Below are positions 1 through 64,000 of a DNA stretch of 64,000 nt, piece after piece. Both the position numbers and the translations under genes were made by a program. Every line of letters begins with the position of its first letter. Position 1 is the first letter of the stretch. The DNA comes from a bacterium. Lineage in GTDB: Bacteria > UBA8248 > JACPRG01 > G963555815. Location of the stretch: positions 3,680,001 to 3,744,000 of the forward strand of contig OZ244653.1 in assembly GCA_965218795.1 (NCBI GenBank), read 5' to 3'. Under the pieces are notes generated by a model, which ran no database searches, was not told the DNA's origin, and saw only the letters and a list, made by a program, of their open reading frames with translations.

Positions 1-41
1 CAGGCCGGGCGAATGCCTGGCCGGGCAGGGCGGCCATTGAA

Positions 42-67
42 GGGCGGGTACGGAGCCCCGCCCCTAC
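42..67 (-). repeat. GTAG-type REP hairpin
   Basis: Reverse complement reads GTAGGGGCGGGGCTCCGTACCCGCCC: GTAG foot plus GC-rich hairpin. Confidence 0.6.
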
Positions 68-128
68 GGGGCCGCTCGCTGAGCGGCGGGCCATTGCCGC
101 CCGGTTTCGATGGGCCTTCGGCCCCGCC

Positions 129-231
129 TGGATTCCTGTTGCAGCCTGCCCTCGAATGTCTTAGTCGAGGGCAGGAATGACAGACTATTGTGCGCGGGCC
201 TCGTTCGTCATTCCTGCGCAAGCAGGAATCC
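129..231. repeat. Inverted pair of GTCATTCC(C/T)GC..GC(A/G)GGAATCC REP-like repeats
   Basis: gtcattcctgcgcaagcaggaatcc at 207-231; inverted composite copy ending ggaatgac at 182. Confidence 0.75.
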
Positions 232-262
232 ACTTCCCCCCTTCTGATCCAACGAATTACGT

Positions 263-642
263 GGGGGGGAGATTTTGGGCACTTGCGCGCCGGCCATTTC
301 GCGGATGAGGATCTTTCTGAGAATCATGGCCTCTGCGGCGCACGTCCATGCGACAGCTTGATGAGCAGGCATGCAAGTGCATAAATTGGGGGGACATTTT
401 GAAAAATGTCCCCCCAAACCCCCCTCAAAAACTTTCATCTCGCGATGTTCATTTCGCGATGGAGGATCGCCCATGTTCATGGGCGATCCTCCATCGCAGC
501 AGTTTTCCTCATGGTTCATGTTCCGCGCCGGCAGACCTGTGGTCAGCAGACCCGCCTACGCCGCGAGCAGGCCGAGCATTGGCTCGGCCGTCGAAAGTTT
601 CTCGGGGGGTGAGGGGGGCGGCTTTTCAAAGAAGCCCCCCTC
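263..642. repeat. Structured ~350-380 bp dispersed repeat, copy 1 (inverted relative to 3294-3607)
   Basis: Long blocks match the reverse complement of 3294-3607, e.g. gcaggcatgcaagtgca and ggctcggccgtcgaaagttt; contains TTTTGAAAA/TTTTCAAA-cored hairpins. Confidence 0.85.
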
Positions 643-1053
643 TGACTTGACCCTTCGCTCCGCTTCAGGCCGGCTTCAGAGTGCCCCCCGTTCCCCAAGG
701 AGCCTGTTCGGCGTCTGTGGATCCCTTCCAAAGCCAAAAGCCAAATAAAAAGTCCAAGCTATTCCTTGAAAATTTGGCTTTGTTTGGTCCTTTTTTTAAT
801 GTTTCGGCCCTCATTGGAACGCGGATTCACTCCCCCATCGAACATCAGTCACGCGCATTCCAACCCATCTCGATTCCACCATTCCCCCCTTTTTCTTCCG
901 CCAAGCCGTCTTTGAGGATCGAATATTGGCCCTTATTAAACGAAAGTCAATCGAAAATACGATCTGCATTTGAAAAAATCGGCGAAGAAATTCGGGTCAG
1001 AGGCGAACTGGTATGCTGAAAAGACGCCCGGAGATGATCGGCTAAAGCAGGGA

Positions 1054-2214
1054 TTACCCGACCGGCTTTCTCGGCAACGAAGCGGTTCCCGCCATGCACA
1101 CAAAGACAACCACCAACACCAGGACCCAGCTCGCCGTGAAGCTGTCGGTCAGGTCATGAACCAGACCCATCAGGAACGGGCCGACAAAGGCGCCCGCATA
1201 TCCCACCAGGAAGTTCGCCCCGGCGACGCTCCCGACTTTGTGAGGCTCCACGTAATCCAGCGGCAACGCGAAGTTCATCGCGAAAACGCCCCCTGAAGCG
1301 AGCCCCATAATCACGAAATTCGTTTGGGGCGCTTTCAAGGGAAAGAAAATCATCCCCAGCAACGTCAATAGAAGAATGAAGTTCGAGAAAATCAGGGTTC
1401 CCCTTCGACCGCCAACCCGGTCGGATAGGTAAGGGAGACCCAGGCTGGAAGGCAAGGCCATCAGGATGAAGAGGGTCAGGAGCAAAGCGCCCCCCTCCAG
1501 ATTCATACCGAGCTCATGATAGTAGGTCGGCGTCCATGTGATCACGCAATAAAAGAAGATATTGTGCGTCAGGAAGAGCGTGTTCAGCTTCCAGACGGTC
1601 TTGTCCCGCCAAATCTCAGCCAGTTGAGGGGCCCTTCCGCCGTGCGCGGGAGGGGTTGGACGGGCCAAAATCACCCATCCCAGCAGGGTGAAAAACGCAA
1701 CGCCGCCCCACACCATGAACGTTCCCCGCCAAGACCCCGACCACTGGAGGAGATAGGGCACGGTCAGCCATGAGCCCAACGTGGCGCCGATGACAAAGCC
1801 GGTGGTGTTGATTCCCGTCGCCGTTCCCGGCATGTCGGAAAAATGGTCTTTGACCATCCGTGTCAGGCCCGGAGTCGCGATACCCACCCCGAAGCCCAAC
1901 AGGGCGGTCCAGATCACCAGGGACAAGTACCCGCTCACCATCGCCCGGAACAGACCTCCCACCAAAATGGCGAGCATTCCCAGGGTGAGGGCGCGCTTCA
2001 CGCCTTTGGTGTCCGCAAGCCATCCCCCCGGCAGGCCGAAAATCGCCATCATCACGGTGGGGATGCTGAAAAGGAATCCCGCTTCCGCGTAGCTGAGACC
2101 CAGGTCGGTTTTAATGAGGGGCAGGATCGGGGAGACTCCTAAAACGCTCGCGCGCATATTCAAGGCCACGCACCACGTCAAGGCAAGAAGGAACCAACGA
2201 TTCTGTGTCGGCAA
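1054..2214 (-). CDS. MFS transporter, CynX/NimT-like
   Basis: About 12 TM segments, ALNMR..GVSPILP and GGWLADTKG/LSDRVG loop motifs; TTG start at 2214 with GAGGAAG RBS (the ORF-track extension runs through repeat DNA). Confidence 0.85.
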   Translation of the reverse strand: MPTQNRWFLLALTWCVALNMRASVLGVSPILPLIKTDLGLSYAEAGFLFSIPTVMMAIFGLPGGWLADTKGVKRALTLGMLAILVGGLFRAMVSGYLSLVIWTALLGFGVGIATPGLTRMVKDHFSDMPGTATGINTTGFVIGATLGSWLTVPYLLQWSGSWRGTFMVWGGVAFFTLLGWVILARPTPPAHGGRAPQLAEIWRDKTVWKLNTLFLTHNIFFYCVITWTPTYYHELGMNLEGGALLLTLFILMALPSSLGLPYLSDRVGGRRGTLIFSNFILLLTLLGMIFFPLKAPQTNFVIMGLASGGVFAMNFALPLDYVEPHKVGSVAGANFLVGYAGAFVGPFLMGLVHDLTDSFTASWVLVLVVVFVCMAGTASLPRKPVG

Positions 2215-2357
2215 GGGTTTCGACTTCCTCGTTGATGACGGATTGATTTGTGAACGAAGAACAGGAAGATCCAACGTAAATATTATCGCACACGCCGAAG
2301 CAAAGGATCTTATCGATTGATGCGAGGAGGAAGTCTCGGTCTGCTGGTCTGCCAATT

Positions 2358-2620
2358 GAGGAAATAGAAAACTTCTGGAGGGGCATTTTGGAAATTGCTC
2401 CTCCATGCCTCCTGACGCCGTCCTTCGGGATCGTACGTAACACGCACGATCCCGAAGAGGAAAGTTGTTGCGATGGGGCGCGAAGCGCGCCATCGCGAAA
2501 TGGAAGTTTTCGAAGGGGGGTTTTAGGGGGGAGCAGTTTTCAAAATGTTCCCCCCTGAAAGTCTCTGAAACTGTCTATTCTCACCACTCCGGTAATAGAT
2601 TGATCGGCATGACGATTGCG
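2358..2620 (+). repeat. Direct repeat of 3275-3670 (repeat element, promoter region and first glcD codons)
   Basis: Shared start gaggaaatagaaaacttctggaggggcattttg; shared end caaaatgttcccccctgaaagtctctgaaa...atagattgat..catg.cgattgcg. Confidence 0.85.
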
Positions 2621-2670
2621 AAGGACCTGAATGAGAGAATATATTCTTGTCTTCCTACGAGGAGGTACGC

Positions 2671-3258
2671 ATGAACGATGAAACCGATCCCAGGAGTTCC
2701 AGTGGAGGCAGAGGTGAGTTGATCGCCTATGTTGTGGCGGACTGTAAGGCGAGCGATACGCTGGTCCACGAAGTCGTCGGATATCAGGAGATCATGAAGA
2801 ACGAGGATGAGTATCCGGGACAAAGCGCGGGCCAAACCAAACCCGAGATGATCGGCGCAAACCAGACATTCTACGTCGACGAGCCGCCGATCCTCGGCGG
2901 GGAAGGCAAATATCCCCAGCCGCTCACCTACGTGGCCGGAGGCATCGGTGCCTGACTGCTCACCCAGGTGAAGCGGTTCGCTTCGATGATGAAGATCAAG
3001 CTGAACGCCGCAAGCGTCCGGGTGGAAATGGATTACTTTCGCAGCGGGTCGGTCCTCCGGGGAGACATGACAAGCGGCTGCCGGGAGGTCCGCACGTTTT
3101 TCGAAATTGAATCCGACGCGCCCAAAGATGAGCTACGCCAACTCGTCCGAAACGCCAAAGGCGGATGCTTCGCCGAAAACATGGTCCAGACAGCAGTCTC
3201 GCTCAAAAGCGTCATCACTGTGAACGGAGAAAAACTGGATCCTTCCGAGCTCAAGTGA
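2671..3258 (+). CDS. OsmC/Ohr-like selenoprotein (Sec at UGA 2953-2955)
   Basis: Two ORFs are in frame across a single TGA: DEPPILGGEGKYPQPLTYVAGGIGA-U-LLTQVKR...AKGGCFAE. TGA is at the first OsmC Cys position; RBS GAGGAGG; hairpin downstream. Confidence 0.85.
2970..2984 (+). promoter_or_regulatory. Putative bacterial SECIS element
   Basis: GAAGCG-GTT-CGCTTC stem-loop starting 14 nt after the UGA, with G at the start of the loop. Confidence 0.7.
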
Positions 3259-3274
3259 TCGTACAACTTTACAG

Positions 3275-3670
3275 GAGGAAATAGAAAACTTCTGGAGGGG
3301 CATTTTGAAAATTGCCCCTCCAGGCCTCCCGCAAAAACTTTCGACGGCCGAGCGAATGTTCGGCCTGCTCGCGGCGGCGTCTTGCAGCTATTCGCCAGTC
3401 CTGCCGCGCGGAACATGAACAATGAGGAAAGTTGTTGCGATGGGGCGCGAAGCGCGCCATCGCGAGAGGACACATCGTGTCAGCTTGATGCACTTGCATG
3501 CCTGCTCATCAAGCAATCGCATGGACGTGCGCCACAGAGGCCATGAGTCTGAGAAAGATTCTCATCCGCGAAATGGCCGGCACGCAAGCGCCCAAAATGT
3601 TCCCCCCTGAAAGTCTCTGAAATTGTCTACTCACCACTTCGGTGATAGATTGATTCCCATGGCGATTGCG
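3275..3670 (+). repeat. Structured dispersed repeat, copy 2, plus glcD upstream region
   Basis: Inverted match to 263-642; direct match to 2358-2620. Confidence 0.85.
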
Positions 3671-5053
3671 GAAGTCTTACTCGACCGGTTGCGGGAGATG
3701 TTCCCGGCGGAACGGGTCCTCGAGGCCATCGAGGAGCGGATCACCTACGCGCGGGACGGCACCCAGCGGGCCGAATCCGTCCCGGACGTCGTCGTGCGCG
3801 CCGTCTCGGCCGACGAGGTGGAGGCGATCGTCCGCTTCGCCCACGAAGAAGAAATCCCCATCACGCCGCGCGGCGCGGGGACCAGTACCACCGGCGGGGC
3901 TATCCCCGTCCGGCAGGGGATCCTCCTCGACCTCACGGCCATGAACAGGATCAAGGAGATCGACGAGGCCAACCTCCTGGCGGTGGTTCAACCGGGGTTG
4001 ATCACGGCCCGGTTTCAGGCCGAGGTGGAGAAGCGGGGGCTCTTTTACCCGCCGGACCCGGCCAGCAGGTCGGCGTGCACCTTGGGCGGTAACGCAGCCA
4101 TGTGCGCGGGCGGGCCCCGAGGGGTGAAGTACGGCGTCACGAAGGACTACGTCATCGGCCTGGAAGCCGTCACGCCGGCCTTCGGCCGGATTCGCACGGG
4201 CGTGCGGACGGTGAAGGGCGTAGTCGGCTACGACCTCACGAAGCTCCTGGTGGGCTCGGAGGGAACGCTGGGCGTCATCACGGAGATGACCCTGCGGCTC
4301 ATCCCGAAGCCCGAGGCCACGGGTCTGATGCTGGCGGCCTTTCCCGGCCTCCTGGCCGCTTCGGAGACGGTGTCGCGGATCATCGCCGCCCGCATCATTC
4401 CCTCCACACTGGAGTTTCTCGACAAGCATTGCATCCGGGCGGCGGAGCACCACCTCCACGCGGGTCTGCCGCTGGACGCCGAAGCCCTGCTCCTCATCCA
4501 GGTGGACGGCCCGAAGGAGTCCATCGCGCCCCAGCTTGAGCGCATTCGGGAAATCTGCCGCGGGAGGGGGGCCGCCCCGATCCGCGTTGCGGAAACCCCC
4601 GAGGAGGCGGCCGCGTTGATGACGGTCCGGACGAGCCTGGCGAACGCGATCCTCCACATTCAGCCGACGAAGATCAACGAGGATATCGCGGTGCCGCGCT
4701 CGCGTATTCCGGAGATGATCCAGCGGCTCCAGGAAATCGGCGACCGAAGGGGCCACTTGATCATCACGTTCGGACACGCCGGAGACGGCAACCTGCACGT
4801 GAACGTGATGACGGATGAACGAGACGCGGAGAAAATGGCCAGCGCCATGGAGGCCGTGCGGGATATCTTTGAATCAACGGTCGAGATGGACGGCACGCTG
4901 TCGGGCGAGCACGGGATCGGGATCACGAAGTCGGAGTACCTGCCCCTGGAACAACCCCCCCACCTTATCGAGCTTCAAAAACAAATCAAGGCGGTCTTCG
5001 ATCCCCATCACATCATGAACCCCGGCAAGATCTTCTGGCCGGTAAAGCATTGA
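3659..5053 (+). CDS. glcD: FAD-linked oxidase, GlcD/D-lactate dehydrogenase family
   Basis: PRGAGT, FYPPDPAS, GYDLTKLLVGSEGTLG, HAGDGNLH, SGEHGIG, MNPGK motifs. Confidence 0.9.
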   Translation: MAIAEVLLDRLREMFPAERVLEAIEERITYARDGTQRAESVPDVVVRAVSADEVEAIVRFAHEEEIPITPRGAGTSTTGGAIPVRQGILLDLTAMNRIKEIDEANLLAVVQPGLITARFQAEVEKRGLFYPPDPASRSACTLGGNAAMCAGGPRGVKYGVTKDYVIGLEAVTPAFGRIRTGVRTVKGVVGYDLTKLLVGSEGTLGVITEMTLRLIPKPEATGLMLAAFPGLLAASETVSRIIAARIIPSTLEFLDKHCIRAAEHHLHAGLPLDAEALLLIQVDGPKESIAPQLERIREICRGRGAAPIRVAETPEEAAALMTVRTSLANAILHIQPTKINEDIAVPRSRIPEMIQRLQEIGDRRGHLIITFGHAGDGNLHVNVMTDERDAEKMASAMEAVRDIFESTVEMDGTLSGEHGIGITKSEYLPLEQPPHLIELQKQIKAVFDPHHIMNPGKIFWPVKH

Positions 5054-5155
5054 GAAAACAGCGGGTTCCGCGCAGAAGGATTGGCGAGCAGGCGTAACGC
5101 CATCGCCGCGGGCAGGCCCGGTTGCACCGGGCCGTCAAAAGTTTTTGGGGGAGGT

Positions 5156-5187
5156 CTGAAGGGGCAATTTTCAAATTGCCCCTTCAG
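5156..5187. repeat. TTTTCAAA-core hairpin repeat between convergent genes
   Basis: ctgaaggggcaattttcaaattgccccttcag; same family as the hairpins at 388, 611, 2377, 2526 and 3294. Confidence 0.7.
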
Positions 5188-5194
5188 TGGTTTT

Positions 5195-5794
5195 TCATTT
5201 CCGAATCACCACCCAGAGACCGTGTCTTTTGTCCAGCCGTGATTTTTCCCAGACACCGGCTTCTCGGGCGAAGGCTTCCGCTTCCTCATGGCTCACCACC
5301 TTTTTGCCGAGTTGTCGGTTGAGGTCGCGGGCTTCCGCCGCGATCTTATCGATTTCCTCGTTCGGGGCGGTTGCGCCGAAGCCTCCCCCGATGAAGGCCG
5401 CGCCGCCCGGCTTGAGAACCCGATGTCCTTCCCGGAGGAGTTTCACGGAGTCCCAGATGAAGAAGAGCGCGCCGCGGAAATAGACCAGGTCGAAAGTCTC
5501 ATCTTCGTAAGGCAGGGCTTCCACGTCGGCTTCATCCAGCTTCACCTTTTGCAGGACCCCGGCTTGGCCGAGGTAATCCTCGAAGTGGGGACGAAGGCCC
5601 GGCGTATTGTCGCCGATGGTGATCTCCAAGTCCGGCGCGCATTCAAGGAGCGCCGCGGAGATACCGGGCGCGTAGGGGCCCATTTCCAGCGTCCGACCGG
5701 AGGTGCGGCCGTAATCGTCCAGGATTTGTCGGGCGATGTACGGATAGAAATCCTTGTACATCCAGTTGACCGTGATGATGTCGTTCAGCTCCAT
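5195..5794 (-). CDS. Class I SAM-dependent methyltransferase
   Basis: LEMGPYAPG motif I variant, ADVEALPYEDETFDLV, RVLKPGG. Confidence 0.85.
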   Translation of the reverse strand: MELNDIITVNWMYKDFYPYIARQILDDYGRTSGRTLEMGPYAPGISAALLECAPDLEITIGDNTPGLRPHFEDYLGQAGVLQKVKLDEADVEALPYEDETFDLVYFRGALFFIWDSVKLLREGHRVLKPGGAAFIGGGFGATAPNEEIDKIAAEARDLNRQLGKKVVSHEEAEAFAREAGVWEKSRLDKRHGLWVVIRK

Positions 5795-5899
5795 GGGAGG
5801 CCTTTCTTCGGTGAGGTCGGGTTCATTCTCCCCCGTCGGGGGGTCCGTGTAAGGGTCTCTCGGATTTCGGGGCAACGTCACAGGAGATTCTAACATTGC

Positions 5900-5928
5900 C
5901 TGACATCGGGTTTCGGCCTCCGTATAAT
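5900..5928 (+). promoter_or_regulatory. Sigma70-type promoter for the cupin gene
   Basis: ctgaca-N17-tataat. Confidence 0.55.
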
Positions 5929-5983
5929 GCGGGTTGCGATCATTCCTCGGATGTCATTGTGATTCCAGGACAGGAGAAAAATC

Positions 5984-6511
5984 GTGCAGGTCGATTCGGA
6001 TAAAGTGCAGTACTTCAAAGCGAACGACGGGAGGACCGTGGCGGTGTTTGTCCGCGGGGACCTGGAGGACTATTCCGCGTTTCCGCCGAAGATCGAGACC
6101 GAGGAAGACAAGGCCCACATGGCCCGCCATTACGATCTGTCGAAAATCGACATGGACACCTACACCAAAGCCCATCTCACCGATAACGAGCTCCCCCTGC
6201 AGGTGGTCTTGCTGAACCGGGAATTGGGCTCCAAGGTGAGGCCGCACTATCACAAGGTTCTGTCGCCTGTCTCGGGAGACAGCAAATTCCAGCTCATGAT
6301 GTGCCAGAGGGGGTTGGGGCGCATCGGCGTCTACACGCGGGAAGGGGACCACCTGGGCGACGTGGACCTGAGGCCCTTTGACTTCATTTTGTTGATGGAG
6401 GGCCATTCTATCGAGTTTATCGAGGAGAACACCAAGCTCATCGAGCTCAAGCAGGGCCCCTTCCCGGACGGGGGGGATGCCGAAGACATGGTGGGGTTGG
6501 CCAGAGAGTAG
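5984..6511 (+). CDS. Cupin-fold protein
   Basis: VRPHYH...GHSIEF...IELKQGP cupin pattern; GGAG RBS before GTG. Confidence 0.65.
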   Translation: MQVDSDKVQYFKANDGRTVAVFVRGDLEDYSAFPPKIETEEDKAHMARHYDLSKIDMDTYTKAHLTDNELPLQVVLLNRELGSKVRPHYHKVLSPVSGDSKFQLMMCQRGLGRIGVYTREGDHLGDVDLRPFDFILLMEGHSIEFIEENTKLIELKQGPFPDGGDAEDMVGLARE

Positions 6512-6584
6512 GGCTTTGCCCGCCTCACTTCCGGCGGCGTAAGAGCGGCGAGGTACAACGAGGTACAAGACAATGGGTCAAAGC

Positions 6585-6629
6585 AAAGGGCTCATGGCCC
6601 TCCCGAAAGGGAAGGTCTGAGCCCTTTTT
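6585..6629. terminator. Intrinsic terminator, possibly bidirectional
   Basis: aaagggctca...tccc-gaaa-ggga...tgagcccttttt between convergent genes. Confidence 0.75.
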
Positions 6630-6675
6630 GCCAGCTCAGGAAAGGAAACGCCCTGCGACCGGGGTCGCTCCTTTG

Positions 6676-7089
6676 TTATTTCTTCCTGCGCGACGCGTCC
6701 CGACCGTGATAATGGCAGGCGTTACAGTTATGCAGGATTTGGCCGAGCTTGTTGGTGACGGTTTCCTCGTCGCCCTTGTTCGCGGCGGCAGTGATGTCGG
6801 CGGCCAAGGCCGCAATCGTCCCATGGATTTCCCGGGATTTGGCGGAGAGCCGCTTGATGCCGGAGACATATTTTTCTCTCTTCGAAAGCCCGGCGGAGAT
6901 GTCCGCAACCCTCTTCATGTCGAAAACTGTCAGCGCGGCGACGATGCCCTGAACATCAGCCAAGTTGGCCAGCATGCCCACCCAGACTGCCTTTGGCGTG
7001 TGCTTCTTCATCTGAGCCACAGATGGAGCCGCGACCAAGGCCATAGAAGCGAATGCGGCGACCAGAACAATCGCAAGAATCCTCTTCAT
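6676..7089 (-). CDS. Class II (c'-type) monoheme cytochrome c
   Basis: Sec signal peptide, helical body, single C-terminal CNACH. Confidence 0.8.
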   Translation of the reverse strand: MKRILAIVLVAAFASMALVAAPSVAQMKKHTPKAVWVGMLANLADVQGIVAALTVFDMKRVADISAGLSKREKYVSGIKRLSAKSREIHGTIAALAADITAAANKGDEETVTNKLGQILHNCNACHYHGRDASRRKK

Positions 7090-7336
7090 GGAAGCCCCCT
7101 TCCTTGAGTTTCGACGTTCGTGATGAAAAACTGTTACGAAGTCAACTCGTGTTCAGGCCAAACATTCTAACAGATTCATCCCCTGTCGTCCCATTTTAAT
7201 GGAATGGGTCGAAAATGATTCTGTTCCCGAATCATTGGGTTTTTTGGAGCCGGTCGAGAGAGATAAGGACTCTGCTAGAATATCCTCGACCGTGCCCGGC
7301 AGGACGATTCGGAATTCGAGAGACTTCAGACGATTG

Positions 7337-7807
7337 ATGGGATTCGTCAAGAACATTCGTATCGGTAGAAGAGATTTCTTCTATTGGGGTTTCGCTGCCT
7401 TTGCCGGCCTCGGAATCCTCGCGCTGGTTTCAGGGTTTCTCAGTTATCTTTTTCCGCCAAACCTCCGTAAACGTATCCGTTCTCCCGTGGAAGTCCCCGG
7501 GGCGGATTTCCTCTCCACGGGGCAAACCGAGCAGCTCCTGATTGACGGAGAGCCGGCGCTCTTGCTGAAAGCCGATTCCGGTTACCGCGCCTTCTCGCTG
7601 ACCTGCACCCACCTGGGATGCGTCGTCCGGTGGCGGGGGGGAGAGGAAGGTTCGGATTCGGCCGGCGACAAAAAACCGGGGCGCTTTGCCTGCCCATGTC
7701 ACGGCGGCTTCTTCGATGCGGAGGGGAAGGTCCTTTCCGGCCCTCCGTCCAGACCGCTCGAACGACTCGAGGTCCGCCAGCGGGACGGACGGATCTTCAT
7801 CGTCTAA
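7337..7807 (+). CDS. Rieske 2Fe-2S subunit of a bc-type complex
   Basis: Tat motif GRRDFF plus TM helix; CTHLGC and CPCHGG; GPP..PL. Confidence 0.9.
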   Translation: MGFVKNIRIGRRDFFYWGFAAFAGLGILALVSGFLSYLFPPNLRKRIRSPVEVPGADFLSTGQTEQLLIDGEPALLLKADSGYRAFSLTCTHLGCVVRWRGGEEGSDSAGDKKPGRFACPCHGGFFDAEGKVLSGPPSRPLERLEVRQRDGRIFIV

Positions 7808-7821
7808 CGCGGGGGGCACGC

Positions 7822-8961
7822 GTGGTGGCGCCTCATCATTTGGACGATCGTCCGGCGGACGCCCACCGAACTTCATTGGGAGAAATCCGCGCCTGGATTG
7901 GGGAACTGCGGAATCTGTTCTCCCGCCATTCGGTCCCGCGGGGGCTCCGCGCCTACCACACCCTGGGAGCCGTTCTCCTCACGATTTTCGGCATTCAGGT
8001 TTTGACCGGCGTTCTGCTGATGTTCTACTACCAGCCTTCGCCCGAGCGGGCCCACGCCAGCGTCAGCTTTCTCATGAACCGGGTGAGCTGGGGCTGGGCG
8101 GTGCGGAGCCTCCATCGCTGGGCGGGCGAGGCAATGATCATCGCCGTGTTTCTGCACATGTGCCGGGTATTTTTCACCGGGGCTTTCAAGCGGCCGCGGG
8201 AATCCATCTGGCTGGCCGGGTTCGCCCTGTTGGTCACGATACTCGGGATGGCGTTTACCGGATACCTGCTCCCCTGGGATCAGAAGGCCTACTGGGGGAC
8301 GACCATCGGAGCCCGGATGGTCCACCAGACCCCGCTGCTGGGGGATTTCATCGCGGGCTTGATGAAGGGCGGAAGGCAGGTGGGGGCGGCGACGCTGACC
8401 CGGTTCTTCGCCCTTCACGTCGTCGTATTGCCGGCGGTTATGCTTGCGGCCATCGGGGTTCATCTCGGCCTGATCTACCGGATCGGCGTGGCCGATCCCC
8501 TTCCGAGGCGAAAGGGTCCCGGTGGTCCCGCGGGCCGGATCCCCTACGGACAGTTCATACGGAAGGAAATCCTGGCCGCCCTGCTGACAGGGGCCGTACT
8601 CCTTCTTTGGACGGCGTGGAACCCCGCTCCGCTGGGCGTTCCGGCCGACCCCGCAATCACGCCCGAGCACATCAAGCCGGAGTGGCCCTTCCTGGCCTTT
8701 TACCAGAGCCTGAAGATCTTTCCTTCCGGGGACCTGTTGCCCGGCTTTTCATATCTTCAGCTGGCCCTGGTTCTGCAGGGCCTGCCGTTCGCCCTCATCC
8801 TGTTGGCCCCGTTCCTGGACCGGTCGGAGCACCGTCAGCCCGGCCGCCGAAAAGCTGCGGTGGGCATTGCACTGATTCTCATTCTGGTTTGGGCGGTGTT
8901 CACGTATCTCGGTCATTATGCGGGCGGGACGGAGCCGATCTTTGGTATCGAGGTCTCGTGA
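7822..8961 (+). CDS. Cytochrome b (b6 and subunit IV in one chain)
   Basis: RSLHRW, FLHMCR, FTGYLLPWDQKAYW, RFFALH, IGVH heme ligands; Qo motif reads IKPEWPF. Confidence 0.92.
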   Translation: MVAPHHLDDRPADAHRTSLGEIRAWIGELRNLFSRHSVPRGLRAYHTLGAVLLTIFGIQVLTGVLLMFYYQPSPERAHASVSFLMNRVSWGWAVRSLHRWAGEAMIIAVFLHMCRVFFTGAFKRPRESIWLAGFALLVTILGMAFTGYLLPWDQKAYWGTTIGARMVHQTPLLGDFIAGLMKGGRQVGAATLTRFFALHVVVLPAVMLAAIGVHLGLIYRIGVADPLPRRKGPGGPAGRIPYGQFIRKEILAALLTGAVLLLWTAWNPAPLGVPADPAITPEHIKPEWPFLAFYQSLKIFPSGDLLPGFSYLQLALVLQGLPFALILLAPFLDRSEHRQPGRRKAAVGIALILILVWAVFTYLGHYAGGTEPIFGIEVS

Positions 8962-10232
8962 TGCGCGGATGGCTGATCTGCATGGGTCTGATTGCGGCGC
9001 TCCTGCTCCTTCCGGCGAATGCGCGGCCTGTCCGCGCTTCTACGCTGAAGGTCCACCCCGCTCCAACGGCACCGGCCGTCGATTCCTGCTGGGACTGCCA
9101 TCAGGAGGACAAGCAGGGGAGGCGGCACCGGGCGAGCATTCACTTCACCTTCGGGGTCGGCTGTGCGGGCTGCCACGGCGGCGACCCGACGAAGACCAGG
9201 CGCGAGGACGCGGAAGCCGAGGGGGCCGGGTTCAAGGGCGAGATATCGGTGTTCGACATCCCCGAGGTCTGCGCCAAGTGCCACGGGGAAGCGGAGAACG
9301 CGCAATGGTCGAGGCTCAAGCGAAACGCCTTCGAGGAGTACAAGCAGGGTTTTCACGCCGAGGCGTTATGGGGAAAGGAAGAGCCGGGAGCGCCCCAGTG
9401 CGCCACTTGCCACGGCGCCCACCGGATACTCCGCTCCGATGACCCCGAATCGCCCAGCCATCCGGCCAACGTCAACCGGACCTGCGCGAAATGCCACGGA
9501 GACGAACAGTACAAGGAGGACTTCGGCCTGGATCCGGAGGTCCCGGCCCGCGTGGCGAAAAGCGTCCACGGCCCGAGGGATGTCTGGGATCCGGAACGGA
9601 ATCTTCCCAACTGCGCTTCCTGTCACGGGGCCCACTGGAACGCCCGGCCCAAGGGAAAGCAGGTGTTCGACTCCTGCGGCATGTGCCACCGGCCCGAGCG
9701 GGAGGCCTTCCACGCCGCCAATCCTCATTTTTCAAAGGATGTCCACTGCGCCAAGTGTCACGGCTCTCACGCCGTCAAGCCGGCCACGCCGGCCCTGTTT
9801 CGGGATCCCGAGGTGTGCGGAGCCTGCCACAGCCCGGCGAAGAACGCGCAGGACCCCGCGCTCGAATACATCGACCGGGTGCTCAAGGCCGCCGCGCCGG
9901 TGGAGGCCTCGCTGACGAACGCGCGCGCGACCCTGGCTCGACTGCGAAAGGCGGGCTTCGATCCGGAGGACGGGGCCAGCCGTCTCGGGCGCGCCCGGCG
10001 CGCTCTGCTGACCCGCTTCGGGCAGGTCCAGCACCGGCTGCATCTCGTCAAGAACTTCAAGGCGCTGGAGGCGGTCGGCGAGCAGGCGAAGGCGGCCGAG
10101 GCATCGCTCCTGGCGGCCCGGCGCGGGCATCGGTGGACGCGCATCGCGCTGTGGGTCGGCGCGGCCTATCTGATTTTTTTGGGGGCGCTCCTGTGGCGAA
10201 GAATGTCCAGGAATCAGTCCTTTTACAGATGA
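8961..10232 (+). CDS. Membrane-anchored multiheme (9x CxxCH) cytochrome c
   Basis: Signal peptide; CWDCH, CAGCH, CAKCH, CATCH, CAKCH, CASCH, CGMCH, CAKCH, CGACH; C-terminal TM helix; start overlaps the cyt b stop. Confidence 0.9.
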   Translation: MRGWLICMGLIAALLLLPANARPVRASTLKVHPAPTAPAVDSCWDCHQEDKQGRRHRASIHFTFGVGCAGCHGGDPTKTRREDAEAEGAGFKGEISVFDIPEVCAKCHGEAENAQWSRLKRNAFEEYKQGFHAEALWGKEEPGAPQCATCHGAHRILRSDDPESPSHPANVNRTCAKCHGDEQYKEDFGLDPEVPARVAKSVHGPRDVWDPERNLPNCASCHGAHWNARPKGKQVFDSCGMCHRPEREAFHAANPHFSKDVHCAKCHGSHAVKPATPALFRDPEVCGACHSPAKNAQDPALEYIDRVLKAAAPVEASLTNARATLARLRKAGFDPEDGASRLGRARRALLTRFGQVQHRLHLVKNFKALEAVGEQAKAAEASLLAARRGHRWTRIALWVGAAYLIFLGALLWRRMSRNQSFYR

Positions 10233-10343
10233 AAAAGATATCTTCCATAACACTTTCATCTTATTTTTGTGCTATTCTGGTTTGAAAGGAGGGCTTTACG
10301 GGACGAACGACAACCGGGGCTGCAAGCGGTGGGAAGCGCGCTG

Positions 10344-10420
10344 CGACGAGCAAATCTTGCCGAGCATCGACTGTGCGTTCTGGAGTTGGCCGATGTCCTG
10401 GGCAACGTATCGGGGGCTTG
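10344..10420 (+). pseudogene. IS481-like transposase N-terminal remnant
   Basis: LAEHRLCVLELADVLGNVSGA resembles the RLSxLELAxxLGNVSxAC start of IS481-type transposases. Confidence 0.45.
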
Positions 10421-10433
10421 GCCCCTGTATTCT

Positions 10434-10621
10434 GGATTCCCGCCTACGCGGGAATGACGATCAAAAGGGTTGGACAGGGGGAGTGCGACGGAGGTGTGGG
10501 AATTCCGCGCTGTCTGAGTCGTTTGTCATTCCTGCTCCGATAGAAACCTTCGAAGGCGAGCTGCACGCAAGAATCCATTCGGCAGGCTCTTTGTCTGTCA
10601 TTCCTGCGCAGGCGGGAATCC
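10434..10621. repeat. Cluster of three GTCATTCC-type REPs
   Basis: Copies at 10434-10458 (inverted), 10525-10576 (expanded) and 10597-10621. Confidence 0.8.
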
Positions 10622-10744
10622 AGAAGGACGAAGCAGGAGGAGAGCGGCGGTGCTCAGAACAATGCGATGTCCGGACTTCCTCGGGCAAGGGGGTTTTCCC
10701 CTTGGAGCCGCCTGTAGCATGATGGGGTTGCAGCCGGAATTCAG

Positions 10745-10945
10745 GGTCAAGCCCCTGCTTGCAAGGGTCGGGGATTGGAAGGGGTTTCTTCTGGTCGTCG
10801 GCCTGACGGAGGAGGAGATTGAGCGGATACGGCGTCATGAGAGCGACAGGCAGACCCTTGGGCGATGACGGTTTTGTTGGAAGGCTTGAACAGGCATTGG
10901 CCGTATCCTGCAAAGGAAGAAAACAGGACGAAAAAGGGCATAAGC
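10745..10945 (+). pseudogene. REP-associated tyrosine transposase (RAYT) C-terminal remnant, frameshifted
   Basis: VGDWKGFL...EIERIRRHE / TGRPLGDDGFVGRLE in two frames. Confidence 0.6.
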
Positions 10946-11025
10946 ATAGATCGGGGTGGGGTCCGCTCGATGCCGATTTCTTGAAAAAGCGTCGGAGCTT
11001 CTGCACGGGGGACCACTGACCACCA

Positions 11026-11796
11026 CTAATGGAAAGAGGATTCGTTCGGTTCTTTTCGGTCTGCGATGGCCGGGGAAAAGTCGGCGAGAAGACGGGCTAA
11101 AAATTCCTGAAGTGTCTGCAGCGCTCGCCGCATGACCCCGGCGCGTGTCAAAAAACCGGCTCCGTCCGTCAGCGTGCGAACGGGATGTTTCCATCCCCTG
11201 CGGAAATCCGGCAGCGTCGTGTGAGCATTATCGGTAATAACGCGGACGGACAGATACGGCATTCCGCGCACCAACCCTCCCACGGCGGCGCTTTCCATGT
11301 CCACGGCCGACCCGCCTGACGCCTTTCGGAGGGCGTCTTTTTCTCTGGGCGAGGAGGCCGGCTCATCGACGCTGATCACACCGCCGGATGTGGCGCGGAA
11401 ACCGCCTTGTTCGGCTTTACGTTTCGCTTCCGCGCCCCAAATCGGATCGCAGACGGATTTTCCGGCTTCCCCTTTCGCCTCCATCACCCACTCGGCGAGG
11501 ACCAGGTCGCCCACTTGCAGATCGGGATCCAGGGCCCCCGCCGAGCCGGTACACAGGACGGCCGAAACGCCTTTGGTCATCAGCGCGCGCGCTGCGTCCG
11601 CGGCTTTCCCCGGGCCCATCCCCCCCGGGACTATCAAGACGCGCGATGTCCCCAGGCGGCCTTCCCAGGCGCTCCTTCCGCTCAAATCGACGCTTCGCGG
11701 ATCGATGAGGCTTCCGGCCAGGGAGGAGACCTCCGCCCGAAAGGCGCTGATCACCCCGACGATGGATTCGGCATTCCGGTGAGCTTCCGGGTTCAC
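11026..11796 (-). CDS. hpnG: Hopanoid-associated nucleoside phosphorylase
   Basis: GGMGP, TGSAGALDPDLQVGDLV, AVDMES, SVRVITD; directly downstream of shc. Confidence 0.75.
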   Translation of the reverse strand: MNPEAHRNAESIVGVISAFRAEVSSLAGSLIDPRSVDLSGRSAWEGRLGTSRVLIVPGGMGPGKAADAARALMTKGVSAVLCTGSAGALDPDLQVGDLVLAEWVMEAKGEAGKSVCDPIWGAEAKRKAEQGGFRATSGGVISVDEPASSPREKDALRKASGGSAVDMESAAVGGLVRGMPYLSVRVITDNAHTTLPDFRRGWKHPVRTLTDGAGFLTRAGVMRRALQTLQEFLARLLADFSPAIADRKEPNESSFH

Positions 11797-11820
11797 CGGA
11801 GGACTCGCTTCACGGAGGAA

Positions 11821-13809
11821 TCACTGCGTGAGGTGGTGATAGCGCCCGAGGGCCGCCAGCGGGAAGTAGTGGCGATAGAAGTGGTACCGGAGGTAGAAGA
11901 CCTTGGGAAATCCCGTCCCTGTCCATTCCTCCTCATTCCAGGTTCCTCCGGCGGTCTGGCCGTTTAAGAGGAAGTCGATGCCCCGTTGCGTAGCCGGATG
12001 GCTCACCTCACCGCCCGCCATCAGGCCCATCAGCGCCCAGGCGGTCTGCGAGGGGGTGCTGACGCCCTGGCCGCGCAGGCCCGGATCGTCATAGGACGCG
12101 ATGGTCTCGCCCCAGCCGCCGTCTTCGTTCTGATGATCGAAGAGCCATTGGACGGCCTGCCGGACATAGGGCGCATTCATGTCCTCCTTGACGCTGGCCA
12201 AGCCCTGGAGCACGATGTGCGTGCCGTAGATATAGTTGACTCCCCAGCGGCCGTACCAGCAGCCATCCTCCTCTTGCTGCTTGTTGAGGAAGCGGATGGC
12301 CCGTCGGACGGCAGGCGTTTTCCTGCCGTGGCCGAAGCGTCCCAAAAGCTCCAGCACCCTGCCCGTCAGGTCGGCGGTGCTGGGGTCCAGGACGGCCCCG
12401 TGATCCGCGTAGGGAATATTGTTCAGGATGGTCTTGTTGTTGTTCCGCTCGAAGGCCGCCCAGCCGCCGTCACTGCATTGCATCCCGAGCGCCCAGTTGA
12501 GACCCCGCTGAATGGCCTCAGCCTTCTCCTTCTCATCCTTCAGAGCGATTCGCTGCAAGCTCATCAGGACGGCGCTGGTGTCGTCATTGTCCGGGTAAGA
12601 CTCGTTATTGAACTGGAAGGCCCAACCGCCCGGCTCCGCTCCGTTCCCCTTGATACGCCAATCCCCATGGGTGGAGGTCTGTTTCGTCAGCAGCCATTCC
12701 GCGGCTCGGACCAGCGCGGGATGCTCTCCGGATACGCCGGCCTCGAGAAGGGCGTAGCACGCCAAGGCGGTGTCCCAGACAGGCGAGACGCAAGGTTGGA
12801 CGCGGAGATGATCGCTTTCTTCAATCACCAGGTCTTCAAAATCCTGGATGGACTTGCCCAGTGCGGGATTATCCTCCTTGTCGTACCCGAGCACGTGCAT
12901 GGCGATGATGGAGTTGGCCATTGCGGGGTAGATCGCGCCCAGGCCGTCAGTCTTGAAATGGCGTTTCTGGATCCACGCTTCCGCTTTCTGAATGGACCGG
13001 GTCCGGATCTCCGATATGTTTTTCTTCTCAAGAAATTTGAGGACGGCGTCTCCCATGAGGAAGAGCGTCCGCAGGAAGGTCCGGTTCTGGCTCCCTCCGT
13101 GGAACCAATCCGCTTTGGAAGGTCCTTTGAGGTAGAGATCATCCAGGCTGTCGGGCGGCAGGGTCTGGACCTTGGGTTTGATGGCCGCCACGATGAGCAG
13201 CGGAACGATGATCGTTCGCGTCCAGTACGAGATCTCGTAGATGTTCACATACAGCCAGTTGGGCGCGAAGATCAACTCGACCGGCATCGAAGGGATTTGA
13301 TCCCATTCGATCTGTCCGTTGAGGGCAAGGTAGATTTTCGTGAAAACGTTGGCTCGTTCCAATCCGCCGAGACGGTGCACCGCCTCCCGGGCGTGGACCA
13401 TCATGGCGTGGCCTTCTTCCACGCCGGCCAGCTTCAAGGCGAAGTATGCCTTGACGGTGACGTTGATCTCCGACGGCCCCCCCCGATAGATGTTCCATCC
13501 GCCGTCGGGAAGTTGTTCCATCTCGATATGGCGGACGGCCTTTCGCTTGATGTTTTCGGTGAGCGTGCCCAGAAAGGCCTTGAGCATGATGTAATCGGAC
13601 GTCAGGGTGGTGTCGGCCTGCAACTCAGCCACCCAGTACCCCTCGTCCGGGTCCTGTCGGGCGAGCAGCCAATCCCGGGCCCGCTCGATAGCCTTCCGGG
13701 TGTCCTCCGTCCTCTCGTAAAGGTCCCGTTCTGTGGTTCGGACGACTGCCAGGGGTATCGGGTTCGTCAATGCGATTTTACTCAAAAGGTCAGGGGTTTC
13801 ATCTTCCAC
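11821..13809 (-). CDS. shc: Squalene-hopene cyclase
   Basis: YPDNDDT catalytic motif, QW repeats (QxxDGGW), SPVWDT, GTGFPKVFYLRYHFY. Confidence 0.97.
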   Translation of the reverse strand: MEDETPDLLSKIALTNPIPLAVVRTTERDLYERTEDTRKAIERARDWLLARQDPDEGYWVAELQADTTLTSDYIMLKAFLGTLTENIKRKAVRHIEMEQLPDGGWNIYRGGPSEINVTVKAYFALKLAGVEEGHAMMVHAREAVHRLGGLERANVFTKIYLALNGQIEWDQIPSMPVELIFAPNWLYVNIYEISYWTRTIIVPLLIVAAIKPKVQTLPPDSLDDLYLKGPSKADWFHGGSQNRTFLRTLFLMGDAVLKFLEKKNISEIRTRSIQKAEAWIQKRHFKTDGLGAIYPAMANSIIAMHVLGYDKEDNPALGKSIQDFEDLVIEESDHLRVQPCVSPVWDTALACYALLEAGVSGEHPALVRAAEWLLTKQTSTHGDWRIKGNGAEPGGWAFQFNNESYPDNDDTSAVLMSLQRIALKDEKEKAEAIQRGLNWALGMQCSDGGWAAFERNNNKTILNNIPYADHGAVLDPSTADLTGRVLELLGRFGHGRKTPAVRRAIRFLNKQQEEDGCWYGRWGVNYIYGTHIVLQGLASVKEDMNAPYVRQAVQWLFDHQNEDGGWGETIASYDDPGLRGQGVSTPSQTAWALMGLMAGGEVSHPATQRGIDFLLNGQTAGGTWNEEEWTGTGFPKVFYLRYHFYRHYFPLAALGRYHHLTQ

Positions 13810-13929
13810 AGGGGTGAATCGAACCCAAGCATTGAAATGTTTCCGACCGGGGCCATTGATTGCGGTTCTGGGGCTTCTCGGGGCGGCGTGAGAAGCCGCT
13901 TCCGGACCAGGAATGGATCAGGATCAATC

Positions 13930-14196
13930 TCAAGCCGGAGTCAGGAGCGAATCGAGATCTCCTGATTCTTGAAGCTGCAGCAATTCGGGGTAACCCCCAA
14001 CGGACTTGCCGTCGATGACGATTTGAGGGACCGTCTTGGCGCCCCCCGTGATCGTCATCATCTCTTCCCATTCGGGGGTTCCGCCGAATACCATCTTCTC
14101 CTCGTACGCGATGCCCTTCTTCTCCAACAGCATCTTCGCCATTCGGCAGTAGCCGCAGGGCTCTGTCGTATACACAAAAACCTTTGGTTCCGACAC
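13930..14196 (-). CDS. grxC: Glutaredoxin 3-like
   Basis: CGYC, TVPQIVIDG..VGGY; GTG start with AAGGAGGT RBS. Confidence 0.9.
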   Translation of the reverse strand: MSEPKVFVYTTEPCGYCRMAKMLLEKKGIAYEEKMVFGGTPEWEEMMTITGGAKTVPQIVIDGKSVGGYPELLQLQESGDLDSLLTPA

Positions 14197-14297
14197 TTCC
14201 GCTCGACCTCCTTGCATGAACGCATGTCCTTGCCGAATTCTGACGTTCAAGTCTAGACCTCCAACTGATTTCCGTCAAATCATCAGGCGATCGGGTC

Positions 14298-14618
14298 GTG
14301 GGTCATTTTGGCACGGATGAATCACGATACATCTTTTCCCTCACGAAACGATCATCCTTCGGGTGTGGTTCTTTTGCAGGAGAGACCCTTGCGGTTTCCG
14401 CCGGAGGGATCAATCTTTCCCCCTCCGTTTGGGACGTTGCTGCGACGCGACGGACCCTCAAATGCCATTCCGGTCGCAAATCGTTGCCCGCGCGAGGAAT
14501 CTCCACTTCGCAGCCTGGAAATTACCCTTCAGATTCAGTGGAACGGGGCTGGTGCTCCATCCTCTGTGACTTTCATCGGTCCAATTTTTTCAAGCCTGAA
14601 AAAATCAAAATGACCCAC
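14298..14618. mobile_element. MITE-like element, 321 bp
   Basis: Perfect 13-bp terminal inverted repeats gtgggtcattttg / caaaatgacccac; no convincing internal gene. Confidence 0.6.
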
Positions 14619-14832
14619 AACCGGCGATCTCTCGGGGGCGAGGAAAGAGCATTGGATCCCAACCTGTGACCTGCACGGGGGAACGGTGGGCGCAGGCCGT
14701 CGGTTCTGTCCATTTCTTTTTCTTCAGAGGTTGCATTTTCCGGGTCAATCGACCATTCAGTATAGAAGCGCGTTCAGATAGGGGTATATTTCTTACATTC
14801 GTGGAAATTTTCGGAGCCCGAACCCGTCACCG

Positions 14833-15942
14833 ATGGATCATCAGTGGGACAGGCGAAAATTCCTCCGGCATGCGGCCCGATCGGGATTGGGAGCGATGGC
14901 GATGCTTTCCGGTTGTGGACGATTTGATCTGCTTTCACCCCCGGTTGGGCAGTCGCGGGAGGAGGCGGGTCTGGTTTCCCGCGATCCGGAATCCTTGTAC
15001 GCGCAGCATGGCCGCCCCGGTCACTGGTTCAACCCGTGGTGGAAGAACCCCCTGAAGTTTTACAGCTACTACAAGATGAGACTGATGTACAAGAACGAGT
15101 GGCTGGAGGCGAAAAGCCGTCCGCCGGTTGTCCCGAGGGTGGAAAACGGCGGGGATTACCTCTCCCGGCCGGAGCGATCGGCATCCATCACCTGGGTGGG
15201 GCACTGCACCTTTGTGATCAAGGACGGCCGGGATACGATTTTGACGGACCCCCAGTTCAACCGGCGCGCCTTGCTCCCGCGGCGGGTGTATCCCCCCGGC
15301 GTTCCCATCGAGAAAATCCCATCCGACGCCATTGCCCTGCTGTCCCACAATCATTACGACCACATGGACTCGTGGACCATCGAGACCCTGCCGAAGTCCC
15401 TCGCCTGGTTCGTGCCGGCCGGACTGGGGAAATGGTTCCGGGGCGTCGGCCGGAAGCGGGTCGTCGAGCTCGATTGGTGGGAAACGGCGCGCCACGGACC
15501 CTGGAAGGTGACCTGTCTCCCGGCCCAGCATTGGTCCAACCGGTTGGGGGTGTCGAGAAACAGCACCCTGTGGTGCTCCTGGCTCATTGAATCGGACGAG
15601 CGGAAGTACTTTTTCGCGGGGGATACCGGTTATTTTCACGGGTTTGCGGAGTACGGCCGGAAGCTGGGCCCCATCGACCTTGCGATGCTGCCCATCGGGG
15701 CTTATGTGCCGCGATGGTTCATGCGGTATTCTCATATGGATCCCGCAGAGGCTTACCGGGCCTTCGGGGAGCTTCGCGCGCGGTGGATGGTGCCGATGCA
15801 CTGGGGGACGTTCGACCTGACCAATGAGCCGATCGATCAGCCGCCGAAGGAGTTGAAAAAGGCGGTCCGGGACTCCGGTGGGGACCCGCGTGCGGTTCGG
15901 TTGATGGCCATCGGCGAACGCTGGTATCTTCCCGAGACGTAG
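14833..15942 (+). CDS. Tat-exported MBL-fold hydrolase (NAPE-PLD/RomA-like), probable lipoprotein
   Basis: DRRKFL...LSGC signal; SHNHYDH, PAQHWS, FAGDTG, PMHWGTF. Confidence 0.88.
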   Translation: MDHQWDRRKFLRHAARSGLGAMAMLSGCGRFDLLSPPVGQSREEAGLVSRDPESLYAQHGRPGHWFNPWWKNPLKFYSYYKMRLMYKNEWLEAKSRPPVVPRVENGGDYLSRPERSASITWVGHCTFVIKDGRDTILTDPQFNRRALLPRRVYPPGVPIEKIPSDAIALLSHNHYDHMDSWTIETLPKSLAWFVPAGLGKWFRGVGRKRVVELDWWETARHGPWKVTCLPAQHWSNRLGVSRNSTLWCSWLIESDERKYFFAGDTGYFHGFAEYGRKLGPIDLAMLPIGAYVPRWFMRYSHMDPAEAYRAFGELRARWMVPMHWGTFDLTNEPIDQPPKELKKAVRDSGGDPRAVRLMAIGERWYLPET

Positions 15943-16088
15943 CGGACTTCTCGCGTTCCCCCACTTGCCAGCGGAGAAATCATTGGAGCGAGTGGGGCGG
16001 TCCCGCCCTTGCGAATTACAAAATTCTCGAAATCGACGAAGTACTTTTGGAAAATTTATCGGTTTGTTTTTGAAGTGGACTCAACCTG

Positions 16089-16817
16089 TTGGCCACCCTG
16101 ATCTCCACGGTGTGGCTCTCGGTCCACCCCCCGCACGGGGGATCGGAACCAAAGGTTCCAGAAAGCGGTTTCCCTGTAAACCTGGTGAGCGCTTCCGACA
16201 GTAAACGGTTGCGGGAAATCCTCGAAGATTTCTCCATCTTCCGTCAGGATGTCATCCGCTTTGAAAGCGCGCCGAAGGTCTATCGATACCTTCTCGATCG
16301 GATTCCTCTCTCGGCCACGCTCATTCGCCTGCTCAAATTCGGGAAGTACAGGATTACGGAATCCACCGAAGGGCAGCTCCTTATGGACAATCAGGAAGGG
16401 CTGACCATGAAAGTGTGGATTTTCCACAAGGATGAGAAGCAGCTCGTCGCGCTGGCCGAAGGCGCCTATCATTCCTGGTGGACCACCGGAATCCGCGGCC
16501 GGGGGGCAATCTGGATTCAATTTCGTCCGCGGTTGATCAAGAGCGGCCCCGTGATGGAAAACAATTTTGTCGGTTACATCAAGTTTCGCAATCCGGTGGT
16601 CGAGATCGTCGCCAAGGTGGCGGACTTCTTCTTAAGACGGATGACGGACCGGGAGATCGGGAGAGGTCAAAGCGCCGGCCGGCTATTGGCGGAGCTGCTC
16701 GCGAAGGAGCCGGCCAAGGTTTATGAGGCCATGCAAAAGAGCCCGGAAGTCACCCCCCGGCAGGTGGAAGAGTTTCGGGACTATTTCCTCCGTTCTTTGG
16801 TTTCCGCGGAGCCATAG
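16089..16817 (+). CDS. Hypothetical protein
   Basis: 242-aa ORF with normal protein composition; start uncertain. Confidence 0.55.
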   Translation: MATLISTVWLSVHPPHGGSEPKVPESGFPVNLVSASDSKRLREILEDFSIFRQDVIRFESAPKVYRYLLDRIPLSATLIRLLKFGKYRITESTEGQLLMDNQEGLTMKVWIFHKDEKQLVALAEGAYHSWWTTGIRGRGAIWIQFRPRLIKSGPVMENNFVGYIKFRNPVVEIVAKVADFFLRRMTDREIGRGQSAGRLLAELLAKEPAKVYEAMQKSPEVTPRQVEEFRDYFLRSLVSAEP

Positions 16818-16855
16818 GCTCGGGGGTTGGAACGGTCTGGCGGCCCATCCGCAGG

Positions 16856-17848
16856 CTATTCTTGCGGAAAGAAACCCAGTGCAACCGGTACGGGCGACCC
16901 TTTGACCCCCAGGGCGTGGGCTGGGGCAAAGGTTCTTTCCACAAACAACTGAGCGGATGTTCCGCCATCCATATTGAGCGCCCATTCAATTCGGCTCTCC
17001 GAAGCGTCCGTCTCCGAGCCCCCGTCGCTGTACTGGAGAAGCACGTCTCGAATCTCGCACCAGTTCATTCCGCCCAGGGGCGATGACGTCACCCAGATGA
17101 GAATCCTCCCTCTGGCGTCCAACGCAAGGATCGTGCGCCCGTCCAGCCGTTTTGCGTCATTCAACCCGTTCAGAGATGAAACATCCCTCCCGTTGGCGAT
17201 CAACAACGGACCTGCCTGGAGTGCGACTTCCTCCCCGTCAGGGCGGTAATCCTCGTTCCGCTGAATGGACGGGCGTCCATTTTTCATGAGGAACACACCG
17301 TCGTACAGGACGTCGCTCCGGCGGCCCCGCAGTCTGACGAGGGATTTCTTGCGCTTCCCATCGACAATCACAAGACCGAGGGGCCGAAAGGTCGTATCGA
17401 AGTACCCGCCGTTCGTCACGGCCAACGCACCGGAGCGATTGGCAAATTCATCAACCGTGGCGCTCTCCTGGCCGAAGGCCTTGGAGACCAGCCCCCGAAC
17501 GGCAACGGCGGCGGGGTCGGCTCGAACGATGTGCAGCGTTGCAGACGTGTCGCCGCCTTCCAGTGAGACACGGAGAATGCGCCCTTCAAGACCCTTGTAC
17601 AGTGTCCGCCAAGCGTCTCCCCGCGCGGTCAGAGACATTCCGCAGGGCCGCTCGCCGAGAAGCAGTCTTCTCGCGTGTTTCATCTTGTCCAGGATTTCGT
17701 CTGAAATGGATTGGGCCGAAGCCCTTCGGGCATTCTCGGAGTGGGGGGAGCCGCCGGCAAGAAACCCGACGGTGATGGACAGGAGAACAACCGCAACTTT
17801 TCTTGGCGTCAGTGATCGGCTTCGGGAGCCGGCGGAAGCGAAAATCAT
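16856..17848 (-). CDS. Phosphodiester glycosidase (NAGPA/DUF2233) family protein
   Basis: NGGYF, PLGLVIVDG, QAGPLL, RT, ALNMDGGTS. Confidence 0.8.
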   Translation of the reverse strand: MIFASAGSRSRSLTPRKVAVVLLSITVGFLAGGSPHSENARRASAQSISDEILDKMKHARRLLLGERPCGMSLTARGDAWRTLYKGLEGRILRVSLEGGDTSATLHIVRADPAAVAVRGLVSKAFGQESATVDEFANRSGALAVTNGGYFDTTFRPLGLVIVDGKRKKSLVRLRGRRSDVLYDGVFLMKNGRPSIQRNEDYRPDGEEVALQAGPLLIANGRDVSSLNGLNDAKRLDGRTILALDARGRILIWVTSSPLGGMNWCEIRDVLLQYSDGGSETDASESRIEWALNMDGGTSAQLFVERTFAPAHALGVKGSPVPVALGFFPQE

Positions 17849-18007
17849 GGGAGAATTTTACCCCACCCGCAATTTCAGATGGAATGCTTTTTATTCATCC
17901 GGGAGAATCAGCGGATCTCGGGATCATGGAATGACCGTCCAGAGGCCGGTCCAGGTGCGGCGAAACCGGAGCGGCGCGTTGCCGTTTTTTCTCGTGAGCG
18001 ATGGGGG

Positions 18008-19138
18008 TCAAGGCTGCGTCATCCAGCGGACCAGAAACAGGCTTGCATCCGGCCAATACGTAATGATGAGCAGAGCGAAGAGCAGCAGGGCCAGAAAGGG
18101 AAGGGAGGCGCGGTAGAGTTCGGTGACGGGGCGCTCGAACCGGTAACTCGCAATGAACAGGTTGAGTCCCACCGGCGGCGTTGCGTATCCGATCTCCAGG
18201 TTGGTGAGGAAGATAATCCCCAGGTGAACCGGATGGACGCCGAACTCCCTGGCGATGGGCGTGATCAGCGGAACGACAACGATGATGGCCGAGAAAATAT
18301 CCATCATCATTCCCACGACCAGGAGAAACAGGTTCAGAATCATCAGGAACGCGATTCGGCTGTCGATGTTCTCGCGAACCGCCTCCAGCAGCCGCATGGG
18401 GATTTCTTCGTCGATGAGAAAGCTCGTGAACCCCAGGGCCGTTCCGAGAATGATGAGGATTCCCCCGACGAGGATCATGCTTTCCCGAATGATTCTCGGC
18501 AGATCCCTCTTGAGGTTCAGGTCCTTGTAGACGAAGACTTCAACCACGAGCAGGTAGAAGGCCGTCACGGAGGCCGCAGGGCCGCCCGGTGTGATTTCAT
18601 TCCGGTCCGCATGCAGTAGAGGGCCAGGACCGCGATGATCAGGATTCCGGGAAAGAAACCGGCCAGGAAGAGGTGGTCCACCCGCGTCTGGGCGACCAGA
18701 CCGTAGAGTATCAAGGGAAGACTCGGTGCGAAGAGAAGGCCGAGACTGCCCGATGTGGTCAGCAGGCCGAGGGAGAACTTCTCCCCAAAACCCTCCTGCA
18801 TCAGCATCGGCGCCAGAAGCCCTGAAGGCCGTGAATCCGGCGCAGGCGACCAGGGTCACAAAGGCCACCCCTCCCGGCATCCATCCGAACAACGCGCGGG
18901 AGACGGCCAGCAGACGCTGGGGGGCGCCGCTTTTGGCCAGCAGGTATCCGGCAAAGGTGAAGAGCGGAATGGCCAGGAGGGTCGGCGCGCTGGCCATTCG
19001 GTAGAATTCGATCAGCACTGCGGCCGGGTGGATGCCCGCCGATTGAAATCCCAGGAGCGCGGCCCCCCCGATGACCCCGAACAAGGGCATGCCCAAGAGG
19101 GCCAGGAGAATCAGGACGAGCGAGCCCGCAAGGATCAT
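18008..19138 (-). pseudogene. dctM: TRAP large permease, disrupted
   Basis: LLAIPLFTFAG start; segment SGSLGLLFAPSLPLILYG is in another frame (18565-18807); NLEIGYATPPVGLNLF end. Confidence 0.8.
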
Positions 19139-19640
19139 GACGAGCCCTCCTCGTCCGCGGCAGCCTCGAGCGGCCCGCCCGCGGCAAGAAGCCCGAGGCG
19201 AAACGTGATGATCAGGAACTCCAGCGGGATGATGACCTGCGCGGCCCAGGTGGGCACTCCGAGCGCCAGGACCGTCTTCGCCTCTCGTTCCAGCGCGACC
19301 AGCGTCCATCCGGCCCAGGCGAGCGTCCCCGCGACGGCGAGAACCGCGATGGCGGTGATGCGTTCCACCCAGACCTGGCAGCCGGCGGGGATGAGCCGGG
19401 GGACGATGTCGATCCGAATATGACGGGCCCGGCGGGTCGCGAGAGAGGCTCCCACCAGAGCGATCCAGAGGACCCCGTGGCGGAGCAGAACGTCCGTGCC
19501 TTCCACTCCGGCATGAAAGAGGTTGCGGAGAAGGACTTGGAGAAAGGAACCGCCGATCATGACGATCAGCAGGATGACGAGCGCGATTCCCTCCGCCCTC
19601 GCCAGCGACCGCTCAAAGGCCCGGAGGGTCCCGGAAGGGG
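19135..19640 (-). pseudogene. dctQ: TRAP small permease, start region apparently lost
   Basis: QVLLRN...WIALVGASLA..RHIRID motifs; no start codon at the expected position. Confidence 0.7.
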
Positions 19641-20702
19641 GTGGTCCCGCCGGTAATCCTTCAGTGCGGCCAAGACATCGGCCAACAGGTCGGGCGGAAA
19701 GAGCTTCCCGCTGAGCCGGTCCCAGGTGGAGCGGCCGATCTCCGGAAATGCCTTCAGGTCTTTTGGGGGAGGCATGGGGAGGAGCTTCACGCCTTCCTTT
19801 TGGATCTCGCGGACGGCCTCCCGGTTCTCCTTGCGGCTCAGGCGGATCAGTCGGGGAAAATGCCGTTTGCCCTCCTCCTTCAGAACGGTCTGCTGTTTTG
19901 GCGAGAGGCGATCGAAGGTCTTTTTGGAAATCAGAATGGCGCCGGTCGCGTTGCTGATCGGCAGGGCGGTCATATACTCGACCCGGGTGAACCATTGCAA
20001 TGCGACCGCGCCAAGAGGGGAGGCGTATACCGTGTCGATCAGGCCGGTTTGCAGCGAGGTCAGAACGTCCGTGATGGAGAGCGCAATCGGCGTGATACGG
20101 AGGGCCTGGAAGTAGGCCTTGACCAGAAGATCGCCCTCCCAGGCCCAGAGCTTGGCATGGGTCAAGTCCTCTTGCGTGCGAATCGCACGTTTGGAGAACA
20201 GATGGACCAGGCCGACCTCGGCCCAACCCAAGAGGACGAATCCCTTGTCTTCAAACGCGGCAAACAGCCGGGGACCGACGCGCTTGTGCACGAAATCGCT
20301 CTCTCCCTCCCGAAAAAAGAGAAAGGGCAGCTCCAGAACGCGCGCCTCGGGAAGGATCTCGCCAAGCCCCACCCCGGTGAACCCGGCGCTGTGAAGCTGG
20401 CCGATCCGCATCTTCCGCACAACGTCCTTTTCGTCCCCCTGAACCCCTCCGGCATAAATCCTGAAGCGGACCTGCCCGCCGGTCTTCTGCTTGACCCCCC
20501 GAGCGAAGTCCCGCATCACGTTCATCCAGGTGGACCCCTCCGGGGCCAGGGTGGCGAACTTGATCCGGTGTTTTCGCGCGGCCGCGGCGTCGGACGGTCC
20601 CAGCGGTCCCATCCCCGGCGGCACGGCGAGGATGGCGGCGCACAGGACTCCGGCGACGGAGGCGAAGAGAGGGCTTCGAAAGCCTTTTGGCGCGTGTCTC
20701 AT
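19566..20702 (-). CDS. dctP: TRAP substrate-binding protein (TatP-type)
   Basis: IKFATLAPEGSTW, GGVQGDE, SLQTGLID; C-terminus runs on into the dctQ region. Confidence 0.88.
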   Translation of the reverse strand: MRHAPKGFRSPLFASVAGVLCAAILAVPPGMGPLGPSDAAAARKHRIKFATLAPEGSTWMNVMRDFARGVKQKTGGQVRFRIYAGGVQGDEKDVVRKMRIGQLHSAGFTGVGLGEILPEARVLELPFLFFREGESDFVHKRVGPRLFAAFEDKGFVLLGWAEVGLVHLFSKRAIRTQEDLTHAKLWAWEGDLLVKAYFQALRITPIALSITDVLTSLQTGLIDTVYASPLGAVALQWFTRVEYMTALPISNATGAILISKKTFDRLSPKQQTVLKEEGKRHFPRLIRLSRKENREAVREIQKEGVKLLPMPPPKDLKAFPEIGRSTWDRLSGKLFPPDLLADVLAALKDYRRDHPLPGPSGPLSGRWRGRRESRSSSC

Positions 20703-21537
20703 CAGAAAAACTCGTCCGCGTCCTCAAGCATAAGGCGCGCTCGTTTTCGCGCCATGGTATTGGCGAGGGTTTCGGCGGGGAGGATACCGGCCGGCGTATC
20801 CGTCACCTTGCGCAACAGCCTCTCGTATTCCGCCCGGTTCTGAGCCGGAACGGCATAATAGCGGGCGTAGAATACCCAATTCATGAGGAACCTTCCCCCC
20901 GAAATCTCGACCGCCCGGTCAAAGTGCCGTTGAGCCGCGGCGACGTCTCCGCCCGCGAGCTTCGGCCTGCCTCCGAAATACGAGCCGAGGAACACGTGGG
21001 CTCCGCCGTAGAAGTAGGATTCCTCGACGGCCACGACGCGCTCCATTATTGCGGCCACGCGGGGAGTGGATTGGTTCAGGTTGATCCAGCCGGCCCAATT
21101 GTAGGCCGTCCAGAACAGGGCGGGTTGAACCCCCGAAGGCGGAGCAGCCTGAGGCCGTAATCGCGCTCCCGGAGATAGAGCTTTCCGGCCCGCTTCCGGT
21201 CGCCTCCCTCGGCGAAAGCCAATGCGTATCCGCCGAAGCCCCTGGCCGCCAGCAGCAAGAGTCCCCGGTGATCCGGATCGGATTTCAACAACCCTTCGAG
21301 AAGCTTGAGATTGGAGGCCGCCTCCGATTCCGCGAGGATGAGGTCGTCCTCTTCATTGAATGCGGCAAAGGCATCCTGGACGACTTCCGCGGTGGCGCGC
21401 ACGGCGATCTGCTTCAGCGTGCATCCGGAGATTGCCAGGATGATCCCCAGCAGGGGGAGCCAAAACCGGAACGAAGACCGTGGTGAAGAGCCGGTTCCCC
21501 GTCCCCAGGGGAATGGGTTTTTTGAAACGTTCCGCAC
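20702..21537 (-). pseudogene. tatT: TRAP-associated TatT lipoprotein, frameshifted
   Basis: ISGC lipobox, LKLLEGLL, LYLRERDYG in one frame; PALFWTAYNW...YFYGGAH...GGD..A..HFDRA..NTMARKRA in another frame. Confidence 0.8.
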
Positions 21538-21721
21538 CGGTGCGTTGAGAGAGAAGGCGCAGGCTCATGCGGGTTTCAGTCTTGGTTGCCGATGTTTTGA
21601 ATGGTCAAGCGGGGTATTTCCACGGCCGTCGCCCGGTTCCTTTATTCCAATGCGATTGCGCAGGTACAACGGGTGCCGCCTTGTCCTTCGGCAACGCTTC
21701 ACCCGTTTCGGAGTCCGCCTT

Positions 21722-22187
21722 TCAGGGGATCATAAGGGTCAACGGGCCGTTCCTCTTTCTGGAGGTTCTCTCCGTCCGAGCGACCTGATGATGAATGAAA
21801 AGCTCCATTTGCCGGATAATTTCCGATGCTGTGGCGTGATCCTTCCGGAACCAGCTGCGCTTTGCATTGACGGTCACTCTCGAGGCCCGAGTCGTGACGC
21901 GCTCGATCTCGATCTCGATGGCCAGTTGCTTCGTCGCCGCCGAGATTTTGAAACCCGTACGGGTGGGGACGGTTTCTTCGTGATTGAACCCCATTTCTTC
22001 CAGGACCTCGATCGATACGCTTTTCACCGTCGCGACCTCGCTGGTGAAGGTCTTGTGGGCGAGATTATCGAATACGTATTCGAGCCCAGTCAGAGTGCCC
22101 GTGGCCCCCCCCCGCAATGATGGCGGTGCACCCTCCCGAGAAGAGCAGGGAGATCATCAGAAGGAAAGGAAGGGCGATGCGACTCAT
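21722..22187 (-). CDS. DUF3568-like lipoprotein, frameshifted at a G9 tract
   Basis: Signal MSRIALPFLLMISLLFSGGC joins GGATGTL...KDHATASEII if the G9 run (22105-22113) is read as G8. Confidence 0.65.
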
Positions 22188-22552
22188 TGCGACCTGCCCG
22201 TAGAAGTCATCGGCATGTTCCGTGACCCGATTTCTCGGCGGTTCCCCGCGTCCACCCTGAACCGAAAACCAGTCTGTGTATGTCAGCCCCTTGATGAAGA
22301 ACCGCAGAAACAAGTATCCCGATTTATTCCAAAACGTCAACTGTTAATTTAAGAAAATACTCATAACATCTTGCAATTAAAACATAATTTCTCTTTGGTC
22401 TTGTTGCCTGCTTTGGAACACCTCAGCAGGTTCCGGGTTCCGTCCGGTGGCCGGTGGCGTCAACCGGACCGTCAACGAGAACGCCGGTTCCTGACAGACG
22501 GTTTGGAAGTTGCGGTGGTTCTTCTGATTCCCGCCCGAGCGGATCAATCTGG

Positions 22553-22593
22553 AAGGCCGAAACGGCTGTCAGGCCGTTCCGGCTTTCTTTTTT
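22553..22593 (+). terminator. Intrinsic terminator-like hairpin
   Basis: aaggccgaaacggc-tgtcag-gccgttccggcttt followed by cttttt. Confidence 0.55.
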
Positions 22594-22635
22594 CGGGCAT
22601 CGTCCGCTCCGCGGACACTCGGTAAAATTCGCTTT

Positions 22636-23583
22636 CTATCCGGGCGGTGCGATCACCGGGTTCTCCAGGACTCCCACCTTTTCCACTTCACATTCCATCC
22701 GGTCCCCGGCCGCCAGGAAATGGGGGGGATCCATGGCGAATCCGCACCCTTCCGGCGTTCCGGTGGCGATGATGTCGCCGGGTTCGAGGGTGATGCCCCC
22801 GGAGTAGACCGAGACACAGGTGGGGATGTCGAAGATGAACTGGGAGGTGTTCGCGCTTTGGCGGATCTCGCCGTTGATTCGGCACGAGATATCGAGATTG
22901 TGCGGATCCGGAACCTCGTCCTTGGTGACAATCCACGGACCGATAGGGCAGGAGGTATCGAGGGATTTCCCCATATACCACTGGTTATGCCGGTGCTGCA
23001 GGTCCCGGGCGGAGACGTCGTTGCAGATGGTGTAGCCGAAGATGTGACCGATAACCCGTTCGGGGGGTATGCTGCGGCCTCCCGGTCCGATGATGACGAC
23101 CAGCTCGGCCTCGTAATCCAATTCCTTCGTGACCGGGTGATGGATCACCCCTTCCTTGTGTCCGACAAGGCTTGTGACCGTTTTGGTGAAGTAAATCGGG
23201 TTTTCGATGACCGCAGAGCCGATTTCGGCGCCGTAGACGCGCGCACCCTCCTCCGCGTGGGCCTGATAATTCCGGCCCAGCATGATCGGGTTCTTGCCGG
23301 GCCTCGGAAGCGGGGGAAGGAAGGAGACCCCGTCCACAGGTCGAGCGGCGCCTTCCGGAAGGAGATCGCTCAGACCGTCCAGCTTTTCCTCCAGCCTCCT
23401 CAGTGGCGATTCCCAAACGTCCCAGGCGGTGATGACGCCCTTCAGGTCAGGCAGCGTACCCGGCGGGGACTGTCCCAAATCCTTAGCCACCGTTTTCAGA
23501 CAGGCCTGGATGTCGTACACCGTTCCCTGCGCGTGGAGACCGACGGTCTCGCCGGCGTTCGTCCGGTAAGTCAAGAGCTGCAT
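22636..23583 (-). CDS. Fumarylacetoacetate hydrolase family protein
   Basis: GRNY..H, LDYEAEL, NDVSARD, GKS.DT..PIGP, GDIIATGTP. Confidence 0.92.
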   Translation of the reverse strand: MQLLTYRTNAGETVGLHAQGTVYDIQACLKTVAKDLGQSPPGTLPDLKGVITAWDVWESPLRRLEEKLDGLSDLLPEGAARPVDGVSFLPPLPRPGKNPIMLGRNYQAHAEEGARVYGAEIGSAVIENPIYFTKTVTSLVGHKEGVIHHPVTKELDYEAELVVIIGPGGRSIPPERVIGHIFGYTICNDVSARDLQHRHNQWYMGKSLDTSCPIGPWIVTKDEVPDPHNLDISCRINGEIRQSANTSQFIFDIPTCVSVYSGGITLEPGDIIATGTPEGCGFAMDPPHFLAAGDRMECEVEKVGVLENPVIAPPG

Positions 23584-23811
23584 GATGTCCTCCTTCGCCA
23601 AGCGCGCGAAAATCATTTCGAGGCCACGCCCTCGAAGAGCCATTCTCCGAGATGATCTTCGAAACAGCTGCCGTGACGGCTTTCAAATGGGTTTCAAGGT
23701 TGGGGCGGCTGTTTCGACGCCCGTTTGTACGGCAATTCCGGATAGTCTAGTATCTTCGCGGTATTGCGATCTTTTTCTGTCCGCAAATCATCCCTAGAAC
23801 GGAACGAGCCG

Positions 23812-24480
23812 TTGCCCGCCATCGACTATGAGGGCTTGGGGTTCCGCTCCGGCCTGGAGGTCCATTATCAGCCGCTCACCTCCCGGAAGCTGTTTTGCCG
23901 TTGTCCGGCAGGCCGGTATTCTCCCAACTTCGACGCGGAGATACGCCGTCACATGCGCCCCACGCTTTCGGAGTTGGGGGAATATGACGGCACGGCCCTT
24001 GATGGAGTTCAAGACCCGGAAAGAGGTGGTTGACCAAAATCGCAACGACACGGTGTGCACCCGCGAGATGGACGACACGTCGCCCTTCCCGCCCGATCCC
24101 CAGGCCATTGATATCGTCTTGGAGATGAAACTCCTGTTGGATTGTAGCATTGTGGGCGCGGTCCACGTCACCCGCAAGCAGTACCTGGACGGAAGTATCC
24201 CGACGGGTTTCCAAAGAACGGCCATCATTGGGGTGAGCGGGACGATTCATCTCGCGGAGTGGAAGATCTCCATCATACAGCTGAGTATGAAAGAGGATTC
24301 CTGCCGGGAGGTGAAGGACGAAGGGCACTGGATTGCCTTTCGTACCGACCGCCTGGGAATGCCCTTGGTCGAAGTGGCCGAGGTCGGCCGCCGAATCGGC
24401 GGAATCCTCCGTTCCACCGGAAGGGCCCGCAGGGGACTCGGCTCGTCAACGTGAGCATCCGGGGCGCCCCCCGCGTTTCG
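23812..24480 (+). pseudogene. gatE: Glu-tRNA(Gln) amidotransferase subunit E, truncated pseudogene
   Basis: DYEGLGFRSGLEVH..KLFCRCP, RPTLSELGEYD, RKQYLDGSIPTGFQRT, DRLGMPL, LRSTG, VNVSI; spread over frames with the C-terminal part missing. Confidence 0.8.
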
Positions 24481-24556
24481 GATACTCCCTTCACCGTCGT
24501 CCGGTCCCTATCCGGCCGGGGCGCGCGGGACGATTCTTGTGAGCGGACCGCGGGCG

Positions 24557-25669
24557 TCACTCGGCCAGGGCGGTGAGTATCCGCTCGTTTTCCTCCCGCG
24601 TTCCGATGGAGATCCGGACGGTTCCCGGCGCGCCGAACCCTTTTCCCGCCCGGGCCAGAATGCCCCGGTCGAGCAGGCTCTCGAAGACTTCGTCGGCCTT
24701 TTTCTGATCGCCGAAGTCCATCAGAATGAAGTTGGTCTGCGAGGGGACGTAGCGCATCCCTCTCTCCCTGAGATCAGCCTCGATGTATCTCCGCTCCCCG
24801 ATGATGAATTCCCGGCTTTGCCGGTAGTGGTCATCGTCCTCCAGCGCCGCCAGTGCGGCGGCCTGCGCGACCCGGTTGACGTTGAAGAATTCTTTGGCGC
24901 GGAAAATATATGAGATCATCTCCGGCTCGCCCAACAGATAACCCACCCGAAGCCCGGCCAGGCCGTATACCTTGGAGAACGTCCGGACGATCAGCAGGTG
25001 AGGCGGAATCCCGTCTCGGAGGCGTCCGATGGTGTCTGCATAGAGGACTCCGTCTTCGACGAAGTCGCGGTAGGCCTCGTCCAAGACGACGACCGTATGG
25101 GGCGGGACCGCGGCCGCGATCCGCTCAAAATCCTCCGGGGCCAGCAGGGTGGCCGTCGGGTTGTTGGGGTTGCAGAGATAGAGCAGCTTGGTCCTCTCGT
25201 TCATCCGGCTCAGGACGTCCTCCACATCGATGGCGAAGTTCTTCAGCGGGCTCAGGATCACGCTGGCTCCCGCCACCTGCGCCCCCTGGACATAGGTCGA
25301 GAAAGCCGGCCAGGGGATCAGCACCTCGTCTTCCGGATTCAGAAGGACGCGGGAGAAGACGGAAATGACCTCATCGCCTCCATTTCCCACGAACACGTGG
25401 TCGGCCGTGAGACCGAGCTTGGCCCCAATGGCCTGCCGGAGTTCGAGGCTCATCGGGTCGGGGTACCGGTTGGGCTCGCCGAGGGCCTGCCGGGCGGCCT
25501 CGACGGCCTTGGGCGACGGGGGCAGGGGGTTTTCGTTGGTTCCGATGCGGGCCACCTCGCGGCCGGACCGCCGTTTCACCTCTTCGAGATCGGCAATGGG
25601 CGCAATGGGGGACAGATCGGCGATCCCCTTCCGTAAGACGCGCTCGACGGGGATTTTCTTTTCACTCAT
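24557..25669 (-). CDS. hisC: Histidinol-phosphate aminotransferase family
   Basis: NENP, NRYPD, GNGGDE, CNPNNPT, DEAY, RTFSKVYGLAGLRVGY. Confidence 0.9.
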   Translation of the reverse strand: MSEKKIPVERVLRKGIADLSPIAPIADLEEVKRRSGREVARIGTNENPLPPSPKAVEAARQALGEPNRYPDPMSLELRQAIGAKLGLTADHVFVGNGGDEVISVFSRVLLNPEDEVLIPWPAFSTYVQGAQVAGASVILSPLKNFAIDVEDVLSRMNERTKLLYLCNPNNPTATLLAPEDFERIAAAVPPHTVVVLDEAYRDFVEDGVLYADTIGRLRDGIPPHLLIVRTFSKVYGLAGLRVGYLLGEPEMISYIFRAKEFFNVNRVAQAAALAALEDDDHYRQSREFIIGERRYIEADLRERGMRYVPSQTNFILMDFGDQKKADEVFESLLDRGILARAGKGFGAPGTVRISIGTREENERILTALAE

Positions 25670-26892
25670 GTTCGATGGGGTTCCAGGTTGGAGGGGTTCA
25701 TGAGAAAGTGCAGGATCGCGCCCGCGCCGGCGGTGATCTCCTCGACAGGGACGAATTCATCTTTGGAATGGGCAAGGCCCAGGTCACCGGGGCCGAAGAT
25801 GAGAGTCGGCATCTTTTCGGCGAAGTAAGCGGCGTCCGTCCAGGCCCCCATTACGTTTCGAGCGGGCGCCCGGCCCACTTCCTCTTCCACGGCGGTCGAA
25901 AGCGCCGAGACCAGGGGGTGGTTCGGATCGATCTCCATCGGATACCGAATGACGCCCTGCCGCGCCTCGGCCTTGAGGTCGGGGTCCCCTTCCGCCAGAC
26001 GGTGCACCGCTTCCTGAATGATCGCGAAGATCTCCTCCGCCTCCTGCCGAAGGCAGGTGCGGACCTCCAGCGTGAGACGGCAATGATCCGGAACCGTGCT
26101 GACGCCGGTGCCCCCCTGGATGACGCCCATGTGAATTCTCGGATAGTCCAGCAGGGGATGAACGCGCTTTCGGAACTCCGGCTTGAGGTCTTCCATCGCC
26201 CGGATGACGTCCGCCATTTTCGCGATGGCGTCGACCCCCTCCTCCGGGACGCTGCCGTGAACCGCCTTCCCGCGCGTCTCAACCTCGACCCAGAAGAAAC
26301 CCTTATGGGCGAGCACAAGATCCAGGCCTGTGGGTTCGCCGATGATGCAGACGTCTCCCCGAAGGTCCGCCAGCGCGCTGCGGGCGCCGGCGCTCTGGTC
26401 CTCCTCATCGCTGACCGCGGCGAGGGTAACGTTGACGGACGGTGGAGGCTCCAGCTTTTGGGCCGCCTGGATCGCCGCCGCGAACATGACGAGCTGTCCC
26501 TTGGCGTCCAGGGAGCCGCGGCCGTACAGCCTGCCGTCCCGGAGGGCCGGCTCGAAGGGAGCGTCCATTCCGGTGGTCTCGACCGTGTCGAGATGCGAGC
26601 ACAGGACGATTTCGGGGGCGGAATCCCCGGCGGGGGCCCATGCCCAGCGCGCCGTCACGTTGGGACGAAGGTCTGCGTGCTCACCCGCCTCCGCGGAAGG
26701 CGTCACTTCGACCCGGGCGCCCAGGTCCTCCAGGGCGCCGGCGAAGCGGGCCGCCGCTTCTTTCTCGCCCGGTCGGTCCCGGCCCGGCGCCCCTCCCTGC
26801 GAGGCCATCGGGTTCACGCTGTTGATCCGGACCAGGTCGGACAACAGATGAAGCGCGAATTCGCGATCGATCGGCGGGGGCGTGGCGGTCAC
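25666..26892 (-). CDS. M20 family deacylase (ArgE/DapE-like)
   Basis: SHLDTV, GRGSLDAKG, DEE, GEPT, GKAVHGS, LAH..DE. Confidence 0.9.
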   Translation of the reverse strand: MTATPPPIDREFALHLLSDLVRINSVNPMASQGGAPGRDRPGEKEAAARFAGALEDLGARVEVTPSAEAGEHADLRPNVTARWAWAPAGDSAPEIVLCSHLDTVETTGMDAPFEPALRDGRLYGRGSLDAKGQLVMFAAAIQAAQKLEPPPSVNVTLAAVSDEEDQSAGARSALADLRGDVCIIGEPTGLDLVLAHKGFFWVEVETRGKAVHGSVPEEGVDAIAKMADVIRAMEDLKPEFRKRVHPLLDYPRIHMGVIQGGTGVSTVPDHCRLTLEVRTCLRQEAEEIFAIIQEAVHRLAEGDPDLKAEARQGVIRYPMEIDPNHPLVSALSTAVEEEVGRAPARNVMGAWTDAAYFAEKMPTLIFGPGDLGLAHSKDEFVPVEEITAGAGAILHFLMNPSNLEPHRT

Positions 26893-26951
26893 GGGGCATC
26901 CTTCCCCCCCGGTCCCGGCAACGAGGGCAGGGGGGAGTTCAGGGGACGTTC

Positions 26952-27848
26952 CTACAGCAGTCCCAGTTCCTGGAGGGCGGCCTTCACGCCCGCGCGTTCC
27001 TCATCCGTGAGGGGCAGGAGCGGCTTCCGCGCGTCGCCGCAGGGGATGCCCAACATGGCGAGCGCTTCCTTGGCGGGGGCCACGTATCCGGGGTCGTATT
27101 CCAGGAAGCGGTTGAGGACCTGCACCTTCATGTGCAATGCCCGGGCTTCCTCGTGACGCCCGGCGGTGAAGTGATCGTAGATCTCGGCCATCTGTTTGGG
27201 GATGACGCAGGAGGCCGTCGAGAAGATCCCCCGCGAGCCGACACAGAGCGCCGGGTAGAACTGGCTGTCGATTCCCGTGTTGACGGACACACTGCCGCAG
27301 GTCAGGCGGATGGTCTCGACCAGCTGCCCCATGTCGTCCTGGCTCAGCTTGCCGCCGATGATGTTCGGGTGCCGCATGATCTCCGCCATGAGCCGGGGCG
27401 ACATCGGATTCCCCGTATAGAGGGGATTGTTGTAGATGACGACGGAGATGTCCACGGATTCGGCGACGTCGAAAAAATGCTGTTTCAGGCCCGCTTCCGG
27501 AATCTTGAAATAGTAGGTCGGCGTCAGTATGGCGGCGGCGGCTCCGACCTCCTGGGCGTCCTGGGAGAGGAAGACGGCCTCCCGGGTGCTGCCCCCCGCG
27601 GTCCCAGCGATGACCGGGATTCGGCCGCCGGTCTGATCCACGATGATGGAAGTCGCTTCCTTTCGCTCCGCCCGCGTCATGTGGGGAAATTCGCCCGTTC
27701 CTCCGGTGGACATGATCGCGTGACAGCCGTTGGCGACAACGTATTCCGTCTGTTTGCGGAGAGCCTCTTCATCGATGGTTTCGTCGCTCTTGAACGGGGT
27801 GACGATGGCCGAATAGACGCCCCGCAGGGTTTCCGCAGTCAACTCCAT
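26952..27848 (-). CDS. Dihydrodipicolinate synthase/class I aldolase family protein
   Basis: AIVTPF, GGTGEF, IYNNP, GGKLS Schiff-base Lys. Confidence 0.9.
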   Translation of the reverse strand: MELTAETLRGVYSAIVTPFKSDETIDEEALRKQTEYVVANGCHAIMSTGGTGEFPHMTRAERKEATSIIVDQTGGRIPVIAGTAGGSTREAVFLSQDAQEVGAAAAILTPTYYFKIPEAGLKQHFFDVAESVDISVVIYNNPLYTGNPMSPRLMAEIMRHPNIIGGKLSQDDMGQLVETIRLTCGSVSVNTGIDSQFYPALCVGSRGIFSTASCVIPKQMAEIYDHFTAGRHEEARALHMKVQVLNRFLEYDPGYVAPAKEALAMLGIPCGDARKPLLPLTDEERAGVKAALQELGLL

Positions 27849-27932
27849 CGTTTTTCCCTCCCAAAGTTTTCCCGTTGCGGGATTTCTTGTCGAGGAGTGC
27901 GCCTGTCGATCAGACTCGGGGGTCCTCAACGA

Positions 27933-28442
27933 TCAGTCGGTGAATGATTCAATGGCCTTTTGGACCTGCCTGGCGCCCCTCTCGATATGGCTCACCAGCA
28001 GGGCGCGCGCCTGCAGGGCTTTGATGATGCCGGCGTGATCGGGGGCGAGGATGTCAAGATTCCCCTCCCTGACCTCGTCCATCCCCGCGGTGATGCACAG
28101 GCGGAATTGAGAATGGACGGCGGACCAGATTTGCGAGAGCCGCTTGTGCCGCGCCAACTCCACGAGTCGGGCATGGAAATCCAGATCGGCCTCTACGACT
28201 TCCCTCATGGTCGGTTTCATGACGAAGGTGCCGCGATGGACGTTAATGACCACCAGGCCCTCGGATGCAAGAACGCGAAGCGCCTCCCGGATGGGTCCGC
28301 GGCTGACGCTCAAGCGTTCGGCGGGTTCGGTTTCCACAAGCCGCTGGCCGAGCTTCAGATCTCCTTTGAATATGGTCTCTCGAATCGCTCCGACGACGTT
28401 TTCCGATAACCGTTTTCTTTGGAGTGAGTGCAGGGTTTTCAA
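27933..28442 (-). pseudogene. GntR (FadR/FCD) regulator with apparently shortened FCD domain
   Basis: wHTH VSRGPIREAL..EGLV jumps directly to EADLDFH; only 169 aa. Confidence 0.6.
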
Positions 28443-28660
28443 AGCTATGTTCCAGTGGATTGGGACTGGAGGCGGCCCCGCAGTGGATGGCCGGAAAGCC
28501 GACTCTGCGTCAGGGACGCACGGTGAACCGTGATGTTCCGGTCACCGTTCCCTTCGCTGCGGTTGCCGCCCTCGAGAATGATTCAAATCTAGCATGCCGG
28601 GGAGATTGCTGCAAAGCCTGACGTTTTCCGCCGGATCTCCCGATGCGTCGGAGATGCGGA

Positions 28661-29539
28661 TTATCCGAATCCTGTGATGACCACGGCGCCCGCCACGGTC
28701 AAACAGGCCGCAAAGACCAAGGTGGGAGATATCCGTTCCATTCTCCGGAACGCAGTCGCCATAATGGCCAGGATGAACAGCGGATAAATCACAATCAGCG
28801 GCGCCAAGGTCGATACGTTCCCCCGGCCCAGTGCGATGAAATACCAGTATACCCCCAAGGCGTAAATCGAGCCCGTCACTATATATTGAGCCGCGCCGAC
28901 GACGTTGAAGCTGAACCTCTGTACGCGCGGGATCAGGCGCATGCAGGACAGGAGGACCGCCATGCCGCCGATAGAGGAAATGACCATCCCCATCACGGGG
29001 GAGGGGAGAGAGTTCATCCCGGCCTTGCGCAGAATGGGTGTAACGCCGAAGCAGACCGCGCTCAATGCGGGCCAGACGAGGTCGCCGGCGCCCATGCGTT
29101 TTCCGGCCTCATCCTCCTCCAGGCTGATGAGCAGCACGCCCACGACAATCAGGGTGGTTCCGATCAGGGTGATCCAGGTCGGCCGCTCGCCCATGAACAG
29201 AACGGCGATGGAGGTGCTGATCAGGGGGGAGACCCCGATGATGGCAGTGGTTCTGGCGACGCCGACGCGCTCGAATCCCTTGAATAGCGTGATGAAGCCG
29301 AATCCAGGGTAAAAGACTCCGGCCGCCAGGAACCAGAGGGCTCCGTTCGAGTTGAAGTCCGTCCATGAAAACGCGCCCAGGGCGATCAGGAAGAACACCA
29401 CGAGACTGACGATGGTGCCCAACAGCGAGCCCGTATACGGCGTGGAATGGCGGACCGCCAGACGTCCGATGACGTCGCCGACGGCAAAGCTGATGGACGT
29501 CATGATCGCGAGGAATTCCGCAGGAATCGTAAAGTTCAT
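28661..29539 (-). CDS. DMT/EamA transporter, paralog 1
   Basis: About 10 TM; GVART..I.G.SP, LFMGE, YPLF. Confidence 0.88.
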   Translation of the reverse strand: MNFTIPAEFLAIMTSISFAVGDVIGRLAVRHSTPYTGSLLGTIVSLVVFFLIALGAFSWTDFNSNGALWFLAAGVFYPGFGFITLFKGFERVGVARTTAIIGVSPLISTSIAVLFMGERPTWITLIGTTLIVVGVLLISLEEDEAGKRMGAGDLVWPALSAVCFGVTPILRKAGMNSLPSPVMGMVISSIGGMAVLLSCMRLIPRVQRFSFNVVGAAQYIVTGSIYALGVYWYFIALGRGNVSTLAPLIVIYPLFILAIMATAFRRMERISPTLVFAACLTVAGAVVITGFG

Positions 29540-29639
29540 CGGCGGTTCATCCGGATTCTCCATGAAATCCGACGGAAGAACATTCGGTCATTCCGGTGAA
29601 ACAATGGATTTCGCCGGTTGTCGAACGGGTCCATGGCGG

Positions 29640-30503
29640 CTATCGCAGGCCGGTGATGACAGCGGCTCCCGCAACAACCAGTATCGCCCCCGCGGCCAGC
29701 CGGATCGTCAAGCGTTCGAGCTTGCGGATGGACAGATACGAAATGATAAGGACAAAAAGCGGATACGTGAACAGAAGGGGCGCCAGGACCGAAACCGTTC
29801 CCTTGTTGAGTGCGATGAAATAGAGGTACACGCCGAGAGCCAGGAGCACCCCCGCGGCCGAAAAGAGGGCCAGCTCCTTTTTCCGGGCGATGAAGCGTTC
29901 GCCGGGCGGAAAGAGCCTGGCGGCGGCCGCAAGCGCCGCAACCCCCGCGAGCGAAGAGGCGGCCATCCCGAAGATCGGCGACGGGATATGGTTCATCCCC
30001 GCCTTTCGAAGAACGGGCACCAGCCCGAAAAGAAAGGCGCCGAGGAAGGGATAACCCAGGTCCTTCCGCCGGATGGGACCCGCCGCCCCTTTCTCCAGGC
30101 TGATGATCACCACGCCGCAGACAACGAACAGTGTTCCCGCGGCCACAATCCATCCGGGCCGCTCCCCCAGAAAGAGCATCGAGACGATCAGCGTGAAAAA
30201 GGGGGAGGTGCCCATGAACGCGGCGGTTCTTGCAACGCCGATTCTCCGAAACGCCTGAAAGATGACCACAATCCCGAACGCGGGGTGGACCATCCCCGCC
30301 AGAAAAAACCAGAGCGTCCCGGGGGCGTTGACGGCCGCCGGGGAGGGCAGGAACAGCCAGAGAGCGCCGAACAGGACCAGGGCCACGGCGGACGTGAGGA
30401 CCCCGCCCGTGTAGGCGGACGAGGAGCGAACGGCGACGCGTCCGATGACGTCCCCCGCGGCAATCCCGATGGCCGCCATGACGGCGAAGACTTCAGCGGG
30501 CAA
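29640..30503 (-). CDS. DMT/EamA transporter, paralog 2
   Basis: Same motifs: GVARTAA..GTSP, LFLGE, TYPLF. Confidence 0.88.
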   Translation of the reverse strand: MPAEVFAVMAAIGIAAGDVIGRVAVRSSSAYTGGVLTSAVALVLFGALWLFLPSPAAVNAPGTLWFFLAGMVHPAFGIVVIFQAFRRIGVARTAAFMGTSPFFTLIVSMLFLGERPGWIVAAGTLFVVCGVVIISLEKGAAGPIRRKDLGYPFLGAFLFGLVPVLRKAGMNHIPSPIFGMAASSLAGVAALAAAARLFPPGERFIARKKELALFSAAGVLLALGVYLYFIALNKGTVSVLAPLLFTYPLFVLIISYLSIRKLERLTIRLAAGAILVVAGAAVITGLR

Positions 30504-30549
30504 TTGGAAGTTCTCCCGTTTTTTGGGTTCGATCCGGTCTCTGTCTTGC

Positions 30550-31425
30550 TCACCGGAACCCGGTGATCGCGATCGCTCCCGAGACGATCAACCCGGCCCC
30601 CAGCACGAGCCGCAGGCTGATCCGCTCCAGCGTCCTGAGCACGAAATGGACCATCGGCAGGATAAACAGGGGATAGGTGAACAGGAGCGGGATGACGACG
30701 GAGACCGTTCCGCGTTCCAGCGCGAGAAAGTAGACGAAAACGAATACCGCATGAATGGCGCCGGACGCGGCATACAGCCGTATCCCTCTCTTGTCCTTGG
30801 TGAATCCCCGGCCGGCCGGAAACATCCTGGCGCAGGCGGTCAGGATGATCAACCCCGAAAAAGAGGCCACGGTCATGCCGAATAGGGGCGAAGGAATGTG
30901 ATTCAAACCGGATTTTCTCAGGACCGGGACCAGACCGAACAGCAAAGCCGTGAGGAACGGATAGCCCATGTCCTTCCATCTCACGGCGCCTTTCGTTCCT
31001 TCTTCCAGACTCAGGAGAATCACGCCGAAGACGATGAGGGCCGTTCCCGCGGCGACGCTCAGGCCCGGCCGCTCCCCGAGGAACAGGACGGCAATGGAGA
31101 CCCCGAACAGCGGCGAGGTTCCCATGATGGCGGCTGTTCGGGCGACGCCCACCCGCTCGAAAGCCTTCATCAGCGTGATGAACCCGAAGGCGGGCTGAGC
31201 CAATCCCGCCAACAGAAACCAGCCGATCCCGGTCAGGTTGACCGGCGCCCCCGGCCCCACCGCCCACAAGACGCTCCCGAACAGGAGAAATCCGATGACG
31301 GACGTCATGAAGGCCCCCATGAAGGGGGACGCATGCCGGAGGGCGAGCCGGGCGACCACGTCCCCCGTCGCGAATCCGATGGCCGTTATGACCGCAAGGA
31401 ATTCGGCTATGAAGAAGAAATTCAT
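30550..31425 (-). CDS. DMT/EamA transporter, paralog 3
   Basis: Same motifs; MNFFFIAEF start with GGAGG RBS. Confidence 0.88.
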   Translation of the reverse strand: MNFFFIAEFLAVITAIGFATGDVVARLALRHASPFMGAFMTSVIGFLLFGSVLWAVGPGAPVNLTGIGWFLLAGLAQPAFGFITLMKAFERVGVARTAAIMGTSPLFGVSIAVLFLGERPGLSVAAGTALIVFGVILLSLEEGTKGAVRWKDMGYPFLTALLFGLVPVLRKSGLNHIPSPLFGMTVASFSGLIILTACARMFPAGRGFTKDKRGIRLYAASGAIHAVFVFVYFLALERGTVSVVIPLLFTYPLFILPMVHFVLRTLERISLRLVLGAGLIVSGAIAITGFR

Positions 31426-31630
31426 CCTCCGCTTCCCGGTCCTGCATGACCCCTTCCGGGCTTCACCGTGCTGTATGCGCACCGCGCATCACAGCTCACG
31501 CCACGGCGGGAGCATCATCCAATTTTTTCATGGAAAACGTTGCTCTTTTATGAAGAGGGGGCGCGCGCCCCTTACGGCTCAGCGTCTGCCCCGGCCCGGT
31601 GGGATCCGACTCCCGGAGCGGTTCTCCTTC

Positions 31631-32626
31631 TCACATCAGATCGACGCCCAGCTCTGCGATGAATTTCCGGTATTCCAGCGCGATGGCGTCCGGGCCCTTG
31701 AGGTGGAGTTCTTCGCGCAGGTCGAGCGGAAGGGCCTCGGGCCGCTGACGCTCGACGATGGCCTGGTCCTGGTCGAGGATCAGCTTGTAGAGGTTCTCCT
31801 GTCCTTCCCCTTCCCCTTGCTCGACGTCCGGGTCGTAGTTGCGGGCGATCATGAAGAACCACGTACAGGAGTCCTCCGTATGGGGCGTACAGAGAAACAC
31901 CAGCACCTCTTCCCGGTCGCCCGGCTCCTCTTTCCAGTTGTAAATGGAGAAGGGGCGGGCCAGGCGGTAGACCCGACGGTGGGGCATGGGATGAATCCGG
32001 TCCGGGTGGCAATCGCAGTGGAAGTGAAGCACTTCCCCGTGACGCTCGATGATCATCTCGGGCGTGAGGGTGTGCTCCCGGTCCCCGAGGATGCCCTCGT
32101 GCACCCAGGAGAAATGTCCCAGGTCGATGAAGTTCTCGATGGCGCGGCCCGCGCCGCATTCCCAGATTCCTCTGTCCCGAATGACGACGTGGTAATTCTC
32201 ATCCTCATACGCCGGGTATTCCGGAATGGGCGCCCGCGGATTCTCCGACTGGGAGACCCAGACGACGCCGTACCGCTCGGCCGCCCGGTAGCGAGTCAGA
32301 CAGGCCTTCTTCGGGATGGGATGCCCGGGCGGTATGGATGGAATTCGGGTGCACCGTCCATCCGCGTTGTAGGACCAGCCGTGATAGGCGCAGACGATCT
32401 CCCCGTTCTCGATCCAGCCCATGGAGATCGGGGTTCCGCGATGGACGCAGAGATCGGAGAAGGCGCTGATGGTGTCGCCCAGGCGGCAGACGACGATGTC
32501 CTCGCCCAGGAGCTTGACCGGCAGGGGCTTGTCGGTCACCTCGCGGGCGTAAGCCACCGGGTGCCAGTAATCCGCCAGCGCCGGCCAGACCGTCACTTCG
32601 TTCAGCTTGCCGTTTCCCGGTGTCAC
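31631..32626 (-). CDS. Rieske non-heme iron oxygenase alpha subunit (VanA/demethylase-like)
   Basis: YWHPV, DLCVHRG, CAYHGW, ENFIDLGHFSWVH, DQD..IVERQ; GTG start with GGAGGG RBS. Confidence 0.9.
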   Translation of the reverse strand: MTPGNGKLNEVTVWPALADYWHPVAYAREVTDKPLPVKLLGEDIVVCRLGDTISAFSDLCVHRGTPISMGWIENGEIVCAYHGWSYNADGRCTRIPSIPPGHPIPKKACLTRYRAAERYGVVWVSQSENPRAPIPEYPAYEDENYHVVIRDRGIWECGAGRAIENFIDLGHFSWVHEGILGDREHTLTPEMIIERHGEVLHFHCDCHPDRIHPMPHRRVYRLARPFSIYNWKEEPGDREEVLVFLCTPHTEDSCTWFFMIARNYDPDVEQGEGEGQENLYKLILDQDQAIVERQRPEALPLDLREELHLKGPDAIALEYRKFIAELGVDLM

Positions 32627-32670
32627 GCGCCCTCCGATTTCCCCGCATGATTTCTTGCGGGTTTCCGGCT

Positions 32671-33039
32671 TCAATCCACCTCGTCGTCGCTTGTGCCGGT
32701 TTTCCCGACAGGGTTGACCTGGGACCAGTCCAGCACCATGTCCCGGATGAACGTGTCCCGGACGCTGGGAAGCGGCTCGATGGTCATGTCTCCCTTTTCG
32801 GCGATCTCGGTGCACGCCAGCCGGGTGCGGCCGTTCACCTTGACGTGACAGGCCACGCACTTCCCGACGCGGCATGACCCGTAGAAGCAGACGGACGGGT
32901 CGAGCTCGTCGTAGATATACGCCAGGATGTTGAGGATGCTCCACCCCTCTTCGATGGGCACCTGGTATTCGTCGAAATGGGGCTCTTTCTCGGTGACCGG
33001 GTTCAATCGTTCCAGTTTGACGGTGTAGGTTTTTGCCAT
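32671..33039 (-). CDS. Stand-alone SdhB/FrdB N-terminal 2Fe-2S domain protein
   Basis: SCRVGKCVAC...VNG...LAC, IEPL, IRDMV; lacks the 4Fe-4S/3Fe-4S domain. Confidence 0.85.
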   Translation of the reverse strand: MAKTYTVKLERLNPVTEKEPHFDEYQVPIEEGWSILNILAYIYDELDPSVCFYGSCRVGKCVACHVKVNGRTRLACTEIAEKGDMTIEPLPSVRDTFIRDMVLDWSQVNPVGKTGTSDDEVD

Positions 33040-33046
33040 GGCTCCC

Positions 33047-34819
33047 TCACTCGGCGTCCCAGTACTTGTAGACCTTGCGCGGCAGCTCTATCGTCGTTGT
33101 GACGACGGGCTCGGTCCGAAGATTCATTTGATCGCCCTCCCCATAGATGATGACGTTCTTGAGCCAGTTGATTCCGTCCGTGTCGTTGAAGTCCCGGCGG
33201 AACATGGCGCCCCGGCTCTCCTCTCGGAGAAGGCTGGCTTTGCCGACCATTTCCATCATGGTCAGCAGATTCTCCGTCTGGAGGGCTTCGATCCACTCCA
33301 TGTTGTACTGGAGTAAATCGGGGTTTTTCGTGCAGACGGTTTTCTCCTGCTCCTTGAGCTCCTCGACCTTCTGGAGGGTCTCCTCCAGGTTCTTGCCGTC
33401 CCGGACGGCGTTCAGGTAGAGGTGGGACAGCCGGCGCGTCTCCTTCCGGATTTCGATGGGGCTCGCGCCGGACTTGCGGTTCAACGGAGCGAAAATTTTC
33501 TCCTTCAACGCTCCGGCCTGCTCCGCGTCCACTTCCACCCGTCCCTGCTCCTTGACGAACTTCGCGGCGGCTTCTCCGGCCCGCGGACCCCAGACCTGCG
33601 TCATGGTCAGCGCGTTTCCCGACACGCGGTTCCCGCCGTGAATGCCGCCCGTTCCCTCGCCCGCCGCGTACAGGCCGGGCACGTTGGTCTCGCAGTGCTC
33701 GTCGATCTTGACGCCGCCGGTCCAGAAGTGGCACGCCGGGGCGCACTCGATGGCGTCCTGGCTGAGGTCCGGCAGGAACTCCTTCATCTTGAAGGCTCCG
33801 TAACGCCACCGGCCGATCATCTTGGGGAGCCAGTCCGAGCTGCGGTCGAGGATGTTCCGGGGGATGTGCTTCAGAGACAGATAGGTCCCGTCATTGGGGC
33901 TTCCCCGCCCCTCCAGAACCTCCATCATCTGGGCGATGGCATTGACGTCCCGGGTGCTCTGCGCCAAGCGCATCCGGTCCCACTTGATCATATACTCCTG
34001 GCCCATCCGGTTCAGGGCCTTGGCGTCCAGGTAGGCGCTCAGCAGGTACGGAAAGTCGATGCTGTTGACGGCGTCCGGCTTGATCAGGATGTAGGGCAGG
34101 AACATGGGAAACTCCATGTCCATGAGCTCCGCGCCGGCCCGGTAGGCCGCGGCCAGGCCGTCGCCCGTCAGCTCCTCAGGGGCCGTCGTGTACCGGTACA
34201 TCCGCATCGCCCCGCCGGTGCAGAGGATGACCGCCGGCGCCTCAAAGGCGATGGTCTTCCCGTTCCGGTAGTCGAGGCCGATGGCGCCGACGCACCGCCC
34301 GGCACTCGTCAGGAGGTCGGTGAGCATGAAGGTTTCGATCAGCCGGATGCCTGGACGCTTTCGGATTTCCTGGGTCAGCACCCGGGCGAACTCCGGGCCT
34401 TCGATCCAGATCCCGCGGGGATACTGATGGCCCGGGGCGTGGGTCAGCCGTTCGATGCGGATCCCCCAGTCGACGAGATCCTTCACCCGGGGCCCCGCCT
34501 CCTCCGCGTGGATCTCGACGAGCCGCTGGTTGTTGAGCCAGTCCCCCTCGTGCACCATGTCCTCAAAGAAGGTCTGGATGCTGTCGTCCGGGTGCCCGGG
34601 CAGGTTGAAAAGCTTGATGCAGGATTGGCTGTCCACGTCGATGTCCGCATCGGCCGTCAGCGTTGCGCCGCTCTTGCCCACGAACCCTTTTGTGACCACT
34701 GTGACGGACACGCCGGCGTCGTGGGCCGAGATCGCCGCGCGCGCCCCGGCCCCTTCGCTTCCCGCAATCAGCACGTCCGTCTGGATGACCTCATCCACTA
34801 CGTCTGCCAAGCTGGCCAT
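33047..34819 (-). CDS. SdhA/FrdA/TfrA-like flavoprotein
   Basis: DVLIAGSEGAG, CTGG, TGDG..AYRAGA, STRDV, HFWTGG, AAGE..GIHGGNR, REESRG. Confidence 0.88.
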   Translation of the reverse strand: MASLADVVDEVIQTDVLIAGSEGAGARAAISAHDAGVSVTVVTKGFVGKSGATLTADADIDVDSQSCIKLFNLPGHPDDSIQTFFEDMVHEGDWLNNQRLVEIHAEEAGPRVKDLVDWGIRIERLTHAPGHQYPRGIWIEGPEFARVLTQEIRKRPGIRLIETFMLTDLLTSAGRCVGAIGLDYRNGKTIAFEAPAVILCTGGAMRMYRYTTAPEELTGDGLAAAYRAGAELMDMEFPMFLPYILIKPDAVNSIDFPYLLSAYLDAKALNRMGQEYMIKWDRMRLAQSTRDVNAIAQMMEVLEGRGSPNDGTYLSLKHIPRNILDRSSDWLPKMIGRWRYGAFKMKEFLPDLSQDAIECAPACHFWTGGVKIDEHCETNVPGLYAAGEGTGGIHGGNRVSGNALTMTQVWGPRAGEAAAKFVKEQGRVEVDAEQAGALKEKIFAPLNRKSGASPIEIRKETRRLSHLYLNAVRDGKNLEETLQKVEELKEQEKTVCTKNPDLLQYNMEWIEALQTENLLTMMEMVGKASLLREESRGAMFRRDFNDTDGINWLKNVIIYGEGDQMNLRTEPVVTTTIELPRKVYKYWDAE

Positions 34820-34927
34820 TCCATCCTCCTGTTCATCGAAATCCGAGGCCGCCCCGCGGACCTGTGTCGCGCATTCGGGCGTCTTCGCGGACACTCACGG
34901 AGTGAACACTCACGGATGCGGGCGCTC

Positions 34928-35010
34928 CCCGCCTCCTGAATTCATGGAATAGTGGGATTTACCGGGATTTTATGGGAAATTGCCCGGCACACCCGCCTCC
35001 TGAATTCATG
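34928..35010. repeat. 19-bp exact direct repeat (candidate operator)
   Basis: cccgcctcctgaattcatg at 34928 and 34992. Confidence 0.6.
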
Positions 35011-35029
35011 CGGTCCATTCCATCGTGAC

Positions 35030-36199
35030 TCAGTCGGCGGGCTGCGCGACCAGCAGATCCCGCCGGCACCGGCTGAGAATCTCGCTCCCGTCTTCGGTGA
35101 TGAGAATGTTGTCTTCCACGTGAAAGCACCCGTCTTCCCGCATCCAGCCCGGCTCGACGGTAATCACCATCCCCGGCTCAAGGACCGTGTGGTCGTACGC
35201 GGCGACGTGCGGCGGTTCGGTGATCATCGTCCCCATGCCGTGCCCGATGCGCCCGCCGGCGAAGTCGATCGCGTTGTAGTCGTATCCCGCCTTTTCGAAG
35301 AGCCCGTCGTTTACGGCCTGGACGTCCGAGCATGTCATGCCGGGCCGGACCGCCTCGATGGTCTTTTGGGTGATATCGACGATCAGGTCGTAGACGCGGC
35401 GCTGTTCGTCGGAAGGCTCGCCGAGAAACACCATCCGCGTGAAGTCGGACCAGTAATCCCCCACGCAACATCCGCCGTCCATCCAGAGGACATCCCCGGC
35501 CTTCAGGGTCCGATCGGCCGGCCCGCCGCAGGGGATGTCGTAATTTTCAGGACCCGAGTTGATGAGGAACCAGGGGCTCCCTCCGCCTCGATCCATGTGC
35601 AGCCGGATGAATTGGTCGACGACCCCGGCTTCCGTCATGCCTGCGCGGACGGTGGAGAACAGGGCTTCGTACACCTCTCCGGTGATCCGCCCGGCCTCCC
35701 GAAGCCGTTCGATCTCCGCGGGGGATTTCACCATTCGGCATCCCCAGATCACCGCCGATCCGTCCTGAAAATCGGCGGCCGGGACGGCATCGGCGATAGC
35801 TTGGAGGTCCTCGCGCGATATGCCGAGGCGTTGTTCATATCCCAGCTCACAACCGATTTTCCCGGATCCCAGCCCGGCGTCTTTCAGGGCCTGGGCGACG
35901 GTCTCTACGGGCGCGCCTCCCAGGGTTTCAAACACCCGAATGTCGTCGATATACGTGCTGCGGGCTGTCAGGTCCTTGAAGAACTTGTGAACGATGCAGA
36001 CGGGGTCGCCCGAACGCGGCAGAAGAAACGTCGTCGGGCGCGAAAAGGAGAAATCCGGATTCCCTCCGCAGAAGTAACCGTAGTTGGTCTTCTCCGTGAT
36101 GAGAAGACCGTCCAGTCCGGCCTCGTCCATTTTTCGCTGGGCGGTTTGCCACCTGGCTTCATACTCGGGTTTCGGAAACCGGTGATAATGGATCGCCAT
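35030..36199 (-). CDS. M24 (Xaa-Pro peptidase/creatinase-like) hydrolase
   Basis: VKSPAEI, D..SDFTR, GHGMG, EPG, HVED metal ligands. Confidence 0.9.
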   Translation of the reverse strand: MAIHYHRFPKPEYEARWQTAQRKMDEAGLDGLLITEKTNYGYFCGGNPDFSFSRPTTFLLPRSGDPVCIVHKFFKDLTARSTYIDDIRVFETLGGAPVETVAQALKDAGLGSGKIGCELGYEQRLGISREDLQAIADAVPAADFQDGSAVIWGCRMVKSPAEIERLREAGRITGEVYEALFSTVRAGMTEAGVVDQFIRLHMDRGGGSPWFLINSGPENYDIPCGGPADRTLKAGDVLWMDGGCCVGDYWSDFTRMVFLGEPSDEQRRVYDLIVDITQKTIEAVRPGMTCSDVQAVNDGLFEKAGYDYNAIDFAGGRIGHGMGTMITEPPHVAAYDHTVLEPGMVITVEPGWMREDGCFHVEDNILITEDGSEILSRCRRDLLVAQPAD

Positions 36200-36216
36200 G
36201 GTTCCAGTTGTCTCCG

Positions 36217-36786
36217 TCAAGGGTTCGACGTGCCGATCACGAGGGCCTCGCAATCCTTTCCGCCGAGGGCCCGGGCGCCATGCATCCGCTCCGCGTCGAT
36301 GTAAAGACTGTCTCCCTCCTGGAGCGTCAGACGCTTGTCGCCATAGATGAATTCCAGTTCCCCTCTTAATACGAACAAGAATTCTTCTCCGGCATGGTGG
36401 GAGGTGGGTATCTCCAGGAGATCGTGGGGATAGACCAGGAGAAAGGGAGACATCCGCCGGCCTTTTCGCGGCGGGGCGAGGGAATAGTAGGTATAACCAA
36501 TCTGGTCATCGGTGAGAGAGAGCAGCGTTCGCTCATTTTTCCGAACGAGGGAGGGATCGTCGCCGTTCTCCTCGCTGAAAATCCCGGAAAGCGAAATGTT
36601 CAGGGCGGTACAGATTCGCGAGTAGGTCGAAATCGGCGAGCTCACCTTTCCGTTCTCGATTTTTGACAGGACGCTTTTCGAGATGCCGGCCTGTTCGGCC
36701 AACTGCTCCAGCGTGTATTGCTGCGATTTTCGAAGCTCCCGTATCCGGGCTCCGACCGTCTCCTCAACGGAGAGAGTTTGTTCCAT
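36217..36786 (-). CDS. XRE-family HTH plus cupin transcriptional regulator
   Basis: TLEQLA..GISKSVLSKIENG; HAGEEF..VLRG..GDS. Confidence 0.92.
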   Translation of the reverse strand: MEQTLSVEETVGARIRELRKSQQYTLEQLAEQAGISKSVLSKIENGKVSSPISTYSRICTALNISLSGIFSEENGDDPSLVRKNERTLLSLTDDQIGYTYYSLAPPRKGRRMSPFLLVYPHDLLEIPTSHHAGEEFLFVLRGELEFIYGDKRLTLQEGDSLYIDAERMHGARALGGKDCEALVIGTSNP

Positions 36787-36825
36787 GGGTTTTCACCAGC
36801 GAGGGTTCTTCTGAGTGGAAAATAA

Positions 36826-36840
36826 TATCATCTGATGATA
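36826..36840. promoter_or_regulatory. Palindromic operator candidate
   Basis: tatcatc-t-gatgata, perfect 7-1-7 inverted repeat 40 bp upstream of the XRE gene. Confidence 0.5.
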
Positions 36841-37075
36841 CTTGAGCCGGTTGAGGCTGTCAAACGTGATTTTCGGGGTTTATCGTGAGATAGACCATGA
36901 TAATCTAAAAATGACAGCTGCAAAGCGAGAAGAATTTTCTGGGTTTTATGAAGAGATCACTCTTGGCTTGCGTCCTGGTACGAGGTAGGCCGGGCGTCCC
37001 GCCCGGCAGGGGTTCCGGGTCTTGTCGATGACTGCACCCTCGAAATCCGGCTGGATTCAGCCGGCTTGGAAAAGG

Positions 37076-37936
37076 ATGCATAAGATGCCGATCTTTCGGA
37101 GGAAATATTTCGGATTGAGTGGCGGGCCCCGCTGGACGGCGGCGGGGATCCTGCTGACCCTGCTGGCCTTCCCGCCGGGGGTCTGGGCGAGATGCGCGCT
37201 GAACGTCGCCGACGGCTCGGGCGCCGCTCCGGTTCCCATGATCGTGAGGGTGTCCGGTGATGGTCTTCCGGCTGTGCCGGCGGGTCACCTGCGGGTGACC
37301 TTCCTCGGGCATTCGAGTTTTCTCGTGACGACCCCGGGCGGGGCCTCCATTGTCACCGATTACAATGATCGATTCCTTCCGGCCAGGCCGCCGCACGCGG
37401 CGACGATGAGCAACTCCCACCACCTGCACAGCTCGGAAACCATTGAGCCGGCGTTGACCCGGCCTCTGCGCGGATGGGACCCCGAAGGCGGAATTGCAAG
37501 AGTCGAAATCATGATCAAGGACGCCAAGGTCTTCAATGTCCCGACGAACTTCAGCGGGGCCGGAGGCATCCGGATCAACGGGAATTCCATTTTCATCGTG
37601 GAAGCGGCGGGCCTTTGCGTTGCTCACCTCGGCAACTTGCGGCACCTCCTCGACAAGAAGGGCTTGCGGGATCTGGGGCGGATTGACGTCCTCTTTATCT
37701 CCGCCGACGGCTCATGGACGCTCAGCCATCCGGACGCGATCCAGCTGATCCGCCAGATCAGCCCGTCTATCGTCATTCCCATGCAATATGGATTCATGGG
37801 TCCGCACCCGTTTGCGGTCGCTGCGATGCGGTACTTTCCGGTGAAAGAGTTGAACCGAAGCTCGTTTTTGATCAGCCGGAAGACGTTGCCCCGTCGCACG
37901 GAAGTGTTTTTTGTCCGGCCCCTTCAGGAAGGATAG
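37076..37936 (+). CDS. Secreted MBL-fold hydrolase, paralog 1
   Basis: GHSSF..TPGG..TDY, MSNSHHLH, NSIF..GLCVAHLG, IPM. Confidence 0.85.
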   Translation: MHKMPIFRRKYFGLSGGPRWTAAGILLTLLAFPPGVWARCALNVADGSGAAPVPMIVRVSGDGLPAVPAGHLRVTFLGHSSFLVTTPGGASIVTDYNDRFLPARPPHAATMSNSHHLHSSETIEPALTRPLRGWDPEGGIARVEIMIKDAKVFNVPTNFSGAGGIRINGNSIFIVEAAGLCVAHLGNLRHLLDKKGLRDLGRIDVLFISADGSWTLSHPDAIQLIRQISPSIVIPMQYGFMGPHPFAVAAMRYFPVKELNRSSFLISRKTLPRRTEVFFVRPLQEG

Positions 37937-37938
37937 GC

Positions 37939-38841
37939 GTGAGCGTGTTCCATCAACCGTCTTTTCGATTGAAGGAATGGATGGAGCGGCGATTCGGGCC
38001 GATGGGGTGGCTCGGCTGTGTGGCGGTATGGCTGCTGCTGTCCTCCGGCATTGCGTGGGGCGCTTGCTCCCTGAACATGGTGAACGAAGACACGCCATCG
38101 GGTGGGCCGGGCGTCCCGCCCGATGGCGTTCAGGGGATCCGGCTTGTTGCATCGACCGGTCCGGATGCTGTCCCCGCCGGGCATCTGAGGATTTATTTTT
38201 CCGGACACTCAAGCTTTTACCTGGAGACGCCCGAGGGCGCGCGGATCTTCACCGATTACAATGCCCGGGATCTTCCTCCCGTGATTCCCGAGATCATCAC
38301 CATGAGCAACCCGCATCCGACGCACAGCGTGCAGGTGATCGATCCCGGCCCGGCGAAGATTCTTCGAGGCTGGAACCCGAAAGGGGGCAGTGCGAAGGTT
38401 GACCTGAAGCATAAGGACGCCCGAATCTTCAACCTCCCGACAAATCGGACGGAGATCAACGGGAAGAGCTATTTTTTGAACTCCATCTTTATCGTTGAGG
38501 CCTCAAGACTATGCGTGGCTCACCTGGGAAACCTGAATCACCTTCTTGCTCCCGAAGACGTGGGAAAACTGGGCCGTGTGGACTTGCTCTTCGTGCCGAT
38601 TGGAACCATCGGCGCGCTCAGCCCGGCGGATGCGGTGGCGGTGATCCGGCAGATCCGGGCTCCCCTCGTGATCCCGATGCACTTCGACACGACCAACCCC
38701 AATGTGTTCGTGGCGCTGGCCCGGGAGTCATTCCCGGTTAAAGTTCTGAACGGGAATCATATGTTGGTCAGCCGTGAATCCTTGCCGAAGACCACGGAGA
38801 TCGTGTTCATGCTGGTCGAGCCCGTCCCGGAAGAGAAATGA
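37939..38841 (+). CDS. Secreted MBL-fold hydrolase, paralog 2
   Basis: GHSSF, MSNPHPTH, AHLGNLNH, IPMHF. Confidence 0.85.
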   Translation: MSVFHQPSFRLKEWMERRFGPMGWLGCVAVWLLLSSGIAWGACSLNMVNEDTPSGGPGVPPDGVQGIRLVASTGPDAVPAGHLRIYFSGHSSFYLETPEGARIFTDYNARDLPPVIPEIITMSNPHPTHSVQVIDPGPAKILRGWNPKGGSAKVDLKHKDARIFNLPTNRTEINGKSYFLNSIFIVEASRLCVAHLGNLNHLLAPEDVGKLGRVDLLFVPIGTIGALSPADAVAVIRQIRAPLVIPMHFDTTNPNVFVALARESFPVKVLNGNHMLVSRESLPKTTEIVFMLVEPVPEEK

Positions 38842-38848
38842 GCCGCCT

Positions 38849-39733
38849 TTGAGCTTCCATCCTTGGATTTCTGCCGCAGGAAGGAAAAGTCTGTTGTCTA
38901 CAAGGATTTTTGGACCGATTGGAAGCTGGATTGCAGGGCTGATCGGCATTGGATGGGTCGGTTTCACAGGGGTGGCCTGGGGGGCATGCGTTCTCGACGT
39001 TGCGCGCAACGACCCGGCGGTCCCGGGCCCTTGGATTCGCCGGGTCTCGACCGGAGCGCCTTCCGTTCCCCCGGGGCATCTGCGGATCACCTTCAGCGGC
39101 CATTCGAGCTTCTTGATCGAGACCCCGGGCGGGGCCTCCGTCATCACCGATTACAATGCGCGAAACCTTCCCTCCGTGAGGCCGGACGTCGTCACGATGA
39201 GCAATCCTCATGACACCCACAGCAGCGATGTGGTGGACCCCGCCATCCCGATGGTCCTGAGGGGATGGAACCCTGTCCGCGGCGTCGCCCGCCATGATGT
39301 CAGGATGAAGGACGCGCGAATCTTCAGCATCCCGACGAATTTCATCGAGGCCGGGGGTATCCACACCAACGTCAATTCCATTTTCGTGGTAGAGTCGGCG
39401 GGACTCTGCGCCGCGCATCTGGGCAATCTCAATCACGTCCTCGAGACTGAAACCCTGAAGAAGCTGGGACGCATCGACGTTCTGTTCGTCCCCATCGATT
39501 CGAGATGGACGCTGAACCACGCGACCGCCATTCAGGTGATTCGGCAGGTCGGTCCCGGTTTGGTGATTCCGATGCATTATGATTTTATGTTTCCGGAGGA
39601 ATTTGCGAGCCTTGCGAGGAAGTCGTTCCGGGTCAAGGTGCTGGATCGGGGGGTCCTGCTTGTCAGCCGCAAAACCCTCCCGCGCGCAACGGAGATTCTG
39701 TTCATGCGGGACGTCCGACTGGGCGGGCCGTGA
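38849..39733 (+). CDS. Secreted MBL-fold hydrolase, paralog 3
   Basis: GHSSF, MSNPHDTH, AHLGNLNH, IPMHY; start uncertain. Confidence 0.85.
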   Translation: MSFHPWISAAGRKSLLSTRIFGPIGSWIAGLIGIGWVGFTGVAWGACVLDVARNDPAVPGPWIRRVSTGAPSVPPGHLRITFSGHSSFLIETPGGASVITDYNARNLPSVRPDVVTMSNPHDTHSSDVVDPAIPMVLRGWNPVRGVARHDVRMKDARIFSIPTNFIEAGGIHTNVNSIFVVESAGLCAAHLGNLNHVLETETLKKLGRIDVLFVPIDSRWTLNHATAIQVIRQVGPGLVIPMHYDFMFPEEFASLARKSFRVKVLDRGVLLVSRKTLPRATEILFMRDVRLGGP

Positions 39734-39790
39734 CTCGGAACCTTTGATGTCCGCCTGTTCCCTATGAATCAAACCACGGAGGCTAAGAAA

Positions 39791-40531
39791 ATGGCCGTCA
39801 ATGCCCGGAACATCGAAATCAGCGTCAATGGCAATCAGGTGCCCGCCTACCTCGTTCTCCCGGAAGGTCCGGGGCCCCATCCCGGCCTTTTGATCATCGA
39901 GGAGATTTTCGGCGTCAACGATCACATCCGGGACATCTGCCGACGCTACGCAGGATACGGGTACGCCACCCTGTCCGTCGAGCTGTTCCATCGCGAAGCC
40001 GAACCCCAAACGCCGTATACCGAGTTCGAGACGGCCCGGGACAAGAGAACCCGACTCAAGGATTCCGAGGTCGCCGCGGAGATGCGCGCCGGCGTGGCTC
40101 ACCTGCGGGGACTGGACGAAGTCAACGCGGACAAGGTCGGGATTCTGGGCTACTGCATGGGCGGGCGGATGTCTTACTTTGCCGCGACCCAGATACCGGA
40201 CCTGGCCGCGTGCGTCGTTTATTACGGCGGGGGCATCGTCACCGACGCTCTGAATGAGAACACCCCTGCGGCCCCGGTCTCGCTGACGGGGGACATCCAA
40301 TGTCCCGTCATGTGCCACTTTGGTGAGACCGATCACGCGATCCCGTTGGACCAGGTGGACCAGATCCGGAAGGCCCTCGCGGATGCCGGGAAGACCCACG
40401 ACGTTTTCGTCTATGATGGCGCGGGCCACGGCTTTTTCTGCGACCAGCGGGAAGGTCATTTCCATGAGGAGGCGGCGAAGCTCTCACTGGAGCGGACGTT
40501 GGCCTTTCTGGGGAAACAAATGAAGAACTAG
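39791..40531 (+). CDS. Dienelactone hydrolase family protein
   Basis: EIFGVN, GYCMGG, FGETD, AGHGF. Confidence 0.92.
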   Translation: MAVNARNIEISVNGNQVPAYLVLPEGPGPHPGLLIIEEIFGVNDHIRDICRRYAGYGYATLSVELFHREAEPQTPYTEFETARDKRTRLKDSEVAAEMRAGVAHLRGLDEVNADKVGILGYCMGGRMSYFAATQIPDLAACVVYYGGGIVTDALNENTPAAPVSLTGDIQCPVMCHFGETDHAIPLDQVDQIRKALADAGKTHDVFVYDGAGHGFFCDQREGHFHEEAAKLSLERTLAFLGKQMKN

Positions 40532-40611
40532 ATGTTCAAGCGGATTCCACTCGTAAGGACGTTTCGGGGAAACCGATCGGAAAATCGCCGGTGGATGAAG
40601 GAGGCAGACTG

Positions 40612-42975
40612 ATGAGCGGTGTCGCTGCCGAGAAAGAATTGAAGTGGGTCGGCAAGAATCTGGACCGCGAGGATGGGGCTGACAAGGCGACGGGCATGGG
40701 CGTTTTCGTGACGGACATGCAAATGCCCAACATGCTGACGGCCAAGTTTCACCGCAGCAAGCTGGCCCACGCCCGGATTCGAAACGTGGACGTTTCCAAG
40801 GCCCTGAAGGTTCCGGGCGTGAAGGCGGTCCTCACGTCGGAGGATTGCCCCAAGGATGAGAACGGAAACCTCTACGGATTCGGGGCCTACATGTTCGATT
40901 ATACCATCCTGGCCCACAAGAAGGTCCGGTTCGTATCAGAGCCCATTGCGGTGGTCGCGGCGACCCACGAGGACGCGGCCGAGGAAGGGGTGGACCTCAT
41001 CGAGGTCGAATACGAGGAGATGCCGCCTGTCTTCGACCCCCTGGAGGCCATGGAAGACGGCGCCCCCATCATCCATGAGAACCTCGAACAGTACCCGGTC
41101 GTCCCCGGCTTCACGCCGGTGCGGTTCGGAAACGTGGCGTGCCAGCTCCGGTTCGCCATGGGGGATGTGGAGAAGGGTCTGAAGGAAGCCGACCTCGTCT
41201 TCGAGGACGAATACAGCACCGTGACCAACCACCAGTCCTACATGGAGCCCCATGCCGCCATCGCGCAGGTAGACGCCAAAGGGAGGGTGACGGTCTGGAC
41301 GAGTACGCAAACGGTGGCCGAGGTGCGCCGCGAATTGGGGGACACCCTGAAAATTCCCGCCAGCCAGATCCGAGTCGTTGCGCCGTACATCGGCGGAGGG
41401 TTCGGGGGGAAGCTCGACATCCGCGTCGAGCCCCACGCCATTCTGCTCGCGCAGATGACCCGGCGGCCGGTCAAGATTGTTCTGAGCCGCGAGGAGGAGA
41501 TGAACTCCGGCCACCCGCGCCATCCCTTCATCCTGAAGTACCGGACCGGGATGATGAAGGACGGGCGGATCCATGCCCGGGACATCAAGGTCATCGCCGA
41601 CTCCGGGGCCTATTGCCACCAGGGGATGGGCGTGATGGCCGCATCCAGTATTCACGCGCGGGGTCCTTACAAGGTCCCCCACGTCGTCGTGGACGGAAGT
41701 CTCGTCTATACGAACAAGCTGCCCTTCGGCGGTTACCGCGGCTACGGGACCCCGCAGGTGACCTTCGCGGGCGAGTCCCAGTTGGAGGACATCGCCAGGG
41801 AGTTGGGGATCGACCCGGTCGAGATCCGCATCAAGAACGCCATCGCGGCGGGCGATCGGTATGTGACCGGCCAGCCGGTTACGCATACGGCGATTGAAGA
41901 GACCCTGAAGCGCGCGGCGGAGAGCGCCGGCTGGGACTTGAAAGAAGGGAAGCGGCCCCGGCGCGAGCCGGCCGACCCGAAGAAGAGGTATGGAATCGGG
42001 ATGGGGTGCATGCAGCACGTCGGCGCGGTGTTCGCCTCGAGCGCGCTCATTAAAATGGAAGAGGACGGGGGCATCACCGTGATGGCGGGGGGCACGGAAA
42101 TCGGGGCGGGGCAACGCACGGTCCTGTCCCAGATCGCCGCCGAGGGCCTCAGCATCCCCTATGAGAAGGTGTCCATCGTCCTCTCCGATACGCTCGTCAC
42201 GCCCTACGATTGGTCGACCGACGCCAGCCGAACGACCTACAACACCGGGAACGCCATCCTGCGGGCCTGCAAAGAAGTGAAAGACAGGCTTCTCGAAATC
42301 GGGGGCATGATGCTGGAGGCGGACCCCAAGGACCTCGACGTGGATACCGGGGAGATCTATGTCAAGAGCGCGCCGGACCGACGGGCCTCCTATCACGACG
42401 TCGTCATGTTCGGCCTCTACGTGGACGGGGGCGTGGTTCTGGGCAAAGGCTCCCACTTCGACCCGCCAAAGTTCGATCCGCCGAAGGACGTCAAGCTCGA
42501 GGGAGTCAGTTTTCCTCCCTTCCCGGCCTATATTTTCGGTACGCAGGTCGCCGAGGTCGAAGTCGATACGGAGACGGGGCGCGTGGAGATCATCGCCCTC
42601 CATTCAGCCCATGACGTGGGGAAGGCCATCAGCCCCGCCGGGTGTGAGGGGCAGATCGAGGGCGCGGCGTCCATCGGCCTCGGCTGGCTCCTGTCTGAGG
42701 AAATCGCATTCGAGAACGGCGTTGTGACCAACCCCACGTGGCTCGATTACAAGCTGCCCACAACCCTCGACATGCCGCCGGTTTATCCTCTTCTGGTCGA
42801 GGAGCCGGATGAGACGGGTCCGTTCGGCGCCAAGGGAATCGGCGAGCCGGCGCTGGTTCCCACGCCCGCTGCCGTGGCCAATGCGATTTGCGACGCCATC
42901 GGCGTGCGGATGACGGACATGCCTTTCACGCCCGACCGTGTCCTGGCCGCCATGCGGGAAAGCGGGGCTGATTGA
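40612..42975 (+). CDS. Xanthine dehydrogenase-family molybdopterin-binding subunit
   Basis: YMEPH, GGGFGGK, YRGYGTPQ, GQIEG, GAKGIGEP. Confidence 0.93.
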   Translation: MSGVAAEKELKWVGKNLDREDGADKATGMGVFVTDMQMPNMLTAKFHRSKLAHARIRNVDVSKALKVPGVKAVLTSEDCPKDENGNLYGFGAYMFDYTILAHKKVRFVSEPIAVVAATHEDAAEEGVDLIEVEYEEMPPVFDPLEAMEDGAPIIHENLEQYPVVPGFTPVRFGNVACQLRFAMGDVEKGLKEADLVFEDEYSTVTNHQSYMEPHAAIAQVDAKGRVTVWTSTQTVAEVRRELGDTLKIPASQIRVVAPYIGGGFGGKLDIRVEPHAILLAQMTRRPVKIVLSREEEMNSGHPRHPFILKYRTGMMKDGRIHARDIKVIADSGAYCHQGMGVMAASSIHARGPYKVPHVVVDGSLVYTNKLPFGGYRGYGTPQVTFAGESQLEDIARELGIDPVEIRIKNAIAAGDRYVTGQPVTHTAIEETLKRAAESAGWDLKEGKRPRREPADPKKRYGIGMGCMQHVGAVFASSALIKMEEDGGITVMAGGTEIGAGQRTVLSQIAAEGLSIPYEKVSIVLSDTLVTPYDWSTDASRTTYNTGNAILRACKEVKDRLLEIGGMMLEADPKDLDVDTGEIYVKSAPDRRASYHDVVMFGLYVDGGVVLGKGSHFDPPKFDPPKDVKLEGVSFPPFPAYIFGTQVAEVEVDTETGRVEIIALHSAHDVGKAISPAGCEGQIEGAASIGLGWLLSEEIAFENGVVTNPTWLDYKLPTTLDMPPVYPLLVEEPDETGPFGAKGIGEPALVPTPAAVANAICDAIGVRMTDMPFTPDRVLAAMRESGAD

Positions 42976-43004
42976 TCAGGATCGGAAATAACTGTAGGGG
43001 CCAA

Positions 43005-43044
43005 AATACCGTGGTTATCCGTGGAATACCGTGGAATACCGTGG
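43005..43044. repeat. 10-bp tandem repeat x4
   Basis: aataccgtgg ttatccgtgg aataccgtgg aataccgtgg. Confidence 0.85.
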
Positions 43045-43504
43045 AAAAGTGGCGGTGGGTGCCGTCGGCGCGCTGCGCAATGTGCGCGTGAACGCCTGAT
43101 CCTGCGGCCCGAAATCCGACCGTCGCATTCCTGCCTCAAACGCCTGATAATCGCGTAACAAGCGCCTTTTCCGGGCCAAATGAAAGGCATGAGGGGTTTG
43201 AACAGCCGTGGGGCCGGGATGGGCGGACAGCGCGCCGCTGAGCGTCTGACGGCGCACCCAGGAGAAAGACCGGACGACCCACCGGAAAGACCCAAAACCC
43301 AAAAAGAATAACGGAATGATAAGTTATGGGCTTTTGGATGGTTTCTCTATGTTGCTCGCTGTACTGTGGGCCGCCGTAGTGGTCTCATGTTTGACCAATT
43401 CTTCCGGACTCGGTTCTTCCGGACGGACCCACCCGGGATCTCCCGTGAGTCTCTCCATCGCCATTCTTTGCCGCCTTTTTTCCTCTCGCTTCCTCTCTCT
43501 TTTG

Positions 43505-43990
43505 TCAGTCATATGTCTCAACCCCTGGTAGCCTTGGTTGCTGAAGCCCTCGCCCGACGACGCCGGGCGTGTGAAACCGCTTTCCCTCCAGTATCTCTCC
43601 AGCCGTTAGCATCTGCATCCGGCTGTATTTGACGCCACCGACTTCCAGGTCACCGGCCTGAGCCATATCCCGATGAAAATTCCGGTCCTTCGTCGGCCCT
43701 GGAGGGTCCATGATGATCAGGCCGGCCATGAGCGCCTCGTCATTGTCTGGGACACCCTGAAGGGCGCGCAAGTCGCGTATGGATACGATCTTACCGCCCT
43801 TGACCTCACTCAATCGCCATGCTCTGAAGGGATTTCTCTTTGGGAACGGCGAAATACAGGCGACCGTCAATTCCGCCGTCCGCCGTCCGTTTCGTGGTGA
43901 CAAAGCCGTCCACTTCCTCGACAGCCCATTTCTGAAAGAGTGATACTTATCCCGCGTCCATAGGTCTTTTGCGCCTTCTGGAGCGCGTAA
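43505..43990 (-). pseudogene. Mrr-like PD-(D/E)xK domain remnant (C-terminus of an MTase-endonuclease fusion), two frameshifts
   Basis: FQKWAVE..TADGGIDGRLYF..MAIE / EVKGG..IRDLRAL..QMLTAGEILEG; tgag duplication at the second shift. Confidence 0.65.
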
Positions 43991-44363
43991 CAAGCGGCTT
44001 TCCGGGTCATTTTCCTTCGGCGAGACGGACGAAATTCGGCGCGCGGAAAAGCCGAACCCCCCCCCCAAAAAAAGTCGTCAAAACTGCGGCGTGATTGACC
44101 TGCCCTCTTGATATGTTCTAGACTTTTTCTCAAGCAAATATCTTGAGGGAACCCTTCAGATAATCGTGTAACAATTCGCAGTGATTTCCGATCCGCTACA
44201 TCCGCGGGATCGTCTGGATGATCCGGGGTCTGGCCATCGGCGGGCGGATGTCGTTGACCCCTTCCACGGCCGCGCGCGGCTGGGGCGGCCGGCCGTGTCC
44301 TCGGTCAGGCTGACCCCTCGGCGGGCCGTCATTCCATCGCACTTCTGTCATTGGAGGAATCAA

Positions 44364-44684
44364 ATGGCCTGGATCTATCTATTCGGCGCGGGTGTGTTCG
44401 AGATCGGCTTCGCGACGTTTCTGAAAATGTCGAACGGCTTCACGAAACTCGTCCCGTCCATCGCGTTCTTGATTTCGGGGGCCCTGAGCCTGTGGCTTCT
44501 GACCCGGGCCATGCAGACCATTTCCCTGGGGACCGCCTACTCGGTGTGGACCGGCATCGGGGTCATCGGCACGGTTGTCATCGGCATCGTCTATTTCGGC
44601 GACCCGGCGGGCGCCGCGCGCATCGTCCTCCTGATGATTCTGGTCGGCGCGATCATCGGCCTGAAGATCGTCTCCCCGGCCTGA
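44364..44684 (+). CDS. sugE: SMR family transporter (SugE/Gdx-like)
   Basis: MAWIYL..AGVFE, LK.SNGFT, GTAYSVWTGIG, GLK. Confidence 0.85.
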   Translation: MAWIYLFGAGVFEIGFATFLKMSNGFTKLVPSIAFLISGALSLWLLTRAMQTISLGTAYSVWTGIGVIGTVVIGIVYFGDPAGAARIVLLMILVGAIIGLKIVSPA

Positions 44685-44852
44685 GCGGAACCCGTTCGGT
44701 TCCGCGGCGGAGCGGCGTCTGTTCGGAGATGGGCGGGGTCGGCCTGGACCGCGGCCCGGAATCGAAACGCGAATACGCCGGCCGCGTCCTTGTCCGGGTT
44801 CTTCGAGGGGCGGAGGCGCGCCGCCTCCCCCCCTCCCCCCCTGTCTTCTCTC

Positions 44853-45320
44853 TCAGGAGTTCTTCTCCGCGGCGGAGCGGATGGCCTTCAGGATTTCGGG
44901 ATGGGCCCCGCAGCGGCAATAGTTTCCGAGAAGGTATTCCCGAACCTCTTCGTCGGAGGGGTTCGGCATCTCCGAAAGCATCGCCTTCACGGCCAGCATC
45001 ATCCCCGGGGTGCAGAAGGCGCATTGAAACGCCGCGTTCTCGAGAAAGGCTTCCTGGACCGGATCCAGCCGATCCCCTTGAGATAGCCCCTCGACGGTCG
45101 TGACCTCCTGGTCGGAGCGAAGCCGGGCGGCGAGCGTCAGGCAGGAGCTGACGGGCTTGCCGTCAATCAGGACCGTGCACGTTCCGCACGCGCCGACCGA
45201 GCACCCTTCCTTCGTCCCGGTCAGGTGGAGTTTTTCCCGGAGGACGTCCAGGAGCAGGGCCTGATCGTTGATCTCGAGGGTTTCCCGCTCGCCGTTGATG
45301 GTCAGATCGACGGTCCTCAT
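44853..45320 (-). CDS. Mo-hydroxylase small (2x 2Fe-2S) subunit, CoxS-like
   Basis: GTKEGCSVGACGTC, FQCAFCTPG, NYCRC. Confidence 0.93.
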   Translation of the reverse strand: MRTVDLTINGERETLEINDQALLLDVLREKLHLTGTKEGCSVGACGTCTVLIDGKPVSSCLTLAARLRSDQEVTTVEGLSQGDRLDPVQEAFLENAAFQCAFCTPGMMLAVKAMLSEMPNPSDEEVREYLLGNYCRCGAHPEILKAIRSAAEKNS

Positions 45321-47665
45321 GGCGTCCCGCCGTTTCCGTTTTCACCGCGCAGCGCCCGCAGAACGCTCTCCGGCGTGATGGGGATCTCGTGAATCCAAAT
45401 GCCGACGGCGTCGAAGACCGCGGCCGTAATGGCCGGGATCGTCGCCATCGTGCCCGTTTCGCCCACCCCCTTCGCGCCGTAGGGTCCGTCCCGGTGCGGC
45501 GTCTCGAGGACGTGGGAGGTCAACGTCCGGGGCACGTCTCCGAACGCGGGGAGGATGTAGTCCAGGAAGGACTGGTTCGTGATCTGCCCTTCCTCGAACC
45601 GCATGGTTTCGAAGAGCGTCAGCCCGAGGGTCGTAATCGCCGCGCCGAGGATCTGCTGGTCGCAATGGGCGGGGTGGATGGCCTTGCCCACGTCGGCGCC
45701 GCCGGCGAAGTTCAACACCTTCACGGTCCCGGTTTCGCAGTCCACCTCCACTTCGGCGGCCGAGGCGCCCCCGAACCAGTAGGCCGTCATATTCTCCGAC
45801 TGCCCCGTTTCCTTGTCCGTCGGGGCGACGGATGTCTGAAAGACTCCTTGGCCGACCAGCGTGGTTCCTTTCGCGCCCTTGAACTTGTGGGCGAAGACCT
45901 CCTCCTGGGTCATGCGCCGGTCCGGCATGCCCGTCACCCGAACCCCCTCCTCGTGATACTCGATCTGATCTTCACTCACCTCCATGGCGTCCGAGGCGAT
46001 CTCGATGAATTGCCGCTTGAGATCGTCGGCGGCGAGCTGGACGGCGCGTCCCATATGGAAGGTCGAGCGGCTCCCGGCCGTCAGCGTGTCATACGGCGTC
46101 ACATCGGTATCCGGCCGCACGACGCTCACCTTTTCGAAGGGGACGCCCATCTCCTCCGCCGCGATCTGGCACAGGATGGTGTCGGAGCCCTGTCCCATCT
46201 CGACCGTCGAGGTCAGGACGTTGACGCTGCCGTCGCTGCCCATCTCCACAATCGATCCGGAGGTGGAAGGCGTCAGGACCGCCTTGAGAGCGAGGGCGCA
46301 TCCCTTGCCGCGGCGTTTGCCTCTTGCGGGCGGCGGCGAGGGCGGCTTCCGCGGACCCGGCTCCCAGCCGATGGCCTCGGCGCACTTCTCCAGCGACTCC
46401 TTGTGACCCAGGCTGTGAAGCCTGGTTCCCGAGGCGAAGAAATCGCCCTCGTCGTAGGCGTATTCCAGGCGGAGTTCCACCGGGTCCCGCCCGAGATGGT
46501 GGGCCGCCTTGTCCATGTGGGATTCATAAGCGAAGGCCACCTGAGGCACGCCGAACCCGCGAAACGGCCCGGCGGGCGTCTTGTGGGTATAGACGCAGTA
46601 GGAATCGATCCATACGTTGTCGATCTTGTAAGGGCCGGCGCCCGTGAATCCGGTCTTGTAGGCGATGCGGGGGCCGATCTCCGCAAAAGCGCCCGTGTCG
46701 TAGTAGACGGCGACTTTCCGTGAGCTGATCTTCCCGTCCTTGGAAACGCCCGTCTGCATTCGACAGACCGCGCCGTGCTTGGAGGACGTGACGAAAACCT
46801 CCTCGCGGTTCAGGATCCACCGCACCGGCTTTCTCGTCACCCTGGCCAGCAGGGTCGTGATGGGCTCGAGCTTGTCGTAGAGCTTGGCGCCGTAGGCCCC
46901 GCCGAGGTAGGGCACGATCACGCGAACCCGGTTCAAGGGGACGTTGTAGATGTTGGACAGATCATTCCGCACCAGCGAGGGGCTCTGCGTAGAGGTCCAC
47001 ACGGTCACCTTGCCGTTGGCGTCCCAGTTGGCCATGACCCCGTGGGGCTCCAGATGGGCGTGAGAGGCGGGGGGCGAAACATAGTCATCCGAGAACACCA
47101 CAGCGGCTTCCGCCAGCGCCTTTTCCGCGTCTCCCCTGCGCAGCTTGAAATGGTAATTGATGTTCGAGTTTCCGCCTTCCAGATGGGCCAGGTCGGCGAA
47201 GGTCTTGGCCGACTCCAGTGTCTCGTGGACGAGCGGGGCTTCGGGCCGGATGGCGTCGAGCACGTTGTGAACGGCGGGCTGGGGCTCGTATTCGACCTCG
47301 ACGAGGGAGAGCGCCTTGTCCGCCGCTTCACGGGTGTCGGCGGCAACGGCGGCCACGCACTCGCCCACGTGGCGGACCCGCTCGACGGCCAGGATGGGCT
47401 GATCGCGGAAGGCCGGCCCGTAGAAGGGCGAGATTCCCTCCATCTCGAGAATGTCCGGGCCCGTCAGGACGGCTTTGACCCCGGGCGTCTTTCGCGCTTC
47501 CGTTGCGTCGACCCTGGTCAGAAGGGCGTGGGGGTGCGGGCTCCGAAGGACCGCCGTATGCAGCATGCCGGGGAGAGAGAGGTCCGCGACGTACTGGGCG
47601 TTTCCGGTGATCTTGGGAAGTCCGTCGATGCGGGGAATGGATTCTCCGATGATGGATGTGGTCAT
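45317..47665 (-). CDS. Xanthine dehydrogenase-family molybdopterin-binding subunit
   Basis: HLEPH, GGAYGAK, PFRGFGVPQ, EMGQG, GAKGVGET. Confidence 0.93.
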   Translation of the reverse strand: MTTSIIGESIPRIDGLPKITGNAQYVADLSLPGMLHTAVLRSPHPHALLTRVDATEARKTPGVKAVLTGPDILEMEGISPFYGPAFRDQPILAVERVRHVGECVAAVAADTREAADKALSLVEVEYEPQPAVHNVLDAIRPEAPLVHETLESAKTFADLAHLEGGNSNINYHFKLRRGDAEKALAEAAVVFSDDYVSPPASHAHLEPHGVMANWDANGKVTVWTSTQSPSLVRNDLSNIYNVPLNRVRVIVPYLGGAYGAKLYDKLEPITTLLARVTRKPVRWILNREEVFVTSSKHGAVCRMQTGVSKDGKISSRKVAVYYDTGAFAEIGPRIAYKTGFTGAGPYKIDNVWIDSYCVYTHKTPAGPFRGFGVPQVAFAYESHMDKAAHHLGRDPVELRLEYAYDEGDFFASGTRLHSLGHKESLEKCAEAIGWEPGPRKPPSPPPARGKRRGKGCALALKAVLTPSTSGSIVEMGSDGSVNVLTSTVEMGQGSDTILCQIAAEEMGVPFEKVSVVRPDTDVTPYDTLTAGSRSTFHMGRAVQLAADDLKRQFIEIASDAMEVSEDQIEYHEEGVRVTGMPDRRMTQEEVFAHKFKGAKGTTLVGQGVFQTSVAPTDKETGQSENMTAYWFGGASAAEVEVDCETGTVKVLNFAGGADVGKAIHPAHCDQQILGAAITTLGLTLFETMRFEEGQITNQSFLDYILPAFGDVPRTLTSHVLETPHRDGPYGAKGVGETGTMATIPAITAAVFDAVGIWIHEIPITPESVLRALRGENGNGGTP

Positions 47666-47849
47666 GGGCGTCAAAAATCCTTGTTCCGTGGGGGCCTTTT
47701 CGAAAGCCGGCCCCAACCCTCCGAAAAAGTTTTCATTCACGGCGGCGGGCTTCGCGCGCCATCGCGAAAACGGACGGGAACTGCGTTCCGCGCGGTCCGA
47801 TCGACGCTTCCCGGATTCCCCCGGACGAAAAAACTCCCTGCCGCTCGTT

Positions 47850-48716
47850 TCAGGCCGGCTCCAGCAGGGCCTCGATGCCCCGCCTCACGTGGACCTTCAC
47901 CATCTCCCGCTTGTACCAGCCGGAGCCTCTGTGGTCTTCGATGGGCCGGGTCTGGGCGGCGGCCGCATCCGCGACGGCCTCGATCCGCTCCTCGCTCAGT
48001 TCCTGTCCCACGGCCAGATCCTCCAGCCCCGAGACCTTCACCGGCGTCTCGGCGACCGACGTCAGGACGACGCGGAGATCCCCGCAGGTCCCGTTGTCCA
48101 TGCGCAGCATGACCGCCGTTCCGAGCGTCGGCCAGTCGGCCGCGGCGTTTCCCACGTACTTGAGGTAGATCCCCTTCAGGCCGTCCGTCGGGGGAGGCAG
48201 CGTCACGGCGGTGACGATCTCTCCCTCCTCTTTGGCGGTCGCATAAAAACCGGTGAAGAATTCTTCCAGCGGCAGATCGCGCTCCCCGCCGGCGCCGTGC
48301 AGGCGGATCCGGGCGTCCAGGGCGATCAGCGGAGCGGGCGGGTCGATTCGGAAATCGCCGTGGGCCAGGTTGCCCCCGACCGTGGCGCTGTTGCGCACGC
48401 GGACGTTCGCCACGCGGGCGTACGTGCTCGAGAGAACGGGATAGTGTCCGGTGACGGCCGGGTGAAGCTCCACCTCCCGGTGGGTCGCCAGGGCCCCCAG
48501 ACGCAGCCCCTCCTTCGGGTCGAACCGGATCTCGGACAGCTCGCGCAGGGCCTTCAGGTTGATCAGGTGATTCGGTGCGTACAAGCCGTTCTTCATCAGG
48601 ATGAGAACGGCGGTTCCGCCCGCGATGGGGGCGGCCTCGTCCCCGAAATCGGAGAGCATCCTGCAGGCTTCATCCGGCGTGGCTGGATCGTGAAGGGTGA
48701 AGGGGGGGAGAGCCAT
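47850..48716 (-). CDS. Mo-hydroxylase FAD-binding subunit, CoxM-like
   Basis: IAGGT, VRNSATVGGN, D.RGS..YK. Confidence 0.92.
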   Translation of the reverse strand: MALPPFTLHDPATPDEACRMLSDFGDEAAPIAGGTAVLILMKNGLYAPNHLINLKALRELSEIRFDPKEGLRLGALATHREVELHPAVTGHYPVLSSTYARVANVRVRNSATVGGNLAHGDFRIDPPAPLIALDARIRLHGAGGERDLPLEEFFTGFYATAKEEGEIVTAVTLPPPTDGLKGIYLKYVGNAAADWPTLGTAVMLRMDNGTCGDLRVVLTSVAETPVKVSGLEDLAVGQELSEERIEAVADAAAAQTRPIEDHRGSGWYKREMVKVHVRRGIEALLEPA

Positions 48717-48755
48717 GATTTTTCCAATTGACTCGCAAGGGCGCCGGCGGGTTCG

Positions 48756-49553
48756 TTAGAACTGCTGTCCCACGTCCCACCGGATGACCAGTTTTTCGAG
48801 GCCCACGATGATCCCGTACAGGGTCACCCCGACAAGGCTCAGCATGGTGAGGGCGGCCATGAGCATGGGCGTATCGACGTTCCCCTCCGAAAAGATGATG
48901 AGGTACCCGAGTCCTTCCTGGGCGGTGACGAACTCGGCCACGATGATGCCGATGACCGAGAACGTGATGCCGATTCGGAGCCCGCTGAAGATGTAGGGCA
49001 GGGCGTTGGGGAACTCGATTTTCCGGAAGATCTGCCACCGCGTGGCGCTGAACGCCCTCGCCATCCGGACCATGATGGGGTCGGTCGATTCGATCCCCGC
49101 GTAGGTGTTCACCACCATGGGGAAGAATGCGATCACGAAAGCGAGGAGGGTGCGCGACGTCGACCCCAGGCCGAACCAGACGATGAACAGCGGGGCGAGG
49201 GCGACCTTCGGGACGACCTGGAAGGCGATGATCAGCGGGTAGATCCCGTTCCGGAAGAATCGGGAGATCGCCAGCAGGATTCCGAGACTCACCCCGACGC
49301 CCACGGACAACAGGAACCCGGCGAGACATTCCCGCGTCGTCGGCCAGGTATGCTGGATGAGGAGCTCGATCCGGAGGCCGATGGTGTGCAGGATCACCAT
49401 GGGCGCGGGAAGGATCGCCTCCGGGATATTCTGCGTGACGACCCAGATCTCCCACAGGATCAGCAGGACGATGAAGATGCAGGCCGGCAGTATCAGCCGC
49501 CGCAACTGGGCCAATGCCTTTGCGCCCAAACCTCTTTCGGCCTCTTGCGCCAT
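48756..49553 (-). CDS. ABC transporter permease (NitT/TauT family)
   Basis: PKVALAPLF..WFG, FFP, PNALPYIFSGLR, AEF. Confidence 0.92.
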   Translation of the reverse strand: MAQEAERGLGAKALAQLRRLILPACIFIVLLILWEIWVVTQNIPEAILPAPMVILHTIGLRIELLIQHTWPTTRECLAGFLLSVGVGVSLGILLAISRFFRNGIYPLIIAFQVVPKVALAPLFIVWFGLGSTSRTLLAFVIAFFPMVVNTYAGIESTDPIMVRMARAFSATRWQIFRKIEFPNALPYIFSGLRIGITFSVIGIIVAEFVTAQEGLGYLIIFSEGNVDTPMLMAALTMLSLVGVTLYGIIVGLEKLVIRWDVGQQF

Positions 49554-49566
49554 CCCTTCGGGCTCC

Positions 49567-50358
49567 TTACCCCTTCACGGGCGTTTCCTCGATGTGCCCC
49601 TCGATGGACTTGCGAAGGTCCGCCACGTACTTGTTGAACTCGGGCGTTTCCTCGATCTCCAGCTGCCGGGGCCGGGGAAGCGAAATGTCGACCACCCGGC
49701 TGATCATGGCTGGCCGGGGCGACATGACGAACACCCGATCCGACAGGTACACCGCCTCCCGGATGCTGTGAGTCACGAACAGAACGGTTTTCTGGAACTC
49801 CTGCCAGATGCGCAGAAGCTCCTGGTTCATGTAGTCGCGCGTCATGGCGTCCAGCGCGCTGAACGGCTCGTCCATCAGGAGGAGGCTCGGGTTGTGGATC
49901 AGGGCCCGGCAGATCGCCACCCGCTGCTGCATCCCGCCGGACAGCTCCGTGGGAACGTTGTCCTTGAATTCCGCCAGGCCCGTCATCTCCAGAAGCTCGA
50001 CCGCCCGGGACTCATAGTCCTTCTTGGGGAGTCCGAGGGTCTCGATGGGGAAGAGAACGTTCTTCATCAGCGAGCGCCAGGGCATCAGGACCGGGGACTG
50101 AAAGACCACGCCGGTCTCCCTGCGGGGGCCCGTCACCTCTTGTTGCTCGATGAGGATCGTCCCGGCCGTGATGGGCAGCAGCCCGCCGATGGCCATCAGC
50201 AGCGTGCTCTTTCCGCACCCGCTCGGGCCCAGGATGGAAACGAACTCCCCGTCCTGGACGTCCATCGAGACGGATCGGATGGCTTCGATTTCATCCCGGC
50301 GGGTCTGGTAGACCTTGCGGACGTTTGCGATATGAACGTGCGTGGAATTCCGGCTCAT
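49567..50358 (-). CDS. ABC transporter ATPase (NitT/TauT family)
   Basis: GPSGCGKST, LSGGMQQR, LLMDEPF, FVTH. Confidence 0.95.
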   Translation of the reverse strand: MSRNSTHVHIANVRKVYQTRRDEIEAIRSVSMDVQDGEFVSILGPSGCGKSTLLMAIGGLLPITAGTILIEQQEVTGPRRETGVVFQSPVLMPWRSLMKNVLFPIETLGLPKKDYESRAVELLEMTGLAEFKDNVPTELSGGMQQRVAICRALIHNPSLLLMDEPFSALDAMTRDYMNQELLRIWQEFQKTVLFVTHSIREAVYLSDRVFVMSPRPAMISRVVDISLPRPRQLEIEETPEFNKYVADLRKSIEGHIEETPVKG

Positions 50359-50453
50359 CGTCAGAAAGAGATTGCGTCAACCCACGGGGGAAAAGGAACC
50401 TCCCCGCCGTCCCGATATGGACGGGCGGGGAGGTCCATGCGATGCAACGGCGG

Positions 50454-51584
50454 TTACGACTTTTTGGACGGGGCGAAGGGAGTGGCCCAGGCCTTGGCCT
50501 TGGCCCACTCGTCGGCCGTCAGCTTGACGTTCCCCGCGAAGCTGTTGTCGAAGAGTTTCTCGATCGGCGGAACGTTCTTGGCCTTCATGTACTTGATGAC
50601 GATGTCCCGGGTGATCTTCTGGTCTTTGGGGTCCATCCACCCGAGACCGTACTTTTCAACGGTCGGACCGAGCGAGAGGACGTTGGTGTTGCCCATATGG
50701 GTCAACAGAAGTTCCCGGGGCTTCGTCTCCAGCTCCGGCTTGGCCTTGATGAAGATATCCAGCGCCTTTTCGGGCTCGACGAGCTGCATCTTGAGGCCTT
50801 CCATGGCCCCGTCCACCATGTCCTGGACCAGCTTCTTGTCCTTCTTGATCATGTCGCTCCGGGTGATGAGCCCCAGGTCCAGGGTCTGCATGCCGTAATC
50901 GGCGTACAGGAAATGGATGGAGGGGACCCGGTACCCCAGAGAAGCGGCGTTGCTGACGAAATAGGTTCCGCAGCAGTCCGCCTGATTGTTGACGACGGTG
51001 CTGATGAGCTTCGCGGGGGACACGTGCGTGATCTTCACCTTGGAGGCGTCGATCCCCGTCGCGTTGACGAAGCCCGGCCAGATCACCGCGTCGCCCGAGG
51101 CGGCCCACTGAAGGAGGTGGCGGCCTTCCAGATCCTTGACGGTCCGGATGCCCGAGTCCTTCCGGCAGGAGATGGTCTGGGGGGCTTTTTGCAGCTTCGC
51201 GCCGATGGCCACCACGTCCAGCCCCTTGGAGATGCCGGCGATCATGACGTTGTAGCTGGCTTCGCCGAACATCGCCTTCCCGGCCGAGATGGTTTTGGTC
51301 GCCGCCCCGGAGCCGTAGCCGCGGTGGATCAACACGTCCAGGCCCCGCTTCTTCCAGCCCTGGGCCTGGGCGACGAACTCGAAGGCGTGACCGCCCACGA
51401 AGAGCCACGGCAGCATGAAGGAGACCTTGCGCATCTTGGATGCGCCCGCCTCGCTGATAAAGGCCGGCGCGGTGCCGCTGGCGACGATGACGCTCATCCC
51501 GCCGATGCCTTTGAGAAACGAGCGGCGGGTCACATCCACTTTCCGATCCTTCCCGATTGTGTAACGCTTGGTGTCGTCAGCCAT
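50454..51584 (-). CDS. Tat-exported ABC substrate-binding protein (NMT1/THI5-like)
   Basis: TRRSFLK; GLDV.I.RG.GS, KDLEGR, GWMD. Confidence 0.85.
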   Translation of the reverse strand: MADDTKRYTIGKDRKVDVTRRSFLKGIGGMSVIVASGTAPAFISEAGASKMRKVSFMLPWLFVGGHAFEFVAQAQGWKKRGLDVLIHRGYGSGAATKTISAGKAMFGEASYNVMIAGISKGLDVVAIGAKLQKAPQTISCRKDSGIRTVKDLEGRHLLQWAASGDAVIWPGFVNATGIDASKVKITHVSPAKLISTVVNNQADCCGTYFVSNAASLGYRVPSIHFLYADYGMQTLDLGLITRSDMIKKDKKLVQDMVDGAMEGLKMQLVEPEKALDIFIKAKPELETKPRELLLTHMGNTNVLSLGPTVEKYGLGWMDPKDQKITRDIVIKYMKAKNVPPIEKLFDNSFAGNVKLTADEWAKAKAWATPFAPSKKS

Positions 51585-51906
51585 GTCCTTCCCTCCATTC
51601 ATGCATGTGGTCTCGACGAGAATGGGTGGATGAGACCCTTCCCCGGGCCCCTGTGGATTTGCGCGCGTGAAGTTTCAGAGGGCCACCATTCTCCAGCAAA
51701 AGATCTCCGAGGACGAACCAGCAACTTCAACCAAAGAGATTTCAGACATTTTAACGCGAACTCCGCGAAATAAACAGCATCAATCCCAAAAAGTCAAACC
51801 TCCCGGCCCCTCAGTGATTCCCGGTTTCAGGGTAAGCGCTCCGGGAGGCGGGCGGGGCCTGTCCCCCGATGAAAGCTTGTCCCCAATAGCTCAGGTCGGG
51901 GGCATT

Positions 51907-52269
51907 CGAGAGTCTGCTCCGCGGGAATGACAAGCTGAGTCCCCCGCCCGTCATTCCTGCGTGCTTCAGGCGGGAGTCCAGGGAAAACGCCAAGGGTGCA
52001 GGAGGCATTGTTGGGCCCCCACTCAGGCCACTCCCCCCCTTGAGGGGGAGTCGGCAAGACTAAGGACGGAGTCCGCAGGCGCGCCGGTGGGGGGGACGGT
52101 CGAAGATACGCGGCCAAGGCCCCCCCAACCCTCTCCCTCCAGGGAAGAGGGAGAGGATCCCGGAACCGTCGCGCCATGCTCGCCGGTCCCTGTGCACCCA
52201 CCGACCAGTCACCCGCGAGAGTTTCTGTCGGGGGTCCACTTCCTGGATTCCCGTCTGCGCGGGAATGAC
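51907..52269. repeat. Composite repeat region: GTCATTCC REPs around a ~140-bp element also found at 60927 and 62990
   Basis: cactccccccttgagggggagtcggcaagac...ctccctccaggg..gagggagaggatcccggaa. Confidence 0.8.
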
Positions 52270-52330
52270 AGGCCGGCGCGGTCACCCCCGGCCCTGGTTT
52301 CGAGGTTTCTCAAGGCGGACGGTTGCCGCG

Positions 52331-52927
52331 CTACAGCTTGTTCAGCTCCACGTCGATGGTGATATGCACCTCGTTGCCCACGACGAGCCCGCCCGTTTCG
52401 ATCAGGCGGTTGTACTTCACCCCGAAATCCTTGCGGTTGATCCGGGTGGTGGCGCTCGCGCCCATCTTCGCGCCCCCGCCCATCTTGAGCTCCTTGCTGA
52501 TATCGGCCACCTTCAGGACCACTTCTTTCGCGACGCCGCGGATGGTCAGGTCCCCGACCAGGTCGAAGCTGTCCGGTCCCGCGTTCTTCACGGACCTGGA
52601 CTTGAACGTCAGTTGGGGATGCTTCTCGACGAGCAGGAAATCGTCGGTCCGGAGATGGTTGTCGCGCCGCGCGTTCCGCGTGTTGACCGAGGCGGCGTCG
52701 ACGACGATGTCCGCCGTCGCGGCTCCGGGGTTCTTCCGGTCGTAGCGGACCTTGCCCGACACCTTCTGGAATTCCCCCCGCACCCAGGTGACTCCCAGGT
52801 GACGCACCTTGAAGGTCACCGTCGTGTGGGCCGGGTCGATTGCCCAGTCCGCGGCGTGCGAGAGAACTGGAGCCGTCAGCCATGCCGCCGCGATCACCGT
52901 CGCCGCGCGCTTCGCAAATCGGTTCAT
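52331..52927 (-). CDS. yceI: YceI family periplasmic protein
   Basis: WAIDPAHT.V.F.VRHLG, RDNHLR, GDLTIRG, INRKDFG. Confidence 0.92.
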   Translation of the reverse strand: MNRFAKRAATVIAAAWLTAPVLSHAADWAIDPAHTTVTFKVRHLGVTWVRGEFQKVSGKVRYDRKNPGAATADIVVDAASVNTRNARRDNHLRTDDFLLVEKHPQLTFKSRSVKNAGPDSFDLVGDLTIRGVAKEVVLKVADISKELKMGGGAKMGASATTRINRKDFGVKYNRLIETGGLVVGNEVHITIDVELNKL

Positions 52928-53185
52928 GGGTCTCGTTCCTCTGTGTCAATGGGTTGGAGTGATGGAAACGGCCTGTTCCCGCCATTTTCAGACACGATGG
53001 ATCAATGGATCAAATGTGCAACAGTGGGGAGTATTCTACACATGACTCAAGGTCTTTCATGAGACGCCCTTCGACTCTGCAGGCGTCCTGCCGTGTTCTG
53101 ACCGTTTCCACGAATTCTCCCTTTGCGGGTCGGATGGTCGATGCCGGACGGGACCGAGCCGGCCATTCGCTCCATTCGCGGGGGT

Positions 53186-53409
53186 CGGTCGATGCGGGAA
53201 TGACGAAATAGGACACGCATACCTCCCAGCCCGTCATTCCCGCGTAAGCGGGAATCCAGCTTGACCGGCTCATGCGGGTTCGGTCTCAACGCATAATCGG
53301 GCAGGAATCCATATGGCAGGGTGGGAGGGGTGCAGGAATGACAAACGAGGCCCGCGCACAATAGCCTGTCATTCCCGTCCTCGACTGTCTGGGATCGGAA
53401 ATAATTGTA
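53186..53409. repeat. REP cluster plus an orphan inverted-repeat end (ggatcggaaataattgta)
   Basis: Several gtcattccc/gggaatgac units; 53392-53409 matches 42979. Confidence 0.7.
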
Positions 53410-53675
53410 AATGGTATTATGCGGGATTGTGTGGAACCAGGCGGGACAAGATACGGAGAATCAAAGGGTTGGGGGCTATCGGGGCAGCCGTCAGAAAGAA
53501 ATAATTGTGAATTTTTCGGGAAAAACGGGGAAAACGGCCAAAAAACAGAAATTTTAACGGCGTCTCAGGGTCGTTTTTTCTGGGGGAAGAATTCGTTGGA
53601 CTCCTCTCAATCCGGTTATGGAATGATGGCGGCGACCCGTCCGCCGAAGGAGGTCCGTCAGACACGGCGGGCCGG

Positions 53676-53714
53676 ACAGCGCGGCTGAACAGCGCGGCTG
53701 AACAGCATGGCTGG
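53676..53714. repeat. 13-bp tandem repeat x3 before the RBS
   Basis: acagcgcggctga acagcgcggctga acagcatggctgg. Confidence 0.75.
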
Positions 53715-53729
53715 AAAACGGAGGTCACG

Positions 53730-54950
53730 ATGCGCGAGGTGAAATGGCCTTATGGCTGGGGGCGCGTCCCCTATGACTGGGAAACGCGCCGGAAGTGGAT
53801 GCACCTGCCGTTCCCGGTCGAGGAATACGAATCGCGGGTCGACCGGATTCGCGACGGTTTGCGGCAGCGGCGGCTCGACGGGCTCATTGTCCACGGGACC
53901 CGGGACGACCGGGCGGCCATCCGGTATCTGGCCAATTTCGAGGATTTCTACGCGGGCGAATCCCTCTTCGTCCTCCCGCTGGACGGAGAACCCTCCTTCC
54001 TGACCAACGCCGTCATGCACAGCGAGCCCATGCATTCCGGCATACAGGAGACCTGGCTGCGGGACGTCCGCTGCGCCCCCCACCCGAGAACCCTCGTGGA
54101 GCCGGCCACGTCGATCTACGACCACCTTGAAGATGTCCTGAACGAGCGGGGATTGCAGAAATCCGTCCTGGGCCTGTCGGGAGCGGGCCGGGCGGGGCTG
54201 GCCGACCGTCTGGCCGAGATGCTCCCCTCGGCCCGATGGGAAGACCCCGGCCGGATCCTGCCCGACGCCATGGCCGTCAAGTCCGAGGCGGAGGTGGAGA
54301 TTCTCCGCAAGGCCGCGCGCGTGGCGGACGCGGGACTGACGGCGCTGATGGAGGCCTGCCGCGAGGGGGTGAGCGAGTTCGATCTGGCCGGGGAGGCCAA
54401 CCGGGCCATGTTCGCGGCGGGTGCGGAAGACACCTCGCTGCCCATCGCCGTGGGCTCGGGTCCGCGGTCCGGCTTCAAGCACGTCGCCCCCACGGACCGG
54501 AAACTCCTGCAAGGCGACTTCGTCTATACGGACCTGGGCGCGCGGTACATGGGGTACTGTTCGGACATGTCGAGAAACCGGACGGTCGGCCCGCCCACGG
54601 ACGAGCAGCGGCGCTTCATGGAGGACCAGATCGACATCGTCCACGCGGCGATGGACGGGTCCGGGGCGGGCTCCCGTATTGGGGATCTGGCGGACATCGC
54701 GGAAGAATCGGCCAGGGAGAGGGGCGTTTCGGAGTACCTGTACTTCAGGGGTCACGGGATTGGCACGGCCACCCACGTGCCGCCGTCCCTCGCTCCCGGC
54801 AGCGATACGCTGCTGGAGGAGAACATGGTGTTCTGCTTCGAGCCGATGCTGGTGAGATACGGGTTCGGGACGGCCTGCGTGGAGCACATGTACGTCGTCC
54901 GGAAGGACCGCTGCGAAAATCTCTCCACCTGCCCCGAACGGTTCTGGTGA
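53730..54950 (+). CDS. M24 (Xaa-Pro peptidase/creatinase-like) hydrolase
   Basis: VKSEAE, DLG..Y.SDMSR, GHGIG, FEP, VEH. Confidence 0.9.
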   Translation: MREVKWPYGWGRVPYDWETRRKWMHLPFPVEEYESRVDRIRDGLRQRRLDGLIVHGTRDDRAAIRYLANFEDFYAGESLFVLPLDGEPSFLTNAVMHSEPMHSGIQETWLRDVRCAPHPRTLVEPATSIYDHLEDVLNERGLQKSVLGLSGAGRAGLADRLAEMLPSARWEDPGRILPDAMAVKSEAEVEILRKAARVADAGLTALMEACREGVSEFDLAGEANRAMFAAGAEDTSLPIAVGSGPRSGFKHVAPTDRKLLQGDFVYTDLGARYMGYCSDMSRNRTVGPPTDEQRRFMEDQIDIVHAAMDGSGAGSRIGDLADIAEESARERGVSEYLYFRGHGIGTATHVPPSLAPGSDTLLEENMVFCFEPMLVRYGFGTACVEHMYVVRKDRCENLSTCPERFW

Positions 54951-55098
54951 GAAGTGGATACCCGCTTTATGCGATAATTTGAAGGCAAAGTGGTCACCGA
55001 AGGCGGGAAGGCTCAAGGGGATTCGTGTTGATTGGGGCGCCTGAGAAAATAGACGCTCCAAGAAGTCCATATGGGTCAGGGCTCGCATCCCCCAATCC

Positions 55099-55321
55099 GT
55101 CATTCCCGCGCAAGCGGGAATCCACCGGGGAATCCCGGTCTCCAATTTCCTGGATTCCTGCGTGCGCGGGAATGACGGACAAAAAGAACGGCTCCAGGAT
55201 GTGTCTGGCAGGCGCAGGAATGGCGGACAGAAGGACCCGCTCCTGCATGTATCAGACAGGGGCAGGAACGACAAGGGTCACCCCGGTTATCAGCCTGTCA
55301 TCCCCGCGAATACGGGAATCC
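55099..55321. repeat. REP cluster
   Basis: gtcattcccgcgcaagcgggaatcc, its inverse at 55152, degenerate copies to 55321. Confidence 0.8.
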
Positions 55322-55446
55322 AAGGGAGTGCCGGCGTGGGAATTGCTGGACAGCCTGTCAACGGCGGCTTGTAGTGAATGGGAGGATGGTGGCGAAGCGC
55401 ATCTTTGGATGGATGGACGCTTTCCACCCCCACCGAAACAGATGGA

Positions 55447-56739
55447 ATGGGGGAATTCTTGGGGCAAAGGACATTCGAGTTCAGATGCCCGATTTACGGG
55501 TTCATTACCCTCTCGGACTGGGAGAGGGTAATCATCTCGCAACCTGCGTTTCAGAGGCTGAGACGCATCGGTCAACTCGCCTTTACGAACTATGTCTACC
55601 CTGGAGCAATGCACACGCGCTTCGAGCATTCGCTCGGCGTCATGCACATGGCGACGATGCTTTATGACGGGATCGTGAATCGCTCCAGAGAACTGCTGAA
55701 AAGCGAGTTCGGTTACGATGAGGCAGGTTTTAGAAGATATCGCGCCTTGGTTCGATTGGCCGCGCTTCTTCACGATGTTGGTCATTCGCCGTTTTCACAC
55801 GCCAGCGAAGAGATCTTCCCGCCAAAGGACGATTCCGTCGGACAGAAACGATATACACATGAAGAGTATTCCACTGCAATTATACATCGTTGCTTCGCGG
55901 ATGTTATCGGCGATCATCCCACGAATAGTAATTACGGATTTACCGCCGATGATGTAGCTGCGCTCCTGGAAGGAAGCGCGGACACTGAGAGCGCGCTATT
56001 TTGGCGTGATCTCGTAACAAGCCAGATGGATGCGGATCGGATGGATTATCTCCATCGGGATTCTTATCATACGGGGGTCGATTATGGCCGTTTCGATTGG
56101 CGACGCCTTGTGCAAACGGTCGAGGCGGTTCCGGGCGTGGGTGGCGGCAGCCCAACTCTCGGAGTATCCGAAGGCGGATTGCACGCGGCGGAAGGCTTGA
56201 TTCTCGCGCGCTATTTCATGTTCACCCAGGTCTATTTTCATAAGTCGCGCGTCGCCTACGATCATCATCTTCAAGAAGCGCTCAAGGAGATTCTTCCTGG
56301 AAATCACTTTCCGCCGCCGACTTCGGAGCGCCTCGCTGATTATCTCGATTGGGACGATTGGCGGGTCCTGGGCGCTCTGAAAAGTGGCGAAGGCGGCGAG
56401 CATGGACGGAGAATTCTCGACCGGGATCACTACCGGGAGATATGGCATACGCCCGAAATACCGGCTCCCGATGACGAGAAGAAATTGAAAGAACAGAGAG
56501 AAAAATTGGGCGAACTGGTTGCCGCGGAAATACCGGCGGAAAAATCCTGGTACAGCACAGGAAGCTCCGACATTCCTATTTTCACGGAAACTCCTCGTCG
56601 CGAGCGAAAACCGCTTTCTTCTTTTTCGTCGGTTGCGAGCAGCATCAAACCGATTCGCCAGATTAGATTATATGTGAGGGCCAAAGATCGAGATGAAGCC
56701 AATCGGCTACTAGGACAGGGAGAGAATGACAATGGATAA
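55447..56739 (+). CDS. HD-domain phosphohydrolase (SAMHD1/YwfO-like dNTPase family)
   Basis: FQRLRRI.QL, YPGA.HTRFEHSLG, LLHDVGHSPFSH, DADRMDYL.RD, QVYFHK. Confidence 0.92.
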   Translation: MGEFLGQRTFEFRCPIYGFITLSDWERVIISQPAFQRLRRIGQLAFTNYVYPGAMHTRFEHSLGVMHMATMLYDGIVNRSRELLKSEFGYDEAGFRRYRALVRLAALLHDVGHSPFSHASEEIFPPKDDSVGQKRYTHEEYSTAIIHRCFADVIGDHPTNSNYGFTADDVAALLEGSADTESALFWRDLVTSQMDADRMDYLHRDSYHTGVDYGRFDWRRLVQTVEAVPGVGGGSPTLGVSEGGLHAAEGLILARYFMFTQVYFHKSRVAYDHHLQEALKEILPGNHFPPPTSERLADYLDWDDWRVLGALKSGEGGEHGRRILDRDHYREIWHTPEIPAPDDEKKLKEQREKLGELVAAEIPAEKSWYSTGSSDIPIFTETPRRERKPLSSFSSVASSIKPIRQIRLYVRAKDRDEANRLLGQGENDNG

Positions 56740-57292
56740 TTCAGGATGGAACAGACTAGGCTTGATTTGCAGCTTGGTTGAAAAGAACGATGGACAAGCC
56801 GGAAGAACCGCGCTGATGAAATTCGTTTATCTTTTGAAAGAGATCAAAGGAGTCTCGCTCGACTATCGCTTCACACTTTACACCTACGGCCCTTTTGATT
56901 CTCATCTGCTGGATGACCTGAGCTACGCCGAGTCGCTGGAAGCGGTGGAGAGTTCGCTGGTTCGTTTTTCCGGTGGATATGGCTATCAATATTCACCAGG
57001 CCCCAAAATAGGGGAATTCAAAGATCGCGCACAAGGTTTCCTGGCGAAATACGATGGGGAGATCGCCTCGGTAGTTGAGGAATTCGGCTCCAAAACCGCG
57101 GGTGAATTGGAAATGCTGAGCACTATAATCTACGTTGACCGGAGCGCTAAGGAGCGCGGGTCTCGAAATTCAATGGATGAACTCTCCAACAAAGTTGTCA
57201 AAATCAAACCTTATCTCGATTTGAAGGATGTCCGTGATGAGGTCGAGCGCCTCCGTGAACGCGGATATCTTCGAGCCGTAGACGCGCAATAA
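56726..57292 (+). CDS. YwgA/DUF4065 (Panacea/SocA)-like winged-helix protein
   Basis: GRTALMKFVYLL..DYRF.LY.YGPF, ELEMLSTI; overlaps the HD gene end. Confidence 0.7.
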   Translation: MTMDNSGWNRLGLICSLVEKNDGQAGRTALMKFVYLLKEIKGVSLDYRFTLYTYGPFDSHLLDDLSYAESLEAVESSLVRFSGGYGYQYSPGPKIGEFKDRAQGFLAKYDGEIASVVEEFGSKTAGELEMLSTIIYVDRSAKERGSRNSMDELSNKVVKIKPYLDLKDVRDEVERLRERGYLRAVDAQ

Positions 57293-57370
57293 ATAAGCTA
57301 TACGCCTTAGTTGAGCTGGAGCAACTCCACCAGCGCTTTCTCATCGGAAATATCGCTAGACTAACAATAT

Positions 57371-57532
57371 GCGGCGGACGTGGAGGTCTCTCAGCGGTCG
57401 GGGTCGCGTGTGCTTCTGAAGAAGGGAACAGAACGGATGGTGGTTCACCGGCCCCATCCGGAGCCGGAGACCGGGAGAACGACGGTGCGCGACATCGCCG
57501 CATTTCTCGAAGCCGTAGGAGTCAAGCCATGA
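57371..57532 (+). pseudogene. hicA: 5'-truncated HicA toxin
   Basis: GSRVLL..VVHRPHPEPE...VRDIAAFLEAVGVKP*; in-frame TAA upstream at 57362; stop overlaps the hicB start. Confidence 0.75.
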
Positions 57533-57861
57533 TGGAATACAGGAGATACACCGCTACCGTCGAATTCGACGAATCCGTGGGCCGTCTTCACGGACGGGTC
57601 GTCAACAGCGGCGCTTATCCCATCGCAACCTTTGAAGCAACCGATGTTGATGGGATTCGGCGCGGGTTCCACCGATCTGTCGACGAGTATCTTGAGTCCT
57701 GCAAGGAGGATGGCATCGAGCCCCGGAAGCCTTTTTCAGGCAAGCTTCATGTTCGACTCGGGCCGGACTTGCATCAACGCGTTGCACGCTCGGCGGCCGA
57801 GAGCGGCCTGAGCCTGAACCGTTGGATCATGCAAGCGCTGGAGAAGAGCTTGTCCCGATGA
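57529..57861 (+). CDS. hicB: HicB antitoxin
   Basis: MEYRRYTATVEFD, SVDEYL.C...G.EP.KPFSGK..VR..P.LH, SLN.W. Confidence 0.92.
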   Translation: MMEYRRYTATVEFDESVGRLHGRVVNSGAYPIATFEATDVDGIRRGFHRSVDEYLESCKEDGIEPRKPFSGKLHVRLGPDLHQRVARSAAESGLSLNRWIMQALEKSLSR

Positions 57862-58140
57862 TCGAAGACCTCCTCCTGCTTCCTGATCCGGGATGGGCGG
57901 TCGGCCGACGCCTGTAAGCAGGACACGACACCGAATCGAGACGCCCCTCGTTCAGCCGCCGATAGACATCCGTTCCCTTGAGCGGGGAATCCGCTTTGAT
58001 ATGATCCCGCGGCGTTCGGCCCTGATCGTCTCTCGCCGGGACCTCGAAACCTTGTCGACAAGGTCGTGTAAATGTAATTTATTGACTCTTGCGGGCCCGA
58101 AAACCGGAACACCGGGATGGCGGAACAGTGAGGAAAGGCT

Positions 58141-59736
58141 TTGGCCGAAGTCTATGACATCATTGTCATTGGTGGAGGACACAACGGGCTGATCCTCGGT
58201 TGCTACCTGGCCAAGGCGGGGCTTCGGCCCTTGGTATTGGAGCGTCTTTCCACCCCGGGCGGGGGCGTCAGCTCGCGAGAGGTCGTCCCGGGATACACCT
58301 TCAGTCTCCACGCCAACAACCTCAATTGGGTCCACATCGGGCCCATCCTCGAGGATTTGGAGCTCGACCGATTCGGCGTCCGGTTCCTCTTTCCCCGGAC
58401 GATCTGCAGCCAGGTCTTCAGCGACGGTCGGAGCCTGACCCTGCACCGGGATTTGGACCGCACCGCCGCCGAGATCGGCCGGTTCTCCCGCAATGACGCT
58501 GACCGATACCGGGACTGGGTTCGTCGGCAAGAGCCCGCCTTCGAGGCTTGCGTGCGGAATCTGTTCTCACCCCCGGTCCCTCCGTCCGTCGGTTGGGCCG
58601 CGCTGGAGGAAAGCCATGAAGGACGGGAGATCTTGCGAACCTCGCTGATGAGCATCGCGGATGTGGCGGAGGAGCTTTTTGAAAACGATCGCGTTCGAAC
58701 CTGGATGGTCAACTACTGCCTGCAAGCCATCAACGATCCCTTCGCAAAAGGTACGGGCCTGATTCCGCTCCTTCTTCATGTGAACCAGCACCGATCCGGT
58801 GGGAACTCCCTGGTTGCGGGGGGCGCCCAGGGTATGGCCGACGCGCTTGTCGCCTGTCTGGAGTCCCATGGCGGGGCGGTCCGGCTGGAAAGCCACGTTT
58901 CGCGTTTGCGCATGGAAGGCGGACGGGCCCGTGGGGTCACCCTCTCCGACGGAACGGAGTTCGAGGCCGCACGGGCCGTGGTCAGCAACGTCGAGCCCAA
59001 ACAGGTCTTCTTGCAGATGATGGACGAGAGCGAGATGGACCCGGGGTTTCTGGGCCAGATCCGCCGGTTTCGATTCAGCCATTACACCTCATTCGGCGTC
59101 CACCTGGCCCTCGACGCGGATCCCGTCTATCGGTCCTCATCCGAAGCTCCCAACCAGGCCTATAACGTCATGATCGGAAAGGAGACCATGGAGGATATTC
59201 GCACCCTCTACTACCACCTGGACATCGGAGTCCCACCGGAGCGAAAGGGCTTCATGGTCGTTCACCCCACGCGATTCGACCCGTCGATCGCCCCTCCCGG
59301 CAAACACTACGCCATCCTGTGGCAATACGCGCCCATCGAGCTGCGGGACAAGAACACCCGGTGGCGAGACATCAAGGAAGCCTTTGCCGACGACTGCGTG
59401 GCGCTTTTGAGCCGCTTCACGAAAAACATGGATGCCGACGCGGTCGTGGGACGCGTGGCCTACAGCCCCGAGGACGCCGGCCGGGAGCTCATCTCGATGG
59501 TGGGCGGGGATCAGGAATGCGGAGCGACCACGCAAGACCAGATGGGCATCTTCCGCCCCTTCCACGGCTGGCCGCCCTACCGGACCCCGATCCGGGGACT
59601 CTACCTTTGCGGCCCCAGCACCCACCCCGGCGGAGGTGTTCACGGGGCCAACGGATACAACGCGGCCGGAGCCATTGCCGACGATCTCGGAATCGAGAAG
59701 TGGTGGGCCGGCCGAGGATTCAAGGTCTTGCGGTAA
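58141..59736 (+). CDS. Phytoene desaturase-family FAD oxidoreductase
   Basis: IGGGHNGL..YLAKAG, LER..GG, YRTPI.GLYLCG.STHPGGGV.G..GYNAA. Confidence 0.9.
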   Translation: MAEVYDIIVIGGGHNGLILGCYLAKAGLRPLVLERLSTPGGGVSSREVVPGYTFSLHANNLNWVHIGPILEDLELDRFGVRFLFPRTICSQVFSDGRSLTLHRDLDRTAAEIGRFSRNDADRYRDWVRRQEPAFEACVRNLFSPPVPPSVGWAALEESHEGREILRTSLMSIADVAEELFENDRVRTWMVNYCLQAINDPFAKGTGLIPLLLHVNQHRSGGNSLVAGGAQGMADALVACLESHGGAVRLESHVSRLRMEGGRARGVTLSDGTEFEAARAVVSNVEPKQVFLQMMDESEMDPGFLGQIRRFRFSHYTSFGVHLALDADPVYRSSSEAPNQAYNVMIGKETMEDIRTLYYHLDIGVPPERKGFMVVHPTRFDPSIAPPGKHYAILWQYAPIELRDKNTRWRDIKEAFADDCVALLSRFTKNMDADAVVGRVAYSPEDAGRELISMVGGDQECGATTQDQMGIFRPFHGWPPYRTPIRGLYLCGPSTHPGGGVHGANGYNAAGAIADDLGIEKWWAGRGFKVLR

Positions 59737-60051
59737 GAGCGCGCCCCCGCTCATGCCTCATCCGCGCTGACCATGTTCCTCGTGGCCGGACGCGGAATGG
59801 CCCATGCCGCCCAATCACTCCCCCCTGCCTGTTCGGCTCGCCTGGCCGGCCTGCCTGGCCGGCAGACAGGCAGACAGGTCGCACGCAGACAGGCGGGAAT
59901 CCGGTTCTTTGTCCTTGTCCGGTTTGGACATCGTCGTGTCCCCTCCTGCTCCGCTCCTCCTTCGCAGCCCGTCGCTTGCCGTTCCCACGGTCGCGCCGGG
60001 CTCCCGTCGGCCAACACCCGAGGGGCGGATGACCCGGTCGAGGCAGGCCGC

Positions 60052-60089
60052 TTGACACCACAGTCAAACTTAGTCATATAATTAGCTAA
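60052..60089 (+). promoter_or_regulatory. Promoter/operator of the phd-vapC module
   Basis: ttgaca ... catataat, with ttagtca and palindromic ttagctaa over the -10. Confidence 0.55.
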
Positions 60090-60110
60090 ACTTGTTTCGA
60101 GGAACCGGCG

Positions 60111-60344
60111 ATGCCCGTGGTGAACGTCCACGAAGCGAAAACCCATTTGTCGCGTCTGCTCGCGCAGGTCGAGGACGGCGAGGAGGTCGTGATTGCCCGC
60201 AACGGCAATCCCGTCGCCCGGCTCGTGCGTGTCCAGGAGCGGGGCAATCGGCAATTCGGCTCCATGAAGGGCCGGATAAAACTCGACGAGGGCTTCTTCG
60301 ACCCGCTGCCGGAAGAGGAGTTGGCTGCCTGGGAGGGTCGTTGA
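60111..60344 (+). CDS. Phd/YefM family antitoxin
   Basis: VNVHEAKTHLSRLL..V..GEEV.IAR.G.PVARL. Confidence 0.93.
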   Translation: MPVVNVHEAKTHLSRLLAQVEDGEEVVIARNGNPVARLVRVQERGNRQFGSMKGRIKLDEGFFDPLPEEELAAWEGR

Positions 60345-60347
60345 GCG

Positions 60348-60734
60348 TTGCGTCTCCTGCTCGACACCCACGCGTTCTTTTGGTGGTTTTCCGGGAGCAG
60401 CCGCCTGTCGCTACCCGCGCGGCAGGCGATTGCGGATGACGGCAACGACGTCATGGTCAGCGCGGCGTCGGCGTGGGAGATCGCGACGAAACATCGGATC
60501 GGCAAGCTCCCGGACGCGGATGCGCTGGCCCTTGACATGACCGGGGCAATCGCCGGACAGGACTTCGAGGAACTGCCCATCACCGTAGAGGACGCCGCGC
60601 GGGCCGGATCGTTGCCGGGTTCCCTTCGCGATCCGTTCGATAGAATGCTCATCGCGCAGGCGCTCGCCCACGATCTCGTTCTCATCACGATGGAGACGCT
60701 CTTCGACCGCTACGGCGTTCGCCGTCTCTGGTGA
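60348..60734 (+). CDS. vapC: VapC PIN-domain toxin
   Basis: LLLDTH, SAASAWE, DPFDRMLIAQA; final conserved Asp reads TME. Confidence 0.92.
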   Translation: MRLLLDTHAFFWWFSGSSRLSLPARQAIADDGNDVMVSAASAWEIATKHRIGKLPDADALALDMTGAIAGQDFEELPITVEDAARAGSLPGSLRDPFDRMLIAQALAHDLVLITMETLFDRYGVRRLW

Positions 60735-60759
60735 TCCGGATCCGCCCCTCCGTATTCTG

Positions 60760-60981
60760 GATTCCTGCTTGAAGCACGCAGGAATGACGAACACGTTGCA
60801 AAGCGCATGCACGAGCCTTGCAACGACGTTTCGGAGACCTTTTTCCCCTAACGGGAGACAGGGGGCTTGGGCGTTGCGCGGGATTTATCGGGTGCGTCGG
60901 CGTCCGATTGCCCCCTAAGCTGTCTACCCCCCACCGGCTCGGCTGCGGACTTCGTCCTTGCCTCACCGACTCCCTCTCAAG
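60760..60981. repeat. REP plus inverted copy of the 52028/62990 element
   Basis: ccccccaccggctcggctgcggacttcgtccttg...ctcaag is the reverse complement of ~62999-63056. Confidence 0.75.
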
Positions 60982-61143
60982 TGTAGCCGACGGAAAGTCG
61001 CTGCCCACGCCGATAAATTGCCGGGAAAAGGGGGCCGGTCAGCCCGCGAACCGAAGCAACTCCTGAAGAACCCGATCTGAATGAGATAGCGGGGACGGAG
61101 AACGCGCCGCCCCTTATGGATCTACGGCTCGTCGCCGACATGT

Positions 61144-61515
61144 TTAGCGGTGATTAAACAGTGAACCGCTATGGACGATGATACCGCCGACCTTGTGCGA
61201 CATGCCGGACTTGCCGTCGAAGTTGTGGATGGTGGTGTTGCCGACCTTGTGCGACATACCGGACTTGCCGCCGAAGTTGTGGATGGTGGTGTTGCCGACC
61301 TTGTGCGACATACCGGACTTGCCGCCGAAGTTGTGGATGGTGGTGTTGCCGACCTTGTGCGACGTGCCGGACTTGCCGCCGCAATTGTAGTAGGTGGTAT
61401 GACCGAACGTCTGCGATATGCAGCCGGCGTATGCAGGACCATTCGACGACAGGGCGGCGGCGAGAAAGACAAAGATACATCCAGCTACGGTCCAGCCGTG
61501 CTTGTTCAGTGGCAT
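61144..61515 (-). CDS. Small secreted protein with 18-aa tandem repeats
   Basis: Signal peptide (PAYA); GKSGMSHKVGNTTIHNFG x3.5; GGAGGGAG RBS. Confidence 0.75.
   Translation of the reverse strand: MPLNKHGWTVAGCIFVFLAAALSSNGPAYAGCISQTFGHTTYYNCGGKSGTSHKVGNTTIHNFGGKSGMSHKVGNTTIHNFGGKSGMSHKVGNTTIHNFDGKSGMSHKVGGIIVHSGSLFNHR
61186..61381. repeat. 54-bp coding tandem repeat x3.6
   Basis: Units start at 61186, 61240, 61294 and 61348. Confidence 0.9.
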
Positions 61516-61646
61516 GTCTTCTCCCTCCGCTCCTCAGGTTCGATAGCTTGACTTGTATAAGCCTGATTTTTGTTCGGATCAATTATGTGTGTCAACTCCA
61601 CAGAGCCCACGGTCGCCGTCCGTGTTCCGCGAGCCGGCGCGCTGAA

Positions 61647-62450
61647 TCAACGCTGCCAGCGGAACCGGTACATGATCGCCAGGCGCACGACGCCAAGCCT
61701 GGTTTCAATGTCGTAGGGGCAAGGCCTTCGAGGGTTTCCCGGCCCGCAAGAGTTGTTGCCGGAGCGGTTCACATGATAGGTGCTCGACCCGAAATCCAGG
61801 TACGAGCCGTCGAGCCGCAGGAACCAGGCATCGGACAGCGGAACCTCGACCCCGGCCCCGATCACCCAGCCGATGTCCGTTGACGTGTCGCGGAAGGAAT
61901 CGTCGGGGTCCACCCGCGTCGGGTCGGAATCGATGTCGATGACCGAACGGGCGACCCGGGCGACCGCCAACCCGCCGCCGGCGAATACGGTCGCGCCCCC
62001 CACGGCGTGTTCGACGCCGGCGCGCGTCGTGACAATCCATCGAAACTCCGATTCCGCCGTCTCGTCCAGACCTTCGGGATCGAGCTGGTTCGTTTTCGCC
62101 GACATGTCGCCGAACGTGGCATCGATCTCGATCCGGAACGGCACGCCGCCCATCTCGAACCTCTTCCCCGCCAGTACGCCGCCGGCGAACCCGGCATCGT
62201 CGTAACTGACACCCGAACCGGGATGACCCCAGTTCGCAAAGCCGTCCACGTCGACGATCCGGTTGCTCATTCGACCGAAGCCGGCGAAGACACCGGCGTA
62301 CGTCCCCGCCCGGATGGAATCGAGAGCGGCATCGCCGCTTCCCGCGCTCGCGGGACCGCCGTTCGCGAGCATGAGAAGGGCCGTCAGCGCAAGAAGCGCC
62401 GAGCGCCATGCGGAGCCATGCCTGGCGCCAAGCCCGGATTTTTCTTTCAT
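61647..62450 (-). CDS. Outer membrane beta-barrel protein (Omp25/RopB-like)
   Basis: Signal peptide, GTYAG.F.G, GWVIGAGVE, YLDFG, terminal MYRF. Confidence 0.8.
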   Translation of the reverse strand: MKEKSGLGARHGSAWRSALLALTALLMLANGGPASAGSGDAALDSIRAGTYAGVFAGFGRMSNRIVDVDGFANWGHPGSGVSYDDAGFAGGVLAGKRFEMGGVPFRIEIDATFGDMSAKTNQLDPEGLDETAESEFRWIVTTRAGVEHAVGGATVFAGGGLAVARVARSVIDIDSDPTRVDPDDSFRDTSTDIGWVIGAGVEVPLSDAWFLRLDGSYLDFGSSTYHVNRSGNNSCGPGNPRRPCPYDIETRLGVVRLAIMYRFRWQR

Positions 62451-62989
62451 GGTCGTCTTATCGCCTCACTGGTATAGGGTTGAATAGATTCAAGAGCTTG
62501 TGATTCAGCCGGTTTGCAGCAACTGGAAGATCACATGGCCTGAACGGAAATCACTTGCCCGGAATATGAATGCAAAATGGCTCGGGCCGCTTATCACTTG
62601 GTTCCGGTTGTCTCGAGATGTTGCAGGTGACGGATTTTGCGCGGACGGCAATGTCGAACAAGGTTGGCCTGGATGGCATTCGGGCAGGCTGTGTTCTCAT
62701 CGGTTTCCATCCGCCAGATTCATCCCCGGCAGCTCCCGCGGCGCATCATCATCGGCGATGTCGGAGGTCCCCGGCCCGTGGTGGCCCTGCGCGTCACGGC
62801 GACGCCCGAGATAGTGAGCCATGTTGAGTATATAGAGATCTTCCTTAATCTGTAACCGCGTAAGATGAAGCCCGCACATTGAATCTTGTCCATATGGACT
62901 TGTGACATATGGAAATGCAGATGACAATTCATCCCCTTTTCATCGCCCTTTCAGGTCCATTATAAGATCCATTGAACCCCCCCACCGCC

Positions 62990-63132
62990 TCACTCCCCCC
63001 TTGAGGGGGAGTCGGCAAGACAAGGACGAAGTCCGCAGCCGAGCCGGTGGGGGGCGGTCGAAGATGCACGGCCAATGCCCCCCTCATCCCAACCTTCTCC
63101 CTCCAGGGGAGAGGGAGAGGATCCCGGAAACG
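62990..63132. repeat. ~140-bp dispersed element (direct copy of 52028-52168)
   Basis: cactccccccttgagggggagtcggcaagac...gagggagaggatcccggaa. Confidence 0.8.
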
Positions 63133-63345
63133 TTGATGCACCGCCAATGCACCACCCGTGCACGCGCCTTGCCGTTCGACGGGATGACGGAGCGCAGTTC
63201 TGGAAGCAGGCGCAACGGTTGATGCGGATAAAGAACCTCTTTCCGCCACCCGGGGCGGTCAGAAGATAGTTCGACGCTCATCGCAACAGGATGTTTCCCG
63301 CCTCGAACACTCGGGGGTAGGCTTCAGGCGGGGGTCCACATTGCC

Positions 63346-63486
63346 AGTCACCCCGGCAAGTTTCAGGCCGGGGTCTACTCCTCTGGATTCCCGCTTCCGC
63401 AGGAATGACGGGATTCAGCTCTCCGTTGAGATTTTGAACCAGTCAGTCACACCGGCAGGCCCCGGGCTCAAGCGCTCGGGAATGAC
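63346..63486. repeat. REP cluster
   Basis: ggattcccgcttccgcaggaatgac and degenerate neighbours. Confidence 0.65.
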
Positions 63487-63537
63487 GGGGCGCGGCCGGC
63501 GACCCGGCGTCATCGTCTCACCTTAGTTATGGAAGGC

Positions 63538-64000
63538 TCAGTGGTCCGGGTCCACGCCCAATGCGTTGGCCCTCCGGTTGGTGTAATTGAAGTAGCCGAC
63601 GATCTGGACCACGTCGTAGATGTCTTCATCCGTCAGCCCTTCCGCCCGGAGCGGCGCCAGGTCGTCCTCGGACATCTCCCGGGGATGGAGGGTCAGCTTC
63701 TCCGCGTACTCCAGGATGCGCAGGGTCCTGGCGTCGAGTTCCGCCTTGCGGTAATCCACGATGATCTGCCGTGCCAGGGCCTCGTCCCCGGTCGCTTCAC
63801 GGAGAGACTCTCCGTGATGCTGCACTCAGTACACGCATCCGTTGATGGCGGAGACCACGATGGCGATCATCTCTCTCTGCGCCTGGCTCAGGCCCGAATC
63901 GCCGAACATGACGGCCCCGTAGAGCGTGCTGAGGCCGATCATGACCGGCGGCCGCAGGCTCATGAGCTTGAAGATCCCCCGGACCCGCCCGTCCCGCTCG
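63538..64000 (-). CDS. AhpD/CMD-like peroxidase selenoprotein (CxxU), 5' end outside the window
   Basis: Open frame ...GDSGLSQAQREMIAIVVSAINGCVY-TGA-VQHHG...YAEKLT..P...LR..GLTDEDI..GYFNYTNR; TGA at 63826-63828. Confidence 0.9.
63798..63816 (-). promoter_or_regulatory. Putative bacterial SECIS element
   Basis: CACGGAGA-GTC-TCTCCGTG perfect stem 9 nt after the UGA; loop starts with GU. Confidence 0.75.

Follow-up and report, generated by a model that had tools for sequence, protein, structure and literature searches.

AhpD-like selenoproteins have been known since 2005, when a study of the Sargasso Sea reported an AhpD-like family (COG2128, with the motif CxxU; 27 sequences) and an OsmC-like family (with the motif UxxT) as new selenoprotein families (PMC1088965). 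(U is selenocysteine.) In the GOS survey, "AhpD-like 1" accounts for 299 selenoprotein sequences and is the fourth-largest among the families heading the table (PMC2398784). Both families also appear in a 2026 review, which lists an "AhpD-like protein, TIGR01926, CxxU" and an "OsmC-like protein, PF02566, UxxT" (PMC13188914).

The same review gives constraints for the bacterial SECIS element (bSECIS): a loop of 3-9 nt with a G in its first two bases, a stem of 4-16 bp, a distance of 16-37 nt from the UGA, and a minimum free energy (MFE) of at most -7.5 kcal/mol (PMC13188914). On the protein side, the AhpD of M. tuberculosis is described as having a proton relay made up of Glu118, Cys130, Cys133, and His137 (PMC3141380).

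We analyzed a 64-kb stretch of DNA from an uncultured bacterium (the window), at whose edge a gene of the AhpD-like kind is cut. Because a family of AhpD-like proteins with CxxU has been published, and because the gene matches TIGR01926, it belongs to a known selenoprotein family. It is a real but ordinary member of that family, and finding it raises no new question for the field. It matters chiefly for annotation. Because standard gene callers end this gene at the UGA, annotations lose the redox centre, and public protein sets carry a wrongly annotated stump. Correct annotation gives two selenoproteins (AhpD-like and OsmC-like) in 64 kb of an uncultured bacterium. Furthermore, the comparison of 81 genes with selenocysteine (Sec) or cysteine is a clean case of an RNA signal that constrains synonymous codons in an active-site helix.

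A partial AhpD-like gene at the window edge

The frame lies on the minus strand, is open from 63999 to its stop codon, and contains a single internal TGA (Table 1). The earlier note had described it as open from the edge through INGCVY-TGA-VQHHG, and translation confirmed this: the TGA stands in the context ...SAINGCVY-TGA-VQHHGE..., with the peptide REMIAIVVSAINGCVY upstream and VQHHGESLRE downstream, and the visible translation is 153 residues long with U at the TGA. GC3 in this frame is high both before and after the TGA (0.95 and 0.85, respectively). Full-length orthologues have 176-189 residues when the first in-frame start codon is taken as the beginning, and they share the conserved N-terminus MAYxRQIE, so about 24 codons at the 5' end of the gene are beyond the window edge. 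The complete product, with a predicted length of about 177-180 residues, is very probably a thiol/selenol oxidoreductase of the TIGR01926 family, with Sec as the second residue of CxxC. On the 3' side of the gene, the next supported gene comes after about 1.1 kb and encodes an outer-membrane beta-barrel protein; the 5' side is beyond the window.

Table 1. Positions of the AhpD-like gene, its active-site codons and hairpin, and the companion gene within the window
Feature	Position	Strand	Evidence
AhpD-like (TIGR01926, peroxidase-related) selenoprotein, partial CDS	63538..64000	-	translation; TIGR01926; Pfam CMD; PDB 6k40_A; full-length orthologues
GAG, Glu43, 12 residues N-terminal to the first Cys; signature Glu of the AhpD proton relay	63871..63873	-	
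TGC, first Cys (C55) of CxxU	63835..63837	-	sequence and homologue alignment
In-frame UGA, Sec (U58, partial numbering), second position of CxxU	63826..63828	-	homologue codons; 6k40_A alignment
SECIS-like hairpin within the CDS (9-bp core stem 63797-63817; loop GUC 63806-63808)	63794..63820	-	folds; pairing; covariation
CAC, His62 (Sec +4), proton-relay His, also within the 5' arm of the hairpin	63814..63816	-	
TGA, true stop of the AhpD-like gene	63538..63540	-	most homologues end a few residues from here
OsmC-related (seleno)protein, companion gene	2671..3258	+	Pfam OsmC; NF041052; 2opl_A/3cje_A alignment

When the TGA is read through, the protein matches the NCBIfam model TIGR01926 ("peroxidase-related enzyme") with 155.6 bits (cut-off 81.8). 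The match runs from residue 6 to residue 152, covers profile positions 29-176 of 178, and spans the TGA (residue 58), as does the match to the CMD domain of Pfam (PF02627; residues 17-72, 57 bits against a cut-off of 23, E = 1.9e-15). The protein also scores above the cut-off for TIGR00778 (ahpD_dom; 50.5 bits, cut-off 27.8). Five solved proteins that are described as "peroxidase-related/AhpD" (6k40, 2pfx, 3c1l, 2oyo, and 2prr) are similar to it, with E values from 1.3e-36 to 7e-27 and with their CxxC aligned; in 6k40_A (E = 1.3e-36), CVYC aligns with the C-V-Y-U of the window protein. The UGA takes the place of the second Cys in the motif E-x11-C-x-x-[C/U]-x3-H, and the His of this motif (His62) is nearly invariant among aligned homologues. 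The homologue alignment also contains the family motif E.IA..VS..N.CxxC..HH, which had been proposed from the window alone. The core of the original reading, an AhpD/CMD peroxidase-related protein with UGA in place of the second Cys and a SECIS-like hairpin after it, is supported by the TIGR01926 score, by the Cys/UGA pairing and the hairpin (see below), and by the literature.

Other family assignments were considered and rejected. Against the model for canonical AhpD (TIGR00777), the protein scores 28.5 bits (cut-off 191.95), and it is a member of neither NF041238 (AhpD_rel_CFYUT; 48.9 bits, cut-off 175) nor NF053654 (YciW-related (seleno)protein; 29.1 bits, cut-off 310). Gamma-carboxymuconolactone decarboxylase, from which Pfam CMD takes its name, is described as being without the CxxC motif and without the relay residues of AhpD (PMC3141380). 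With its CxxU, Glu, and His, the window protein falls within the AhpD-like branch rather than that of the decarboxylase.

UGA or cysteine at the same codon in relatives

A word-indexed protein search identified 25 homologues of the AhpD-like protein. Eleven of these cover the motif (34-56% identical), and all 11 have CxxC. Another 12 are gene calls of just 95-100 residues (62-97% identical) whose first residue comes directly after the Sec column, and the other two are C-terminal pieces that begin 10-12 residues further on. The stump calls that start past the Sec column are the footprint of gene callers halting at the UGA.

We then compared the gene to 80 related loci from GTDB representative genomes, in which the best identity to the window copy was 75%; all of these loci come from genomes other than the window's own. 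At the homologous codon, 15 of them (L001-L007, L019, L040, L044, L045, L050, L073, L077, and L079; with the window, this makes 16 Sec genes) have TGA, and the other 65 have TGC or TGT. Every one of the 80 loci has one or the other, which is the pairing of Cys with TGA that the earlier note had proposed to look for among homologues. A tree of the 81 proteins, inferred by maximum likelihood, requires 7 changes between Sec and Cys, and 5 of these are forced by well-supported branches, so the Sec/Cys state has switched repeatedly. The family as a whole is large (4186 cluster representatives at E <= 1e-3 in an exhaustive profile-free search). In three related MAGs the gene is duplicated, and Sec is kept in both copies.

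Purifying selection acts on the gene both before and after the UGA: in orthologue pairs, dN/dS is below 1 on either side (for example, 0.35 and 0.16 for the window and L001). This bears on a rival reading in which the gene has become a pseudogene, or its TGA is a Cys codon (TGC or TGT) that was misread in sequencing or assembly. In favour of this reading, the TGA is one base away from either codon, and the window contains no visible Sec machinery. However, the identical TGA recurs at this codon in 15 of the 80 loci, which are from other assemblies; the 12 stump gene calls come from independent assemblies, and one of them is 97% identical; the frame is intact downstream of the TGA, with dN/dS below 1; and the hairpin has been kept with compensatory changes. 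A pseudogene or an error is largely refuted by these data, and we consider it highly improbable.

The codon after the TGA is informative about another reading, in which there are two short genes: translation would stop at the TGA and restart at the adjacent GTG, to give an N-terminal fragment and a C-terminal one of 95 residues. Although GTG does directly follow the TGA in the window, and although the 12 database gene calls begin exactly at this codon, a canonical start codon (ATG, GTG, or TTG) is next in only 7 of the 16 Sec genes, and elsewhere the next codon is GTC, ATT, ATA, ACG, ACC, or CTG. The split would also divide the CxxC centre and break up one domain, as the Pfam and TIGR01926 matches span the TGA, while the Cys relatives have one undivided gene (176-197 residues). 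The rarity of a start codon and the division of one domain and its redox centre contradict the two-gene reading, to which we give almost no chance.

Near six orthologous loci, we found no peroxiredoxin gene among the 34 of the 59 neighbouring ORFs that were scanned. The scanned ORFs gave no conserved partner gene, except for a divergent metallo-beta-lactamase-fold gene in L001-L003, and the related loci share no synteny with the window.

A SECIS-like hairpin that accompanies the UGA

Within the coding sequence, 9 nt past the TGA, is the hairpin CACGGAGA-GTC-TCTCCGTG, whose codons encode His-His-Gly-Glu-Ser-Leu-Arg-Glu. It had been noticed as an 8-bp stem with a GTC loop; folding adds a U-A pair, for a stem of 9 bp, as well as two G-C/C-G pairs past an A/A mismatch. 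The 27-nt hairpin has a folding energy of -15.6 kcal/mol (z = -5.17), and none of 200 shuffled sequences were equally stable. Within a 66-nt context, z is -2.74 and 2 of 200 shuffles were equally stable. The window hairpin lies within the limits of all four published bSECIS constraints, with a 3-nt loop (GUC), 9 bp, 17 nt between the UGA and the loop, and an MFE of -12.9 kcal/mol. A search of the whole window against Rfam gave no match at the gathering score, and the matches at 63500-64000 were at chance level only (E = 1.4-9).

There is a hairpin at the same codons in every UGA-bearing relative, with L040 as a marginal case (-7.0 kcal/mol and z = -0.63, which is the chance level). To compare Sec and Cys genes, we counted how many of six core pairs could form, with their positions fixed (from 14-30 to 19-25, in nt past the U of the UGA). 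Among the 16 Sec genes (window included), all six pairs are possible in 10, five in 5, and four in 1 (L040); among the 65 Cys genes, six are possible in none and five in just one. We used these position-specific counts because raw folding energy fails to separate the two groups: for the 42 nt past the codon, the means are -12.7 kcal/mol for Sec genes and -10.9 kcal/mol for Cys genes (p = 0.18, Mann-Whitney test). Also, some alphaproteobacterial Cys genes have a strong hairpin of their own past the codon (L031, for example, at -21.9 kcal/mol).

For the Gly within the stem, 15 of the 16 Sec genes use GGA, versus 2 of the 35 Gly codons at this site in Cys genes. Two genes that encode the identical peptide TQLHGGFLR allow a matched comparison: the folding energy is -10.6 kcal/mol (z = -2.61) in L050, which has Sec, and -7.2 kcal/mol (z = -0.34) in L047, which has Cys. 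Across the 16 Sec sequences, 74.5% of cells are paired, versus 67.1% in shuffles, and none of 500 shuffles reach the observed value. Seven of the 11 hairpin pairs vary on both sides, and all slid registers are worse. The closing pair among Sec sequences is variously C-G (4), G-U (4), A-U (3), or G-C (1). Finally, in five phylogenetically independent Sec/Cys contrasts, the hairpin follows Sec in four or five and never does the opposite (p = 0.0625, sign test, which cannot reach 0.05 with only five independent pairs).

The SECIS sits in codons of the active-site helix, His-Gly(GGA)-x-x-Leu-Arg, and has been kept there through at least 5 Sec/Cys switches.

We also built a covariance model of the AhpD-like SECIS. 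It found the 16 training sequences, so that its matches to Sec genes are by construction, and then gave weak matches to Cys homologues at the same site. In 1.3 Mb of sequence, including the window, it found neither the OsmC site nor anything else, which implies that the model is family-specific. Cys genes from a Rokubacteria clade score 18-21.6 bits with this model; these genes may have fossil hairpins, the marks of a recent loss of Sec to Cys.

The conserved downstream frame demands that the UGA be read through, and we considered whether a residue other than Sec could be inserted, either Cys or Trp by a near-cognate tRNA, or another reading of UGA under a variant genetic code. TGA also stops the AhpD-like gene, near the end of most homologues, and other genes in the window stop at TGA as well (such as the OsmC-like gene and a Phd antitoxin). 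The residue that aligns with the UGA in relatives is always Cys. This residue, together with the use of TGA to end the gene, contradicts a variant code. The window is 61% G+C, while the known reassignments of TGA are in low-G+C lineages. Furthermore, a hairpin that obeys the bSECIS rules is kept only beside UGA. We regard read-through to a residue other than Sec as very unlikely.

As to how Sec would be inserted, in established bacterial decoding the elongation factor SelB brings Sec-tRNA(Sec) to the ribosome. The hairpin 17 nt past the UGA, with G and U opening its apical loop, would be bound by SelB carrying Sec-tRNA(Sec), and the ribosome would then insert Sec at the internal UGA and not terminate. 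The second TGA, at the end of the gene, is without such a hairpin and would be read as a stop.

The earlier note had observed that both of the window's hairpins have a triloop starting with GU at 17-20 nt after the UGA, and this is accurate (GUC at 17 nt in the AhpD-like gene and GUU at 20 nt in the OsmC-like gene). It had concluded that this gives a genome-specific SECIS model. That conclusion is unsupported, because the same loop is found in other phyla and because the hairpin fits the general bacterial SECIS model. Specifically, a G[U/G]N triloop 17 nt past the UGA recurs in the AhpD-like genes of MAGs labelled as Chloroflexota, Nitrospirota, Rokuibacteriota, Deferrimicrobiota, Bacillota, and Nitrospinota, as well as in three unclassified MAGs. 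The loops of the 16 Sec genes read GTC (8 genes), GTT (4), GGT (2), and GGC (1), with CGG at this position in L040. We also ran the proposed rule over the window as a crude scan (a TGA, then 16-21 nt, then a stem of at least 6 bp with a GT-starting triloop). The rule gave 4 matches, versus 1.8 ± 1.5 in random sequence. Only the matches in the two supported genes, AhpD-like and OsmC-like, have open frames; the other two have none.

The companion gene and comparison with known systems

The other selenoprotein gene that had been proposed in the window, which encodes an OsmC-like protein, is upheld. Its in-frame UGA (2953-2955) lies in the motif U-L-L-T, which agrees with the published UxxT, and the Pfam OsmC match spans the TGA (E = 6.4e-14). 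The gene scores 144.5 bits with NF041052 (OsmC_like_Se; cut-off 95), and U aligns with the conserved Cys of two solved proteins, 2opl_A and 3cje_A. The hairpin of this gene (GAAGCG-GUU-CGCUUC at 2970-2984) is weak, at -7.3 kcal/mol, and a rival fold competes with it. We screened 90 in-frame TGAs with coding-like flanks in the window, and the TGA falls inside one Pfam domain in just two of them, namely the AhpD-like and OsmC-like genes. For the remaining TGAs with matches, the TGA is outside the Pfam match, and most of these are neighbouring genes that share a frame.

Within the 64-kb window, we found no gene for SelA, SelB, or SelD and no tRNA gene of any kind, including tRNA-Sec. Nor did we find tRNA-Sec in the flanks of the 15 other Sec loci. 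A back-of-the-envelope Poisson calculation for a random window in a 4-Mb genome gives a probability of about 0.003 for two selenoprotein genes in 64 kb if the genome has 5 of them, and about 0.19 if it has 50. Two in one window would be unlikely if the genome had only a handful. A selenoprotein-rich organism is plausible. Together, the two genes hint at heavy investment in peroxide and redox defence based on selenium.

The lineage may be relevant here. The squalene-hopene cyclase in the window shares 72-74% identity with proteins named "Nitrospinota bacterium", and BSepDB places three MAGs with Nitrospinota or Nitrospinae names (GTDB UBA8248) among the ten richest bacterial selenoproteomes (PMC13326102). 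Taken together, the identity of the cyclase and this ranking are a pointer to a selenoprotein-rich lineage that is suggestive only. The window may, though this is less likely than not, be from an uncultured Nitrospinota-labelled lineage with an unusually large selenoproteome.

By homology with the AhpD of M. tuberculosis and with PA0269, the AhpD-like protein would be expected to have peroxidase or reductase chemistry. The selenolate, activated by a relay of Glu43, His62, and water, would attack an oxidized substrate, which could be a peroxide or an oxidized partner of the peroxiredoxin type. Cys55 would then resolve the intermediate to form a selenenylsulfide, and a cellular reductant would in turn reduce it.

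In M. tuberculosis AhpD, the relay residues are spaced as Glu-x11-Cys-x-x-Cys-x3-His, and in the window protein Glu43, Cys55, Sec58, and His62 have the same spacing. The core two-helix motif is common to both proteins. The window protein differs in having Sec at the equivalent of Cys133. M. tuberculosis AhpD, which belongs to TIGR00777, is the adaptor reductase of the AhpC/AhpD system and a weak peroxidase. Tyr57 of the window protein is at the place of His132, as in PA0269 (PMC3141380). The five solved proteins are similar to the window protein over their full length, but all of them have Cys where it has Sec. NF041238 and NF053654 have the AhpD core and the idea of CxxU in common with the window gene, but its scores are far under their cut-offs. 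Relative to the bSECISearch consensus, the hairpin fits within the limits and has G then U opening the loop, and it is of the minimal triloop form.

The closest match is to the AhpD-like selenoprotein family itself. The model is the same, Sec is second in CxxU, a SECIS hairpin is downstream, and Cys homologues are widespread. Nothing substantial differs: the window copy is at most 75% identical to those in GTDB representatives, and it is cut by the edge of the window.

AhpD-like paralogues and hairpins beside Cys codons

Three related MAGs carry two AhpD-like paralogues each (the locus pairs L001/L005, L002/L004 and L003/L007), and in each pair the Sec-site codon is TGA in both copies. The window's AhpD-like copy clusters with the L001-L003 type.

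Two further observations concern genes of the Cys form, which have TGC or TGT at the second position of the CxxC motif. The SECIS covariance model matches three Cys-form loci from the Rokubacteria/Methylomirabilota clade (L047, L048 and L051) at 18-21.6 bits; these matches are at the homologous site, around 10160-10204, and they may be remnants of SECIS elements that were left after Sec was replaced by Cys. The alphaproteobacterial Cys forms L031, L022 and L033, none of which uses Sec, have a strong hairpin (GGCGCAUGG...CCGUGCGCC; folding energy down to -21.9 kcal/mol) in the first 45 nt past the Cys codon.

The TGA at 60342-60344 is not another Sec codon: it is an ordinary stop that divides the gene for a Phd/YefM antitoxin from that for a PIN-domain toxin.

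Damaged, partial and paralogous genes

The DctM gene seems to be frameshifted. Its long ORF aligns to the DctM profile in two stretches (the best covers 237-411), and profile positions 117-190 are encoded at 18568-19011 in another frame. The frame break marks a pseudogene or else an error in the assembly. The GatB_N fragment stands alone, without the remainder of the gene, and is overlapped by an opposite-strand ORF that has no Pfam match.

The window also encodes a tandem array of three EamA-family transporters (28661-31485, minus strand), two Lactamase_B_3 paralogues (36989-37933 and 38750-39730), and two molybdopterin subunits of the xanthine dehydrogenase type (40468-42972 and 45317-47881).

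Features of the window, with positions and strands
Feature	Position	Strand	Remark
TRAP transporter DctM gene	18008-19309	-	apparent frameshift
GatB/GatE catalytic-domain fragment, isolated	23828-24454	+	Pfam GatB_N, profile 38-150 of 277, E 4.4e-15
Palindromic repeat, degenerate copies	51947 and 63479
Palindromic repeat	52262-52300	-
Palindromic repeat	53230-53265	+
Palindromic repeat	55096-55130	+
Palindromic repeat	55169-55205	-
Phd/YefM antitoxin and PIN-domain (VapC-type) toxin pair	60090-60734	+	same frame
Outer-membrane beta-barrel gene	61647-62450		62465-63537 separates it from the AhpD-like gene
Palindromic repeat	63375-63412	-

Downstream DNA and a dispersed palindromic repeat

Downstream of the AhpD-like gene, about 1.1 kb (62465-63537) contains no ORF with a Pfam match. 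It does contain a single 14-nt inverted repeat (arms 62978-62991 and 63041-63054) and copies of a short, palindromic, dispersed repeat (CCGTCATTCCCGCG-N4-5-GCGGGAATCCAG), one of them roughly 100 nt past the AhpD-like stop codon. In the window, the copies of this repeat are intergenic, and its 11-base core, allowing up to one mismatch, was counted 10 times versus 3.07 expected (none of 100 shuffles reached 10). The repeat looks like a REP-type element.
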